From: Nitrosopumilus sp.
Lineage (GTDB): Archaea; Thermoproteota; Nitrososphaeria; Nitrososphaerales; Nitrosopumilaceae
Direction of reading: 5' to 3'
Assembly (NCBI GenBank): GCA_965205215.1
Contig: OZ242041.1
Coordinates: 1,792,001-1,856,000, forward strand
Length of the DNA stretch: 64,000 nt
Shown one piece after another: positions 1-64,000 of the stretch. The notes beneath the pieces are model-generated. The model was not told the origin of the DNA. It did no database searches and was given only the letters and a program-made list of their open reading frames with translations. Positions within the stretch are counted from its first letter, which is position 1. Every line of letters begins with the position of its first letter. The position numbers and the translations under genes are program-made.

Positions 1-269
1 GGGTACCAGAATGGGGTTCTTCTTGGTGGCTAATCCAGGCACCTCCGTCCAGCACAACGAACAATAACATTAACTGTAGGAATAGCACACACAGACAAGC
101 AGTCATGCGTCAAGTAACGACTAATATATACGTAGACAGCCCCGGGCAGCCCGTCACAGGGCTCATGCGCGCACGATTGCAGGAACGAGTTGATTTAGTA
201 TTTTTTGCTCTTTTGTCAAGAATATTTTTCACAAGAATTAATTAGCACGGCTGGATGAGCGTAAAGTAT

Positions 270-1145
270 ATGAAAACCCAGCTATCGGTGCTTGCTCTCT
301 CTGCAATTATGATTGCCAGTCTGAGTACCGCACCAATATACGGACAACAGATGATGGGCGACATTAGCCAGCCAATCGCCGTTTCGGTCGACAAGCCCAC
401 GTACAACGAGGGCGACACGATAATGATAAGCGGTGCAGTGGCAAGGTCCGGCGACGGGGATGTCACCATACAGATAGTAGGGCCAGACGACTCTCAGAAC
501 GTCGTAGGGGTCGCGCAGTCCACGGTTAACAGGGACGGCACCTTTGAGGCGGAGATAAAGGCTGGAGGCACTATGAACAGGGACGGCACGTATACGGTAA
601 ACGCCCAATACGGGTCCATAATGACGGTAGAGGCCACCACAACGTTCGAGTTCATTGCAGCAGAAAGAGAGGATCCAATGGATCCCGCAGAACGACCCGG
701 TGTGGCGGCCAACATTGGTGACGACACCATAACCATGGAGGGCACCGACGACACCATCTCCTACGAGATAACGGGTGGAAAGATCCTCAGCGTGGTACCC
801 GACGTAGAGTCAAACTCGTTGGTCATAACCATAGAGTCCACCGACGACGGGGTTCTGACCATGACCATTCCAAGGACCATACTAGAGTCCATGGAGGGCG
901 ACGAGGACAGCGACCTGTTCATCCTGATCGACGGCGAGGAGCGCGAGTTCGACGTGGATACGACGGAGACGAGCAGGACCGTGACCATAGAGTTCGAGTA
1001 CGGAGCTGAGATTATAGAGATAATCGGCACTTGGGTTGTTCCAGAGTTCGGCGTCATTGCAGTGATGATACTGGCAGTCGCAATAGTCGCGACAATAGTC
1101 GTATCATCAAGGTCCAGACTTAGCATAATGGCCCCCAAGCTGTAG
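270..1145 (+). CDS. PEFG-CTERM sorting domain surface protein
   Basis: Signal peptide; acidic beta-rich body; C-terminal VVPEFG + hydrophobic helix + SRSR. ORF is open from 255; ATG 270 chosen because it lies about 26 nt after TTAATTA. Confidence 0.9.
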   Translation: MKTQLSVLALSAIMIASLSTAPIYGQQMMGDISQPIAVSVDKPTYNEGDTIMISGAVARSGDGDVTIQIVGPDDSQNVVGVAQSTVNRDGTFEAEIKAGGTMNRDGTYTVNAQYGSIMTVEATTTFEFIAAEREDPMDPAERPGVAANIGDDTITMEGTDDTISYEITGGKILSVVPDVESNSLVITIESTDDGVLTMTIPRTILESMEGDEDSDLFILIDGEEREFDVDTTETSRTVTIEFEYGAEIIEIIGTWVVPEFGVIAVMILAVAIVATIVVSSRSRLSIMAPKL

Positions 1146-1155
1146 TAGTCATATT

Positions 1156-1183
1156 CTTTTTTTCTTTTTTGTTTGTTATTTTT
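1156..1183 (+). terminator. Oligo-T archaeal terminator
   Basis: Long T-rich tract immediately after the stop at 1145. Confidence 0.6.
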
Positions 1184-1243
1184 CTGTGCAGCAGGCTGCG
1201 AGCGGCCGCCGCTCACCGCGCCGCAAGACGGACTGCGCAGGAT

Positions 1244-2136
1244 GATCACCTTGATCACCACATGCCATGATCAGGTGGCAATCGCGGACAGCCGCGCGAG
1301 ATCTCGCAGTATTCGCACACAAACCACAACAGGGCGAGCCGCGGTGCGCCAATCATGGATTAGGAATTCTCCCCGGCCGGGGGGCGCCTCGATTCAGTTC
1401 GGTGTTGAATGCCCACCGAGTGTCAAGTTGTAGGGCTTGGCGGCCGTCACATGCACCGCCGCCACCGACGCCAAACAAGTCTTGCGCCACCATGTACCGG
1501 CCCAGCATCCGGAGCCCAGCACGTTATCTCGGTTCCAATTCCGATCCCAATCCAACCAGCGCGACATATGCACAGATGGGCTTGACTCACGGGGCCGTAC
1601 GGTGGCGGCGCGATCGACAAAGCGGCCGTCGCCCTCACAAGGCCAGCCGGCGCCGCGGCATCTACCTTTGCAGGCCTCGGACCGAGCAAAAGGTGGCCGC
1701 GTGGCTCAGAGTTGACGGCAGCGCAGGCGGCAAGAGGATCAGGGATCGGGGGACTGGGACTTGCCTGTCATACCGGCATGCCAGGTAGTGAGAATGCCGG
1801 TGCGAGTCCACAGCTCATCGGCCAGGGCGCGCCTGCAACAGGTTCCGCGTGCCTGGGGGAATGCACGTGCGATCGGGTGAAGTATTCCCAGCAGTAGCAG
1901 TAGCAGTAGTGACGGTGGCCGTCACGGTCCGCGCATACGGCAGGAGAGGAAGCTCGTATGGGAGGAAAGGCGGCCATGCAGCGTAGACGATCGTATCCGA
2001 TCGGCGCTGGCGCGGGCCCTGATCGCGCGGGCGGCGGCACCAATGCCACAGATCCGGGCGATCTCGGGGCATTGAGACAGATCGCACCCAAGGTAGCGAT
2101 CCGATACGGGCGTGGCGCCCGACGATCAGCAGGATC
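1244..2136. other. GATC-dense intergenic region
   Basis: 18 GATC sites counted by eye, 9 of them in 1989-2136; no credible ORF. Confidence 0.7.
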
Positions 2137-2171
2137 ATAATGCAGGCAGGAGTGTCACGTGGCGCCACTGA

Positions 2172-2190
2172 AATTTTTAAATACATAAAT
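2172..2190 (+). promoter_or_regulatory. TATA-box promoter of second PEFG gene
   Basis: TTTTTAAATACATAAAT AT-rich island about 30 nt before ATG 2214. Confidence 0.6.
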
Positions 2191-2213
2191 AACAATGCAA
2201 GATTGAATATTCA

Positions 2214-3095
2214 ATGAACGCAGGCTCACTAACGTCTATAACAGTAGCGTTACTTGCAGTATCACTTTTGGCAACGATGCCGGCCCAGCAACAGGCCGCC
2301 CTTGCACAGAGCGACGGGCAAGGAATCGAGATGACGGTGATGGCCGACGAAGGATCGGACACCATCATGGTCATGGGCACCATAGTAAAATCCATGCCGA
2401 CTGACATTACATTTACCGTAACGTCGCCTAACGGCCTCAACGTGGTCAGCGTGGATCAGGTCACTCCAGACGGCAACGGCGTGTTTGAGACGTCGTTTGT
2501 CATCGATCCGGACAGCCAGCTGTGGAAGGCCGACGGACTGTACACGGTTACGGCGTCAGGCGGTATCAGCGCAGAGACCTCCCAGTACAGGGTGTCCCTG
2601 CCAGTAATGATCGTCGGCGGGGCAGCCCAGTCCACCGCCATGACAGACGGGAACCTTGAAAAGCTCATGGTGTATGACACGACCGCCAGCATCCGCGAGC
2701 CGACCGGAATTACCATAGAGGCCACCGGAGAGATAGGCTCAAACACCATCATGGTGACTGGAATGACGGACAAGCTCAACGAGGACATAACCCTGACCGT
2801 AACTGCTCCAAACGGCAACGTCGTGACGGTAGAGCAGGCCACGGCCAACTTGGACGGCATGTATGATGCAATCATCATCACGGGCGGCAACCTCTGGAAG
2901 AGCGACGGCATGTACACGGTAACTGCACAGCAGAACAATGATCCATTGTACACGGCGTCTGCCGAGGTGGACATTGCAGACGGCGTAGTAGTGCCAGAGT
3001 TTGGCGCCATCGCCGCCATGATACTTGCAGTGGCCATAGTATCCGTAATTGTCGTGTCGGCGAGATCAAGACTCAGCATCATCGCCGGACAGTAA
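2214..3095 (+). CDS. PEFG-CTERM surface protein with two internal repeats
   Basis: Signal peptide; duplicated domain (DITFTVTSPNG..LWKADGLYTVTA / DITLTVTAPNG..LWKSDGMYTVTA); VVPEFG-TM-SARSR tail. Confidence 0.9.
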   Translation: MNAGSLTSITVALLAVSLLATMPAQQQAALAQSDGQGIEMTVMADEGSDTIMVMGTIVKSMPTDITFTVTSPNGLNVVSVDQVTPDGNGVFETSFVIDPDSQLWKADGLYTVTASGGISAETSQYRVSLPVMIVGGAAQSTAMTDGNLEKLMVYDTTASIREPTGITIEATGEIGSNTIMVTGMTDKLNEDITLTVTAPNGNVVTVEQATANLDGMYDAIIITGGNLWKSDGMYTVTAQQNNDPLYTASAEVDIADGVVVPEFGAIAAMILAVAIVSVIVVSARSRLSIIAGQ

Positions 3096-3153
3096 AAGGA
3101 CGATTTTTTACTTTTTAAATATATAAATAGTGAGAGGTGCAGATCCCATCAAG

Positions 3154-4074
3154 ATGAATATCAGTGCATCTTTAGCGCTACTGGTCGCTTTGGCAGTAGT
3201 CAGTACGATAACCATATCATCAGCGCATGCCCAAGAGTTCGAGAACCAGGGCCTTCCAGAAGCATGCGTGGGTTGCAGTGCTGAAGATTCCATTGCAGTT
3301 GCAGAAGAGCACCTGCTAAGGTCCGTCCCCATATCAGTATGGACAGACAAGGAAGTGTACGGCCACGACGAGATAGTAACGCTTAGTGGATACGTATCCA
3401 ATCCCAGCGCGGCAGGCACCGGGAGCATGCCCCAGGTCACCGTCATGGTAAGGAATGCAATCGGAAGCGTGGTTACTATCGATCAGATCGATGTCAAGGA
3501 TGACAACACGTTCGAAGTAGCCCTCAACACTGCAAGCAAGCTGTGGGCGTCAGACGGCGTCTACACCATAAAGGTTCAGCAGGGCCACAACTCAAACAGG
3601 ATCCACATCGAGCTCGTAGGCGGTACCGGCAATCCCGTACTGTCCATGGACGATATGATGGCAGGGGACGGAGAGTGCGCGGCAAATGAGCTGACAGTCA
3701 TGGACGCGTGCCTCCCATACTCCATTGAGGGCGGAATGGTAACCGACATAAGCGCCAACACCGAGGACAACTCGCTTGTCATTATGATCGAGTCGTCCGG
3801 CGACGGAACGCTCGTGCTCATGCCCTCCAGCGAGGTCATCGACGGAGTCTTCATGGTTCTAGTGGACAACGAGGAGTCCGACGACTACATGATCGGCGCA
3901 GACGGTACGATCACAGTAGAATTCGGTCCCGAGACAGAGGTGATAGAGGTGATCGGCACGCATGTCATACCAGAGTTCGGCACCATCGCGGCCATGATAC
4001 TGGCAGTCGCCATTGTCTCAGTGATAGTAGTGTCTGCAAGATCAAGGCTAAGCATAATTGCGCCGAGGCTCTAA
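3154..4074 (+). CDS. PEFG-CTERM surface protein
   Basis: Signal peptide from ATG 3154 (TATA at about 3113-3129); CVGC near the N-terminus; VIPEFG-TM-SARSR tail. Confidence 0.9.
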   Translation: MNISASLALLVALAVVSTITISSAHAQEFENQGLPEACVGCSAEDSIAVAEEHLLRSVPISVWTDKEVYGHDEIVTLSGYVSNPSAAGTGSMPQVTVMVRNAIGSVVTIDQIDVKDDNTFEVALNTASKLWASDGVYTIKVQQGHNSNRIHIELVGGTGNPVLSMDDMMAGDGECAANELTVMDACLPYSIEGGMVTDISANTEDNSLVIMIESSGDGTLVLMPSSEVIDGVFMVLVDNEESDDYMIGADGTITVEFGPETEVIEVIGTHVIPEFGTIAAMILAVAIVSVIVVSARSRLSIIAPRL

Positions 4075-4200
4075 AAAGACGGCATTTTTTCATTTTTTAT
4101 TATTGGTGGCGCGTGCTGGCCAAAGGCACGTGTGAGCAGGCCGACCTCCGCGCAGAACGGCATTACTTCTTTTAAATAGTAATGAGTATATACGAACTTA

Positions 4201-5163
4201 GTGAGCGGGATGACTCTGCGGTGGGATGCACGGCGTTTTTTTATGGTGGCTCTGGTGGCGGCAGCCACGGTTGGCGCCGCGGCTCCGGCAGTCTGGACGG
4301 TCTCAGACGCGGCCGCGCAAGAGGAGGGAGATGAAAGCGGGACGCGCCAGATAGCCCCGCAGAACCAGATCGTAACAGTGACCACTGACAGGGCCGAATA
4401 CAGGAACGGGGATGCCATCATAATATCAGGCAAGATTGCAACCAATGTCATAGACACGCCGATAATACTGCAGGTATTCACGGACGTCAACCCCGTCTAC
4501 ATAAACCAGATTACACCGGCAGGTGACAACTCGTACTGGGATATAGTAAAGACCGAGGGCGCAAAATGGGCAAAGCCCGGAGAGTACGAGGTGAGTGTCA
4601 GATATGGCCCTGACGGCAAGGCCACTACAGAGTTCACCATCGTGCCGGGGATCGGCGCGCCAGGCGGCAGCTCAGAGGTGATAACGGGGAGCACAGAGGT
4701 GGACGCGGGAAGCGAGACGTTTGATGTAAAGTACGTCATAACCGGCGGCACGGTGGAGGACATGACGCTCGACTGGAGAGACTTTACGCTCCTAGTAGAC
4801 ATCAGCGTGACCAGCAGCAGTGGCGGCTCTATTACCATGGAACTGCCGCGCAAGTACATAGGGGCCGAGAGGACAGACGGATCCAGCACCACGGACGAGA
4901 TCTTTATAGTTCTGATCGACGACGTGGAGACCGCATACGACGAGTCACCTTCCGGACAGACTGCAAGGGAGATTACAATCGACTTTCTTGAGGGCGATTC
5001 AGAGATCGCCATAATAGGGACGTATGCGGTGCCAGAGTTCGAACACATGATAGCCGTAATGGCCGCAGTTGCAGGAGTAATGCTGGCATCAGTCATGCTG
5101 CTTAGAGGCAAGCGGTATGGCATTCTGACCGCCCGCTATGGCGGATCCGCAGCGTCCCAGTAG
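4201..5163 (+). CDS. PEF(G)-CTERM surface protein (PEFE variant)
   Basis: GTG start after TTTTAAATA; same domain pair as the first gene; AVPEFE-TM-RGKR tail. Confidence 0.88.
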   Translation: MSGMTLRWDARRFFMVALVAAATVGAAAPAVWTVSDAAAQEEGDESGTRQIAPQNQIVTVTTDRAEYRNGDAIIISGKIATNVIDTPIILQVFTDVNPVYINQITPAGDNSYWDIVKTEGAKWAKPGEYEVSVRYGPDGKATTEFTIVPGIGAPGGSSEVITGSTEVDAGSETFDVKYVITGGTVEDMTLDWRDFTLLVDISVTSSSGGSITMELPRKYIGAERTDGSSTTDEIFIVLIDDVETAYDESPSGQTAREITIDFLEGDSEIAIIGTYAVPEFEHMIAVMAAVAGVMLASVMLLRGKRYGILTARYGGSAASQ

Positions 5164-5262
5164 GCTCCGACGCCGTGCGCGCGCAAGACGCAGGGCGTGC
5201 GGCGCGGGTCACGTGGTTTTTGTTTTTGTTTTTACTTGTTTTTGCAGCGATGTGACGGGCCG

Positions 5263-6603
5263 CTACGCGTCGAACCCGTACTTTGACTTGAAGGGGGAGA
5301 CGGCCCGCAGTTCTGCCACCGCCCTCTTGAGGATGTCTACGGCACGATCCACCTCGTCACCGGTGTTGAGCGTATCAGGAGTAAGCCTCAGAGAGCCGGT
5401 TATCTGCTCATGCGTGAACCCCATTGCCTGCAGTACGTGGGACGCCTTTTGTGTGTGTACAGAACAGGCCGATCCTGTGGAGGCGGCAACGCCATACTCG
5501 TCGAGTTTTACCAGCAGATCCTCGCCGTTGACGCCAAGAAACGTAAAGTGCGAGTTTCCCGGAAGGCGGGCGGCCGGATCGCCGTTCAGCGCGGACTGGG
5601 GTATCTCCTCAAGTATCCGGCGTATGAGAAGATCACGCAGTGCACGCGTGTGGCTCATGTGGATGTCAATGTCGTCACGCGCGATGCGGGCGGCCGCCCC
5701 AAACCCCACAATTCCGGCCACGTTCTCCGTTCCCGAGCGCATTCCATCCTCCTGTCCTCCGCCCAGCGCGTGCGGCGCCAGACTCGTCCCGGCGCGTACG
5801 TAGAGGGCCCCGACACCCTTAGGTCCGTGTATCTTGTGCGACGATACTGACATCATGTCAACCCCGAGTGATTTGACGTCGACTGGAATCTTTCCGGCAG
5901 CCTGGACCGCGTCGGTATGGAACAGCGCCCCCGCGGCGCGGCACATGCGTGCAATCTCCCGGACCGGCTGGATTGTCCCCACCTCGTTGTTGGCATGCAT
6001 CACGGAGACAAGCGTCAGCTGCCCGGATGCAGGATCGGGCGCGGCAGGCGGTTTGAGCCGCGGATCCCGTAGCGTAGCGCCGGCGCTGCCGCCATGGCCG
6101 TTGGTACTGCCGCCTCCATGGCCGTCGCCGTTATTGGCACTTCCATCACAGTCGTCATCACAATCGCGGGTCTCATCCACGCCAAGTAGTTTGGCAAGTC
6201 TTCTGGTGTCAACCGTTCCACGCCGGTCGACGGGCAGATACTCGACTGAGGCGGTTCCCCGCCGTGCCAGATCCATGCACGGTTCCAGTACCGCATCGTG
6301 CTCTATGGACGAGGTGATTATACGACACGCGCGCCGCGCCTCAGACGCGGCCAGCGCAGCTCCGCAGAGGGCCATGTTGTTGGATTCCGTCCCGCCGGAC
6401 GTGAATACGATCTCCCGGGGCATGGCGTTTATCAGACGTGCCACCTGTTTGCGCGCCGCTTCGACCGCCTTTCTGGCCATCCGTCCACCACGATGAATCG
6501 AGGACGGGTTTCCGTACTGGTCCTCCAGATACGGGCGCATGGCGTCAACCACATCCGGATACATGCGGGTGGACGCCGCATTGTCAAGATATATGAAGTT
6601 CAA
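5263..6603 (-). CDS. iscS: Cysteine desulfurase, IscS/NifS class
   Basis: IYLDNAAST, GNPSSIH, FTSGGTESNN, ANNEVG, HTDAVQ, SSHKIHGPKG and STGSACS motifs; contains a low-complexity insert of about 50 aa. Confidence 0.93.
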   Translation of the reverse strand: MNFIYLDNAASTRMYPDVVDAMRPYLEDQYGNPSSIHRGGRMARKAVEAARKQVARLINAMPREIVFTSGGTESNNMALCGAALAASEARRACRIITSSIEHDAVLEPCMDLARRGTASVEYLPVDRRGTVDTRRLAKLLGVDETRDCDDDCDGSANNGDGHGGGSTNGHGGSAGATLRDPRLKPPAAPDPASGQLTLVSVMHANNEVGTIQPVREIARMCRAAGALFHTDAVQAAGKIPVDVKSLGVDMMSVSSHKIHGPKGVGALYVRAGTSLAPHALGGGQEDGMRSGTENVAGIVGFGAAARIARDDIDIHMSHTRALRDLLIRRILEEIPQSALNGDPAARLPGNSHFTFLGVNGEDLLVKLDEYGVAASTGSACSVHTQKASHVLQAMGFTHEQITGSLRLTPDTLNTGDEVDRAVDILKRAVAELRAVSPFKSKYGFDA

Positions 6604-7547
6604 TGCGTCACCACGCCGTTGATTTTGCCGGGCCTGTATCCTTCGGGGTCAAGGGCGGCCCCGTCAAACCCGATCAGGACAAGGCGCTCCGTGATTGCCT
6701 GCATCAGCCGGCGCCCCCGAAGTCCCCGCGCGGGACCGGCGGCATCCGCGGCGCGGCCATCGGCAACGCCGCGGCGCGTATCTAGACGGCTGCCGCCGTC
6801 GGGGTTGCCTTGGTGCGTAGCGCCGCAGTTGCCGTCACGGACGTGATCGTCGCCGTCATCAAACACATAGAGCGCCTCAGGCTCCACCTCTATCCTCGCG
6901 GAGCCTCCCACGTCTCTCACTCTCACCTGCCGCGCTCCGGACATCTGGCGCACTATCCGCTCCCCGAGTTCGACGCGCGCAAGGCGCTCGGCAGTAATGC
7001 GCTCGCCCCAAGGTATTCTAGATGCAAGGCAGGAGTTTGACGGCCTGTCATGTACGGAGAGTCCCACATCCCTGGCGACTGCCCTCACGTCATCCTTGGT
7101 AAAGCCGGTCTCCACCAGCGGGCTCTGGACTAGGTTTTTTCTCATCGCCTCTATGCCGGGCCTATAATCGCCAAGATCATCAAGGTTCGTGCCGTCCACC
7201 ACGTCCCAGTGCCCCTCCATCTCCTCGGCAAGTTTCGCGATGCGCCCCCCAAGCTCCGACCTGCAGTAGTAGCACCTGAGGCTATCGTTCTTTACAAAGT
7301 CAGGGTTCTCAAGCTCGTCATATTGGAGCATCACGTGCCGGATCCCGATCTCGGAGCATACGGACTTTGCGGCACCAAGTTCCTCCTGTGACAGGGTACG
7401 GTAGTCCGCCGTGACTGCGACGGCCGAGTCCCCGAGACGGGAGAACGCCGCGTATGCCACGAGGGCGCTGTCCACCCCGCCGGAGAGCGCCACGAGGGCC
7501 CCCCGCCTGCCCTCAAACCACCGGGTGAGATCACAGAGTCGCTTCAC
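6600..7547 (-). CDS. larE: Nickel-pincer cofactor sulfur transferase LarE
   Basis: PP-loop ALSGGVDS, RCYYC, DGTNLDDLGDYRPG, PSNSCLASRIP, QVRVR; next to larC. Confidence 0.9.
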   Translation of the reverse strand: MKRLCDLTRWFEGRRGALVALSGGVDSALVAYAAFSRLGDSAVAVTADYRTLSQEELGAAKSVCSEIGIRHVMLQYDELENPDFVKNDSLRCYYCRSELGGRIAKLAEEMEGHWDVVDGTNLDDLGDYRPGIEAMRKNLVQSPLVETGFTKDDVRAVARDVGLSVHDRPSNSCLASRIPWGERITAERLARVELGERIVRQMSGARQVRVRDVGGSARIEVEPEALYVFDDGDDHVRDGNCGATHQGNPDGGSRLDTRRGVADGRAADAAGPARGLRGRRLMQAITERLVLIGFDGAALDPEGYRPGKINGVVTH

Positions 7548-9007
7548 GCGGCACCGCCTCCTTCCCCCTTTGCTGCTCCTGCATTGGCGCGGCCGGCAGG
7601 GTTGCTGCCGGTGTCAGCAGCAGCATCATCATCTTCTTTGTCGTCGCCGTCGTCACCGCCGCGGCCATGGTCATCAAGCCGCCTCTCCGTTATACGGTGC
7701 CGCAGCAGCAGTTCGGCATCCCTGAACGGGACATGCAGCTCCTCGGAGACGGCCTGGATGTCATCATGCTCTATCTTGAATCCAGAGGTTTTGTCGTAGC
7801 GGCCGACAGTGTCCAGCGTGCCGGGCAAGCGCTCCTTGTACCTCACCTCGAACCGTTTTCCCGATAGGGTCACATCAATCTTCAGCTGCCGCCTCTGCGC
7901 CACGATTCTCTCCGAGGTCGATATCCGGACCCCCAGCGTGCCGGTCTCGGCCATCAGCAGCCCGGCGAGGCGTCCTGACGCCTCTTCAGGGCACATGACA
8001 GATATCAGGCTGGTCGGCCTGTTCTTTTTTGTCAGTCCAGGAAACAAGGATACGTCCTTTGCCCCGGCCGCCATGAGCCTGCCCACCACGCTTCCAAGAA
8101 CCTCGCCGGACACGTCATCGACGTTGGTCTCCAGCATGCATATGCGCTCGGTCCTGAGGCCGCCGTGCCCCAAGGCCTGGCCAGCGGAGGCGGCGGCAGC
8201 TGCAGAAGTTGCAGCAGACGCACGAGGCTCAGATCCGCGCACGAGCTTCAGCACGTTTGAGATCCCCTCAACGTCGGCCTGCCCGGCCCCATACCCGACT
8301 GATTCCACCCGCATGCAAGGATAAGAGGAGACCGGCTCGGGGGATAGTGCGGCAAGCATGCAGGCCCCAGTCGGGGTCGTAAGTTCGCGGCCGGCCTGCG
8401 AGCCCAGTATCTGCAGCCCGGACTCTTCGAATATCTCAAGTATGGCACCCGCAGGGTTCGACACCGTCCCGTGTGAGAACGAGACCAGTCCGTTTCCCAC
8501 GCATGCAGGAAGGCATACCATGCGCTGCCCGAAAAGCCCCAGATCGTCAAGCGCGACCGCGGTTCCGATTATGTCAACCAAGGTATCGACGTCAGACGCC
8601 TCGTGGAGTATTGCCGAATCCGGCGTGACGCCGTGCACCCTTGACTCGGACGTCATCAGGATCTCCACGCATCTGGACGCGTACGAGCGGGCCTCATCAG
8701 ACAGCCCAAGGCCTGCAGACGAGATTCTCACGGCATCCAGCATCTCCGAGCCTGCTCGTGTGGGATGCCGAGGTGCGCCGTCGTCGCAATGCACGTCTCG
8801 GGCCTCCAAGGACAGCCCTGTCGCCGAGGTGCCGTTTTTGGTGGTTGTCCTAAACTCCATCGAGTCTATGGCGCAGCCGTCCAGATGTGCGGCAGATTTT
8901 CTGACACCGTCTATGACGGCGTCGCCGTTGGCGCCCATATCGACAAGGGCGCACAGGAACATGTCACCTGAGATGCCGGCCACCTGCGGATCTATCACCA
9001 GAACCAT
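7544..9007 (-). CDS. larC: Nickel insertase LarC
   Basis: AGISGDMFLCAL, LHEA..DTLVDI, ELTTPTGA, GYGAG, LETNVDD, KKNRP, ETGTLGVR. Start trimmed to MVLVIDPQ (TATA at about 9030). Confidence 0.92.
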   Translation of the reverse strand: MVLVIDPQVAGISGDMFLCALVDMGANGDAVIDGVRKSAAHLDGCAIDSMEFRTTTKNGTSATGLSLEARDVHCDDGAPRHPTRAGSEMLDAVRISSAGLGLSDEARSYASRCVEILMTSESRVHGVTPDSAILHEASDVDTLVDIIGTAVALDDLGLFGQRMVCLPACVGNGLVSFSHGTVSNPAGAILEIFEESGLQILGSQAGRELTTPTGACMLAALSPEPVSSYPCMRVESVGYGAGQADVEGISNVLKLVRGSEPRASAATSAAAAASAGQALGHGGLRTERICMLETNVDDVSGEVLGSVVGRLMAAGAKDVSLFPGLTKKNRPTSLISVMCPEEASGRLAGLLMAETGTLGVRISTSERIVAQRRQLKIDVTLSGKRFEVRYKERLPGTLDTVGRYDKTSGFKIEHDDIQAVSEELHVPFRDAELLLRHRITERRLDDHGRGGDDGDDKEDDDAAADTGSNPAGRANAGAAKGEGGGAA

Positions 9008-9290
9008 GAGTCTTGACACGAAAAAATGCTTATAAATTCGACTAAACGCCCGCACGGGCGCCGAATTCACGCACGGTAGGCATTCTGCAAAAGCCCCCAC
9101 CAGCAAGCAGCCAGTGACGGGCTGGGCTGCCCGGCCGCATTGGCATGGCAGCGCCTGGGCCGGCCGGCTCTGCGCGTGCACACGACAGGAATCCAGCCAT
9201 TCCAATCGCGAGCCTGCCGACGGCCTGCGCGTGCGGGCGGGCGGGCGGGCCACTGATCTAGGTTTAATTATCGACCCCTGTCCATCCCAC

Positions 9291-10208
9291 ATGTTGATTA
9301 CGATCATAGGCTCCGGCAAGGTGGGTGGAGACGCCGCGCTCTTCTCTGCGCTAAAGCAGCTGGACGATCAGATACTGCTGCTCGACGTGGTCGAGGGGCT
9401 GCCGCAGGGCGAGGCCATGGACATCAACCACGCGCTGGCTGAACTCGGCACGGACGTGGAGGTGAGAGGCTCCAACGACTATGCCGACATGAGGGGGTCA
9501 GACATCGTGGTCGTAGTGGCAGGCTCCGGCAGAAAGCCCGGCATGACCAGGATGGACCTGCTGAAGATCAACTCATCCATAGTAAAGAGTGTGATTGGCG
9601 AGGTGAAAAGGCACGCGCCCGACTCGATGCTGATACCAGTGACAAACCCGCTTGATCCCATGGCGTACGTCGCATACAAGGTCTCGGGATTCGACAGGAG
9701 CCGCGTATTTGGAATGGGCGGAATGCTCGACATGTCAAGATTCAAGCAGTTCATACACGAGGCGACGGGACACTCCCGAGACTCGATAAGGGCCCTTGTC
9801 ATAGGCGAGCACGGGGAGAACATGCTGCCGCTGACTAGGTTCTCATCCGTATCAGGCGTGCCGCTGCACGACATACTGCAAAGGGAGGAGCTTGGCAAGC
9901 TGATAACCGACACGAGGCAGGTGGCCGCAAGAGTGATAGAGCTGAAGGGGGCCACCGTACACGCGCCCGGAAATGCAGTGTCGTCCATAATAGAGTCCGT
10001 CGTCAGGAACAAAAAGCAGGTGCTGCCCGTCTCGACGCCGCTTGAAGGCGAGTACGGCTACTCGGGCATCACAATGGGCGTGCCGGCCGTGATCGGCCGC
10101 GACGGGGTGGAAAGGATAATAGAACTCGACCTCAACGACGAGGAGAGGGCGGCCCTTGCAAAGTCGGCAGAGTCGGTAAAGAGCGCGATAGCCTCAATCG
10201 GGGCATGA
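9291..10208 (+). CDS. mdh: Malate dehydrogenase (LDH-like)
   Basis: [35 protein letters not shown]. Confidence 0.93.
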
Positions 10209-10360
10209 GCACGCCCGCCATTGTGACAAATTGGCACAAGCCCAAGCCCCTGGCCCGTGAAATCCGAAGGCGGAGGCCGGCAGACACGAATCTGCGGGGG
10301 CCCGGGCCCGTGCGGCGGGTATAGACTCAAGCTTTTTTTAGACGCACGCCGCGTTGTTTC

Positions 10361-11269
10361 GTGATGAACGTCCAAGAGATACTACAGGCGCTAAAGTCCG
10401 GAGACGTCACGGCGCAGGAGGCAGAAAAGCTCCTCTCGATATACGCCATAGAGGAGGTAGAAGACTATGCAAGGATCGACACAAAACGGGCAATGCGCAG
10501 GGGTGGCATTCCAGAAATAATACTTGCCGAGTCCAAGCGCATCCACGAGACAAAGGAGATTGCAAAAAGGATGCTCGAAAAAGAGGGCGTGGCCGTGATA
10601 TCGCGCATAAGAGAGGAGGACCACGACAGCATCATATCGTACGCCAAGGGACTGGGGGCGTCAGTGTCAACCGGCAGGAACGCGTCGACGATACTGGCGC
10701 ACACCAGGCCCATAAGGCAGACGGGCGCCACGGTCGGGATACTTGCCGCAGGCACTTCCGACGTGGGCATAGCAGAAGAGGCTAGAATAGTCTGCGAGGC
10801 CATGGGCTGCAGGTGCGTCACCGGATACGACGTTGGCGTGGCCGGGCTGCAGCGCATATTCCCCATGCTAAAGGAGATGACGCGCGCCGGCGTGGGATGC
10901 GTCATAGTGGTGGCGGGGATGGAGGGCGCGCTTGCCACGCTGGTCTCCTCACTCATGGACGTGCCGGTCATAGGCGTGCCGACATCCGTGGGGTATGGGT
11001 ACGGCCAGGGGGGCGTGGCCGCCCTGGCATCGATGTTGCAGAGCTGCTCGCTTGGGATGGCAGTCGTGAACATAGACGGCGGGGCGGCGGCCGGAAGCAT
11101 TGCGTCGATGATCGCAAACAGGGGGCGCGGGACGGCGCCCCGCGAAGGCGGGAAAGACGAGGACGGCGATGCCACAAGCGGAGGGGACGGCAGCGGCAAT
11201 ACAGGCGGATCCGGCGGCACGCGCCGGCCTCGGCCAGACACGAAAAGGCGACATTCTAGAAAATCATAA
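10361..11269 (+). CDS. larB: Nickel-pincer cofactor carboxylase/hydrolase LarB
   Basis: ARIDTKR..PE, AAGTSD, DVGVAGL, VAGMEGAL, VPTSVGYG, VVNID. Confidence 0.92.
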   Translation: MMNVQEILQALKSGDVTAQEAEKLLSIYAIEEVEDYARIDTKRAMRRGGIPEIILAESKRIHETKEIAKRMLEKEGVAVISRIREEDHDSIISYAKGLGASVSTGRNASTILAHTRPIRQTGATVGILAAGTSDVGIAEEARIVCEAMGCRCVTGYDVGVAGLQRIFPMLKEMTRAGVGCVIVVAGMEGALATLVSSLMDVPVIGVPTSVGYGYGQGGVAALASMLQSCSLGMAVVNIDGGAAAGSIASMIANRGRGTAPREGGKDEDGDATSGGDGSGNTGGSGGTRRPRPDTKRRHSRKS

Positions 11270-11294
11270 ATACACATAAGAGAAAGTCAGGTTT

Positions 11295-12875
11295 ATGAAT
11301 GGCAGGCGCATCGTGCTCACGGCCGACCGTAGCCTCATGACAAACTACAGGGGCAACTTTCTGTACGGGTTCATAGCGTGCGGGCCCTACGAGGTACTGC
11401 CCGAATGGGTCTTTGACAAGGTGTTCTGCCCGTCTGTCGAGACGGATCCGGTCACCGGCGAGGTAAAGGTCGCCCAGATCGGCCTCCGGAGGGTGGAGAG
11501 CGCCCTTCTGCAGGGCGGCTACAACAGGGAGGACATCTTCGTTGCGCACCCCGAGATGCTTGAAAAGTCCATAGGTCCCGACACAAAGGTGGTCGGAATC
11601 AATGTGATGGATCCGCTTGGGATGGCCCCGGTCACGACCACGATGTCCCCCGAAAAGCTCTCGTACGTGGCAATGAAGTTCAAAAAGATGTGCGCCAGCA
11701 TAATACAGTTAAAGAAAAAGTACGACTTCAAGGTGGTCGTTGGAGGCAACGGGGCGTGGGAGCTTGCAAAGAGCGACCGCATGAAGATCCATGGCATAGA
11801 CACGGTGGTGACCGGGGAGGCCGACGAGCTTGCGGTGGACCTGTTCCACGACCTTGAAAAGGGGGACGCGCCGGAACTCATGCACTGCTTTGTCAGGAAC
11901 ATACAGAACATCCCAGTCATCGAGTCGCCCACCATAAACTCGCTCATAGAGGCAATGCGGGGCTGCGGAAGGGGATGCGACTTTTGCGATGTCAACAAGA
12001 GATCCAAAAAGGACCTTCCGCTCGACAGGCTGCAGCGCGAGGCCAAGGTAAACCTGGACTATGGGTTTGACTCCATATGGCTGCACTCCGACGAGATGCT
12101 GCTGTACGGGTGCGACAACCGCGACATGCGCCCCAACAGCGACGCAATCACGGAACTGTGGAGCGGCCTGAAGGGGCTGGGGGCAAACTTTGTCGGCACG
12201 ACGCACATGACGTTCTCCGCGGTGGCGGCAGACCCCGACCTGATGCGCAAGATTGCCGAGATCAACAGGCAGCACGAGACGGGCAGGTGGCTTGCGACCA
12301 ACCTAGGCATCGAGACCGTGTCGCCGGCAATGGTCAAAAAACACCTAGGCGTCAAGACGCGCCCGTTCTCCACTGACGAGTGGGGCAGCGTGGTGAGGGA
12401 GGGCGCGCGCATACTCAACGAGAACCACTGGTTCCCGGCGGCCACCATAATCATAGGGTGGCCCGACGAGACGCCGGACGACATACAGTATACCATAGAC
12501 ATGATGAGCGACTTTAGGGAGATGGACTTTAGGGGACTGGTGGCCCCCCTGCTGTACCAAGACTTTAGCGAGAAGAACTCGATGCACTTTGGCAACCTCA
12601 ACGAGGCACAGTTCACGCTGTTCTGGAAGTGCTGGGAGAACAACCTGCGCGTGATCAACGACATCATACCAATAATACTCAGGAACAAGACGTACGGCCC
12701 CCCCATGAAGGTGTTCATGTACGGGATGCTAAAGGCGGGCACGTGGGCCATAATGAGGTACCTCAGGGGGCTCTGCAAGGACCTGTTCAACGGAAGAACC
12801 CCCGACGACATCATCTCAAAGTATGCAAGGAGCAGGTCCGTATCTATGCCACGGATACAGGCAAAGAAACTCTGA
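11295..12875 (+). CDS. Radical SAM protein with putative N-terminal B12-binding-like domain
   Basis: RGCGRGCDFC (CxxxCxxC); upstream VVVGG..DTVVTGEAD; GIET and IIGWPDET motifs. Confidence 0.85.
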   Translation: MNGRRIVLTADRSLMTNYRGNFLYGFIACGPYEVLPEWVFDKVFCPSVETDPVTGEVKVAQIGLRRVESALLQGGYNREDIFVAHPEMLEKSIGPDTKVVGINVMDPLGMAPVTTTMSPEKLSYVAMKFKKMCASIIQLKKKYDFKVVVGGNGAWELAKSDRMKIHGIDTVVTGEADELAVDLFHDLEKGDAPELMHCFVRNIQNIPVIESPTINSLIEAMRGCGRGCDFCDVNKRSKKDLPLDRLQREAKVNLDYGFDSIWLHSDEMLLYGCDNRDMRPNSDAITELWSGLKGLGANFVGTTHMTFSAVAADPDLMRKIAEINRQHETGRWLATNLGIETVSPAMVKKHLGVKTRPFSTDEWGSVVREGARILNENHWFPAATIIIGWPDETPDDIQYTIDMMSDFREMDFRGLVAPLLYQDFSEKNSMHFGNLNEAQFTLFWKCWENNLRVINDIIPIILRNKTYGPPMKVFMYGMLKAGTWAIMRYLRGLCKDLFNGRTPDDIISKYARSRSVSMPRIQAKKL

Positions 12876-13000
12876 CCGCCAGACGGACTAGCCCGGTTTT
12901 TGGCCTACCCGCACGACGCCAGATGGCGGCATGCGCAGAGGGCGCCGGGAAGGGCAACGCGGCATACGACGCGGCAGATAATGGCGGCGGCGACAGTAGT

Positions 13001-13027
13001 AACAACAACAACAACAACAACAAAAAA
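13001..13027. repeat. (AAC)7 microsatellite plus A-run; probable minus-strand terminator
   Basis: AAC repeated 7 times then AAAAAA, just downstream of the minus-strand gene ending at 13041. Confidence 0.6.
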
Positions 13028-13040
13028 TGCAGGAACAGTG

Positions 13041-13364
13041 TCAGATGTTCTTAAGCGCCTCGTCGGCCAGCGTATTGCGCTTTGGGGTCAGCACGACGAA
13101 GTAGAACTTGTCCGCGCGCTCTACGCGGTCCACCTTGGAGTACGACTTTGATGGCAGGTCAAACTCGTACAGCCCGGGCTCAAGCGTAGCCTGCGCATAT
13201 ACCACCAGAAAAGAGTCCCCGTGCGAGGCCCCAAGCGGAACAAACGACATCAGGTATCCGCGGTAGGAGCTTATCGGAAGCGTGTTCTTCATCGGGGAGA
13301 TTGCAGAGGTGATATACATGAAGAAATCCTCAATCGTCTCAAACTCCTCGTACTCGGTATGCAT
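13041..13364 (-). CDS. Hypothetical protein
   Basis: Globular-looking 107 aa from MHTEYEEF; TTATTATAT box about 25 nt upstream. Confidence 0.75.
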   Translation of the reverse strand: MHTEYEEFETIEDFFMYITSAISPMKNTLPISSYRGYLMSFVPLGASHGDSFLVVYAQATLEPGLYEFDLPSKSYSKVDRVERADKFYFVVLTPKRNTLADEALKNI

Positions 13365-13702
13365 GGGGTTCGTTGCACCCCTCAATATAATAAGGATGCT
13401 AGTGCGCCTGCGTTCCTGCTTTTGGCCCACGTCGCGCAGATGAATGATGTAATCTTAGTTACGGTGATCAAGTCACTCGTGATCCTTGCGAATTGTCTCA
13501 AAACCATGGAACCTTCCGGTGCTGCCTGCATATCCCGTCTTGACATTCCCAATACGTCCCCCTCACCAACGCGTGCCGGTCGGACATGGTCTCCTCGTGA
13601 TCCGGCCTTGTGCCGGCCTGCCGTCCCGCTGCATGTGCGCACCGCGGCCACGGGGTGACACGAACGCAAAGGCGCCGAACGCTACGCGTACGTCGGCGGG
13701 AT

Positions 13703-14608
13703 TCAGCGGCACACGCTTGTGGGCGCCGGCTCTGCCCATATGTTGAACGCTATGGGCATGTCGGCATCGGCCAGGTACTGTGGAACGTAGTCCGTGTACT
13801 CCGCGTTCACAAAACCGATTATCACCCCGATGTTCCTGTCGTCGTCTATTTGGTCTAGCGCCAGCACGTGCCTGTGCGGTATCTGAATCGTCCCGGCGCG
13901 CTCCGTCAGGGGGGAGTCCAGGATGGAGTGCGCATAGTACCCGTCGATATCGGGCCCTATTGGGCCGTCGGCGCTTATTACGGAAAAGAGGGGGTACGCG
14001 TCGTCCCCCAGCTGCAGGGACCTAAAGTCGTAGTCAAACACGTGGCGCCCCTCAAAGTCAGGATCCGGCACCAGGGCCTCCTTGAACGACTTGCCGTCGA
14101 TTCTAAAGTCGATGGCGATGTGAGTCACGGCTCCAAAGCCCCCCGGAGGCTCCGGGAGCACTGCTATGTTATCGGACTCTGATACGCGGACTGTGTTTGA
14201 CGGGCCGATGTTCTCGTCGCCCAGCACCCTCTGCATGACCGTAAAGTTGACTAGCGCGTCGCGCCCCTCGTCATCTTCCAGAAACACAATTATCGGCACG
14301 CTGTCATCCTGCAGTCCCTGGCATCGCGCCTCCCATCCTATGCAGTAGTAGTCACCGTATTCAGTCGAGACCGGGGTTGTAGTTCCCTCAAACGACGCGT
14401 CAAAGTAGAACATGCCGATGGTGCCGGTATCTGACGCGCCCAGCGTGAACGGGCTGCCCGCGGCCGTGTCCGGGATCTGGACTGTCAGGGTATCCGCGTA
14501 CGCATGGTGAGCGGCCGACGGCCAGGCCGGTGCGTATCCGGCAACTACCAGCAGTCCGACGGCGGTCACTGCGAACAGCGCCAAGGATGCGGCCGCCGTC
14601 ACTATCAT
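13703..14608 (-). CDS. Secreted hypothetical protein
   Basis: Hydrophobic signal peptide ending in AYA; acidic body; TTATAA upstream. Confidence 0.7.
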   Translation of the reverse strand: MIVTAAASLALFAVTAVGLLVVAGYAPAWPSAAHHAYADTLTVQIPDTAAGSPFTLGASDTGTIGMFYFDASFEGTTTPVSTEYGDYYCIGWEARCQGLQDDSVPIIVFLEDDEGRDALVNFTVMQRVLGDENIGPSNTVRVSESDNIAVLPEPPGGFGAVTHIAIDFRIDGKSFKEALVPDPDFEGRHVFDYDFRSLQLGDDAYPLFSVISADGPIGPDIDGYYAHSILDSPLTERAGTIQIPHRHVLALDQIDDDRNIGVIIGFVNAEYTDYVPQYLADADMPIAFNIWAEPAPTSVCR

Positions 14609-14659
14609 GACGAATACTGGTACAAACAGCTTATAACTTGTTTGTACACGCTGAGCCCG

Positions 14660-15739
14660 TCAGAAGGCCATTCTGGACTTTATGTATCTGCGGGTCCCGA
14701 CGACAACCAGCGCCGGTGCGGCAATATACATCGCTAGGTTGAGCGCTATGACGGAGATTCCCAGTCCGAGAACCTGCTCCTCGGAGCCCGGATCTGCAAG
14801 GGACATTATGGACAGAGTCGAGATCAACGGCGTGATTGCCGCGCGCACCACTTCCCTGAACGCCGGGTTCTCCCGTTCAAGGTCGGCCACGGCGGGCGAG
14901 AACGCATAGTACATCTGGTTGAATCCTGTCATGAACGACGAACCGGACGCGGTGTTCAGCAGCGTGTTGTCGCGTATCTCCCTGAGCATCTGTACCTGCG
15001 GCGCAAGCTCCGTGCCGTATGCTGCAGTCGCAATCAGACATCCGTTACGATTATCGTCAGGCTCGGGCTCAGGCTGCTCCACTTGGCACACGCCGTTAAC
15101 CAGAACGGTTCCGGGGCCGCATACGGGCTCTTCTGGCTCAGGTGGGGGAGGTGGGGGAGGAGGTGGGGGTGGGGGAGGTGGGGGAGGTGGGGGAGGAGGT
15201 GGGGTCACAGATGGGGGCGGATCAACTGCCGGAGGCTCCTCTGCCGGAGGCTCCTCTGCCGGAGGCTCGGTCACAGGATCGCTGAAGAGAGGCGTGTTTG
15301 CGCCAGTAAATTCGAATGACGCCACGTCCCTGTTGTTGCCGCCATAATATGCCACGATATAGTAATCGCCGTTGAACTTCCACAATGGCCCGCCGGCCTT
15401 GAATGAAAAGGAAAATGAACCGTCTTCTGACGGCATCACCTGTCCGAACCACAGTAGCTGGGCCTTGACGGGATCGGCGCTGTCATCAAGGTACATGACC
15501 CTGGCGGTCACAGGATGCTTCAGGGACTGATCTGCATAGTTTGGAATCGTCCCCTGCGCCACGATTTGCTGGCCGTTCGCATACAGGGTCTCGGTAGTGA
15601 CAAGGTCATACTCGGCTGTCGGAAGAACCATGTCGCTGGGATCGTTTGACTGTGCGTGTGATACAGGTACCATTCCATAAGACAATACCGTTACACTAAG
15701 TAGCAAAAAAGCCAGAAGGCCTGCGACTCTCATATTCAT
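14660..15739 (-). CDS. CFI-box-CTERM surface protein with poly-proline linker
   Basis: Signal peptide; long poly-Pro run; CGPGTVLVNGVC; GCLIATAAYGTELAPQVQMLREIRD followed by a C-terminal TM helix. Confidence 0.88.
   Translation of the reverse strand: MNMRVAGLLAFLLLSVTVLSYGMVPVSHAQSNDPSDMVLPTAEYDLVTTETLYANGQQIVAQGTIPNYADQSLKHPVTARVMYLDDSADPVKAQLLWFGQVMPSEDGSFSFSFKAGGPLWKFNGDYYIVAYYGGNNRDVASFEFTGANTPLFSDPVTEPPAEEPPAEEPPAVDPPPSVTPPPPPPPPPPPPPPPPPPPPPEPEEPVCGPGTVLVNGVCQVEQPEPEPDDNRNGCLIATAAYGTELAPQVQMLREIRDNTLLNTASGSSFMTGFNQMYYAFSPAVADLERENPAFREVVRAAITPLISTLSIMSLADPGSEEQVLGLGISVIALNLAMYIAAPALVVVGTRRYIKSRMAF
15141..15269. repeat. G-run tandem repeats (poly-Pro) and 15-bp EEPPA repeats
   Basis: (GGTGGGGGA)n-like array, then TGCCGGAGGCTCCTC units. 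Confidence 0.85.
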
Positions 15740-16189
15740 CTAGTGGATATCAATCCTGTATTTATGTATTCTAGAGAAAGGCTCCGCTTGCATCAGGAGA
15801 CCGTGTGAGGAAGCCGAACAGCGCGACCAATGTAATGGGCGCGGCTCATCCAACGCCCCCACACCCCCGTCATTATGCCGTCCCATAAACTGGGAACTGT
15901 TGAAAATCAGTTCATTCAGGACAGTGGTACAGACACCGGAACGAGTAGGTGCGGGCTGGCCAGCCTGTACCAGCTTGTGCTCACGCGCCCGTACCCGGAC
16001 TGGTACTGGTTGGCTCTCCCTCCTCCCCCCCCCCCACCGCAAGCATGTTGGCAAGGCTCCAATACACGTGCGTGTCACCCCGTACATACAGCACACCACG
16101 TTGTAGAACCCACGAGTGCTCGGATGTCCGGGCAGATCATAGTGTCCAGACGAACGGCGACAATACAGCTTTGAGGGCGCAGGGCATAC

Positions 16190-17278
16190 CTAGAATCTTG
16201 CAATCCCCGCATCAAGCAGGTACTGGACGGACTCGACAAAGGTCTCGTCAGGGACGAGTCCCATGGTCCACCACCTGGCCGGTGCGTCCAGCCATGCTGG
16301 CAGCGTCGAAGATCCTACAAGGAGGGGCACGGCTGCTCCGTGCCCTTGCGTCTCGTTGTCACCCACATCCGACTCCCGCCCCGCGTCATCACCACTGGCG
16401 CCAAGGACGGCAGAATCGTACGCGAGTATGTCCATTAGCACCAAGACAGACAGTTCCTTGGCAAATTCGGCATCGGACATCGTGCCAGCGGACCATTCGG
16501 ATGCAGCGGCTCTCACAGAATCAGGGATCACCAAAGGAGCCGACTCCACATAGAACGTGAGAAGGGCAACGGGATCTGCATCCTGTCCATATTCGACGGA
16601 TACCGAATAGTTGCCCTGCAGATTATCCCCACCCTTCAGGTTTATGATGGCGCCGTATTTTCCATTGGCCCCCACGCGCATGTCAAAGGACCGCTCGGTT
16701 CCGTCCGGATGTTTGACGGTGATGGTAACTATGGAGTTCGTCACATACGTGCCAACGTTGCCAGAAAGTATAACGGAGGAGACGTCACCCACACGCTCCA
16801 ATGCGACGCGGTTGGCGCTAAGGCTTGCAGATGGCTTGCGGGGCGGCTTGATCTCAACGTCCGCAGTGCCGGCTCCGCCGGGGCCGATATCGCCATCATC
16901 ATCGTCAGGTACGGGGCCGGCAGATCCCGATATGCTTCCCGTATTTCCCACTGTCAGAGGGGATTGAGTGCGGGCGTCGGATGAAGGGTCGGATTGCTGC
17001 TGCTGCTGCTGCTGACGCAACATGCTAAACGCGCTTGGATTTCCCGACGAGTCAACAGAGTCGTAGTATACGACGTCCATGGCGCCTCCGGCGGTGGACA
17101 TCAGGCCGGAGCCGGATTTGTCGCACACTCGCGTCGGCATCTTGAATACACCCTCGAACACGCCGGTTCCGGGGCCCGTCTCCACTAGCGCGAATCCCGT
17201 AGATGCAAGGCCTCCGTGCTGCACGCCGTCGACTGTGCAGCGCTTGTACCGGACGTCCTTGAACTTTACCTCAAGCAT
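16190..17278 (-). CDS. C-terminal part of frameshifted S-layer-like secreted protein
   Basis: LVETGPGTGVFEG repeat; tandem thaumarchaeal C-terminal motifs (IPDSVR..W..G.MSD.EF and LPAWL..ARWW..G.VPD.TFVESVQYLL..GI); no signal peptide of its own. Confidence 0.75.
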   Translation of the reverse strand: MLEVKFKDVRYKRCTVDGVQHGGLASTGFALVETGPGTGVFEGVFKMPTRVCDKSGSGLMSTAGGAMDVVYYDSVDSSGNPSAFSMLRQQQQQQQSDPSSDARTQSPLTVGNTGSISGSAGPVPDDDDGDIGPGGAGTADVEIKPPRKPSASLSANRVALERVGDVSSVILSGNVGTYVTNSIVTITVKHPDGTERSFDMRVGANGKYGAIINLKGGDNLQGNYSVSVEYGQDADPVALLTFYVESAPLVIPDSVRAAASEWSAGTMSDAEFAKELSVLVLMDILAYDSAVLGASGDDAGRESDVGDNETQGHGAAVPLLVGSSTLPAWLDAPARWWTMGLVPDETFVESVQYLLDAGIARF

Positions 17279-19884
17279 CGATGGGCCCCGCTTCCCACCG
17301 TGTCTACGCTTGGCAGGCGCGAATCGTCCACCACCAAATACACCTCGATGGTGTCCGCGGACAGGTTGAGATCCGGATCGTTTAGCGTGATCGTAACCGG
17401 CGTGCCGAACCTCAGCTGTCCGGACGGCGTGGATACGGAGACCCTGCCGCTCTCCGACTTGATCTCTGTCTCGGGCTGCGAGACGGACTGCGGTATGACG
17501 GCCCCCACCCGCGCCAGATCAGAGTATGTGATGGTAATGGCATCCTCGTCAACCATCCGGCCGAGCGTGACGAACTTTACGTCGTTTCCTATCGGGGTCG
17601 TGCCAAGCACAAAGTCCGGATCGTCAATGTTGAGCTGGTTTGCGGCGGCAAACTCAAGCGTGCCCCCAAACACCCCGGAGTCCCCGGAGATCTCCTCGAG
17701 CTCAAGCCTGTATATTGCGTTGTTTACGATCTTCTTGCCCTCCACTCCAATGGAAAAGACGTCGAACACCACGGGCGCCGCGTCCGCGGCCCCCATGCCT
17801 CCGGCGTCAAGCCCGCCACCGGGTCCGAAATCTACCACCGCATGCACCGTGCCTCCTACTACGCCCCCCTCCTGCAGGCCAGAGGCAATCCTTTTCACAT
17901 GGCCGGGATCCACGTACAGCAGGCCCTGCGCCGAGCCCAGCCTGTCCGCGATTATTATTGGATCCGCGTCCGACGTTCCCCCCACATACAAGAGCAGGGA
18001 CGCTCCGCCCAGTCCCCTCGCGCCGCCAAGGGAGCGCATGTCTATGTTGAGCCAGTTGGTTCCGATGTTCGACTCCCCAGATACGTCTATCAGCGCGTCA
18101 TACAGGCGCGACGCAGAGTACCCCGTGTCGATTGCAAGCATCTCGTATGTGACGGAGCGGTCGAGCGCGGCCAGTCCAAGATCAAGATGCAGGCGGGCCG
18201 AGACTGGATCCGGTGAGCGCGCCGGTATGGGCACGGCCCCCTCAAACGAGCCGCTGTTCGGGTATGCGGCGGCCGAGGAGGCGGAGGACAGGGTCAGCGG
18301 CAAGCCAATCCTGATGGACGGGATAATGGCGCCGTCGCGGAACACGTCAAGCCTGTCGCGCCGGTTTGGATCCGTGTTCTGATCGGCGTCTTGGAGCACC
18401 ACCGGTATGCGCAGGCCCGAGCGCCAGCCCGAAGCGTCCACGGACAGGACGGGGCTGTCGCCTCGGACAGTGGCTGCGCCGGCAGTACCGCCAAGCGACA
18501 AGGAGGCGGTGTGGGAGCCGGTCAGTACAGAGAGCGACCGGTCGTTGTACGATATTACCGCAGACGTCCCCCTGTCGGCGCCGGGCGCTATGCGCATGTT
18601 TGAGACGTGCGACGCATCCACGCTCTCAAAGAGCCCCGAGTTCGGCCTGCTCTCGACCAGCGTTACTATGTCCTCATAGTGGCGCACGCCGTCGTATACG
18701 CTGCCGGCAGGCTGGTTCCTGTTGGGCCGCAGCTCAAGCACGTCTCCGCCGCCATGCGAGACCCCCAGATATCCGTTGTCGCCGAACCCGAGCCTGCCAA
18801 GGTGCGGATACAGATCCACAAGTCCGGGCCCCCCGTTTGCGGCGGTGCGCCCCCCGTCATAGAACGCCTGATAGAACACCGAGGGGCTGCCGGGGGAGGT
18901 GCCAAACGTCCAAGAGTCCTCGTCGGTGGGATCCTGGTTGAGCTGCGGATCACTCACCCGCAGCACGACCTCGGCGCCCGCCGGATACGGCTCTGCCTGT
19001 CCGCGATCAGTTGAGAATGATATGGACGGAATATCGTCAGTATACTGCAGGATGACGCGCTGCGGGCCGCCGCCTCCCCGCTCGTACTCGATGCGCACGT
19101 CGTCGCCAAACGAGAAGAGCTGTATCACCGGCCATGCCCCGCTCTTGAGTCCGATCTGCCCATGCAGGGGCTCGCCCCCACTGGGCGACGGAGGGGATCT
19201 CACCACGTTGTTCTCCGCAGGCGATGCAGGATCCACCGACCCGCCGCACGGCGAGAGCGACCCCACGCCGTTTGCAAAGTTCAAGAGCCCACCGGAGCGT
19301 GGGATCGCCACGCCGTCAGAGTCGTGGAACTCGGCGCCCAGTACCGGTGCAGGCGTACCAGGGCCGCAAAAGACGCCAAAGTCGAGTCCCTGTCCGGGCC
19401 GCCCCGCGTCATGAGATATTTGATCGGCCCGCCTCGCGGCGTCCTCGTTTGCAAAGTAGGCGTACCACTGGCCGCTGCTGGACTGGACCATGCGCAGCGT
19501 GGCCCCGTTTACGGACACCTTGGGCTCGCCGGCAGCCCCTCCCTTGGTATCGGAGATCAGCGGATCGGCGACCACGACCTCGACTACCATCGACCCCGCA
19601 AAATGATTGTCGAACTCGGGACTCTCAGCAGACACCAGCAGGTTGTCATTGGAGTTCTGGGCCGCATGCGCTGGTGAGAACGGGAGGTCCGCGGCGTCGG
19701 GTGCGGCCGCTGCGGCCGCAAACAGGGCGCAGGCCGCCACAAGCAGGACATACGGGCGCAATGCTCGCGCGGCGGGCCGCCCATTCACTGCAACGCGTCC
19801 CGAACTGCTGCAAACGGCGACGCCAGATGAATCCCTCACGTGTATAACAAAGCCGGCCACACATAATAACTGAATCCTGCCCAT
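17266..19884 (-). CDS. N-terminal part of S-layer-protein-like secreted protein (frameshifted near 17287)
   Basis: NLLVSAE..F.NHFAG.MVVEVVV.D..GEP.V.VNG.TLRMVQ..GQWYAYFA resembles, from memory, the Nitrosopumilus S-layer protein N-terminus; D.D.N.D and LVE..SG.FE repeats. True start probably GTG 19788. Confidence 0.72.
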   Translation of the reverse strand: MGRIQLLCVAGFVIHVRDSSGVAVCSSSGRVAVNGRPAARALRPYVLLVAACALFAAAAAAPDAADLPFSPAHAAQNSNDNLLVSAESPEFDNHFAGSMVVEVVVADPLISDTKGGAAGEPKVSVNGATLRMVQSSSGQWYAYFANEDAARRADQISHDAGRPGQGLDFGVFCGPGTPAPVLGAEFHDSDGVAIPRSGGLLNFANGVGSLSPCGGSVDPASPAENNVVRSPPSPSGGEPLHGQIGLKSGAWPVIQLFSFGDDVRIEYERGGGGPQRVILQYTDDIPSISFSTDRGQAEPYPAGAEVVLRVSDPQLNQDPTDEDSWTFGTSPGSPSVFYQAFYDGGRTAANGGPGLVDLYPHLGRLGFGDNGYLGVSHGGGDVLELRPNRNQPAGSVYDGVRHYEDIVTLVESRPNSGLFESVDASHVSNMRIAPGADRGTSAVISYNDRSLSVLTGSHTASLSLGGTAGAATVRGDSPVLSVDASGWRSGLRIPVVLQDADQNTDPNRRDRLDVFRDGAIIPSIRIGLPLTLSSASSAAAYPNSGSFEGAVPIPARSPDPVSARLHLDLGLAALDRSVTYEMLAIDTGYSASRLYDALIDVSGESNIGTNWLNIDMRSLGGARGLGGASLLLYVGGTSDADPIIIADRLGSAQGLLYVDPGHVKRIASGLQEGGVVGGTVHAVVDFGPGGGLDAGGMGAADAAPVVFDVFSIGVEGKKIVNNAIYRLELEEISGDSGVFGGTLEFAAANQLNIDDPDFVLGTTPIGNDVKFVTLGRMVDEDAITITYSDLARVGAVIPQSVSQPETEIKSESGRVSVSTPSGQLRFGTPVTITLNDPDLNLSADTIEVYLVVDDSRLPSVDTVGSGAHRCLR

Positions 19885-19979
19885 GAAACTGCAATGGCGG
19901 CGGTGGCGGTAGAAGGAGAGGAGGAAGCGGCGGCGCGGCGCGGCCGGCTCCAGCTACGGCCGTGCGCTCGGGAGGCCGC

Positions 19980-21470
19980 ATGAACGACGGAGATGGCGGC
20001 GGCGACGCACGTGCGGGGAACTCTTCGGATAACCGCAAAGGCAGCAGGCAGTCTGCCGGTGCGGGCGCCGGCGGGGGCGCAGTCCGCACCAATGCCAAGG
20101 CCAACAACAGGACGAGGGTCCTCTACATATCGCTTGCCGCAATATTCTCGGCATTCGTAGTAGAGCTGGTACTGGGGGTGGTGTCAAACAGCCTGGCGCT
20201 GATAACTGACAGCATACACGCGCTGCTCGACTGCATAGTCACGGCGGTGCTGCTGATTGCCACCAGAATGGCAATAAAACCGCCGGATGCAGAGCACACT
20301 TACGGGCACGGCAAGATCGAGTCCTTGGGCGGCATGATGGGCGGAATCGCCATATTTGCCATCGCGTGCTTCTTCATATACGAGTCGTTGCACCGATTCC
20401 AATCGCCGCCCCCCTCCGTACTGCCGGGCATGCTTGCAATCGCAGGCGGGCTGTACACCATAGGCGTGGACGTATTTCGCATAGTGCTGCTCAAAAGAAG
20501 CCTAAAGGCGGGGCCGGGAACGAGTCTCAGCGGCAGCACCACGGTAAAGGCCGACCTGTACCATGCGATGATGGATCTGGGATCCACCACGGTGGCCATA
20601 ATCGGAATATATCTCGCGTACACGGGCACGCACCAAGGGGACCTGGCCGCGGCGCTGATTCTCGGAGGACTGCTTGCAGTCCTCAGCGTAAAGCTGGTGC
20701 ACAGGACGGCCCTTGACCTGACTGACGTGATATCGCCGGAGATGGTCTCGAAGGTCAGGGGCGTTGCCAACGGCACGGACGGCGTGATCATGACGGGATC
20801 CGTGCTGATGCGCCGGTCAGGCGGCACCACGTTCGCGGACATCACAGTGTCGCTGCGGGGCGACTCGAGCTTTGAGCGCGCCCACGAGATCAGCGCAGGG
20901 GTGGAGCGGAACGTGGCAGAATGCATACCCGGGGACGCCTCGATAACCGTCCACTTTGAGCCCGACTGGAGCGGCGTTCCGCCCGATGCAAGGATACTCG
21001 ACATCGCAAGGCGCGTGGATGGCGTCAAGGGCGTCCACAACGTCAACACCCGCATGACGAAGGGCAAGACGTACGCGGATCTACACGTGATGGTGGACAG
21101 CGAGATGAGCCTGCAGAGGGCGCACGCGATATCAGAAGTTGTGGAGTCGGACATCAGGCGCCAGATGCCGTACATAGAGCACACCACGGTGCACTTGGAA
21201 CCGTTCACCAACATGCCGCGCAATCTAGAGGCAGAGGATGCCGCGCTCAACGAGAAGATAAGGGTGATACTGGAGGGATATCCGCAGATAAGGTCCGTGG
21301 GCAGGATAATCGCCCTGAACGACAAATCCGCGTTCAAGATAGACATAGACTGCTCCTTTGACGGCGCGCTGCCAATAGCGGAGGTTCACGGCCTCACGTC
21401 TGAGATTGAGCGCGCGATTGCAGAGGGTTTGGAGAACGCGGTAATTACGATACACCCAGAGCCCCTCTGA
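19980..21470 (+). CDS. Cation diffusion facilitator with three C-terminal dimerisation domains
   Basis: SLALITDSIHALLD, PPDAEHTYGHGKIE, ADLYHAMMD; three AH.IS..VE..HxEP repeats. Confidence 0.92.
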   Translation: MNDGDGGGDARAGNSSDNRKGSRQSAGAGAGGGAVRTNAKANNRTRVLYISLAAIFSAFVVELVLGVVSNSLALITDSIHALLDCIVTAVLLIATRMAIKPPDAEHTYGHGKIESLGGMMGGIAIFAIACFFIYESLHRFQSPPPSVLPGMLAIAGGLYTIGVDVFRIVLLKRSLKAGPGTSLSGSTTVKADLYHAMMDLGSTTVAIIGIYLAYTGTHQGDLAAALILGGLLAVLSVKLVHRTALDLTDVISPEMVSKVRGVANGTDGVIMTGSVLMRRSGGTTFADITVSLRGDSSFERAHEISAGVERNVAECIPGDASITVHFEPDWSGVPPDARILDIARRVDGVKGVHNVNTRMTKGKTYADLHVMVDSEMSLQRAHAISEVVESDIRRQMPYIEHTTVHLEPFTNMPRNLEAEDAALNEKIRVILEGYPQIRSVGRIIALNDKSAFKIDIDCSFDGALPIAEVHGLTSEIERAIAEGLENAVITIHPEPL

Positions 21471-21650
21471 CCGGCGGCCGCACATCGCGGCGCGCGCAGT
21501 CGGCGACCCGGCCGTCATGACGCGGGGATTGCCGCAGGTGCCTGCTTCTGCCCCGGGAGGAGGGGGGGGAGGAATGGGGATAACCGCAGGGGCGCGGGCA
21601 CGGCCGGCTCTGCCGCACGCGGGCCGGGCGCGTGTCTCACGTGCTCCGAA

Positions 21651-22955
21651 CTACACCAGGATGCTGGTCACGTACATGATCAGCATGCCGACCACAATTC
21701 CCGCAGCAAACGGGGCGCTGGACAGGCCGCTGCCGCCGCCGGATGCGCCGCTGCCGTTACTGCCGTTCGCGGGGCTGTCGCCCCTGCCAATCCACCTCAC
21801 AAGCACCACCATGACCTGGAATATGGCCCCCGCTCCCACGCCCAGAAATACCACCGAGGCGATGGGCGAATACGCAAATCCCCCCACCCATCCGCCAAAT
21901 ATGGCGGGGGCGCCCGCCAGCACTCCTAGGCCCGCAAGCTTCCAGACCGCGACGCGCTCCCTTGAGAGCGGGGCGGCTATCGCCACGCCTTCCGTCACGT
22001 TGTGTATTGCAAACCCCACAATCAGAAACGAGCTGAACGCGACAGAGCCCAGCCCGACGGCCGCCCCTATCGCAAGCCCCTCGCCAAAGTTGTGCAGTCC
22101 GATTCCTATCGATATCATCAGGGCTATGGCCACGGGGCCCGCAAGCCGCGTGGAGGTACCGCTGCCGGTGCGGCCGTCTCCTCCCCCGGCACGGCCGCCG
22201 CCGCCCCCAATACCGCGACTGCCAGAGAGCCTCTCGCTGGCATAGAACAGCCCCAGGAACGACACCACGACGGAGGTGGCAAGCAGCATCAGCCCGTTAA
22301 AGCTGCCGGCGAGGTTCTCCTGCGACACGTCCACCGCCTCCTCCACCGAGTCGAGCGCCAGAAAGAACAGGAGCCCCACAGTCACGGCCAGAAAGAAGAC
22401 GTAGACCTGCCGGCCCATGCGGCGCATGAACGGCAGCCACAGGAGCCCGATCAGTACCGGGATCACCCCCACGTACGTCCCTATCACGGCAAAAAAGGCG
22501 GCCAGCTCGCCGGAGGGCCTCAGGGCAGGGGCGGCCGACTCGACCTCCCGCTCAAAGCGCGTCCCGTCATCGGTGGTGATGCCTATCGTATACGGCTCGG
22601 CCACGTTCCAGTCAAACGGTATGCGCACCACCGCGGTCTCGTACCTCTCAAGGTGCGCATCGGGCTCCACCGCGGCCGGGTGTATCCTGTCGTTGACGTC
22701 GGCCACTGCTATGGAGACGGGTATGGGGCCCGTGTTACGCACGGTCGCAAGAATCTCCGAGCCGACAAAGTCCACGCGCTCTATGGTGACTTCCGGCAAC
22801 GGCACGCCGACTTCGAGCATCGTGGAGCCGGGGCCTGACACGTAAAGCACCAATACAACGACGAGTGCCAGCGGAGCCGCCCCGCTTGCCACGACACGGA
22901 AACGCCCCGCGCCGCTTCCGCGCCCGGACAGGCCGCGGCCCTGCTCATGCGCCAT
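21651..22955 (-). CDS. ZIP-family divalent metal transporter with N-terminal extracellular domain
   Basis: IGLHNFGEGLAIG and FAIHNVTEG; multiple TM helices; overlaps the MCO stop. Start estimated. Confidence 0.88.
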   Translation of the reverse strand: MAHEQGRGLSGRGSGAGRFRVVASGAAPLALVVVLVLYVSGPGSTMLEVGVPLPEVTIERVDFVGSEILATVRNTGPIPVSIAVADVNDRIHPAAVEPDAHLERYETAVVRIPFDWNVAEPYTIGITTDDGTRFEREVESAAPALRPSGELAAFFAVIGTYVGVIPVLIGLLWLPFMRRMGRQVYVFFLAVTVGLLFFLALDSVEEAVDVSQENLAGSFNGLMLLATSVVVSFLGLFYASERLSGSRGIGGGGGRAGGGDGRTGSGTSTRLAGPVAIALMISIGIGLHNFGEGLAIGAAVGLGSVAFSSFLIVGFAIHNVTEGVAIAAPLSRERVAVWKLAGLGVLAGAPAIFGGWVGGFAYSPIASVVFLGVGAGAIFQVMVVLVRWIGRGDSPANGSNGSGASGGGSGLSSAPFAAGIVVGMLIMYVTSILV

Positions 22956-24129
22956 CGGGCGCCCCCTGTCCGTCATATGCGGCGTCGGCGGCAGGACCGG
23001 CCGCGCCTTGGGCCGGTTCCCCGGCCGCGCCGAGGGATCCCCCGGTGGCCGCATACCCGTCACTGCCGTCGCCGTTATAATCACCATCGCCTCCGGGCCC
23101 CGGATCCTTGACCAGGAACACCCCGACCCATCCCTTCTCGGAGAACTCGACCTTGTGCGCGTGGAACAGGAACTTGCCCGTATGCTCGTACGTGAACTCC
23201 ATTATGCCGCGCTCCGTCTGCGACATTGTGATCATGTCGGTGTAGAACGACGTAGACCGGTCCGTTCCGGTCGGATAGTAATAGAACAGGTTCCCGTGCA
23301 GGTGGAAGTTGTTTATCGGGTCAAACTCCACCATGTTGACCACGTATACGCGTATCAGCTGGTCCCTCTCTATCTGTATCGGGTGGTGCTGGTAGTAAAA
23401 CGGCACGGTATTGGCCGCGTAAAAGTTGTTCTCCGCGTCAAAGTCCGTGTCAAACCCGTTCAGCACCATGACCATCTCGTCTGCCGGGGCCCTGCCCTCC
23501 TTCGGGTCCACTATAAACACGCCGTACAGGCCGTGTATAATGTGCTCCTCAAGCGGCATGATGTGGCAGTGGTACGGATGGACGCCCACGGGCGCCGCCT
23601 CAAACTCGTATGTGAACTGTCCGCCCCCGCCCCCGACGGGCTCAAAGACCCCGTCCATTATGGCCGGATGTATCCCGTGAAAGTGCATCGTGTGCGGCTT
23701 TGTGCCGTTGTTGACGAACGTTATGCGCACCAGATCGCCCTCCGTGGCGCGTATGGTAGGGCCCGGCACGGTTCCGTTGAACGTCCACACGTTGTAGAAC
23801 ACCCCGGGCGCGATCTCCTGTACGAGATCATCCTCGGCCACTATGACGTACTCGCGTACGGTCTGGCCCGTCTCGCTGTCCACAGATACGCTGCCGTACT
23901 CAAAGTTGCGCAGGTACTCGTCGGGGTCAAACTCCACCTCTGATATCTGGTATACTGGATCAAGCACCTCGCCGGTGGTCGTGATTACCGCGCCCGTATG
24001 GGTAACAAAGGTCTGCGGCGGCCGCTGGGCTTCCGTATACACGTCGGATATTGCCGACGCGGACAGCACGGCAATGGCGGATGCCGCGGCCAGCGCCAAT
24101 ATTACAGCCCGGGGGCTCCCAGTTGCCAT
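22945..24129 (-). CDS. Two-domain multicopper oxidase (T1 Cu site in domain 1)
   Basis: WTFNGTVPGP, PHTMHFHG, YHCHIMPLEEHIIHGLYG, NFHLHGN, FHAH; signal peptide. Confidence 0.9.
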   Translation of the reverse strand: MATGSPRAVILALAAASAIAVLSASAISDVYTEAQRPPQTFVTHTGAVITTTGEVLDPVYQISEVEFDPDEYLRNFEYGSVSVDSETGQTVREYVIVAEDDLVQEIAPGVFYNVWTFNGTVPGPTIRATEGDLVRITFVNNGTKPHTMHFHGIHPAIMDGVFEPVGGGGGQFTYEFEAAPVGVHPYHCHIMPLEEHIIHGLYGVFIVDPKEGRAPADEMVMVLNGFDTDFDAENNFYAANTVPFYYQHHPIQIERDQLIRVYVVNMVEFDPINNFHLHGNLFYYYPTGTDRSTSFYTDMITMSQTERGIMEFTYEHTGKFLFHAHKVEFSEKGWVGVFLVKDPGPGGDGDYNGDGSDGYAATGGSLGAAGEPAQGAAGPAADAAYDGQGAPDGA

Positions 24130-24160
24130 GACGTATATGCCTGTGACGTTTATTTAAATT

Positions 24161-24192
24161 TAATCAGAGCTAATTTGTTTAGTGCAGCCTAA
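24161..24192. promoter_or_regulatory. Putative tandem metalloregulator boxes upstream of MCO-ZIP
   Basis: TAATCAGAGCTAA and TTAGTGCAGCCTAA adjacent to the TATA box (24151-24158); match the boxes upstream of sufB. Confidence 0.5.
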
Positions 24193-24240
24193 CTTTTGGG
24201 CCTCGTGCAGGTTTTTAAGTCGACATGCCAGACAGGCAGC

Positions 24241-24792
24241 GTGAACAAGATATCGGTTGCAATGGCAGGCTCGGGCGGGGCCGTTGCGCTGGGGCTCGTA
24301 CTGATGGCCCTCGGCACGCAGGCGGTACTGGAGGACGTGGTGCAGGGCAGCAGCACGATAAGCGCGGCGACGCCACCGTTGGAGATCGAGTTTGTGGTAG
24401 GGTATGACGATGACGACGGTGATGACGGCGGAGAGCGGATGGGCGTGTTTGCAGTACAGGTGCTCGACGCGCCGGAGGGAAGCGAGGTGTCGGCAACGGT
24501 CTTGGACCCGCTCGGTGCAGAAGTTGCGTCCGTTTCACGCATAGCCGAAGAGCCCGGGGGCAGCGTCGAGGGCAGGTTCGGCGCCGAGGTGGAGGGCACG
24601 TACAGCCTCATCATACGTAACGCAGGGCAGGACGGCGTCCTCACGTTCGGGGCAATCGGCCCCCTGCCGGACGCGTCATCAAAGGCGTTGGCATTCATAC
24701 CGTTCTACATGCTGCTCGCAGGCATAATGGGAATGGCAGGACTGGGCATATACTGGGCCACCAACATTAGAAGGCGGAGAAATCTCAGTTGA
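24241..24792 (+). CDS. Membrane protein with N- and C-terminal TM helices
   Basis: TM, then a beta domain (GTYSLIIRN), then TM; GTG start after TTTTTAAG. Confidence 0.72.
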   Translation: MNKISVAMAGSGGAVALGLVLMALGTQAVLEDVVQGSSTISAATPPLEIEFVVGYDDDDGDDGGERMGVFAVQVLDAPEGSEVSATVLDPLGAEVASVSRIAEEPGGSVEGRFGAEVEGTYSLIIRNAGQDGVLTFGAIGPLPDASSKALAFIPFYMLLAGIMGMAGLGIYWATNIRRRRNLS

Positions 24793-25099
24793 GATAACTG
24801 TCCATCTTCTCGAGCCCCTCGACCGCGGCGCCAAAACCGTCACCGTCCTCGACCAGCTCAGAGAGTTTTTCAGAGTCGGCCTCCAGCGTGACGCGGCCCG
24901 AGTCGTCCGTGCCGCGTACGACGAATCCGCACTCTATGAGGTATCCGAGTCGCGTCAGCACGTCCTCTTCGGAGGAGGACGATGCGTCGGCAAGGTGCCG
25001 GCAGGTCTTGGCCCCGTCCTCGAGTTCCGCAAGCATTGCAGACGCGGCGGGGTCAAACATGCACTCTACCGCCCTGTCCCTGTCATATGCGGGCTCCAT
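24785..25099 (-). CDS. Small winged-helix (ArsR-like) protein
   Basis: FDP..SAMLAELEDGAKT..LA....SEEDV..RL.YLIECGFV; start estimated (ORF is open to 25177). Confidence 0.6.
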   Translation of the reverse strand: MEPAYDRDRAVECMFDPAASAMLAELEDGAKTCRHLADASSSSEEDVLTRLGYLIECGFVVRGTDDSGRVTLEADSEKLSELVEDGDGFGAAVEGLEKMDSYLN

Positions 25100-25211
25100 A
25101 CGTGTCGGGAGTTGCGTGCCGTTATAATCCTTCGGCGCGCGTGCGGCGTTTGTAGGGGACGCGGACCCGGGCTCCAAAGCGGTTAAAAATCAAGTTACAT
25201 GCTAGATAACC

Positions 25212-25364
25212 ATGCAGCCCATGTGCAGGGGGGACAAGTCAGGCAGGGGGGAGCACTGTTACTGCAAGGAGGTAGACCAGCAGAGGGGCGTCAGGAAATG
25301 CTGCAGGTGCGGCATGTGGAACGTGCACGGAAGGGACTGGACCAGCACGGAGGACTACAGGTGA
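25212..25364 (+). CDS. 50-aa Cys-rich microprotein (putative zinc finger)
   Basis: [50 protein letters not shown]; GTTAAAAA box about 25 nt upstream; too short for the ORF track. Confidence 0.65.
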
Positions 25365-25440
25365 GCAGTCGCCGATCCCGGCCCGGCATCATCCGACTTT
25401 TCTGCCCTTCTGTCTTCTCTTTCCTACCCGCTCGCCCTCC

Positions 25441-25528
25441 GTCCGTCCGTCCACTGTCCGTCCGTCCACTGTCCGTCCGTCCACTGTCCGTCCGTCCACT
25501 GTCCGTCCGTCCACTGTCCGTCCGTCCA
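25441..25528. repeat. 15-bp tandem repeat GTCCGTCCGTCCACT
   Basis: Five perfect copies plus a 13-nt partial copy; no spacers. Confidence 0.95.
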
Positions 25529-25620
25529 TCCACCTCCCCCGCCTGCTGCCGACCCGGAGGCTGCGCCGCAAAGCGCGCCTTTGCATGGTTTTTATCGGGG
25601 ATTTTCCGCATTTTTCATAC

Positions 25621-26226
25621 TTGAGCAGCAGCACCAGTACCCAGGAATACAGGCACATAGTAAGGATCCTAGGAAACGACATACCGGGCGAGAAGAAGCT
25701 GCTCATCGGCCTGACCCAGATCAAGGGAATAGGATACAACTTTGCGACTGCCATTCTTGACACACTAAAGATAAGTCCCGACCTGAACGTGGGCGACATT
25801 ACGGATGCAAACGTCCAAGACATAGAGAGGACAATAGCGGATCCGGCGGGGGCAGGCTTTCCAAGGTGGTTTCTCAACAGGCAAAAGGACATAGAGACGG
25901 GCCAAGACAAGCACCTGCTGACGTCCGACATACCGTTTACTCTCCGCAACGACATAGAGAGGGAGAGAATCACTGCCAGCTGGAGGGGATACAGGCACCT
26001 GAGCGGCCTAAAGGTCAGGGGCCAGCGCACCAGGACCTCCGGCAGGAGAGGTGGCGCGGTAGGCGTCGCAAAGGGCGGCGGTGCGGCAGCTGTCCCGGCA
26101 AAGAAGAGTTCAGGTGGCGGAGGCCCGGCGGCGCCTCATAGTCCGACCGGCGCTACTGCTGCAGCGGCAACGGCACCCGCGCCCGCGGCGGACGCCAAAC
26201 CCGAAGAGAGCGAGAAAAAGGAATAG
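25621..26226 (+). CDS. rps13: 30S ribosomal protein uS13
   Basis: [42 protein letters not shown]; TTG start inferred; Ala-rich tail. Confidence 0.95.
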
Positions 26227-26235
26227 TGACATAGC

Positions 26236-26964
26236 ATGGGCGATCCAAAATATCCGCGTCGGGCATGGAGAAAGCCAAAGAGGCCGCTCAACTACGATCT
26301 AAAGATGGACGAGCTCAAGACGCTCGGTACGTTTGGGCTGCGCACAAAGCGCGAGTTGTGGAAGGCGCACACAGAACTGTCGCGCGTAAGACATCAGGCG
26401 AGATCACTCTTGGCCCTGAGGGCGGAAGACAGATCTAAAAGGGAGCCCATACTGATGAGGTCACTTGCCAGAATAGGGCTTGTGAGTCCGGACGCGACGC
26501 TCGATGACGTGCTGAACCTCAAGGTAAGCGACCTGCTTGCAAGGAGGTTCCAGACCATCGTCACCAAAAAGTTCGAGTTCAAGACCCCGTACCAGGCAAG
26601 GCAGGCGGTGGTGCACGGGCACATGATGATAGGGGAGAGAAGGATAAACATTCCGTCGTATGTCGTAACAGTGGAGGAAGAGGACAGCATCAGGTTTGCA
26701 GCAGAGTCAAAGATTCCAGAGAGGCTCAAGAAAAAGCAGCAGGACGGCGAGGGCGGCGACAACGAGGAGGCGGATCATGAGATGGCCGGCAGCGATGCGA
26801 CAGAGGCAGAAGGGAAGCAGCAGGATGCCCAAGAGGAGCAGCAGGCTCAAAATGATGACAACGATGCGGGCAAGGAACAGGATGCCACGGACGATGGGGG
26901 GCAGAATGTAAAGACCGTACCGGCATCAGAGAATGCGTCCGCAGAATCATCATCACCGCCATAA
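26236..26964 (+). CDS. rps4: 30S ribosomal protein uS4
   Basis: MGDPK, FGLRTKRELW, LDDVLNL, RRFQT, QARQAVVHGH, IPSYVV; long acidic tail. Confidence 0.95.
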   Translation: MGDPKYPRRAWRKPKRPLNYDLKMDELKTLGTFGLRTKRELWKAHTELSRVRHQARSLLALRAEDRSKREPILMRSLARIGLVSPDATLDDVLNLKVSDLLARRFQTIVTKKFEFKTPYQARQAVVHGHMMIGERRINIPSYVVTVEEEDSIRFAAESKIPERLKKKQQDGEGGDNEEADHEMAGSDATEAEGKQQDAQEEQQAQNDDNDAGKEQDATDDGGQNVKTVPASENASAESSSPP

Positions 26965-27110
26965 CCGCCACCAACCCATGTTACAGAAGAATTCATCAAG
27001 AATCCATCTTGAAGGGTCGCGACCGGATCCTTGAAACGACATATGCACGCAGGGCATGTCTACCTGCATCGGAAATGTTATAAATTGACAATCAACTGAT
27101 CTCATTACGA

Positions 27111-28655
27111 ATGGTACTAACGCTACTTGGTACAACCCGCGTCGCGGCGGCGGTGCTGGTACTGGCTGCAGTCGCAGCGACGGTGGCGGCGGCGGGCGCA
27201 CCGCACCACCAAGAGGCCCACGCCTCGTCCGCGCCGTTCCAGTACGCCCAGAGCACCGTCAAGATCCACAACGGCAGCATACCCGCACTGGCGCTCAATG
27301 ACCACGACGCGTTCGGCGGCAGTGTGGACTTTGTGGGCGACTTGGACGACGACGGGGTGCCTGACCTCATAGTTGGAGCCAGTGGCGACGACTCGCACGC
27401 CGAGAACTCCGGGGCCGCGTACCTGCTGTTCATGAATGCCGACGGCACCGCAAAAAGCGCCGTCAAGATCACCGGCGCCGACGTGCCGTCCCTGAGGGCC
27501 GGAGACTACTTTGGAGCCGGAGTGGCCGGCATAGGCGATGTGAACGGCGACGGAGTGCCAGACGTGGCCGTCGGCGCAGACGGGGATGATGCGGGCGGAA
27601 CCGACGCCGGTGCCGTGCACGTACTCTTCCTTGACCGCAGTGGCACGGTGCTCTCGTCGGCGGAGCTCAACCCGGACACCATGCCCGGGCTGTCGGCCAG
27701 ACAGTACGAGTACTTTGGGTTCAGAGTGGCCGGCATAGGCGACTTGGATGACGACGGGGTGCCAGATCTGGCCGTCGGCAGATACTCGGCGCACGGCTCC
27801 CTGCTGTTTCTGAACCTGCCGTTTAACTATACAGAGACCGTCGGCGAGCGACTGGAGGCCTACCCCGATGAGGAGTTCTACGGATTGGTGGACATCATAT
27901 TCATGAACGCCGACGGCACGGCCAAAGGGTCCGCAAGCATAGGGCACGGTACGGCCAACGCGCCCGGCCTCGAACCGGGACACTTCTTTGGAACCGCCGT
28001 GGCCGGAATTGGTGATTTTGACGGCGACGGGGTGCCCGACCTGGCCGTCGGCTCGGACTCCACGGACCTGACATACGCCAATATGTGCCGCGACTCCGGC
28101 TCGTCCAGCCTTACCGTACTGAATACGGGATCCATGCACGTACTGATGATGAACAGGGACGGGTCGGTAAAGGGCAGCTTTACCATAGACGGCGCGACTG
28201 AGAACGGGCCCGTCCTGAACGAGTTCGAGTTCTTCGGGATAGGAGTGTCGGCTATCGGCGATCTGGACGGGGACGGAGTGACCGAGCTGGCCGGCGGCGC
28301 CAACCGCGGCGACGGCGGCGGACTCGACAGGGGCGAGGTACACGTCATGTACATGAACGGAGACGGCTCCATAAAGGCGACGCAGACGCTCGACGACCTG
28401 GCCCCCAACGGACCCTCCCTTGATGACTATAACTTCTTCGGTTTCTCGATATCCTCCAGCGCCGACGTGAACGGGGACGGCAGGCCCGACATTGTGGTAG
28501 GCGCGTACCTAGACAACATAAGTGGGCTGCACGACCAGACCGTTGAGGAGGCCGACACGCTGACCCCCGAGGAGCGCGAGGCCGTCTCAGGCGAGGTATC
28601 CGAGAGGTCGGCAGAACCTGCCTTCGGCGCCGTACACGTCATACTGACAAGGTGA
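27111..28655 (+). CDS. Secreted FG-GAP / integrin-alpha-like repeat protein
   Basis: Signal peptide; six FG...GDxDxDGxxDLxVG..GAV-type repeats. Confidence 0.88.
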   Translation: MVLTLLGTTRVAAAVLVLAAVAATVAAAGAPHHQEAHASSAPFQYAQSTVKIHNGSIPALALNDHDAFGGSVDFVGDLDDDGVPDLIVGASGDDSHAENSGAAYLLFMNADGTAKSAVKITGADVPSLRAGDYFGAGVAGIGDVNGDGVPDVAVGADGDDAGGTDAGAVHVLFLDRSGTVLSSAELNPDTMPGLSARQYEYFGFRVAGIGDLDDDGVPDLAVGRYSAHGSLLFLNLPFNYTETVGERLEAYPDEEFYGLVDIIFMNADGTAKGSASIGHGTANAPGLEPGHFFGTAVAGIGDFDGDGVPDLAVGSDSTDLTYANMCRDSGSSSLTVLNTGSMHVLMMNRDGSVKGSFTIDGATENGPVLNEFEFFGIGVSAIGDLDGDGVTELAGGANRGDGGGLDRGEVHVMYMNGDGSIKATQTLDDLAPNGPSLDDYNFFGFSISSSADVNGDGRPDIVVGAYLDNISGLHDQTVEEADTLTPEEREAVSGEVSERSAEPAFGAVHVILTR

Positions 28656-29018
28656 CCGCCAAGGCCGGATGCCGCCTGACGGACGCGGCCCAAGGGAGAA
28701 AATACCTGCGCTTATGGCCAGCCACATCGCAAAGCGGTTCAAGGGCCTGTCGCGGCGCAGGAAAAGTCCGACACGTCCATCGCGGCCAAGGTACGGGGCA
28801 GCGGCGGCGGCACAAAACCCGAGGCGCGCATGCCTTGCCAGTTGCATCAATCCCTCTACTCCCTTTTCTCATCTCCCCTCCCCTGCACCTCTTGGCAAAC
28901 AAAGCAAGGATAGGCACCGTTTTTTTAGCACAGTCATTCCTGCCGACTGGACTAATGCCGAAGGGCTGGAAAAGAGTAAGCTTTTATCGCAAACCCGGCC
29001 CCCGCGGATCTGTTTGAG

Positions 29019-30914
29019 ATGTGTTGTTCTATAATTGGGTACAGCGGCAGGGGCAACGGTGACAGCGGCGGCGCGGCGCCCATACTGGTACGCGGACTCA
29101 GGCGCATGGAGTATCGCGGATACGACAGCGTGGGAGTCGCAACCGCATCAGGCGAGCGCGCACGCGGTGGGCGCGGCTCGGGGCAGCAGACGGACGGAGG
29201 CATAATGGTACGCAAGGGCACCGGCAGGGTGGATGACGTGAACAGGTCGGCGCGCCTTGACGCGATGCCCGGAAGCGTAGGAATAGGCCATACAAGGTGG
29301 GCCACCCATGGAAACGTGACGGATGCAAACGCGCACCCCCATCCAAGCAGTTCAGGCGAGATCGCCGTAGTGCACAACGGCATCATAACAAACTTCGAGG
29401 AGATAAAGTCCGAGCTTGTAAAGGACGGATACGCGTTCAGGAGCGAAACGGACAGCGAGGTGATCTCAAACCTGCTGCAGAAAAACTACGAGCGAACCAA
29501 GAGCGTCAAGGAAGCCATGACGGGCACGGTTTCAAGGCTGCAGGGCGAATATGCGTTCGTGGCAATGTTCAGCGGAGGCAGGCTGGCCGCGGCCAGGCTC
29601 CACAAGCCGCTCATAATTGGGGTCGGAAAGAACGACATGTTCCTCTCAAGCGACGTGCTCGGGTTCATCGAGTATACAGACGAGGCCGTATACGTGGAGA
29701 ACGGCAACATGGTGATTACAAACGGCGACATGCCCACGTTTGAGATAACGGACTTTGAGGGAAGTCCCGTCAAGTACAGCATAACAAAGGTCTCAAAGGA
29801 GTTCGGGGACGCGTACAAGGGCGACTATGCGCACTTTACCCTAAAGGAGATCTTCGAGCAGCACGAGACCGCGTCCAGGGCAGGCGGGACGGCCGTGCGG
29901 GAGATAGCAGAGGCCGCCAAGATCATACGCGACGCGGACAACGTATGCATGACGGGCAGTGGGAGCAGCTACAACGCGGCGCTGGTCGCAAAGCACTTCT
30001 TTGCAAGCCATGCCAAAAAGAGCACAGAGGCCGTCATGTCAAGCGAGATGCAGTTCTCATCGGAAGGAATGGGCCCCGGCTCGGTACTCGTGGCCATATC
30101 ACAGAGCGGGGAGAGCGCCGACGTGCTGAGCGCAGTCAGGACGGCGAGAAAGGCAGGGTGCAGAATAATATCGGTGGTCAACATGATGACCTCCTCGCTT
30201 GCGCGCCAGTCGGACGTGACAATCGGGATGAACTGCGGCCCCGAGATAGGAGTGGCCGCCACCAAGAGCTTTACGTCCCAGCTGGTGGTGCTGTACAGGA
30301 TAATATCGCAAGTGGCAGAAGGCAGGCGGCTTGATGGCGATGGCGAAGGCGGTGGCATCAGCAGCAGCAGCAGCAGCAGCGACATCACAGACGCGGTCCC
30401 GGGCCTCATACTTCGGACGCTGGAGGATCCCACCGGCATGCAGAAGGTGGCAAAGGAGCTAAAGGACATCTCGGACATATACGTGCTAGGCAGGGGCGTG
30501 CACTATCCCATTGCAACAGAGGCGGCCCTGAAGATAAAGGAGCTGACGTACATACACGCAGAGGGGATTGCAGGGGGCGAGCTAAAGCACGGGCCGCTTG
30601 CGCTGATGGACGACTCGACATATGTCATTGTGATAAACCCGGCCGACTCCACGCACGAAGATATGCTGACCAGTGCAAGGGAGATAAAAGCCAGGGGCGC
30701 GAGAATAATAGGGATATCCGACGCGCACTCCGACGTGTACGACCACTGGATAAGGATTCCAGAGATCAGTGACAGGGAGGAGAATCCAAAGAGCCCGCTT
30801 TATGCCATATCGGAGATCATACCCATACAGCTGCTCGCGTATTATACGGCGCTGGAGAGAAATGAGGACCCGGACTATCCGAGGAACCTGGCAAAGTCTG
30901 TAACTGTCAAATGA
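29019..30914 (+). CDS. glmS: Glutamine--fructose-6-phosphate transaminase
   Basis: EYRGYDS, GHTRWATHG, HNGII, ETDSE, SQSGE, VAATKSF, ELKHGPLAL, PRNLAKSVTV. Confidence 0.96.
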   Translation: MCCSIIGYSGRGNGDSGGAAPILVRGLRRMEYRGYDSVGVATASGERARGGRGSGQQTDGGIMVRKGTGRVDDVNRSARLDAMPGSVGIGHTRWATHGNVTDANAHPHPSSSGEIAVVHNGIITNFEEIKSELVKDGYAFRSETDSEVISNLLQKNYERTKSVKEAMTGTVSRLQGEYAFVAMFSGGRLAAARLHKPLIIGVGKNDMFLSSDVLGFIEYTDEAVYVENGNMVITNGDMPTFEITDFEGSPVKYSITKVSKEFGDAYKGDYAHFTLKEIFEQHETASRAGGTAVREIAEAAKIIRDADNVCMTGSGSSYNAALVAKHFFASHAKKSTEAVMSSEMQFSSEGMGPGSVLVAISQSGESADVLSAVRTARKAGCRIISVVNMMTSSLARQSDVTIGMNCGPEIGVAATKSFTSQLVVLYRIISQVAEGRRLDGDGEGGGISSSSSSSDITDAVPGLILRTLEDPTGMQKVAKELKDISDIYVLGRGVHYPIATEAALKIKELTYIHAEGIAGGELKHGPLALMDDSTYVIVINPADSTHEDMLTSAREIKARGARIIGISDAHSDVYDHWIRIPEISDREENPKSPLYAISEIIPIQLLAYYTALERNEDPDYPRNLAKSVTVK

Positions 30915-30980
30915 CAGCGGCGCCGATGCCAAAAGGGCCGCGGACGCGCCCCGTCCGGCACGCGGCCCGCAAGCCAGTCC

Positions 30981-32303
30981 CTATGCGGCCCGCGATCCGA
31001 ACATTTTGGAGTACTCGGCGTCTATTGCGCGCGCCATCTCTGCGCGCCCGGCATTCGTCTTTAGCATGGCAGATATGATGCAGCCGCCTGCGCCCACGCC
31101 CTCCTTGGCATACCCCTCCGCGAACGCCCTCAGTCCCGCATGCCTCGAGGCGTCAAGCCCCGGGTCTACCGCGATTGCAGGCACGTCGGACACGTCGGAC
31201 AACAGCCCTGCAAAGTCCGCGTTCTTGTCCTCTGCCACGTACGAGGTTGTTCCGACTGCCACGTTGCTGCCATCGTATCCTATTCCCGACGCAACGGCAA
31301 GGACGGCGGCCATCTGCGTCCCGCCTGCCAGCATCACCTTGGAAGATACGGACGCGGAGCTTAGCATGCCGGCCACGAACGGAATCATGGGATCCCCCAC
31401 GGCTGCCGTTATCCGGTACACGTAATGCTGCCTCTCTGCCTCGCTTGAACCCGGTCCGGGCGGCTTTGGCGCGACGTCATCAAGGGTGGCCTGCGCGTCG
31501 GAGGCACTGCCGCCGCGTTCCGGGTGCGCGGCCGCGTTCGGGCGGTCCCGGCTTGGCAGACGCCGCCCGTCACCGGATGCAGTGCCAGCTGCATTGCCCG
31601 CGGCTCCATCAGGGACGCCTTCGGCACGGCCGTCCTTCCCCCCGGGCACATGCTGCCGTGCACGCCCCGCGCCCTCCCTGCCGAGCCGCAAAAACGCGTC
31701 GCGTACGACCCTTCTCTTGAGCGATATCGGGTTTGAGGGCATGCTGGAGCTGACCCTCGCGCGATACCCCAGCCCGTACAAGACCGCCATTGCCGTGGTG
31801 GTTCCGGCCGGAATGCTCTCGCCTATCACCAGGCAGTCGGCAAGCGGCGCCAGGCTCCTCCCCACTATGCGCCCATAGTCCACCGCATGCAGCACGTCCT
31901 GCACCGACATCGCGTCACGCGTGCGGATGTTGCCGCCGTATCCAAGCCCCGTGGCCACGTACGGCAACCTCGGGGATACGCGGCTTCCGGCGTTTATCGC
32001 CACGTGCGGAATGCTTGCGTGCTCGAGGGCCGCCTTTGTAAGGACGGCAGGGGTCGGCTTGCCGTCAGGCGTGACGGGGATGCCCTTGATGGTCCTGCAG
32101 TATCCGTAATGCAGGTATTCGGCGTCGGCAGGCGGCGTGAACTTGAACGAGTCCGCGTCGGCGCCGGCAATCGTAAGCCCGGGGACCTCGCAGGTGGACG
32201 TATACGACATTACCATCGAGAACAGGAACCTGCCGGAGGCTACAGAGTCGACAAAGTCTGCACCCCTGCGCTCGCTTCCGTGTATCCTCAGGCCGTCGTC
32301 CAT
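30981..32303 (-). CDS. cobT: Archaeal CobT-like nicotinate-nucleotide phosphoribosyltransferase
   Basis: TPPADAE, PTPAVLT, GESIPAGTTTA, LAGGTQM, AKEGVGAGG; insert of about 80 aa. Confidence 0.8.
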   Translation of the reverse strand: MDDGLRIHGSERRGADFVDSVASGRFLFSMVMSYTSTCEVPGLTIAGADADSFKFTPPADAEYLHYGYCRTIKGIPVTPDGKPTPAVLTKAALEHASIPHVAINAGSRVSPRLPYVATGLGYGGNIRTRDAMSVQDVLHAVDYGRIVGRSLAPLADCLVIGESIPAGTTTAMAVLYGLGYRARVSSSMPSNPISLKRRVVRDAFLRLGREGAGRARQHVPGGKDGRAEGVPDGAAGNAAGTASGDGRRLPSRDRPNAAAHPERGGSASDAQATLDDVAPKPPGPGSSEAERQHYVYRITAAVGDPMIPFVAGMLSSASVSSKVMLAGGTQMAAVLAVASGIGYDGSNVAVGTTSYVAEDKNADFAGLLSDVSDVPAIAVDPGLDASRHAGLRAFAEGYAKEGVGAGGCIISAMLKTNAGRAEMARAIDAEYSKMFGSRAA

Positions 32304-32378
32304 GTCCGTTGCGCATCACCAGCCCGTTCGCGGCGCAGGCCGGCCCCCTCGCGTAAAGAACAGTGCGGCCGTGCGCGG

Positions 32379-32999
32379 TCACCCCATGGTCATCCTTGTC
32401 ACGAACTGCTCCTCGGATACCGGGCGCATCACAGGATTGCTCTGCTTTTGATCCCCAAGGGTGGACGTCGGCGAGGCCCCATAGTCGTGCCCCGGATACA
32501 TTACAAGCGAGTCCTCAAGGTTTGCAAGTGTGCCGAATATGCTGTGGTACAGTTCGCGCGCGCTGCCGCCGGGCAGGTCGACGCGCCCGCACGCGCCCAC
32601 AAACAGCGTGTCGCCGGTAAAGATCTTGCCGTCCCCGACCAGGCATATGCTGTCCTTTGAGTGGCCGGGGGTGTGCAGCACCTCGAGCGCCGAGTCCCCA
32701 AACGTGACGGCGTCGCCGTGCCGCAGCGATACGTCGTGGGGCAGCTCGGACGCCTCGTGCTGCGCGACGGGGGCGCCCGTGGACTGGGCCATCTGCTCGT
32801 TTCCCGTCGTGTGGTCAAAGTGGTGGTGCGTGTTCACGATATACCTGACGTTGAGCGAGTCGCGCTTGAGTATCAGATCCAGTTCCGCCAGATCCCAGGA
32901 CGGATCTATTATGACCGCGTCCCCTGTGCCCACATCTGACACGACGTACGTAAAGTTCTGCATCCGGCCCACCGGCACCTGCTCTACTGCAACGGTCAT
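32379..32999 (-). CDS. MBL-fold metallo-hydrolase (glyoxalase II-like)
   Basis: THHHFDH, HTPGHS, FTGDTLF..CGR, YPGHDYG. Confidence 0.9.
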   Translation of the reverse strand: MTVAVEQVPVGRMQNFTYVVSDVGTGDAVIIDPSWDLAELDLILKRDSLNVRYIVNTHHHFDHTTGNEQMAQSTGAPVAQHEASELPHDVSLRHGDAVTFGDSALEVLHTPGHSKDSICLVGDGKIFTGDTLFVGACGRVDLPGGSARELYHSIFGTLANLEDSLVMYPGHDYGASPTSTLGDQKQSNPVMRPVSEEQFVTRMTMG

Positions 33000-33676
33000 G
33001 AGACGATTCCTGCCTCCGCCTCCGGCGGGATGCCTATCTTTTCCGTATGCAGGGCGCCGGTCAGGTCGGGGCGCCTTGGAATGCCCTGCTTCATGCGGTG
33101 GAACGTGACGGTCATGTCGCACGCCGTATGCATGTTGGCAGTCTCCCCGGTCTGCGGGTCGAGCCCCGAGGGCACGTCTACTGCCATCTTGAACGGCCCT
33201 TGCTGCTCGTTGATGTACGCGATGGCCGACGAGTACGGCTCCCGTATGTCGCCCGTGATTCCGGTTCCGAATATCGCGTCTACAAGGACGTCAGGCGTGC
33301 TGCTTGGCGGCACAAACCCGGCGCCGCATGCCACCAAGGACACCGAACCGGGCATCCTCTCCAAGAGGGACCAGTTCCACCGGCTCTCCTCCGTCTTTAT
33401 CATATCGGGGCCGCCTAGCAGGTGCACTGCGGGACGAGCCCCGTACCCGGCAAGGTGCCGGGCAACTACCATCCCGTCGCCGCCGTTGTTTCCAAGGCCG
33501 GCGGCCACCAGAACGCGCTTGCCTGCCATGTCGTGCCCCCCGGCGCGTATGGCCTCCACCAGGCGCCTGGCGGCGGCGGCGCCGGCATTCTCCATCATGA
33601 ATTTTTTGAGAAAGCCCATGTCGTGCCCCCTGTTCTCGATGTCGTACATCTGAGACACCGTAATTGGCGGATCCAT
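32996..33676 (-). CDS. nnrE: NAD(P)H-hydrate epimerase
   Basis: MENAG, GLGNNGGDG.V.ARHL, VDAIFGTG, AVDVPSG. Confidence 0.92.
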   Translation of the reverse strand: MDPPITVSQMYDIENRGHDMGFLKKFMMENAGAAAARRLVEAIRAGGHDMAGKRVLVAAGLGNNGGDGMVVARHLAGYGARPAVHLLGGPDMIKTEESRWNWSLLERMPGSVSLVACGAGFVPPSSTPDVLVDAIFGTGITGDIREPYSSAIAYINEQQGPFKMAVDVPSGLDPQTGETANMHTACDMTVTFHRMKQGIPRRPDLTGALHTEKIGIPPEAEAGIVS

Positions 33677-33809
33677 GGCGTGGTGGACGGGGGCGGCCAA
33701 ATTAAGCTTGCCAAGCATCGGCGGCGGGCGCTGTCACCCTCACCCCGGAATGCGGCCGCGGACAAAAACAGCCCTTAAGGAATTTAACGGGGCCCTTGGC
33801 AGTACAATC

Positions 33810-35030
33810 GTGAAGAGTGTCCTCACACTTGATGACTTTGACCTCAGGGGCAAGACCGTGCTTCTGAGGGTCGACATAAACTGCCCCATCGACCCCAACA
33901 CAATGGAGATCCTAGGCACGAAACGGATAGAGGAGGCGGCGGCCAGCCTAAAGTCGCTGCAGGATGCAAAGGTGGTGATCGCATCCCACCAGGGAAGGGT
34001 GGGCAACAACGACTATACCGGAATGTCAAGCCATGCGGAGGTGCTCCAGAAGGTGACCGGCCGCAGCATCAAATACGTGGAGGATGTGATGGGGGTGGCG
34101 GCCCAAAACGAGATACGCGACATGAAGGACGGCGACATCATACTGCTTGACAACCTCAGGTTCTGCGCGGAGGAGAACTATGAGTTTCCCCCCGAGGCCG
34201 CCGCCAAGACGATAATGGTCTCCAGGCTCTCAAAGCTGTTCGACGCGTGCGTCATGGACTCGTTTCCGAGCGCGCACAGGCAGCATCCGTCTATCGTGGG
34301 CTTTCCCCACGTGCTGCCGGCGTGCGCCGGCAGGATTGTGGAGCGCGAGGTCCAGAACCTCGACAACATAATGACGGTGGCAAAGGCCCCCCACGTGATC
34401 GTGCTGGGGGGCTCAAAGGTGCCCGACAGGCTCGAGGCCATAAAGATGCTGATAGAGAACGGCAGGGCCGACCACATACTGCTGACCGGGCTCATCGGAA
34501 ACGTGTTCCTGCGCGCGCAGGCAAGGATAAAGTCGTCGCTTGGGATAATGCGCGAGGAGGAGGCGGTGGCAAAGGCCCACGCGCTGATCGGCGAGTATCC
34601 CGACGTGTTTGCCACCCCCGTGGACGTGGCAATCGACAAGGACGGCGAGAGGGTCGAGATGGACGTCAGGGAGATGAGCAGGGGGGACAAGGTGTACGAC
34701 ATGGGCCCAAAGACGGTGGAGTACTATTCAAAGCTGATATCGGGCGCCGGCACCGTGTTCATAAGCGGGCCTGCGGGGTTCTTTGAGAACGAGAACTTTA
34801 GCTATGGGACAAACTCCCTGCTGAGGGCGGTCTCGGACTCCATGGCCACCACCATAGTCAGCGGCGGCCACCTGACCTCGGCGCTAAAGAATCTGGGGCT
34901 GACTGACAGGATAAACCACATCAGCACCGCCGGCGGGGCCCTCGTGCTGTACCTGACAGGCAAGCGCCTCCCCATGATAAGCGCGCTCGAGGATGCGGCC
35001 GCCAGGCACAGGAACCAGGGGCTCAGCTGA
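33810..35030 (+). CDS. pgk: Phosphoglycerate kinase
   Basis: RVDINCP, SHQGR, LLDNLRF, AHR, LGGSKV, SGGH, HISTAGGA; GTG start inferred. Confidence 0.95.
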   Translation: MKSVLTLDDFDLRGKTVLLRVDINCPIDPNTMEILGTKRIEEAAASLKSLQDAKVVIASHQGRVGNNDYTGMSSHAEVLQKVTGRSIKYVEDVMGVAAQNEIRDMKDGDIILLDNLRFCAEENYEFPPEAAAKTIMVSRLSKLFDACVMDSFPSAHRQHPSIVGFPHVLPACAGRIVEREVQNLDNIMTVAKAPHVIVLGGSKVPDRLEAIKMLIENGRADHILLTGLIGNVFLRAQARIKSSLGIMREEEAVAKAHALIGEYPDVFATPVDVAIDKDGERVEMDVREMSRGDKVYDMGPKTVEYYSKLISGAGTVFISGPAGFFENENFSYGTNSLLRAVSDSMATTIVSGGHLTSALKNLGLTDRINHISTAGGALVLYLTGKRLPMISALEDAAARHRNQGLS

Positions 35031-35260
35031 ACGGGGTCTGCCCCAGAGGGCGGCGGCAGCGGCAGGGAATACGAGGATTCGAGATCAGCCGCATTGAGGT
35101 GTCATCTAGCTGCAGGGGTGATAGCTGCAGAGACACTCTATTTCCGAGTGAATTCGAGAAGTCGTCTTGATAAAGACGGGTCAAATGACACCCATTGACC
35201 GCATCCAGAATGCAGAGCTTGCAGGAAAACTTATGAGCATGCCGCTGTTAGGCCGAGTGA

Positions 35261-37762
35261 TTGAGAGCCGGTATTTTGATGGCATCTCTGGTTGTTTTTG
35301 CCATGGCTGCGACAGCCGGTGCCCTTCCAGCTGATGCTCACCATGACGACGATACGTCCAGTGACAGCAGTGACCCAAAAATAGCAGTCTATGGAGATGA
35401 CGCCTATGTTACTTGGACAGAGAGCGTCAACTCCCAATTTGGAGACGTCTACTTTGTAAAAATCACCGGCGGCGAGTCGGTGGGAGAGCCAGTAAACGTC
35501 ACCAACGGGGAGTCGTTTTACCCGCGGCCCCAGATTCACGTAGCCGGAGAAAATATCTATCTGCTGTGGGAGGACAGGGCGACCAGCGACGGCAATGACC
35601 GGATGTTTTTTGCAAAAAGTAACGACGGGGGAGAGTCGTTTAGCAAGCCAAGAACCGTCCCCGAAGATAGCCGGTCCATCTACCGGCCATTCTCGATACA
35701 CCAGGTAAATGACACCGTGTACCTGTTTGGCAGAAACTGGAATCTAGACACCCAGCAGAACAGTGTCTTCTTTGCGACAAGCAACGACTTTGGGGACACG
35801 TTTTCAAAACCGACAACCCTGTTCAACCATGAGCAGTCCGATCAGAGAATCCAGGTTCAGGCGCACGATGGCACAATCTACATCCTCTCCGATGACAGGG
35901 GCGACTTTGATGAGAAGGGCTCGATATACCTTAGAAAAATCCTGCCTGACGGGACGCTGACTGGCCTGGTCAACGTCAACGGTGGCAAGACCGCCGTGAC
36001 CCGCCCCCAGTTTGCAGTATCCGGGGAAGACGTCTACGTATCGTGGAGGGACCGGGTTTCTGAGAAAGGAAGCTACGGAGCAACTGAGAGGTGGTACCCT
36101 GCATTTACAAAAAGCCACGACTCCGGAGAGTCCTTTGATGACCCGGTAATTTTGGAGTCGGATCCCAAGTCCATCGACACCGTGGGTATGGGCGGGGGGT
36201 CTGTCTTTGCCCACGGCAGCTCAGCATACGTACTGTGGAGATCAGAGTATTATGACGGCACGACGCAGAGTTTCAAGACGTTTCTGGCGCAAAGCCATGA
36301 CAGGGGCAGGCACTTTGAAGCCCAGCAGGTACCGCTCAATGACAAGATACTAGAGCACGGTTACATCCTAACAGGGCTGGACAATAACGGCCTCCATCAC
36401 ATTGCAGTCACCGTCAAAAATCCGCCGTTTAATGATGCGGCAGTATATTTTTCCACATCGAAGTCGGATGCACGCGGTGCCCCAGTAGACATATTGAAAG
36501 ACGTCCCAACCCAGATCGGCTGGATGCCGGATTTTGAATCAAGTGGGAGTGACATCTATTTTGTGACAGAAGGCAGCAACAACCAAAACTGCATCCTCTA
36601 CTCATACAGCAGCGACGGAGGAAAGTCGTTCAGTGACGTGGTAAACATCAGCCCAAATGGCACCCCGAAGGAATGCCTCGGGGTTGGAGAAGAAATAGAG
36701 ACACCAAAGAAACAGGCAGACCTTGGGGTGAAAATCGAAGACGTCCGGTGCAGTGAGGACCGCGCAAAGGGGTACATACTCGCCCTGCGGGAGCGCGACG
36801 GCGGTCCGATCTGCGTCACGTCTTCCAGCTATGATGCAATGCTTGAGAGAAAGGTAATAGACGAGGAGTCATTTGAGACGCTGGCCCTGAGTGCCGCAAG
36901 GAACTACCTGCTGTCCCATCCAGAAATTTCCGCAAACATTGTGGAGGACTCGCTGGAGCTGGAAACATACATGACCAGGCACTCCATACCCCCCGCCTTT
37001 ATAATCCGGGGCTCCTTTGAGACGGCATCCCCGGTGTATGACTATGATGTAGACCCCCTCAGCCACGATGTCGAGATCACGCTGGTACGAAACAACAAGA
37101 TCCACCTTGCAACGATCGACCGGGTGCATTCCCTGCTGGAGCCAGGCACGGGAGAGGAAGGACATCCGGGAGTGGGCACCATCGTATCCCCCACAATCAA
37201 AACGATACTGTCCCCGGGGGACAGGCTAAACGACAGGGGACTGGTCCCCCTGGTGATTACCGAGGTGTCTCAGGGGGGGTACCCGGATATAGCACACTGG
37301 ACCTTCCAGTCAATCGGACACCGCGGAGACGGCAGGGACACAGAATGGGTATTTTTGCCCGACCAATACGAAGTCAACGAGACGGTGGATCAGGAAGGAA
37401 ATGACGCAATAGACCGGTGGAGGACGCATGAAGGCGTGTTCGTTCCCGGCATGCTGCTTCTGTTTCCTGCCATATGCGAGGGCCGTGAGCGAATAGAGGG
37501 CGAGTCCGGATGGCACTACACCCTGCCTACAAGGACCGACGCGTCTGAGATTTACTTTAGGTCAACAGACAGGGGAATCTATCCCGATGAAAACGGGGTC
37601 TACGACATTCGGTTTGTCTCAATGTTCAAACCCGAGGTGGAACTGCTCCCGAACATGGAGGCATCCATAAACAAGACCGTTCTGTGTCCGCTTGAGGAGT
37701 CGAGGAATGATGCAACGCATGCATACTATACCCATTTGCAATACAGAATAGCCAGCGATTGA
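35261..37762 (+). CDS. Secreted BNR/Asp-box repeat (sialidase-like propeller) protein
   Basis: Signal peptide; SNDGGESF, SNDFGDTF, SHDSGESF, SHDRGRHF, SSDGGKSF; visibly lower GC than neighbours. Confidence 0.82.
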   Translation: MRAGILMASLVVFAMAATAGALPADAHHDDDTSSDSSDPKIAVYGDDAYVTWTESVNSQFGDVYFVKITGGESVGEPVNVTNGESFYPRPQIHVAGENIYLLWEDRATSDGNDRMFFAKSNDGGESFSKPRTVPEDSRSIYRPFSIHQVNDTVYLFGRNWNLDTQQNSVFFATSNDFGDTFSKPTTLFNHEQSDQRIQVQAHDGTIYILSDDRGDFDEKGSIYLRKILPDGTLTGLVNVNGGKTAVTRPQFAVSGEDVYVSWRDRVSEKGSYGATERWYPAFTKSHDSGESFDDPVILESDPKSIDTVGMGGGSVFAHGSSAYVLWRSEYYDGTTQSFKTFLAQSHDRGRHFEAQQVPLNDKILEHGYILTGLDNNGLHHIAVTVKNPPFNDAAVYFSTSKSDARGAPVDILKDVPTQIGWMPDFESSGSDIYFVTEGSNNQNCILYSYSSDGGKSFSDVVNISPNGTPKECLGVGEEIETPKKQADLGVKIEDVRCSEDRAKGYILALRERDGGPICVTSSSYDAMLERKVIDEESFETLALSAARNYLLSHPEISANIVEDSLELETYMTRHSIPPAFIIRGSFETASPVYDYDVDPLSHDVEITLVRNNKIHLATIDRVHSLLEPGTGEEGHPGVGTIVSPTIKTILSPGDRLNDRGLVPLVITEVSQGGYPDIAHWTFQSIGHRGDGRDTEWVFLPDQYEVNETVDQEGNDAIDRWRTHEGVFVPGMLLLFPAICEGRERIEGESGWHYTLPTRTDASEIYFRSTDRGIYPDENGVYDIRFVSMFKPEVELLPNMEASINKTVLCPLEESRNDATHAYYTHLQYRIASD

Positions 37763-37949
37763 CCCTCACGGGCATAGCTTGGAATGGGACTGCCAAGTTG
37801 ACGTGCGATGGCGTATTCGTAATCACACACGAACTTGACACCCTCACAAGTATATTATATCGTTGTAAAAAAGAACTCAAGCTCGGAGTGACCCACTAGA
37901 ACATCAACGACGTCGAGGAGACGTTTTTGCGATTGGCGCCGCTCTGCAT

Positions 37950-38345
37950 TCAGGTTCCTAGTGGCGCCCCGCAGCCGGGATTAGGGCACGTGCGCTCCTC
38001 TGCCCTTCCCAGATAGACGGTTTGGGAACAGGCGGCGCACTTCATCTCGTCCACCACGTCAAAGAGGCGCAGCCATATCGTGTTACAGTTCTGCGCTATG
38101 TTGCGCACAAGGCCCGACTCGCACAACGACGTAAAGTCGGATTCGACGTCGCACACGTCACACGCGTCGTCCACGACGCCTTTTTTGCGCATGATGTCCA
38201 GGACTTCGTCGTTCGTAAACCGGAGCTCGAAGTCGTTGAAATTCTCAAATATCGTGCGGCGCATCTCAAGGCCCAGCGCGGCGGCGTTGGTGCCGGAGGC
38301 AGGAGCGTCGTCGGTCCCTGCCGCCCTATCAGAGTCGCCGACCAT
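37950..38345 (-). CDS. Hypothetical protein with C-terminal zinc ribbon
   Basis: CAAC..CPNPGC; abuts sufU with no gap. Confidence 0.75.
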   Translation of the reverse strand: MVGDSDRAAGTDDAPASGTNAAALGLEMRRTIFENFNDFELRFTNDEVLDIMRKKGVVDDACDVCDVESDFTSLCESGLVRNIAQNCNTIWLRLFDVVDEMKCAACSQTVYLGRAEERTCPNPGCGAPLGT

Positions 38346-38837
38346 CTAGTATAGTCCGGCAGCCTCTTCTTTTAGTCTGTCGATCGCCTCAGAAGACACG
38401 CCGGCATCCGCGGCGTCCGGGTCAGCGGAGCCTGAGCCCTGCATGTGACTTCCAAGATACGTGTACAGCGCCGACTTGAACACCTTCAGCGGCAGCAGCG
38501 CGCACTTTATGCGGACCGCCTGCAGGTGTTCCAACCCCAGCTCACCTAGTATGTCGTCCTTGCCGACTGCTCTCACCTCTTCCAGGCTCTTTCCCTTTGT
38601 GATCTCAGTCAGGACCGACGAGCACGCCATGCAGATTGCGCAGCCCTTGCCGTGGAACTTTATGTCTGAGACGGCGTCGTCGGATATGTTCATGTCTATG
38701 TCTATGCTGTCACCGCACAGCGGGTTTGCGTCATGAAACGTCACGTCGGGGTTCTCTATCTTGCCAAAGTTTGACGGATTCCTCGAATAGTCCACGATCA
38801 TCTCATGGTAGATGTCCGCGTTGCCGCCGCTGCTCAT
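38346..38837 (-). CDS. sufU: SufU/IscU-type Fe-S scaffold
   Basis: NPSNFG, NPLCGD, GCAICMA, RIKCALL. Confidence 0.9.
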   Translation of the reverse strand: MSSGGNADIYHEMIVDYSRNPSNFGKIENPDVTFHDANPLCGDSIDIDMNISDDAVSDIKFHGKGCAICMACSSVLTEITKGKSLEEVRAVGKDDILGELGLEHLQAVRIKCALLPLKVFKSALYTYLGSHMQGSGSADPDAADAGVSSEAIDRLKEEAAGLY

Positions 38838-40318
38838 TTTATGGATTCGTCCTCCCCTTTCTTGCCGCGCACCACAAACTTTTGCGCCACCATGTCAAGC
38901 GATCCCACCAGCGCGTCGATCTCGGAGGTTGTAGTGTACAGGTAAAAGCTCGCCCTTGACGTGGCCGCCACGTCGAGCTTTTCCATCAGTACCTGCGCGC
39001 AGTGGTGCCCCGACCGGAGCGCCACGCCGGCCCCGTCTATGATATACGCGACGTCGTGTGGGTGCACCGACTGGAAGTTAAACGAGATGACGCCGCCGCG
39101 CCTAGAGGCGTCCTTTGGCCCGTATATCTTAAGGTCCGGTATGGCCGACAGTTTCTCTAGCGCGTACCGCGTGAGGAGCATCTCGTGGCTTCTAACGTTC
39201 TCCATCCCGATCCGTTCAAGGTAGTCTATTGCGGCGCCCAGCCCTATCACGTCGGCGATGTTGGGCGTGCCGGCCTCGAACTTGTACGGCAGGTCGTTCC
39301 ACGTGGACTCGTACTTGTGCACCTCGCGTATCATGTCGCCGCCCCCGTGGAACGGCACCATCTCGCCCAGCATTCTCTTGCTTGCCCAGAGTACGCCTAT
39401 GCCGGTGGGTCCCAGCATCTTGTGGCCGGAAAATGCAAAAAAGTCGCACCCGAGCGACTCAATGTCGACTGGCATGTGCGGCACGGCCTGGGCGCCGTCC
39501 ACCAGCGTGGGGACGCCGGCAGCCTTGCACTTTGATATGATTGCATCGGCGTCCGTGATGGTGCCAAGTACGTTTGACACCAGGCTGAACGCGACCAGCC
39601 TCACCCTTCCAGTCTCAAGCAGCCTGTCCAGATCGTCAAGGATCAGCTCGCCGTTGTCGTCAATACTGACATATTCCAGGACAGCCCCTCTCTCTTCGGC
39701 CACGAGCTGCCACGGCACGATGTTGCTGTGGTGCTCGTATTCCGTAGTGACTATGATGTCGCCGGGCTTTACGTGTCCCCTCCCCCACGCGTACGCCACC
39801 AAGTTGATTGCCTCAGTGGTGCCGCGGACGAATATTATCTCCTGCCGGTCCTTGATGTTTACGAACTTGGCCACCTTGTCCCGGGCCGCCTCGTAGGCCT
39901 CGGTGGCCTCCTCGGCAAGCGCGTATACGGCCCTGTGGGTGTTCGCGTTGTACGTCCTGTAATAGTCGGCTATCGCGTCTATCACCTGCGTGGGCTTCTG
40001 CGTGGTGGCTGCATTGTCCAAGTATACCAAGGGCTTGCCGTCCCTGACAGTCCTGGCAAGTATCGGAAAGTCCCCTCGAAGATCCTCAAAGTTTACAGCA
40101 GGCTGCGCAGGGGGTTTTGTTTGCGAAGGGGGCTGTGTCTGTGGCTGCCGAGCATCATGCGGCGGCTGTTGCTGCTGAGGTTTTTGCTGCGGAGTTTGCG
40201 GCTGTGGTTGCTTTTGCGCATGCTGGAATCGCCGGCGCTGTCGATTCCGGCGGCGCGCCTTTTTGTTGTGCTGCTGCTGCTGTTGTTGGGATGATTGTTC
40301 ATTCTGAGTCGGGTCCAT
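38834..40318 (-). CDS. sufS: SufS cysteine desulfurase with Gln-rich N-terminal extension
   Basis: VYLDNAATTQKP, EHHSNIVPW, SGHKMLGPTG, FEAGTP, HPHDV, RSGHHCA. Confidence 0.95.
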   Translation of the reverse strand: MDPTQNEQSSQQQQQQHNKKARRRNRQRRRFQHAQKQPQPQTPQQKPQQQQPPHDARQPQTQPPSQTKPPAQPAVNFEDLRGDFPILARTVRDGKPLVYLDNAATTQKPTQVIDAIADYYRTYNANTHRAVYALAEEATEAYEAARDKVAKFVNIKDRQEIIFVRGTTEAINLVAYAWGRGHVKPGDIIVTTEYEHHSNIVPWQLVAEERGAVLEYVSIDDNGELILDDLDRLLETGRVRLVAFSLVSNVLGTITDADAIISKCKAAGVPTLVDGAQAVPHMPVDIESLGCDFFAFSGHKMLGPTGIGVLWASKRMLGEMVPFHGGGDMIREVHKYESTWNDLPYKFEAGTPNIADVIGLGAAIDYLERIGMENVRSHEMLLTRYALEKLSAIPDLKIYGPKDASRRGGVISFNFQSVHPHDVAYIIDGAGVALRSGHHCAQVLMEKLDVAATSRASFYLYTTTSEIDALVGSLDMVAQKFVVRGKKGEDESIK

Positions 40319-40327
40319 GGCCGGTCA

Positions 40328-40687
40328 CTACGCCTCTACGTATATCTGTCCATCGTCCACTCTAACATTGTAGACCTGCACGGGCTTTTCGGCGGGGGGG
40401 TTCAGGGGACAGCCGGACTCCAAGTCAAACACAGAAAGATGCAGCGGGCAGCGCACCCCGTCGGGCCCCAGAAAACCCGTCGACAGGTCCGCGTCTTCGT
40501 GAGTGCACATCAGGTCAGTTGCGCGTATCGCCCCGCCCTGGTTTGCGACCAGCATCCTGCGGCCGCCCTCATGATCCTCAAATCTTTGCAGCGTCCCGTC
40601 TGCAACGTCGGAAAGCTGGCACACGCGGAGCCATCTTTTGCTGCCGGCGCCGCTGTCGCCGGCGCCGTCACCTGCGGCAGCGTCCAT
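40328..40687 (-). CDS. Rieske-type [2Fe-2S] ferredoxin
   Basis: CTHE and CPLH.SVFD; start uncertain (ATG 40687 or TTG 40735). Confidence 0.88.
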   Translation of the reverse strand: MDAAAGDGAGDSGAGSKRWLRVCQLSDVADGTLQRFEDHEGGRRMLVANQGGAIRATDLMCTHEDADLSTGFLGPDGVRCPLHLSVFDLESGCPLNPPAEKPVQVYNVRVDDGQIYVEA

Positions 40688-40709
40688 GGCGCCGTTCCCG
40701 TCGCCGCCA

Positions 40710-42149
40710 TCAGCGGTACTTGTAGTGTTGCTCAATCTCCGCATCCTCGTTGTATCTGGTCTCCTCGACCTCGACGAACTTTGCAAGCTCCTCATCCGTA
40801 TTGATGCCAAGCTCGCGGCCCTCCCATTTTGACTCGATCAGGTATGCAATCCAGGCCCTTACCTGATACGACATCTTCCTGGACAGCGGCTCCAGGAACC
40901 CCTCGACGATGGTGCGCTCTGCCTCCTCCTTGCTGAGGCACCTCGACTGCAGGTAGAATATCTGCTCTTCGTCGATCTGGGCGACTGACGCCGAATGCGT
41001 GGCCTTGACGTCGTTTGTCAATATCTCCAGCCCGGGTATGGCGTCGGACTTGGCGTCGGGATCAAGCAGGATTGACCTGCCTGACAGAAACGAGTTTGAC
41101 TTTGTCGCGTTCTCCCTTATGCGTATCATGCCCTTGAACAGTGACTTGGACTTGTCGCGCAGGATGGACTTTTCGACAACCCTGCCCTCGGTCGCGGGGC
41201 TCTCGTGGTTCACCTCGGTCTGGATGTCAAAGGACTGGTCCGCGTTGCCGAACACCACCTCCGAGTCGTTCGTAGACGCCCCGCTGCCGCGCAAAAAGTA
41301 GTCTATGCGGTACCTGCTCAGCTGGGCCCCGAAGAGTCCCGAATACCAGTTCACTTGGGCGTCCTGCGATAGGTCGGTAAGCCGGGTCGAGAAGTTGACG
41401 GCAGACTGGTCGAGCATCTGGAGTGTCGTCACGTCAAGGCGCGAGTTGGCGCCCACCGTCGTGTTGAGCATCTCCAGATATGACGGCTGCAGGGCCACGG
41501 GGGACGCAGAGCCGTCGCCGGGCCTTGGAGAGTACATCTCCTGTACGATGGTGGCCTTCGCCGAGTCCCCCATTGCAATGACGTTGCGTGATATTACAGA
41601 AGAGCCGTCTTGGGGCAGGCAGACCAGCGCGTATATGGGCCTGTCAATCTGGACCCCGTCGGGAACGTGTATGAATATCCCAGAGTTAAAGGCCGCATTG
41701 TTCAGCGCGGTGAACTTGTCACCCTCCGAGTCCGACGACTCGAGGGCGGCGCGTATGGCCGATTCGCTGTTGCCGTCGTTTAGCGCGTCATATATGGAGC
41801 TGACCACGACGCCCTTGGCCGCCGCGTCGTCAGGAACGTTGACGCGGGCAATGCGGGTGCCCACCTGTATGATCGACACCTCGTCCTTCAGTTCCTCAAT
41901 CCGGCGTCTCAAGAACGCGGGCTCGGCGTCTGATGCGGACATGCCAGGCGGCAGCAGTACCTGTGCGGGATCAAGCCTCCTGGCGTCGGTATACTTGTTG
42001 TACAATGGCGAGGTCTCAAGCGGCAGCCGGCCGTACGCCTCAAACGAGCTGCGCCTGTACTCTTGAAGCCACTGCGGATCGCGCCTCTGGGCGGATATCG
42101 CGTCTATATGTGACTTGTCAAGTTCGGACAGCTTTTGAAGTGTGGACAT
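40710..42149 (-). CDS. sufD: Fe-S assembly protein SufD
   Basis: DKFTALNNA, FKGMIRI, PGLEI..NDVKATHSA, FYLQSR. Confidence 0.92.
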   Translation of the reverse strand: MSTLQKLSELDKSHIDAISAQRRDPQWLQEYRRSSFEAYGRLPLETSPLYNKYTDARRLDPAQVLLPPGMSASDAEPAFLRRRIEELKDEVSIIQVGTRIARVNVPDDAAAKGVVVSSIYDALNDGNSESAIRAALESSDSEGDKFTALNNAAFNSGIFIHVPDGVQIDRPIYALVCLPQDGSSVISRNVIAMGDSAKATIVQEMYSPRPGDGSASPVALQPSYLEMLNTTVGANSRLDVTTLQMLDQSAVNFSTRLTDLSQDAQVNWYSGLFGAQLSRYRIDYFLRGSGASTNDSEVVFGNADQSFDIQTEVNHESPATEGRVVEKSILRDKSKSLFKGMIRIRENATKSNSFLSGRSILLDPDAKSDAIPGLEILTNDVKATHSASVAQIDEEQIFYLQSRCLSKEEAERTIVEGFLEPLSRKMSYQVRAWIAYLIESKWEGRELGINTDEELAKFVEVEETRYNEDAEIEQHYKYR

Positions 42150-42186
42150 TGCATATCAACTCACAGGCAACGGGCAGGCACGACGG

Positions 42187-43587
42187 TCACCCCACGGAGT
42201 CGTCCATCTCGAGCTTTATCAGCCGGTTCAGCTCCACCGCATACTCCATCGGAAGCTCCTTTGTGAACGGCTCCATGAACCCGTTTACTATCAGCGACAG
42301 GGCCTCCTCCTCCGTAAAGCCCCTGCTCATCAGGTAGAATATCTGGTCGTCGCCGATCTTGCCCACGGTGGCCTCGTGCGTAATGGTGGCGTCCTCCTGG
42401 TTTATCTCCATGTACGGGTACGTGTCGGTCTTCGACGTGTCATCAAGAAGCAGCGCGTCGCACCTTACGGTCGACTTTACGTTGGTCGCGCCCTTTGCCA
42501 CGTTGAGCAGCCCGCGGTACGTGGAGCGTCCGTCATGCCTGCTCACCGACTTGGAGGTGATCTTCGACTTGGTGTTTGGCGCCAGGTGCACCATCTTGGC
42601 GCCCGTGTCCTGGTGCTGTCCCTTGCCTGCAAAGGCGATTGACAGAGTCTCGCCGTAGGCGCGCTGTCCCATCAGGTACACGCCGGGGTACTTCATCGTG
42701 AGGCGGCTTCCTATGTTGCCGTCAATCCATTCCACCGTGGCCCCTTCGTACGCGTAGGCCCGTTTTGTCACCAGGTTGTACACGTCGTTGCTCCAGTTCT
42801 GGATTGTGGTATACCGCAGGTGGGCGTCCTTGTGGGCCACCAGTTCCACCACCGCAGAGTGCAGCGACTCGGACGAGTATACGGGGGCCGTGCACCCCTC
42901 TATGTAGTGGACGTCTGCGCCCTCGTCTACGATGATCAGGGTGCGCTCAAACTGCCCGATATTCTCCGCGTTTATCCTAAAGTATGCCTGGAGTGGCATG
43001 TCGACCTTTACGCCCGGCGGCACGTAGATGAACGAGCCGCCGCTCCAGACTGCGCTGTTGAGTGCCGCAAACTTGTTGTCCTCGGGCGGTATGACCTTGC
43101 CAAAGTACTTGCGGAATATCTCGGGCTGCTCCTTTAGCGCAGAGTCCGTGTCAAGGAACATCACGCCCTGCTTTTGCAGGTCCTCCCTGAGGTTGTGGTA
43201 TACGACCTCGGACTCGTACTGGGCCCCGACGCCGGCCAGGAACTTCTTCTCGGCCTCTGGAATCCCGAGCTTGTCAAATGTGTTCTTCACGTCGGCCGGA
43301 ACGTCGTCCCAGCTCTTCTCGGTCTTTTCTGACGCCTTTGCATAATAGTAGATGTTCTGAAAGTCTATCGTACTCAGGTCGCCGCCCCACGTGGGCATGG
43401 GTTTCTTCATAAACGTCTCAAACGATCTCAGTCTAAAGTCGAGCATCCACTGCGGCTCGTCCTTCATCTTGCTGATTCCAATTACCGTCTCCTTTGTGAG
43501 CCCCTTTTTGCTCAGGTGGACGTACATTTCAGTAGAGTCCTTAAAGTCATACTTTGAATAATCCATCTCAAGGTTCTCAGTTGCCAT
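42187..43587 (-). CDS. sufB: Fe-S assembly protein SufB
   Basis: [53 protein letters not shown]. Confidence 0.96.
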
Positions 43588-43630
43588 CACACACGACATA
43601 ACGTCGTTATTATAAATAGATGTGGGAAAA

Positions 43631-43657
43631 TAGGCAGAGCTAAATAGGCGCAGCTAA
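43631..43657. promoter_or_regulatory. Tandem direct repeat TAGGC-N4-CTAA upstream of sufB
   Basis: TAGGCAGAGCTAA (43631-43643) and TAGGCGCAGCTAA (43645-43657), upstream of the sufB TATA box (about 43607-43616). Confidence 0.55.
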
Positions 43658-43671
43658 AGGAAACAAGAGGG

Positions 43672-44499
43672 TCAGAACAGGCCCGCAAACGAGAGCAGCG
43701 CGACGCAGCCCATTATGATTGCAAACCACCAAAAGCTGACCCTGCCCGCTATACCCACAAGTACGCGCATGGACAGGTACCCGAACGCGAACGAGAGCGC
43801 AAGCCCCACCAGCAGTTCGGCGGGTTCGGCATCAGGGAGGCCGTACACGAGCAGGAGTCCCGCCTGGGCCGCCAGTACGGCGGGAATGCCCATCAGGAAG
43901 GAGAGGCGCAAGGCCTCGGGCGCCGAGTATCCGCGCAGCAGGAGCGCAGAGACCGTGACGCCGGACCGGGACAGCCCGGGCAGGGCGGAGAACGCCTGAA
44001 CCACCCCAAGAAGTACGGTGTCGCGCAAGTTGAGCGACGCGGCGGACTTTAGGCCGGCTGCATATGCGGCAGGGCCCTGCCGCCTCTTGGTGGCATACAG
44101 GATTATCCCCGTCGCTATCAGCGCGATCCCGACCAGTCCGAGCAGAAATTCGCCGGACACGACGCCCGCATCCGCGGCAAGCGCAAACACGGAGAATCCG
44201 AGCGCCCCGCTCAGGAGCGTGGATACTATCAGGAACGTGATCATGCCGTCGGAGGGGTTGCCGTATCCGGGGCGGTAACCACCTGCGCTGCGGAGTATGC
44301 GCGCGATGTCCCGGCGCAGGTACAGGACGGCAGAGCCGGCCGTTCCAAGGTGCAGGAAAAACGACAGGTCCGCTGCGTCCTGGGGCGCGTACCCGAATAT
44401 ACCAGTCATTATAATGACGAGCTCGCCCGTGCTTGATATCGGGAGCCATTCAAGGACGCCCTGCAGCATGCCAAATATCGCCGACTCGGCAAGCGCCAT
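43672..44499 (-). CDS. uppP: Undecaprenyl-diphosphate phosphatase (BacA family)
   Basis: QGVLEWLPISSTG, LHLGT, QAFSALPGLSRSG, SFLMGIPA. Confidence 0.9.
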   Translation of the reverse strand: MALAESAIFGMLQGVLEWLPISSTGELVIIMTGIFGYAPQDAADLSFFLHLGTAGSAVLYLRRDIARILRSAGGYRPGYGNPSDGMITFLIVSTLLSGALGFSVFALAADAGVVSGEFLLGLVGIALIATGIILYATKRRQGPAAYAAGLKSAASLNLRDTVLLGVVQAFSALPGLSRSGVTVSALLLRGYSAPEALRLSFLMGIPAVLAAQAGLLLVYGLPDAEPAELLVGLALSFAFGYLSMRVLVGIAGRVSFWWFAIIMGCVALLSFAGLF

Positions 44500-44881
44500 G
44501 GACGTCAGGACATGCCGCGTCTATTAACTCTAGCAGGATGCAGGCAGAAGGGCGCGGGCCCGGCTTGTTTTGTGCGTCCGGCCAACCGCGGATTGCAGGG
44601 CGCGATATGTTGCACGCCTCCAAACCGTATCGGGATCCAAATCCGGCAATTCCGCCCGCACGCCGGTTCTTTCCCAGATTCCGGCATACGTACGAACCCA
44701 TGCCAGTCCGGATTTTGGCTTTGGCGGGCCGGGGTGTGACGTGCATACGCCTATGGGTGCATCCACCACCCACAGTTGCGTGTCAGAACGCGCGCAGGCG
44801 GCTGGCCTCCGAGAGTCCGGGCCCGGACGCGCTGCGCATGCCCCCAGGCCCTGCCGATGCCGTTTTGTGCCTGCAATATGA

Positions 44882-45292
44882 TCAGGGCGGGATGAGGCGG
44901 CCCATGTCGTTGAAGCCGCAGATGGAAACTGACGAGGCAATGTCGTCGATTGACGGGGAGTCCACGCTGTGGAACTTGACGGGTTTTTCGCCAAACGCAT
45001 CGTCATAGCAGTTCAGTTCCATGCGGTCACCCTCACTGATGTGTATCACAAGTGCCGCAGACTTGATTCCCCTCGTGTCGAAATAGCTTATTGTATCAAC
45101 GCCCCAAGAGCTGCTAAACGTCGCAGTCATACTTCCGGAATTATACGCCTCCCTAAAGGCCAGGACGTGCTCGTTTGAATCGTATCTTTGGTATACTTCG
45201 GGAATAACACTATGAACATACAGGTTGGCGAACACAAGATACACTACTATTCCCGCGGGTACGAGTAACGAAATTTTGACGTACTTGTTCAG
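44882..45292 (-). CDS. Small membrane-anchored hypothetical protein
   Basis: AT-richer ORF; the frame extends upstream of GTG 45244 to CTG 45292, giving (M)NKYVKISLLVPAGIVVYLVF. Confidence 0.5.
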   Translation of the reverse strand: MNKYVKISLLVPAGIVVYLVFANLYVHSVIPEVYQRYDSNEHVLAFREAYNSGSMTATFSSSWGVDTISYFDTRGIKSAALVIHISEGDRMELNCYDDAFGEKPVKFHSVDSPSIDDIASSVSICGFNDMGRLIPP

Positions 45293-45312
45293 GGAGAAAC
45301 TGGGACAGATCC

Positions 45313-45510
45313 TTATTTAACACATCTGATGCCAAAAAAGAATGTGATTCCGCTCAGCGCATACGAGAGGATCAGAAGCGCCAGAAGATCAGCTGGAGTG
45401 TTTTCATAGTAGCGATATACTTCCGCAGTAGAGGAGAGTCCGGAAAACAGCGATATTGCCCCTATTAGCAGGTAAACCAGTCCCAGGAACTTCTTTTTCG
45501 TGTCGTCCAT
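45313..45510 (-). CDS. Small two-TM membrane protein
   Basis: KKKF plus two hydrophobic helices; TTTATAT box about 25 nt upstream. Confidence 0.6.
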   Translation of the reverse strand: MDDTKKKFLGLVYLLIGAISLFSGLSSTAEVYRYYENTPADLLALLILSYALSGITFFFGIRCVK

Positions 45511-45836
45511 CCCATCCCGTTCCCGTATGCAGATATAAACAGCACCGACCGCGATGTCGGTGCCGCCGTAACTACGGCCGCCAGGGGATCGACAAACCTT
45601 GCCTTTTCAGATATCGGCGCCACCATTATCTCACGCTGTCGCCGGGGGAGTCCCATGGCGAACGGCGACGGGATTTTCATCCTTGTCCCCGCCCATGTAA
45701 AACGGCGCGTCATGGTCCCCGGACGCTTCAGGGACACACACCCCCAAGCATCCCCCGAACCTGCCCATATCCCATGCAGGGTCCGCCCTGCCGAACGATT
45801 TCACACGGGCACGAACGTCCGAATCATTTGTCGGCC

Positions 45837-46973
45837 TCAAGACGGTTCTGTCTTGGGACGCGTCGCGGAGGGCGCATCACCACTGTGCGCGCCCACAAGA
45901 TCCAGGTAGGTTTTGTGGCGGCGCTTTTGAATCGCGTCAAAGATTCCTGCGGCGCCGTCCCCAAGATTGGCATAGTTTGCAGTGACGTACTGCAGTGCAA
46001 TGTCGCAGTCGTGTATGGCGCCAGTCGATTCCTGGACCTGCCTTACGCTGTCCAAGACCCTCGACAGTGATGCATCATAGTCTTGGGCATCACCGACATT
46101 GCAGGTGTCACTGGCATGGGGGGCGACGACGACGACGCTGCAATACGTCCGGTACTGGGTCTCGTCTTCCAGCAGGTAGCGGAGCCTCTTTACCATCTTC
46201 CGCATGGCATGAAGCTCCTCAACCTTTGACTCGTCAGAGGTCACTGTTACAGAGATGCCACGCACGTCATCAAAGAGCGACCAGATCATGCGCCTGCGCT
46301 TGGACGCCATCTTGTGCCGGTCAATCTTGTCCACCGATCCAGACAGCGGCTTGAGCGCCGCTATTTTCCTGGCGCGAAAGAGCGAGTCCCCAAGGGCGCC
46401 CTCCCTGCCGCGGCAGAGTTTTACAACCGCCTCCGAATCGGCCGGAACGCCCAGCTTGATCAGCATGCCGGATATGACATCAGAGTCCCGCAGCGGGCCG
46501 GTCCTGCGGAACAGGTCCCTTGCAGCGGACACCAGCTTGCCGCAGCGCGCGGGCCTTTCTGACTTTGGCAGTGCGCCGTACGTGGACTCGAGCCGGCGTA
46601 TGGACGTGCGCAGGTCGTGCAGCTGCTCCTCGCCCGGACTGGACATGTATGCCTCAAGGCGCTTTGCAAAGAGATCGTAGCGCCTGCGCATTGCGTTGCG
46701 GTACGTCCTTGTGGTGCCAGCATCGTTGCCCGAGACGGGGTGCGGCCCGCCCTTTTTAGGCGGCTTTTTCCCGGAGCCCGCAGTATCCGCCACCGCGCCC
46801 GCAGCGTCAGGGACGGGTTCGCGCGCCGAGGCGGTCACGGAAGCGTCGGGGGCGGCGTCAGCGACAGTAGAGGTAGTGGCAGTGGCAGTATCGGCGTCGG
46901 CGGCGACAGCGGGGACGCCCTGCCCATGATCGTCATGTTCCCCGTGCGTGGTTTCGGGCCTTGTGTGAGCCAT
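45837..46973 (-). CDS. CHAD-domain polyphosphate-binding protein
   Basis: LHDLRTSIRRL, G.LRDSDV, LHAMRKMVKRLRY..E, Q.STGAIHDCD. Confidence 0.88.
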   Translation of the reverse strand: MAHTRPETTHGEHDDHGQGVPAVAADADTATATTSTVADAAPDASVTASAREPVPDAAGAVADTAGSGKKPPKKGGPHPVSGNDAGTTRTYRNAMRRRYDLFAKRLEAYMSSPGEEQLHDLRTSIRRLESTYGALPKSERPARCGKLVSAARDLFRRTGPLRDSDVISGMLIKLGVPADSEAVVKLCRGREGALGDSLFRARKIAALKPLSGSVDKIDRHKMASKRRRMIWSLFDDVRGISVTVTSDESKVEELHAMRKMVKRLRYLLEDETQYRTYCSVVVVAPHASDTCNVGDAQDYDASLSRVLDSVRQVQESTGAIHDCDIALQYVTANYANLGDGAAGIFDAIQKRRHKTYLDLVGAHSGDAPSATRPKTEPS

Positions 46974-46997
46974 GCGCCGCCATCACCGCCATTATCG

Positions 46998-47960
46998 TCA
47001 TGCCTTTGAGAGATACCGCAGGATCTGCTTCTTGAGCCCGGCGTTTATGACGTCCGTGGGGCGGTTTCCGTTTATGATGTTGAGGTCGTACTTTTGCTCC
47101 AGGATCCCAAACTCCCGGGCGAGCCTCTGCTGGTATTTTATGAAAGAGTCGTACATGTTCTTTGATATGCCCATGTCGGCTCCCGACTCGTAATAGTCCA
47201 GGCTCTGCCTCTTTGCAAAGACGCGGTGCACGAGTGCGTACGGGTCCACGTCAAGGTAAAAGGTCATGTCCGGCACGAGTGCAAAGCTGTACAGGTTGCT
47301 TGACCAGCTGCGCCTGATGCCGCGCACCGTGTTTCGCGCCATGAGCGTGTAGATGTATCGGTCTGCCAGTACCACATAGCCCGCCTGCAGCGCCGGTATG
47401 ATCTTGTGCTCCAGCTGGTCTGCAAAGTCGGCCGCATAAAACATTGCAAGCGTCCTCACCCCAAGCGAGATGTTGCGCTTGGCCTCCAGTATGCCCTGGC
47501 CGATTATCTCCGAGCGCGTGAGTCCCGTGTTTAGCACGGCGTATCCTTCTGCCTCTAGCTGCGTGGTGAGCAGCTCGATCTGGGTGCTTCTTCCGGACGC
47601 GTCGGGCCCCTCTATTACGATCAGGCGCCCCGCTATCTCGATGTCGCGCAGATAGTGCAGCCCGCCGAACTTTTTTGTTCCGTACCATTTGGGCCTGCGG
47701 GACTTCATGCCACCCATGTTACTGCTACTGCCGCCAGCGCCAGCTCCGCCGCCGGTACCGGTACCGGCGGCGCGACTGCCGCCGCCGTCCGCGGCGGCAC
47801 CCTCCACACCCGCAAGCCGGAGGTATATGTCAGAGTCATAGTACGCGTGGCTGTCAGAATACTCCTCTGTAGCGTCGCCGGCCGCGTCATTATTCTCAGA
47901 GTCCTCCCCGGCACCGCCATGCATGACGCGGCCATGTGCGGCGCGTGCCTCTGCGACCAC
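46998..47960 (-). CDS. Thymidylate-kinase-fold protein B (altered P-loop); candidate polyphosphate kinase subunit
   Basis: LIVIEGPDASGRSTQ, FYAADFADQLE, LADRYIYT, YYESGAD; low-complexity N-terminus. Confidence 0.8.
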   Translation of the reverse strand: MVAEARAAHGRVMHGGAGEDSENNDAAGDATEEYSDSHAYYDSDIYLRLAGVEGAAADGGGSRAAGTGTGGGAGAGGSSSNMGGMKSRRPKWYGTKKFGGLHYLRDIEIAGRLIVIEGPDASGRSTQIELLTTQLEAEGYAVLNTGLTRSEIIGQGILEAKRNISLGVRTLAMFYAADFADQLEHKIIPALQAGYVVLADRYIYTLMARNTVRGIRRSWSSNLYSFALVPDMTFYLDVDPYALVHRVFAKRQSLDYYESGADMGISKNMYDSFIKYQQRLAREFGILEQKYDLNIINGNRPTDVINAGLKKQILRYLSKA

Positions 47961-48000
47961 CGCCCCGGACGCGTCGCGTACGGATGCAAAGTCGCCCGCG

Positions 48001-48789
48001 TCAGACGTGCCCGGGCACCTCCAGAACGGTCTTCTTCTTGAGCTTCTTTGGAAGCAGCTTGCGCACCTTGGCCCGCATGATCATCTGCTGTTCGTGGATG
48101 GGCATCGTGGCGTCCATAACCACGAAGCTCTCGCGCTTGTGCATCGCCTCATACTGCTCTACGATGCGGTGCTGGAATATCCTAAAGCTCTCGTAGAGGT
48201 CCTTTGAGAGGTTCAGGTCGGCGCCGGCTTCATAAAACTTCAGCTTTGGCCTGCCGGACAATATGCGGTCCATCGCGGTGTCAAGCGGCACCCTAAAGTA
48301 GAATGCGATGTCGGGCTTTATGGCAAAGTCGTAGACCTTGCGGACCCACGCCGGGTCGCATCCCCGCGTCACGTCCCTGGCGTACGCGGTGTAGACGTAC
48401 CTGTCGGCCAGCACGAAGTAGCCGGCATGAAGCAACGGCAGTATGTGCCGCTCAAATCGATCGGCAAAGTCAGTCGCGTGAAGGAGGCTGAACGTGGTGG
48501 GTGTCAGGGCTTCCTTTTTCTTGCCCTTGGACGTTATGGAACGGACTATATCCGAAGAGTTCCACTCCGTGCGAAACACCTCAAACATGTTGTACCGCAG
48601 CCACTTTTCAAGCAACAACAGCTGGGTGGACTTGCCGGAGCCGTCTATCCCCTCGACTACGATAAGCTTGCCAGGGACGTCCCCCCTGCGCGGGCGGCGC
48701 CTCCCGGCTTCGGCCTTTTTGGCCCCCGCCTGTCCCGCGGCGCCGTAATCGCCGTCCGCGGCGCCAGTGCGCGAGGATGCAGCCATCAT
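48001..48789 (-). CDS. Thymidylate-kinase-fold protein A (intact P-loop); candidate polyphosphate kinase subunit
   Basis: LIVVEGIDGSGKSTQ, LHATDFADRFE, LADRYVYT, FYEAGAD. Confidence 0.82.
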   Translation of the reverse strand: MMAASSRTGAADGDYGAAGQAGAKKAEAGRRRPRRGDVPGKLIVVEGIDGSGKSTQLLLLEKWLRYNMFEVFRTEWNSSDIVRSITSKGKKKEALTPTTFSLLHATDFADRFERHILPLLHAGYFVLADRYVYTAYARDVTRGCDPAWVRKVYDFAIKPDIAFYFRVPLDTAMDRILSGRPKLKFYEAGADLNLSKDLYESFRIFQHRIVEQYEAMHKRESFVVMDATMPIHEQQMIMRAKVRKLLPKKLKKKTVLEVPGHV

Positions 48790-48986
48790 GCATGGTTTTT
48801 GCCCGCAAATAGACTATAAGTCTTGCAAATAATCCGCAGGGTTGCCCCGCGCGCCGGCGCAGCGGCGCGCCGCGGCGGGGTGGGCCCACTAGTGGACGGC
48901 GCAGGTGGCGTATGACGCGGGCAGTCCGGGCGGGGGCGCGGAGGGGCCAAGTGACGCCTGCAGTTGCACGGGTGGGCGCACGCGCG

Positions 48987-50708
48987 TCACCCAACGACCC
49001 GGACGTCCGGACGGAACGGTATTCCAAACGCGTCCTCCAGCTGGGAGCACGCTTCCTCGAACATGAGGTGCGGAAAGCGGCCTCCGGGCGGCGCGCGTAC
49101 GGCAAGCGTGACGGAGCCGCCTTTGCCAAACTCCGGGACCATGTCGGCCGAGGACTTCTCCAGTATCTGGTACGCAAGCACAATGGCCGACATCCGGCGT
49201 ATCCGTTTCTTGTCGTACGAGCGGGCTATGGACCCAAAGTTGAGCAGGTTCACGTCAGCCTTGCGGCGCTTTCTCAGGTGCATCAGGGCCAGGGCGGCGG
49301 CAAGCTGGTCGCCGTGGCTCAGGTGCGAGTCGTCGTCCATTATGGTATACAGTATGTTTGAGATGTCCCTAAACGACCTCAGGCGGTCCGTCTGCTCCAG
49401 CGCGTACCGGATTACGGGCCGGTCGACTGGGTGCAGGAGGTTTGCAGACAGGAGAAGCTCCACGAGCGCGTCGATTTTGGACGATACGAGGACCGAGGAC
49501 GGGGAGACCGCGCTGAGGACAGTCTCCCGGATGTGCTGCTCGTCTATGCGCTGCGACTTGAACGCGGCCGGGTGCTGTATCGACAGCGCAAGCGCGCCCT
49601 CCCGCAGTCCGTGCGCGCTGACAGTCAGCCTTTCGCATTTCACGCTTTTGAGAAACGACATTATTACGAGCACGGAGGCGCGCAGGGTGTCTGCCCGCGA
49701 GGAGTTTATTGTGGGAATCTTTGCAATCCTGTCAGGGGGCATGTCGCGTATCTTTTTCCATATGTCCTCAAGGTCGGTCACGGAGAGCTGGTAGTTGTGG
49801 GTCTTTGAGAGCGGGTAGCCTTTGGCGTCCTGCACGTATTTGGTAAGCGAGCGGAGCACCCCGCCGACCCCCACTATGGCGACTGCCGGAGGCCCGGTCC
49901 CGACGGCGCCGTCGCGGCCGTCTTTGTCGCCGCGAATATTGCCATCGTCGTCGCTGCCGGCGCCGTTGCCGGCGCCATTGTCACCGCCCGCACTGCCGCC
50001 GTCGCCCGCCGGGTATAGCTCGCCGTCCTTTATCTCCAAGTCCTTCAGGGACGGCAGCGCCTTACCGACGTACTTTTTCATGGCCTCAAAGTCCACATCC
50101 TCGTACTTGGAATCTTCGGCGAACTTTTGCGTCAGCCGCAGGGAGCCGAGCGGGAAAGAGTGCGCGCTCTTTACCTTGTAGTTCTTTGCAGTGACGACCT
50201 CCAGGCTCCCCCCGCCAATGTCAAAGAAGAGCACCGATGGGATGTGCAGCATGCGCACGGCCCCCGTGTACGAGTAGAGGGCCTCGTCCCTGTCTGACAG
50301 TATCTTAAAGTCGAGGCCGGTCTCTTGGCGGATGCGATCTGTTATGTCGCGGCGGTTCTTCGCGTCGCGTATTGCGCTGGTCGCCACCGCGACCACGTGC
50401 TGTATCCCCTCAAAGTCTATCGCCTCACGGAACAGCCTGAGTGTCTCGACCATGCGGTCCACGTACTCGGGCTGCATGACCCCGCCCTTGAGCCCCTCAA
50501 AGAGGCGCAGGCGCACGGATCTCTGGTAATAGAGCTTGAAGTCGTTGTGCGCGTCCATGGTATAGTGCGAGAGTTTCACAGAGTTTGATCCCAGATCAAG
50601 CACGGACGCCGCGGGCCTGCTTGATTCCCCCCGGGCCGCCTCCGCGGGGATCCGTGACGTCCCAATGCGCCGCGCGGAGGCGATTGCGGCGTGCAGCTCC
50701 GGCATCAT
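48987..50708 (-). CDS. ppx: Ppx/GppA family exopolyphosphatase
   Basis: LDLGSNS, ATSAIRDA, EALYSY, DIGGGSLE, LGSLRL, GLREG; start inferred from TATA at about 50728-50738. Confidence 0.92.
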   Translation of the reverse strand: MMPELHAAIASARRIGTSRIPAEAARGESSRPAASVLDLGSNSVKLSHYTMDAHNDFKLYYQRSVRLRLFEGLKGGVMQPEYVDRMVETLRLFREAIDFEGIQHVVAVATSAIRDAKNRRDITDRIRQETGLDFKILSDRDEALYSYTGAVRMLHIPSVLFFDIGGGSLEVVTAKNYKVKSAHSFPLGSLRLTQKFAEDSKYEDVDFEAMKKYVGKALPSLKDLEIKDGELYPAGDGGSAGGDNGAGNGAGSDDDGNIRGDKDGRDGAVGTGPPAVAIVGVGGVLRSLTKYVQDAKGYPLSKTHNYQLSVTDLEDIWKKIRDMPPDRIAKIPTINSSRADTLRASVLVIMSFLKSVKCERLTVSAHGLREGALALSIQHPAAFKSQRIDEQHIRETVLSAVSPSSVLVSSKIDALVELLLSANLLHPVDRPVIRYALEQTDRLRSFRDISNILYTIMDDDSHLSHGDQLAAALALMHLRKRRKADVNLLNFGSIARSYDKKRIRRMSAIVLAYQILEKSSADMVPEFGKGGSVTLAVRAPPGGRFPHLMFEEACSQLEDAFGIPFRPDVRVVG

Positions 50709-50910
50709 CACGCTAACGCCAAACCGCATTAATAATAACAATTGTGCCCAATCGTGACATGCCGGTGGCGGCCCGGTCACGGCGCCGCGCTTTGCGCATT
50801 TTTCGATCGCGGGTGCCACGATCGCGGCTCATTCCCGGTGCGCCAGCGCGTAATATACGAGCATAACGACCCGCGGCCGACAACTCGCGTTGCGCCGCAC
50901 GGGAAGGGCG

Positions 50911-51486
50911 TCAGCGAGCTGCGCGCCGGCACAGCCTCAGCTGCTTTGGAGTCATCAGGCTTCGCAGAAACCCCCTCATCACCCGCGCATCCGCGTTTGC
51001 CCGTATGACTGCAAGCCCGCCCTTTTTGAGATTTATGACCGCGTCGGGCGCGTACGCGTACGCGCGCCTATCGCGCGCCGTAGACCGCCCGGAGCGCCGG
51101 GCGATCATAGAGGATGCCAGCGACGACAGATGAGGCTCGTGCCCCACAAGCATCACGCCCAAATCCGGGGCCATTGCAGCCAGCCGCCCGTGCGCACCCA
51201 GCACGTCCGACTCAGGCTTTAGTTCCTGCCATATGCCGACCCGGGCGGAGCCCCGGCCCGAATCTTGCTCAAGCCGCAGACGCTCGCGTATGATCTCGGC
51301 AGTCTCGCGGGCCCTGACAAGCGGGCTTGATATTATACGATCGGGACGTATCCCAAGCGCCGTAATCCCAGATGCAACCTGCTCCATCTCGTTCCTGCCG
51401 GACTCTGTCAGCCTACGCTTTGCATCGCTTGAGATGCCGGACGAGCGCTCCTCTGCCTTGCCATGCCTGAGAATGTAGATCTCCAC
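50911..51486 (-). CDS. sixA: Phosphohistidine phosphatase SixA
   Basis: ILRHGKAE, D..RRLT..G, SSPLVRARETA, LVGHEP. Confidence 0.9.
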   Translation of the reverse strand: MEIYILRHGKAEERSSGISSDAKRRLTESGRNEMEQVASGITALGIRPDRIISSPLVRARETAEIIRERLRLEQDSGRGSARVGIWQELKPESDVLGAHGRLAAMAPDLGVMLVGHEPHLSSLASSMIARRSGRSTARDRRAYAYAPDAVINLKKGGLAVIRANADARVMRGFLRSLMTPKQLRLCRRAAR

Positions 51487-51642
51487 GTGTACAATATCCC
51501 GGCACGTGTTTAAAAGAGCCGCAGACGATGTCTGGGTATACGATCTGTGCAGTCGTCAGGTACAGCGTACGGCATCCGACACGAAGGGTGGTGGTGGCGG
51601 GCGGTAACAACTGTTATTTGTGCATGGAAGGTCAGCCGTAGC

Positions 51643-52713
51643 ATGAGTTCCGACGCACCGTCAGATGACGCGGCCACAAAGGTGGATGCCGCACAAAACG
51701 ACGCAGGTGACGCCAACGTCAGTGACAAGACGGGCGACGGGGACGTCGGCGGCGCGGAAGAGATGAAAGAAGACACCGCAGCGCGTGACAATGATCCCGA
51801 AGGCGAGGAAGAAACAAGCGGAGACCAGCAACCAGAAGAAGAAGAAGAAGAAGAAGAGGCAGTGCACGACCAGGACGATACAGAAAACGGCGGCGAGGAC
51901 GACAATGTTGGCGACGGCGACGGCACGCCACCTGCAAAAAAATCAAGCAACGGACTTGTCATCGGGCTGATCATAGCAGTCGGCGTGGCCGCATTTTTTG
52001 CAGGCGCGTATTCAATTAGCATGTACCAAGAGCAGCCGGATCAGCTGACGCAAGAGGATCTTGATGACGCGCTTGCCAAGCTGGAGCTAAAGATGATGCA
52101 ACAGCAGATGGCCGCACTGCAGGAGCAGCAGCAGCAGCAGCAACCGCCACCCATACGAATATCGGCCGACGACGATCCCACAATAGGTGACGCGGACGCC
52201 CCCATTACAATCATAGAATTTTCGGACTTCCAGTGTCCGTTCTGCGCCAGATTCAGCTCCCAGACCCTGCCCTCCATACAAGAGGAGTACATAGACAAGG
52301 GGCTCGTAAAGCTGGTCTACAGGGACTTTCCGCTCCAGCACATACACCCCAACGCTGCCGTCACGGCACTTGCGGCCGAGTGCGCAGACGACCAGGGCGG
52401 CTTCAAGGGCATGCACGACATCCTGTTTGAAAAGCAGGGTGAATGGAGCAGGGCAGGCCCCCAGGAAGTCATAGAACTGCTCAGCGGGTACGCGTCCGAC
52501 ACGGGAATCGACGCGGCCGAGTTTGAGGAGTGCGTAGTCATGGGCACGCACGTCGAGGACATCAGGGGCGACTTGGAGGACGGAAGGGCGTACGGCATAA
52601 CAGGCACGCCGGGATTCTTCATCGGAAACGACGACGTGGGGTACGTATCAGTCGAAGGGGCCCAGCCGTACGACGTCTTCAAGAGGGTCATAGACTCCCA
52701 GCTCGAGCGCTGA
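51643..52713 (+). CDS. Membrane-anchored DsbA-family oxidoreductase
   Basis: G..DAPITIIEFSDFQCPFC, YRDFPL, GITGTPGF, GAQPY; acidic N-terminus plus TM helix. Confidence 0.9.
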   Translation: MSSDAPSDDAATKVDAAQNDAGDANVSDKTGDGDVGGAEEMKEDTAARDNDPEGEEETSGDQQPEEEEEEEEAVHDQDDTENGGEDDNVGDGDGTPPAKKSSNGLVIGLIIAVGVAAFFAGAYSISMYQEQPDQLTQEDLDDALAKLELKMMQQQMAALQEQQQQQQPPPIRISADDDPTIGDADAPITIIEFSDFQCPFCARFSSQTLPSIQEEYIDKGLVKLVYRDFPLQHIHPNAAVTALAAECADDQGGFKGMHDILFEKQGEWSRAGPQEVIELLSGYASDTGIDAAEFEECVVMGTHVEDIRGDLEDGRAYGITGTPGFFIGNDDVGYVSVEGAQPYDVFKRVIDSQLER

Positions 52714-52852
52714 GACGGGGAAAGGCGGAAGGAGAGAAAGCGGCAAGCGTTTATTAGACGTTCCACGCGTCCGCGAATCGGAATAATGACGGTGGGCGGT
52801 GAGCTTTCTCGTCATTGCCTGTGAGAAAAAAGAAAAGAGAAGAAAAGAAAAA

Positions 52853-54262
52853 ATGACAAAATTTAGCGAACTAGGCCTCAGCGACGACATAATCAAGGCA
52901 ATATCCGAGATGGGATTCGAGGATGCGTTTCCGATACAAGAGGCCGCCATACCCGTGCTGCTGACTGGAAGGGACGTGGTGGGCCAGGCCCACACGGGCT
53001 CCGGCAAGACGGCCGCCTTTGCGCTCTCGATGCTGCAGGAGATACGCCCCAACCGCACCATCCAGGGGCTGATCATGGCGCCCACGAGGGAGCTTGCCAT
53101 GCAGATCACCGACGAGATCAAAAAGTTTTCAAAGTATCTGGATACCCGGGTTGCCACAATATACGGCGGCCAGGGGATCGGGGTGCAGATAGACGCGCTT
53201 GAGCGCGGGGTGGAGATACTGGTCGCCACGCCGGGAAGGCTGATAGACCACCTAAAGCGCGGCACAGTCGACCTCAAGGACGTGACGCACATAGTTCTGG
53301 ACGAGGCCGACACCATGCTCGACATGGGATTCATAGACGACATACAGTTCATACTGGACTTGGCGCCGGAGGAGAGGGTCATGTCGCTGTACTCGGCCAC
53401 CATGCCGACGGAGATACTGAGGCTGTCTGAGGATTACCTGAACAACCCAAAGCAGTTCCTGCTTGACGCCGACGACTTGAGCGGCGAGGGCATAGACCAG
53501 TCGTTTCTGGTAATCAGGGACAAGGAAAAGTTCAAGCACATCATGCAGTTCATCGGGGAGACGCGCGGGCAGTGCATCATATTCTGCTCCACCAAATACA
53601 GGACGAGGGACGTGGGAAGGTACCTGCACAGGGAGAGGCTGGACGCAGTGGTGATAGAGGGCGACATGTCACAGGTAAGAAGGGAGCAGTCGATGGCAAA
53701 GTTCCGCAGCAACAAGGCAAAGATACTGGTGGCAACAGATGTGGCCTCAAGGGGCATAGACGTGCCCATGGTGGAGCTTGTGATCAACTATGACGTCCCA
53801 AACCAGGACATGACGTACTTTCACAGGATTGGCAGGACTGCGAGGGCGGGCGCGCACGGAAGGGCGATCACGCTTGTCTCGTATTCGTCATTTGACGAAT
53901 GGAATCTGATAAAGCGCCAGATCAAGGTGCCGTTAAAGGACCTCAACGAGTCGATGGGTATCAAGATCTCGATACCGGATCCGCTCAAAAGGGAGATACC
54001 CGTAAGAAGGTACGGGGGCGGCGGCGGCGGCGGCGGCAATAGAGGAGGCGGCGGCTACCGCGGAGGCCACCGCCGAGAGAGAAGGGACACGTATGATCCC
54101 AGGGACGGCGGTCGGAGAGGCGGCCGAGGCGGCGGAGGCGGCGGCGGCTATGGCGGCCGAGGCGGCGGCTATGGCGGCCGAGGCGGCGGCGGCCAGAGAA
54201 GGGATGGCGGATACCGCAAGGGAGGCGGCGGCGGCCGAAACCGGCGCGACGACAGACGCTAG
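52853..54262 (+). CDS. DEAD-box RNA helicase with RGG tail
   Basis: Q motif, TGSGKT, PTRELA, TPGR, DEAD, SAT, SRGID, HRIGRTAR. Confidence 0.95.
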   Translation: MTKFSELGLSDDIIKAISEMGFEDAFPIQEAAIPVLLTGRDVVGQAHTGSGKTAAFALSMLQEIRPNRTIQGLIMAPTRELAMQITDEIKKFSKYLDTRVATIYGGQGIGVQIDALERGVEILVATPGRLIDHLKRGTVDLKDVTHIVLDEADTMLDMGFIDDIQFILDLAPEERVMSLYSATMPTEILRLSEDYLNNPKQFLLDADDLSGEGIDQSFLVIRDKEKFKHIMQFIGETRGQCIIFCSTKYRTRDVGRYLHRERLDAVVIEGDMSQVRREQSMAKFRSNKAKILVATDVASRGIDVPMVELVINYDVPNQDMTYFHRIGRTARAGAHGRAITLVSYSSFDEWNLIKRQIKVPLKDLNESMGIKISIPDPLKREIPVRRYGGGGGGGGNRGGGGYRGGHRRERRDTYDPRDGGRRGGRGGGGGGGYGGRGGGYGGRGGGGQRRDGGYRKGGGGGRNRRDDRR

Positions 54263-54351
54263 ACGCTGCAAGATATCCACAACCGGCCGTCGGCGAAAAC
54301 TGCGATAACACCGAAGATTTAAAGACTTTGCAGTGCAATGCATGTCACATT

Positions 54352-54579
54352 ATGCACAAGGGGTTTGTCTTGTTAAACTGCGATCTGGGTGCAGAAGAAC
54401 ACGTGCTAAAAGAGCTGCAGCAGATGGACGACATTACGAGCGCCCATCTTACGTTCGGGGCGTACGACCTGATAGTAGAGGTCCGCGCCCCCGAACGGGA
54501 GTCATTTGAGTCCGTTGTGGCAAAAATCAGGTCGCTCTCAAATGTGGTCAGTACGATGACGCTCAACGTCATGAGTTGA
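54352..54579 (+). CDS. Stand-alone Lrp/AsnC ligand-binding domain protein
   Basis: GFVLLNC..G.E..V, TFGAYDLIVEV, IRSL.NV.ST.TL. Confidence 0.85.
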   Translation: MHKGFVLLNCDLGAEEHVLKELQQMDDITSAHLTFGAYDLIVEVRAPERESFESVVAKIRSLSNVVSTMTLNVMS

Positions 54580-54667
54580 CGAGAGGCGCCAGGCTACAAA
54601 GCGCGGCGCCATTGCAGGCCATACGTACGTATCAAATATAGCATGGCAGGCAGGCAGTAGACGTCAG

Positions 54668-54958
54668 TTGGATGCCATAAAGTACGAGCCTCCCGTCTGG
54701 ATACTCGACTACAACAACCCAAAACCCTTGCTTGACCATGCCGTGCACATGCTCGAGAGGCACGGTGTCAGAAGGGAGGACATGGAGATTACAGAGAACC
54801 CGACCGCGAAGATCGGCTCGATTGTGGTGGACATCTGGCCCTACGAGCTCGTGGTAAGCAGGGTGAGGAGCACCCGCAACGAGTCTTTTATCAGCGGTGC
54901 CGAGCGCACGATCGAGCTCAAGCTGGACGAGAATGGAAACTATGTTGATTACCTATGA
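54668..54958 (+). CDS. Hypothetical protein
   Basis: Globular-looking 96-aa ORF; ATGA overlap with the next gene. Confidence 0.7.
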   Translation: MDAIKYEPPVWILDYNNPKPLLDHAVHMLERHGVRREDMEITENPTAKIGSIVVDIWPYELVVSRVRSTRNESFISGAERTIELKLDENGNYVDYL

Positions 54959-55719
54959 GATCCAAGGCAGACAAGAAGAGGGAGAGGAGGGAGAGGAGGG
55001 AGAAGAGAGGCAGGACCATACGCAACATAGCCATCGCGCTGGTCGCGGCCGCCGTGGTGGGGGCCGTCATATCATACAACTATTCAGCAGAGCAGACCAA
55101 GCAGAGGGGCCTCGAGTTCGGCATAAAACTACAGGGCATACAGGATGACGTAAGGGAGATACAGACAGAGTTCTACTCGGAGAAGACAAAGTGGGAGGAG
55201 GGCGACTTGGACCGCGAGGGACTGCTAGAGTTTTACGACGGCCACATAGAGAGGTTCGAGGATACCATACTCAGGTACGACGAGCTGGAACCACCTGAGA
55301 TCTTTGAGGGATCGGTAAGGCTGCTAAAGCTTTCGTCGCAGTCCCAGCTTGAGAGCGACTCGGAGTACGTCCGGTGGATAAGTGACGGGGACGATTCTGC
55401 AAGGGCCAGGTCCGACGCGCTCTTGCAGGACGCGCTAGAGTACGAGCTGCTGGGATTGGTAGAGTTTTACTCGGCAAAGACGGGCACCATAACCCGCGAC
55501 GATACGGGGGAAAAGTTTCAGGAGCCCCGCCGCGACGTGATCCAAAAGGTGGACAGCGTTGCAGAGCACATGATAGCCGAGTGCGATGAAAAGTTCGGCG
55601 GCGCTGCCACTGCGCAGGACGGGGACACGAACGTCACTACCGCATCCAAGGCGGCCGGCCCCGAGTGGATCGCCTGCGTGTCAGAGGCAGAAGAGTGGCG
55701 CCAGTCGCACATGCCGTAA
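54955..55719 (+). CDS. Membrane-anchored helical hypothetical protein
   Basis: Basic N-terminus, single TM helix, acidic helical domain. Confidence 0.78.
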   Translation: MRSKADKKRERRERREKRGRTIRNIAIALVAAAVVGAVISYNYSAEQTKQRGLEFGIKLQGIQDDVREIQTEFYSEKTKWEEGDLDREGLLEFYDGHIERFEDTILRYDELEPPEIFEGSVRLLKLSSQSQLESDSEYVRWISDGDDSARARSDALLQDALEYELLGLVEFYSAKTGTITRDDTGEKFQEPRRDVIQKVDSVAEHMIAECDEKFGGAATAQDGDTNVTTASKAAGPEWIACVSEAEEWRQSHMP

Positions 55720-55884
55720 TCCGAGCCCTCTGCGGGGCGCGGCATCCCGAATACGAGCAGTAGACCAGTGACTTAATGTACAAGCCGGGCGGATCAGAAA
55801 TGAGAGAGGAGGAGGGTCGCAACGGACAGCAGCAACATCATCCAGGCAGGTGCCACAAACGTCAGGGCCGCGGCAGCCGTCTCC

Positions 55885-56724
55885 ATGGCCGTCATTACAA
55901 TAGCGCTCGCAGGCGGCGTGGGGGACGTAACCATGGCCGCCTCCGACGATCCGCAGCCAAATCTTTTGCAGTACGCCGCGTTTGCCCAGACCATCGAGAA
56001 CGACCGCCACTACACGGGGGATGACGGCTCGCTGCACATAGTGGGCGAGATTGTAAACGACTTGGAGGTGCCCCTGCGCGGCGCAAGCGTGCAGGCCACC
56101 ATATACGACGGGGACGGCAACGTCGTGCTGACAAGCGACGCGGACTCGCTTGTAAATATCATAATGCCCGGCATGAGGGGTCCGTTTGACATAATGCTGA
56201 AAAACGGCGGCCAGATTCCAAGGGAGATGGCGGCCGGACGGGGCGACGGCGCATCCCACCTCCCGTATACGCTCAAGCTCGACTATGACTTTGCAGACCC
56301 AAAGAGGCAGGTCATAGACGTGACAGGATCCGAGATTACAAGAGACAGGCATAAAAATTTGATCATAACGGGAACCGTTGCAAACGGGGGGGAGATCACT
56401 GCAAACATGATATCCATCGTGGCCACCATATACGACGACGCCGGCAGCGTCGCGGCCGTCACAAGGGTGCACACGGAGCCGGACTATCTGAGGGCCGGCG
56501 AGAGCGCGTTCTTTGTGGTGTCGGTGCCGGACAAGGAGCACACGGCGGATGCGGCGAGGTACCACCTGGTAGCAGAGTCCGAGGAGTATGCGGCGGTGCC
56601 AGAGTTTCCGATAGGGACTGTCTTGCTGCTGGCAGGCACGTTCTCGGCGTATGTGGCCGCCACGAGGCTTGCATCGTCGCGCCTTCCTATGACAGGCCTG
56701 ATTGCATCAGCAAATCCAAGGTAG
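55885..56724 (+). CDS. PEF-CTERM surface protein with two FxLYD-like domains
   Basis: Two repeats (IVGEIVN..ATIYDGDG / ITGTVAN..ATIYDDAG); AVPEFP followed by a TM helix. Confidence 0.8.
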   Translation: MAVITIALAGGVGDVTMAASDDPQPNLLQYAAFAQTIENDRHYTGDDGSLHIVGEIVNDLEVPLRGASVQATIYDGDGNVVLTSDADSLVNIIMPGMRGPFDIMLKNGGQIPREMAAGRGDGASHLPYTLKLDYDFADPKRQVIDVTGSEITRDRHKNLIITGTVANGGEITANMISIVATIYDDAGSVAAVTRVHTEPDYLRAGESAFFVVSVPDKEHTADAARYHLVAESEEYAAVPEFPIGTVLLLAGTFSAYVAATRLASSRLPMTGLIASANPR

Positions 56725-57214
56725 GCCTGATTCCCTCGGCCAGCGAGTCCGCCCCAAGCGGCAGCGGCTTGTGGAACTTTATCGGAAAAGTGACGGTGAG
56801 CATGTCCTGGTCGGTGTGCGATATCCGGATCGCGTGCCTATCAAGGCAGTCCACCTTTGCAAGAAAGTCGCGCCACTTGCCAATATGCTCGTTGACGCGC
56901 AGCACGTTCTGCTGCACCACGTCTATGTGGGCCTCAAGGTCCGTGTCAAAGAGTCCGAACTTTACCATGGGCACCATGACGATGCCGCCTGTAACCACGT
57001 CATGATTCTTGAGCATCGACTCGATTATCTCGTCACGTCTTTCGGGAGGGTACGGCTCCCCGTAGTCGGGGTCAAAGTATCCCATGACCATCTTTTTAGA
57101 GTCATATATGCGAAAAAAGTCCTCGTCAAGCTCAAGCCTCCATTTGACAGAAGGGGGCGGCGGCGGAGACCCGGACAGGGAGAGGGGCACATGCCGCGTC
57201 TTGCAGCTGCGCAA
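56687..57214 (-). CDS. Hypothetical protein
   Basis: Globular core from KWRLELDEDFFRIYD; start uncertain. Confidence 0.7.
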   Translation of the reverse strand: MRSCKTRHVPLSLSGSPPPPPSVKWRLELDEDFFRIYDSKKMVMGYFDPDYGEPYPPERRDEIIESMLKNHDVVTGGIVMVPMVKFGLFDTDLEAHIDVVQQNVLRVNEHIGKWRDFLAKVDCLDRHAIRISHTDQDMLTVTFPIKFHKPLPLGADSLAEGIRPTLDLLMQSGLS

Positions 57215-57333
57215 AATAAATCATGACGCCCAGCTCATGCCATGCGCGGGCCGCATGCGGAACCGGCGGCGGAAAGCCACTGCTGCAGCGCCCCATGCAA
57301 ACAGCTAAATATCAATCTCAAAGGCCGTACTGC

Positions 57334-57780
57334 GTGGCGATATCAAGCGAGAACATAAAGTTCATCGAGAGCCTGATGGATTATTACACCAACGAGGCCG
57401 GTTCTTACAGGCAGATTGCAGAGCAGTTCAAGCCAGAGATAGAATCGGTTCCGGATGCCGCGTTCGGGATCATAGCAGGCTGCATATACACAAGCTTTCT
57501 GGAGGCGTGCAGAAACCAGCAGGTGCAGCCGGGGCTCGAGGACATGACTGAGTTTAACCAGATTCTAAAGAGGAGGGCGGCCACAATCAAAAAGGCAATC
57601 GTGGACCCGGCGTCAGCTGAGGAGGCGACGGCGGCCACAGCGGAGGCGGCAGGCAGTCCTGCAGACGCAGGCGGCAAAGATGGCGGTACCGCGCAGAGGC
57701 AGGCAGGCAGGACGGAGCCAGGCGGCGGCAAATCCCCTCCCGCTGCAGGCGGCTCCGCCACCAGGCCGCCCACGCCGTAA
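57334..57780 (+). CDS. Hypothetical protein
   Basis: Helical core (SLMDYY..DAAFGIIAGCIYTSF); GTG start after CTAAATAT. Confidence 0.7.
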   Translation: MAISSENIKFIESLMDYYTNEAGSYRQIAEQFKPEIESVPDAAFGIIAGCIYTSFLEACRNQQVQPGLEDMTEFNQILKRRAATIKKAIVDPASAEEATAATAEAAGSPADAGGKDGGTAQRQAGRTEPGGGKSPPAAGGSATRPPTP

Positions 57781-58108
57781 CGCCCGTATCGAAACCCGCG
57801 TGACTGTATCCCAAGGCGCATGACGGAGGGGGGGGGGTGACTCCAGCCAAGCACCGCAGGACGCCAGACTGAATCCAGCAGCTTGCCAGCGCGGACACGA
57901 GCAGCATCACGAAAGACGCGCGCGCCACCGATGCCGCCACCCTCAGGCAACAGTTTAATTCCAAACCTCCCCGAGCCTGCACATGAAACTGGAGGGCGGC
58001 CGAATAATATTCGTCATGGGGGTGGCAGGGGCGGTCGCCACGGCCGCCATCGCGCTCTACTTTTCGCTGATGCGTTAGAGATAAATCACAACGCCCCGGC
58101 CGCTGCAC

Positions 58109-58429
58109 ATGACAGCAGAGAATGCGTTCAGGATAACCCAGATCGTGGACAACGGCAAGATAATCCAACTGACGCTGGTCGAGAACGTCTCGACGGAGCC
58201 CATAACCCAAAAACAGATGATAATGGAGAACGTCTCAAAGACCCTGGATGACGACACCAAGGAGCACGTGATGCCGCTGTTGACTGCGATACTGCAGGCC
58301 CAGCCGACCGTAAAGATAAAGTCGTATCAGCAGACCCAGATCACCATTGCCATGCCCACATCCAGATACGACTCGATGGGCCGTCCCAGGGTCGGCGACA
58401 TAATGGAGCTAGACCTCAGAAGGGTCTAG
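58109..58429 (+). CDS. Hypothetical protein
   Basis: ATAAAT box upstream; C-terminal [11 protein letters not shown]. Confidence 0.72.
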
Positions 58430-60520
58430 TCCGAGGGCTTCCCGGAGCCGGTCCGCATCGTGTATGGGCAGCGAGCATACAGAGTCCTTGCACACGTACG
58501 CGCTTGCCCGTCCTTCGTCAAACGCCTTGCCGGCAAAAAACGGGTACGCCAGGACGCCGTCAAGCTGCTCCCGGCTCCTGATCTCGACCACAATCGAGTC
58601 GGGCAGGTATGAGGAGAGCACCATCCTGCACATGCCGGGGTCGGCAGGCGTGTTCAGCAGCGTGATCTCGCGTGATCCTGCAAGCATCGTAGACATTACG
58701 TTGAGCATGTACCCGAACGCAAACGGGTTCTCGGCGCACGCGGGAGCCTGGGAGCGGACGGACGCGCTGCACGCATCAAGGAACGGGCGCTCCCCAGTCA
58801 GGTGGTACAGCCGCAGCAGGACGTGCACTGCGACGGAGTTTCCGGACGGCATGGAGAGGTCGTACCTGCTCTGCGGCCTGATTATCAGGCTCTCGTGCAT
58901 GCGTCCCGTCATGAAAAAGCCCGACGTCTCCTCGTCCCAGAACTCCGAGAGGATCACGCGGCCCATCCGTACAGCGGACTCCAGGTATTCCGCGTCGGGT
59001 TCGGCCTCAAAGACGTCCAAAAGCGCGCATGCGAGGTACGCGTAATCCTCCAGGTATCCGTCTATCCGGGCCCTGCCGTCTTTGTACGTGCGCAGCAGCC
59101 TGCCGTCGCAGAACATCTCGGACTGGACAAAGGACAGGCACCTCTTTGCCGCGTCAAGGTACGCCGAATCACCGGACACGCGGTATCCCTTTGCAAGGGC
59201 GGAGACGAACAGCGCGTTCCATGATACCAGAATCTTCTGGTCAAGTCCCGGGGGCACGCGGCCCGCGCGGCGCGCAGCCAAGAGCGCTGCGGCGGACCTC
59301 TCCAGGGACGCCCGCGCGTCACCCTCAGGTACACCCACCTTGAACGCGGCAGTCGACAGCGCTATGTTGTTGCACAGGATGGTGCTGCCCTCCCAGTTGC
59401 CGCCGTCCGTCACGTCATAATACAGGCAGAAGAGATCCGCGTCGCGCGTGCCGGCCCCGAGAACCTCCAGAACCTCGCGCTTGGTCCACGTATAGTACCT
59501 GCCCTCCACGCCCTCAGAGTCAGCGTCGTATGCAGAGTAAAAGCCGCCCAGGGGCGAGGTCATCTCCCGCAGCACAAAGTCAAGCGTCTTTTTCATGACG
59601 TCGAGATAGAACTCCTTCTTGGTCAGCTGGTACGCCTCGGCGTAATTGACCGGAATGAGCGCGTTGTCATACAGCATCTTTTCAAAATGGGGGACGAGCC
59701 AGCGGGCGTCGGTGGAGTACCGGTGGAATCCGCCCCCGATCTGGTCGAATATCCCCCCGCGCGCCATTCTGTCAAGCGTCTTTAGCGCGAACTTTGCAAA
59801 TGACTCATGGCCGGTCGACGCGGCATACCTGAACAGGAACGAGACGCATGCGGCGTTTGGAAACTTCGGCGCCGAGCCGAACCCCCCGTGCGTGTAGTCA
59901 CCGTTGTTGTACAGGTTGACGGCGGCCTCGTCCATCGTTGACTCGTCAAAGCCCAGTCTGCCCCGGCGCGTGTCGGACTCCGGCGCGCGCAGTGCGGCCC
60001 CCGACAGGGGGGCGCCATCCGCCTTTGAGAGAGCGCGCACAAAGTCGTCGGCGCGCGAGTCGACGTCGCCCTGCCTCTCGGCCCAGGACTGCGCAAGCTG
60101 CCTGCAGACGCTCCCAAACCCGGGCCTTCCGTGCGAGTCGAGCGGCGGGTAGTACGTCCCGACGTGGAACGGCTTCTGGTCGGGGGTCAGAAAGACGCTC
60201 AGCGGCCAGCCGCCCTGCCCCGTCGCCATCTGGCACGCCTTTTGGTAAATGTCGTCGATGTCAGGGCGCTCCTCCCTGTCCACCTTTATGTTTACAAAGT
60301 TCGAGTTCATAAATGACGCAACATCCTCGTTCTCAAACGACTCGTGGGCCATCACGTGGCACCAGTGGCACGAGCTGTACCCGACGCTCAGGAATATCGG
60401 CTTGTTCTCGTTTCTGGCCCTGTCGAGGGCCTCGCTGCCCCACGGATACCAGTCGACGGGGTTTTCTGCATGCTGCAGAAGGTACGGGCTGGTCTCCCCT
60501 GCAAGCCGGTTCTTGGGCAT
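58409..60520 (-). CDS. YyaL/DUF255 thioredoxin-domain protein (SPATA20-like)
   Basis: [53 protein letters not shown]. Confidence 0.93.
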
Positions 60521-60729
60521 ATACGTGACGGAATGGCGTTCCTATTTGTATGGATCCGCGCATCGCACGGTGCCCGGGCCCGGTGTGCCGTCCTTTGCAA
60601 GCGATGCCAAACACGCGCCGCGCGCACATGCAGAGCAGCGGTCGCCGCGCGTCCAACAAGAACCGCGCACGGGCGGCGGGCGGTGTGCCGTGCAATGTTC
60701 TTTAAATTGGGCGCGGGCCGGCCTACCGC

Positions 60730-61074
60730 ATGCCGGCAGGAGGCCCCGTGAGCGTCAGAAGGCAGTGCATATACGCGGCCATCCCCGTTCTGGACATATA
60801 CTCGGCATATCACATAAGGAAGCTCAGGCGATACCTGCTTGTCATACTGTGCACAGTCCTGATCCCCCAAGTTGCAGTCGAGTTTGCGTTGTTTGACAGC
60901 ATGCTGGAAATTCAAGAGGCGTACACCGCCTTTTTGTATCCAGAGTCAGAGCATTTTGCACAGAGCATCTACGTCATGCTGTGGACTGCAGGCAGTATCG
61001 CATGGTCAGTCGTGCTCATCAGGCGGTGGTCAATGCAATGGAACGCCGGCAGGCCGTGGGATCACCACGCGTGA
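60730..61074 (+). CDS. Small membrane protein
   Basis: Hydrophobic helices; TTTAAAT about 25 nt upstream. Confidence 0.6.
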   Translation: MPAGGPVSVRRQCIYAAIPVLDIYSAYHIRKLRRYLLVILCTVLIPQVAVEFALFDSMLEIQEAYTAFLYPESEHFAQSIYVMLWTAGSIAWSVVLIRRWSMQWNAGRPWDHHA

Positions 61075-61525
61075 GAACTGCGCGGATTCAGACACGCGGC
61101 ACGTGGGGACAGCAGCCCGTACGGCGACGGCCCGCGAACGCGTATCTGATGAAGCGCCCGATACAACAGATGTCAGACGTGGCCGCCAAGGCAGAATGCG
61201 AGGCGTTTGTCACAGAAAGCCCAAGCGCGGCCTAGGCGCACTCTGCCGGTCCGGGGTGCGGCCGCCCGTTGCCGTCGTTGATTACACAGATTCCCCTTTG
61301 GTATGAACCCGCGAGGTGGCGTCCGTCGCCACCGCTTTGATCCTGTTGTTGCTGTCCAAGACCCCTGCCACGCATATTCGGCCAAGGTGCATACGGTGTG
61401 CAAACTCGCGGGCAGGGCTGCGGGCGTACGCGCTCAGCCGCCGTCAGACGGCCTCCGGCTAACCATTAACGCACGATTATCCACTACTGCTACCACCACC
61501 ACCATCACCATCACGACGATGGAGA

Positions 61526-61882
61526 TTATGATGATGATGATGAGGGGGATGATAACGTACCAAGTGCACCATCGATCATGTTCTTGTAGGTTGCCTTTGG
61601 CGCCGAGCCGACGTGCTGTGCCGCGATACTGCCCTTGCCAAAGATGAGGAGCGTCGGTGTGCTGTGCACTTCATACTGAGATGCCAGATCTTCACTCTTG
61701 TCTATGTCTACATCTACAAACTTGACCCTTCCGACATAGTCCTCGGAGAGCTCTTCCACTGTCTGTTTTATCATGTGGCAGTGTCCGCACCACTCTGCAT
61801 GAAATTTCACAAGCACGAGAATGTCCGACTGCAGCACCTCGGATTCCCACGCGCCCTTGTCTTTGACCGACATGGTGCCCAT
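61526..61882 (-). CDS. trxA: Thioredoxin
   Basis: FHAEWCGHC, VDID..LASQYEV.STPTL. Confidence 0.88.
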   Translation of the reverse strand: MGTMSVKDKGAWESEVLQSDILVLVKFHAEWCGHCHMIKQTVEELSEDYVGRVKFVDVDIDKSEDLASQYEVHSTPTLLIFGKGSIAAQHVGSAPKATYKNMIDGALGTLSSPSSSSS

Positions 61883-62426
61883 ACGCCATTGAGAGATAGA
61901 TTGTTTAAAAAATCTTATCTAAAGAGATCTCGCCAAGAATGTGCAAAAAGAGTACGCGTGATCTCATCCTTGACCTTTGGGTGTCGCCGCGGCCCGTCGC
62001 CGCTTTGCGGCGGCCGTGTAGGTTTGGATGCGCAGCGTCGAATTAGGGGATCCGGCGGGGGCGGCGCAGCATGATGGCGGCGGTGGCGGTGACAGGGACG
62101 GCATGGCGGTGGTGGCGGTTGCACGGTAATCGGAGGATATTGACGTGATGGCGGTTGGCCTGCTGGGGAAACGGTTCTGGCCGCAGTGCGCCGACGCGAT
62201 GCCGATTCCGGCCTCTCCCCTGCCGGGATCCCTCCGTTGAGCCACCGCGCGGGCGCCACAGAAAGCCGCGGCATGTGACGTGGGGTTGGGTGGCGCCGGT
62301 CTGCCGGTAGGTTCGGCGCGCAGACAGCGGACGCACCATTCACGACGGCCACGGGATCCGCGGCGTCAGTTTGGTTGGCAGCGGCAGGCGCTGCGCATAC
62401 GGCAGGACCCGCTTGGTGTGGGCCTG

Positions 62427-62663
62427 CTACCTGTCCCATATGCCCTTGCCCTCTGTCAGCTCGTATATCCGGACGTTTATCTTCTTGAGCAGCGCGGCCT
62501 TGGACTTTGCGGACTTTTTGTCGTTTGAATAGTCCTTGCGCTCTATCATGCCCTGCAGCCGGACAAGCTCGTCAAGCGAAAGCCGGTTAAAGCCGTCCTT
62601 TGACTGCGCTATGACGTTGAGCAACCTGACGCGCTCCCTGTCCTCGTCTGCTATCTTCGGCAC
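62427..62663 (-). CDS. Small basic hypothetical protein
   Basis: Helical 78-aa ORF; TTTAAG upstream; divergent from ADH. Confidence 0.65.
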   Translation of the reverse strand: MPKIADEDRERVRLLNVIAQSKDGFNRLSLDELVRLQGMIERKDYSNDKKSAKSKAALLKKINVRIYELTEGKGIWDR

Positions 62664-62744
62664 ACATGTACCTTGGGTGCTTGCGTCTTAAAGCCTTCTG
62701 ACGCAGGTTGGCGAATCTTAAAATTCCATACTGGGCGCGTACGT

Positions 62745-63794
62745 ATGATGTCCGACGGCGATATAATGATGAGGGCCATGGTGCTAGACAAGTGCGGCCC
62801 CATAGAGAAAGACCCGCTCAGGCTCGCAAACATTCCAAGGCACAAGATAAGCAGGCCCGACGAGGTCCTCATAAGGATAGAGGCCTGCGGCGTATGCCAT
62901 TCACAGCTGCACGGCATAGAGGGGGACTGGATGGACATTGGCATACCGCCGGTGCTGCCCACCGTTCCGGGCCACGAGGTGGTCGGCACCATAACGAAGA
63001 TAGGGAGCGCCGTCACAAAGTTCAAGGTCGGCCAGAGGGCCGGCATAACACCGCTGCTGGAGGCCTGCAGTGAGTGCCAATACTGCAGGGAGGGCAAGGA
63101 GTACCTGTGCGAGTCATCCACCATTACCGGGGAGACCACGCGCGGCGGATATGCAGAGTACATCACGGCGCCGCAGGACTTTGTAACGCTCGTCCCGGAC
63201 TCCATGGCCCCAGAATATGCGGCGCCCCTGTTCTGCGCCGGGATAACCGCATACAAGGCCGTAAAGGCGGCAGGGCCGCGTCCCGGCATGAGGATTGGCA
63301 TCTTTGGGATAGGCGGCGTGGGACACATGGCAGTCCAGTTTGCAAAGGTAGAGGGCTGCAAGGTGTTCGCGTTCTCCAGGGCGCGCAGGCACCTGGAGGT
63401 GGCAGAGAAGCTTGGCGCCGCTCGCTCCGTGACGTTCTCAGAAGGCGGCAACTTTACAGACGATGTCAAAAAGGAGATCGGGCTGCTTGACGCGGCAGTC
63501 GTGTTTGCCCCGTCCGATGCGGTGACCGACGCGGCAGTAGATCTGGTCAAGAAGGGGGGCACCATAGTGATTGCGACCGTGGGAAAGAACCCCAAGTTCA
63601 TGGCGTTTGAGGAAAAGACGATCAGGGGAACCCTGATAGGGTCCACAAAGGACATGGAGGAGGTAATCAGGATATGCGGCGAGAGCAACCTGGAGGTCGT
63701 GTCCCAGGCGTATCCGCTTGAGGAGGCAAACCGGGTGCTACGGCTGCTCAAAGAGTCAAAGATAGACGCCCGCGCCGTACTGGTGCCGCAATGA
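62745..63794 (+). CDS. Zinc-dependent alcohol dehydrogenase
   Basis: CGVCHS, PGHEVVG, CSECQYC..LC, CAGITAY, GIGGVG. Confidence 0.93.
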   Translation: MMSDGDIMMRAMVLDKCGPIEKDPLRLANIPRHKISRPDEVLIRIEACGVCHSQLHGIEGDWMDIGIPPVLPTVPGHEVVGTITKIGSAVTKFKVGQRAGITPLLEACSECQYCREGKEYLCESSTITGETTRGGYAEYITAPQDFVTLVPDSMAPEYAAPLFCAGITAYKAVKAAGPRPGMRIGIFGIGGVGHMAVQFAKVEGCKVFAFSRARRHLEVAEKLGAARSVTFSEGGNFTDDVKKEIGLLDAAVVFAPSDAVTDAAVDLVKKGGTIVIATVGKNPKFMAFEEKTIRGTLIGSTKDMEEVIRICGESNLEVVSQAYPLEEANRVLRLLKESKIDARAVLVPQ

Positions 63795-63986
63795 CGGAGA
63801 TCATGCTCTTGGCAGAAAGGAGATGGCGGCGCTACGAACTGTAAGGGATGCCACCACACGCACGAGGCCCACATGGACGACGGCAGCAGCGACTCGCTTT
63901 TGAAGGCAGGCAGCTGCGTCGTCCCCGCATGCAGGTGCAAGGAGTACGTTGATCCCATAGGGGAGATAGACGAGGAGTTGATGTAA
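63791..63986 (+). pseudogene. Small Cys/His-rich protein lacking an in-frame start before the first Cys motif (possible frameshift)
   Basis: Frame 63840-63986 reads CKGCHHTHEAH..CVVPACRCKEYVDPIGEIDEELM; the upstream ATG/TTG codons are out of frame. Confidence 0.45.
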
Positions 63987-64000
63987 GTTCATATTAACGG

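Follow-up and report, generated by a model that had tools for sequence, protein, structure and literature searches.

The closest described system is the family-3 polyphosphate kinase (PPK3) of Sulfolobus acidocaldarius, a kinase pair published in J Biol Chem in 2026 (PMC12995831; preprint 2024). Its description settled by what means archaea that lack PPK1 and PPK2 produce and use polyphosphate. According to that paper, from which the statements on the Sulfolobus enzyme below are taken, the operon consists of saci_2017 (SixA), saci_2018 (PPX), saci_2019 (the catalytic subunit, cPPK3), saci_2020 (the regulatory subunit, rPPK3) and saci_2021 (CHAD). Saci_2019 synthesises polyphosphate and by itself reaches about a tenth of the holoenzyme activity. 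Saci_2020 is inactive, yet it activates Saci_2019, with a maximum at a 1:1 ratio, and the holoenzyme (SaPPK3) is an alpha2beta2 assembly. Neither subunit phosphorylates dTMP, a reaction that is carried out by a third paralogue. The SaPPK3 reaction is reversible; its specific activity is 50-fold higher towards ATP formation, polyphosphate is synthesised only with an ATP-recycling system, and the ATP/ADP ratio at equilibrium (3-4) lies under the ratios reported for growing cells.

Most genomes that carry PPK3 have neither PPK1 nor PPK2, as stated in the same source. The family has been reported in Nitrososphaeraceae and in "some Nitrososphaerales" (PMC12995831 and preprint), and the genome table of the paper assigns PPK3 to only 1 of 15 Nitrosopumilaceae genomes. 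In a study of sponge symbionts, only 2 of 23 thaumarchaeal genomes had an exopolyphosphatase, and no kinase was named. An earlier sequence-only reading of the locus described here had pointed to a two-subunit family-3 kinase beside ppx in S. acidocaldarius, correctly (PMC12995831). It had also placed the novelty of the locus in a thaumarchaeal version with CHAD and SixA attached. This claim falls, because SixA and CHAD both belong to the saci operon and thaumarchaeal members have already been published. Added here are an operon from Nitrosopumilaceae, a proposed Walker A hallmark of the regulatory subunit, the single thaumarchaeal clades of the catalytic (c) and regulatory (r) subunits, and a bacterial majority among the best 80 loci.

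A five-gene module on the minus strand

The five co-oriented genes described by the sequence-only reading were confirmed by open reading frames and by Pfam and NCBIfam domain matches. They occupy positions 45837-51486 of the window (the whole 64-kb stretch of DNA that was analysed) on the minus strand, in the order sixA, ppx, kinase A, kinase B and CHAD, with intergenic gaps, calculated from the ORF coordinates, of 91, 197, 40 and 24 nt. The first gene, sixA (50911..51486, minus strand, 191 aa), is the counterpart of saci_2017 and encodes a protein of the histidine-phosphatase fold. Its product matches NCBIfam TIGR00249 (1e-24; 87.2 bits, with the family cut-off at 74.5), Pfam His_Phos_1 (1.4e-12) and the PDB entries 3f2i (1.1e-13) and 1ujb, the E. 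coli SixA (3.8e-5), and an RHG motif is visible near the N-terminus of the translation. The ppx gene (48987..50819, minus strand) encodes an exopolyphosphatase of the Ppx/GppA family, with Pfam PF02541 (Ppx-GppA) split over two stretches (9e-45), a match to NCBIfam TIGR03706 that stays under the family cut-off (1.8e-66), and PDB matches to GppA (6pc0, 3.9e-33) and Aquifex PPX (1t6c, 2e-25). A Gly/Asp-rich insert follows its first domain. The longest ORF gives 610 aa, compared with 505-547 aa for its relatives, and the real start may lie further inside this ORF. The last gene (45837..46973, minus strand, 378 aa), the counterpart of saci_2021, encodes a CHAD-domain protein with Pfam PF05235 at residues 94-269 (8.6e-15; 55.8 bits, with the cut-off at 25.6) and a PDB match to the CHAD structure 6qv7 (2.4e-4). 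Roughly the first 90 residues of this protein are of low complexity.

Between ppx and CHAD lie kinase A (48001..48789, minus strand, 262 aa), assigned as the catalytic PPK3 subunit (cPPK3), and kinase B (46998..47960, minus strand, 320 aa), assigned as rPPK3, a regulatory, pseudokinase-like subunit. Both match Pfam Thymidylate_kin (4.3e-22 and 2.9e-21, respectively) and exceed the equivalog cut-off of 83.25 bits for the NCBIfam "dTMP kinase" family TIGR00041 (87.6 and 84.5 bits). An annotation pipeline would thus label both as dTMP kinases, as the sequence-only reading had anticipated. None of the five module proteins matched PPK1 or PPK2 in Pfam at E <= 0.01, and none of the 51 other ORFs of the 64-kb window matched PPK1, PPK2 or a third Thymidylate_kin domain at E <= 1e-5. 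Scans for tRNA and Rfam families found nothing in the window. The closest proteins in databases include one that is 97% identical.

Archaeal promoters carry a TATA box of characteristic consensus and spacing, by which two candidate boxes were picked out on the minus strand. The candidate TTTTAAA (51509..51515) lies 26 nt upstream of the sixA GTG, and the Metallosphaera locus has TTTTATA at a similar distance upstream of sixA. A candidate internal box, TTATAG (48814..48819), lies about 27 nt upstream of the kinase A ATG. Similarly, two of three Nitrosopumilaceae loci (L002 and L026; not L010) have TTTATAG about 30-35 nt upstream of the start called for c. The 197 nt that precede kinase A, with their TATA-like box, suggest that ppx and the kinases are possibly transcribed separately.

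Predicted catalytic and regulatory features of the kinase pair

In the PDB search, kinase A matched the S. tokodaii cPPK3 homologue structure 2plr/5h70 at E 3.7e-63, compared with 1.7e-15 for the best canonical thymidylate kinase (Tmk). The S. tokodaii structure was deposited under the name "dTMP kinase". The predicted model of kinase A (pLDDT 86.7) superposes on 5h70 in Foldseek with a TM-score of 0.94, an rmsd of 1.6 A and 51% identity. Intact motifs of kinase A are Walker A (GSGKST), TEWNSS, HATDFADR and DRY, and R138, R142 and R175 are present. Kinase A also has the c-specific basic residues K88, R111, R150, R166, R180, K184 and R203. At these positions, 86% or more of the 84 rows assigned to c, of which 80 are true c, have Lys or Arg. 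By the description in PMC12995831, such residues would line the polyphosphate cleft.

Kinase B is 35% identical to kinase A, and its top PDB match is likewise 2plr/5h70 (2.5e-33). Residues 1-81 form a low-complexity, predicted-disordered extension; in the predicted model (pLDDT 79.3), residues 1-10 and 12-81 fall under 50, and Foldseek aligns the model to 5h70 with a TM-score of 0.91-0.93 and 34% identity. Its Walker A motif reads GPDASGRST, with the lysine replaced by arginine, and six of the seven c-specific basic residues are lost. The inactivity of rPPK3 was ascribed in PMC12995831 to loss of the DRX arginine. Kinase B, however, reads ADRY, and thus keeps this arginine together with several lid arginines. 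Among the best 80 genome loci, the DRX arginine is kept in 77 of 78 second kinases and is lost only in the Sulfolobaceae locus L001 (ADGY). Therefore, we did not treat its loss as defining the regulatory subunit. In the same 80 loci, the Walker A lysine is present in all 80 c genes and is replaced by arginine in 77 of 78 second kinases, Metallosphaera included; only L080, whose r gene is broken, departs from this pattern. These sequences suggest that the Walker A Lys-to-Arg change is a universal hallmark of the r subunit, different from the published one. We did not find it proposed in the published text on PPK3, the supplementary figures of PMC12995831 aside. The inactivity of kinase B is predicted here from this substitution and from clade membership. 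Some sequences sorted as c carried a Walker A arginine. A reading of them as odd catalytic subunits was rejected, since all proved to be second kinases (of L005, L022, L073 and L076) mis-sorted by the score rule.

A rooted IQ-TREE phylogeny (88 rows, 240 columns) placed both kinases within the PPK3 clade, which is separated at 95/94 from an outgroup of only four canonical Tmk on long branches. Kinase A falls within the c group of PPK3 as sister to L010_c (100/94). Kinase B falls within the r clade (100/100), which also contains the Metallosphaera r subunit, as sister to L010_r (98/85). Thaumarchaeal c sequences form one clade of 17 rows (100/99) that includes kinase A, and thaumarchaeal r sequences form one clade of 15 rows (100/100) that includes kinase B.

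Recurrence of the locus and comparison with known systems

A genome scan with a 10-sequence alignment was used to survey neighbourhoods, and all counts refer to its best 80 genome loci. A c gene is followed directly by an r gene on the same strand in 78 of the 80, as in the window. The median gap in 74 clear pairs is -4 nt, and the genes overlap or abut in 57 of these 74. Natural single-chain c-to-r fusions also occur (P0082, P0093 and P0147). Within the fetched flanks, 57 loci have Ppx, 35 have CHAD and 34 have SixA; 24 loci have all three. Among the 45 loci whose flanks reach 4 kb or more on each side, 37 contain Ppx. The linkage is therefore conserved, and the five-gene arrangement is not chance, because the tandem and its association with Ppx, CHAD and SixA recur across these loci. 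The complete order SixA-Ppx-c-r-CHAD was found in Metallosphaera javensis (L001), a Nitrosotenuis MAG (L013) and a Nitrososphaerales MAG (L030), and CHAD follows r in these three and in L026. The r partner is not universal, because one MAG has two SixA-Ppx-c loci without r (L018 and L031); the r gene of L080 is split in two. Sixty of the 80 loci are bacterial, which suggests that the spread of PPK3 in bacteria is wider than "a few bacteria". A plasmid search with kinase A matched 23 records but no PPK3 pair: 22 were canonical tmk-type matches (25-34% identity) and one was a solo PPK3-like gene.

The window shares with saci_2017-2021 the same five genes, order and orientation, and this order was seen directly in the Sulfolobaceae locus L001. 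Shared as well are the Walker A lysine in c, the arginine in r and the Tmk fold. In contrast to the L001 r subunit, kinase B keeps the DRX arginine. The window also differs from the SaPPK3 operon in the 81-residue disordered N-terminal extension of kinase B, in low-complexity inserts in Ppx and CHAD, and in the 197 nt, TATA-like box included, that separate ppx from the kinases. Its host is presumably a mesophile-type member of the Nitrosopumilaceae, unlike the thermoacidophile Sulfolobus.

The sequence-only reading had stated that PPK2 shares the thymidylate-kinase fold. This is true only loosely: both are P-loop kinases acting on polyphosphate, whereas PMC12995831 found no specific relationship apart from the common P-loop kinase fold and describes the ADP and polyphosphate sites as swapped, and neither kinase A nor kinase B matched PPK2 in Pfam at E <= 0.01. 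The likeness is greatest for two-domain class II PPK2, in which an inactive N-terminal domain aids oligomerisation and activation as a paralogous module, although most PPK3 loci encode the two modules separately. PPK2 also resembles PPK3 in an equilibrium on the side of nucleotide phosphorylation (PMC12995831). Neighbourhoods of ppk1 and ppx in bacteria that include CHAD and SixA share the accessory genes PPX, SixA and CHAD with the module, but no PPK1 was found in the 64-kb window and the kinase is of unrelated fold. PPK3 has been proposed to have taken the place of PPK1 in situ, or PPK1 that of PPK3 (PMC12995831).

A putative polyphosphate kinase and its alternatives

The genes present, their orthology and conserved linkage, the motif states and the folds all bear on one explanation, which we consider highly probable: the module is a PPK3-type polyphosphate operon, gene-for-gene orthologous to saci_2017-2021, in which kinase A is catalytic, kinase B is regulatory and the two together constitute a polyphosphate kinase. 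Orthology, in the tree and in the PDB match, thus supports the proposal of the sequence-only reading that the two genes a pipeline would label dTMP kinases take the place of ppk and encode a heteromeric polyphosphate kinase. Counting against the explanation are the scores of both kinases above the dTMP-kinase cut-off, the "dTMP kinase" name of the solved homologue, the DRX arginine kept by kinase B, the r-less loci of one MAG and the possible separate transcription of ppx and the kinases. By analogy with Sulfolobus enzymology, activity, reaction direction and heteromer formation in the window organism would be those of SaPPK3. Kinase A, with its Walker A lysine, DRY and lid arginines, would be catalytic, and its c-specific basic residues should line the polyphosphate cleft. 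Kinase B would be a paralogue turned non-catalytic partner through the Walker A change and the loss of most cleft basic residues, and the two would assemble as alpha2beta2, for which the tandem order, the overlap of c and r genes and the natural c-to-r fusions give indirect support. The enzyme would reversibly transfer terminal phosphates between ATP/ADP and polyphosphate, making the polymer only at high ATP/ADP and regenerating ATP from it at low energy charge, while Ppx would trim polyphosphate to phosphate and CHAD would bind the polymer or granule.

That both genes are ordinary duplicated dTMP kinases, incidentally placed beside ppx, is extremely improbable. The Pfam matches, the scores above the TIGR00041 cut-off and the name of the solved homologue would fit, and canonical Tmk (TIGR00041/PF02223) shares fold, Walker A, DRX and lid with both kinases. 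However, both kinases lie in a clade apart from the four canonical Tmk, and the REPGGT segment of E. coli Tmk (or TR... in others), which we take, partly from PMC12995831, to belong to the dTMP site, is replaced by TEWNSS in c and TGLxRS in r. Kinase B moreover lacks the Walker A lysine, the gene context is one of polyphosphate rather than DNA-precursor metabolism, with ppx linked in 57 of the best 80 loci, and the Sulfolobus orthologues have no dTMP kinase activity although a third paralogue does (PMC12995831).

The remaining two alternatives concern the division of labour and the direction of the reaction. Kinase A alone might be a working polyphosphate kinase, with kinase B non-obligatory, either decaying or in a role of its own such as a nucleotide or polyphosphate sensor. 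The activity of Saci_2019 by itself, the MAG without r, the split r gene of L080 and the retained DRY and lid arginines of kinase B, which fit ligand binding without catalysis, are consistent with this. We nevertheless consider it quite unlikely, given the position of r after c in 78 of 80 loci with frequent overlap, the old and conserved r clade, the single thaumarchaeal clades of both subunits, the c-to-r fusions and the maximal activation by Saci_2020 at 1:1 (PMC12995831). Slightly less improbable, though still unlikely, is that the pair only consumes polyphosphate in vivo as a nucleotide kinase, perhaps with another acceptor nucleotide, while another enzyme makes the polymer. The 50-fold preference of SaPPK3 for ATP formation and its need for ATP recycling point this way, and two-domain class II PPK2 enzymes run only in the consuming direction (PMC12995831). 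Against it stand the reversibility of the reaction with an equilibrium below growing-cell ratios, the lack of PPK1 and PPK2 in most PPK3 genomes (PMC12995831), and the 64-kb window, in which no other candidate enzyme was found.

Returning to the PPK3-type operon, we tentatively extend it to a broader picture that we regard as possible rather than probable. Because, in archaea and bacteria alike, only the Walker A lysine is changed and DRX and lid arginines are kept, the r subunit could bind ADP or ATP and gate c by energy charge, and so might be a conserved nucleotide-sensing pseudokinase rather than a dead scaffold. As the c genes fall into one clade and the r genes into another, PPK3 may be old and vertically inherited in ammonia-oxidising archaea. 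It may persist in a sizeable part of the marine Nitrosopumilaceae scored in the published survey as without any PPK, where polyphosphate would serve as an energy and phosphate buffer. For annotation, adjacent "dTMP kinase" pairs beside ppx should be renamed cPPK3 and rPPK3, which are distinguished by the Walker A Lys or Arg. The abundant ammonia oxidisers of the sea belong to the Nitrosopumilaceae, and the complete PPK3 operon is present in this family too, where the published table credits a single genome in fifteen.

Gene content of the module and its surroundings

The module lies on the minus strand and comprises, in order, sixA (50911-51486; 191 aa, Pfam His_Phos_1, NCBIfam SixA at 1e-24, above cut-off), ppx (48987-50819; 610 aa, Pfam Ppx-GppA), kinase A (48001-48789; 262 aa), kinase B (46998-47960; 320 aa) and a CHAD gene (45837-46973; 378 aa, Pfam CHAD), separated by gaps of 91, 197, 40 and 24 nt. 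The span agrees exactly with the 45837-51486 given in the sequence-only reading. Both kinases match Pfam Thymidylate_kin and barely exceed the NCBIfam dTMP-kinase equivalog cut-off of 83.25 bits (87.6 bits for kinase A, 84.5 bits for kinase B), so that reading correctly predicted that a pipeline would name both dTMP kinase. PPK1, PPK2 and a third Thymidylate_kin domain were not found among the 51 other window ORFs, and tRNA and Rfam scans of the window gave no match. The G+C content of the window is 54-65%. By the archaeal TATA consensus, sixA and kinase A each have a candidate TATA-like box upstream of the start, at a distance of 26 nt and ~27 nt, respectively. The kinase A box recurs in two of three Nitrosopumilaceae loci examined, and the two boxes hint that the module may consist of two transcription units.

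Low-complexity stretches occur in many proteins encoded at 45837-54262. For example, Ppx contains a Gly/Asp-rich insert, kinase B and the CHAD protein have such sequence at their N-termini, a DsbA-like protein (51547-52713) has an acidic, (E)n-containing run and a DEAD-box helicase (52799-54262) has a Gly/Arg-rich tail. Elsewhere in the window, a gene group at 6600-11269 resembles what is presumably nickel-pincer cofactor synthesis. Its members are a QueC-like PP-loop gene (6600-7547), one for a Ni-insertion protein (7544-9319) and an AIR-carboxylase-like gene (10361-11269), grouped around a lactate/malate dehydrogenase-like gene (9114-10208).

Relationship of kinases A and B to family-3 polyphosphate kinases

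The two-subunit family-3 enzyme of Sulfolobus encoded next to ppx, which the sequence-only reading had mentioned, does exist. As described in PMC12995831 (J Biol Chem, February 2026; bioRxiv version 2024, 10.1101/2024.08.28.610084), saci_2019 and saci_2020 of Sulfolobus acidocaldarius, once annotated as dTMP kinases, form the heteromeric alpha2beta2 polyphosphate kinase SaPPK3. Saci_2019 (cPPK3, the catalytic subunit) makes polyP; Saci_2020 (rPPK3, the regulatory subunit) is inactive, yet activates Saci_2019 with an optimum at 1:1. dTMP kinase activity is absent from both and belongs instead to a third paralogue, encoded at another genomic position. The reaction is reversible, with ADP + polyP -> ATP preferred 50-fold. 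The operon, saci_2017 (SixA), saci_2018 (PPX), saci_2019, saci_2020 and saci_2021 (CHAD), is identical in gene order to the module in the window.

Kinase A matched the solved cPPK3 homologue of S. tokodaii (2plr/5h70) with an E of 3.7e-63, against 1.7e-15 for the best canonical thymidylate kinase (Tmk). The best match of kinase B, which is 35% identical to kinase A, was likewise 2plr/5h70 (E 2.5e-33). The AlphaFold model of kinase A (pLDDT 86.7) superposed on 5h70 with a TM of 0.94, and that of kinase B (pLDDT 79.3, values falling below 50 at residues 1-10 and 12-81) reached 0.91-0.93; for both models, canonical Tmk structures ranked after 5h70, with E about six to ten orders weaker.

Relatives were collected by scanning species-representative genomes with a 10-sequence cPPK3 alignment; at least 600 stretches matched, and the best 80 of at least 563 confirmed loci (L001-L080) were used. 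The c (catalytic) and r (regulatory) genes of 40 of these loci (all 19 archaeal and 21 hand-picked bacterial) entered a careful 88-row IQ-TREE analysis, together with three representatives of clusters, a solo gene from Clostridium, both window kinases and, as an outgroup, the canonical Tmk of E. coli, Anabaena, Streptomyces and Leuconostoc. The four Tmk rows split from the rest at 95/94, the root being the weakest part of the tree because this outgroup is small and long-branched. All r genes formed a single clade (100/100), which included the long-branched Metallosphaera r and kinase B. In this tree, kinases A and B paired with the c (100/94) and r (98/85) genes, respectively, of L010, a Nitrosopumilaceae MAG. 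Thaumarchaeal c genes (17 rows; 100/99) and r genes (15 rows; 100/100) each formed one clade. Both window kinases fall on the PPK3 side, apart from the four canonical Tmk.

By analogy with the Sulfolobus enzyme, from which we infer the activity, its in vivo direction and the heteromer, kinases A and B very probably assemble as a PPK3 enzyme that works in the same way. Ppx would then hydrolyze polyP ends, the CHAD protein would bind the polymer, and SixA would act as an accessory phosphatase.

Subunit marks and gene linkage in related loci

An alignment of all kinase ORFs from the best 80 loci was surveyed for motifs separating c from r. Four rows sorted as c by score were actually the second kinases of L005, L022, L073 and L076. 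The Walker A lysine is kept in all 80 true c genes, whereas all second kinases but one (77 of 78) have arginine there; only the broken r gene of L080 differs. The window kinases read GSGKST (A) and ASGRST (B). At the level of aligned sequences, the Walker A Lys-to-Arg change is a family-wide mark of the r subunit. It is unmentioned in the main text of PMC12995831, whose supplementary figures may show it. That paper ascribes rPPK3 inactivity to loss of the DRX arginine. Since this arginine is retained in 77 of 78 second kinases, kinase B among them, and only the Sulfolobaceae locus differs (ADGY), the published explanation looks Sulfolobaceae-specific and may not be valid family-wide. At seven positions, 86% or more of the 84 c-sorted rows (80 true c) carry a basic K or R residue, compared with 0-54% of r rows. 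Kinase A has all seven (K88, R111, R150, R166, R180, K184 and R203), and kinase B lacks six. This pattern fits the polyP cleft conservation in c, not in r, described in the same paper. In L080, a Chloroflexia MAG, the r gene (6802-7342) is split in two and the Walker A of the fragment lacks Arg, which points to a frameshift or to a fault in the assembly.

The c gene precedes r on the same strand in 78 of the best 80 loci, with a median gap of -4 nt across 74 clear pairs, 57 of which overlap. Natural c-to-r single-chain fusions also occur (P0082, P0093 and P0147, with GKST/WNSS first and GRST second), which indirectly supports physical association of the subunits. The longer proteins P0133, P0141 and P0142 carry two Tmk-like domains followed by a Ppx domain III/HD domain. 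PPK3-like kinase domains were also observed inside large multidomain proteins: with an MFS transporter and APH and/or DUF2252 in P0186, P0189, P0196 and P0202, with subsets of these partners in P0214, P0236 and P0246, and with an inorganic-pyrophosphatase domain in the giant P0164 and P0227, the former having an additional ADP-ribosyltransferase domain. On a Clostridium estertheticum plasmid (NZ_CP086250.1, L082:3224-4642), a solo gene encodes a PPK3-like 'hypothetical protein' that shares 36% identity with kinase A; it comes immediately after a CYTH-domain gene, which may specify a triphosphate-tunnel-type enzyme.

Linkage to the other module genes, which the sequence-only reading had expected, was recovered. 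Within the fetched flanks, Ppx was found in 57 of the 80 loci (37 of the 45 with at least 4 kb on both sides), CHAD in 35 (22 of 45), SixA in 34 (24 of 45), all three in 24 (16 of 45) and none in 20 (8 of 45). Fourteen of these last 20 are Verrucomicrobiota by title, and several end at contig edges. In Verrucomicrobiota L012, L034, L043, L046, L048 and L054, the Ppx-like gene is short (310-364 aa in five; a 103-aa fragment at a contig end in L034) and does not adjoin the kinase pair but lies ~1 kb downstream; in other Verrucomicrobiota loci the flanks lacked Ppx, SixA and CHAD. One 'Thermoproteota archaeon' MAG carries SixA-Ppx-c twice (L018:1154-5172 and L031:1736-4938), with r absent from both and both c genes within the thaumarchaeal clade.

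Loci with the complete SixA-Ppx-c-r-CHAD order are those of Metallosphaera javensis (L001) and Nitrosotenuis (L013), and L030. Downstream of the window module, 38346-44499 encodes BacA (undecaprenyl-diphosphatase family), SufB, SufD, a cysteine desulfurase and a NifU-like gene. The order is c-r-CHAD, two small ORFs and BacA-SufB-SufD in the window, c-r-BacA in L010 and SixA-Ppx-c-r-SufB-SufD in L002. The shared BacA/SufBD neighbors indicate a conserved site within Nitrosopumilaceae, and hence a chromosomal operon in which CHAD is present at some loci and absent from others.

Distribution and relation to published work

At least 8000 candidate relatives of kinase A were found, all at E <= 1e-10. 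Among the best 120 of these, 118 were 73-97% identical to it; the other two, the fused P0082 and P0093, were 61% identical. Named matches, among those listed, were mostly Nitrosopumilus, Nitrosopumilaceae, Nitrosarchaeum and 'Thaumarchaeota'; a Flavobacteriales MAG was the sole name on one match and stood beside Nitrosopumilus on another. In the portion of Data S1 of PMC12995831 available, 14 of 15 Nitrosopumilaceae, N. maritimus included, score 0/0/0 for PPK1/2/3 and one 'Nitrosopumilus sp.' scores PPK3-positive; Cenarchaeum and three Nitrosotenuis genomes score 0, and Nitrososphaeraceae are positive in 7 of 8. In contrast to these negatives, Nitrosopumilaceae-type cPPK3 sequences are very numerous publicly, and the Nitrosotenuis MAG L013 holds the full operon. 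For sponge thaumarchaea, one study reported an exopolyphosphatase in no more than 2 of 23 genomes, which fits a patchy presence. By title, 60 of the best 80 loci are bacterial and one is untyped, with 20 Acidobacteriota and 18 Verrucomicrobiota; the bacterial spread exceeds the "a few bacteria" of PMC12995831, whose genome set differed.

Our literature search returned no paper naming both PPK3 and Nitrosopumil. The novelty that had been seen in a thaumarchaeal version with CHAD and SixA attached does not hold: the operon described in PMC12995831 already includes both accessory genes, and thaumarchaeal hosts have likewise been published, the preprint naming "Sulfolobales and some Nitrososphaerales". 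The window feature is real and was read correctly, and its kind is already described. It adds a PPK3 member in a family where the enzyme has barely been noted, and the analysis extends the description of PPK3 in a few minor respects.
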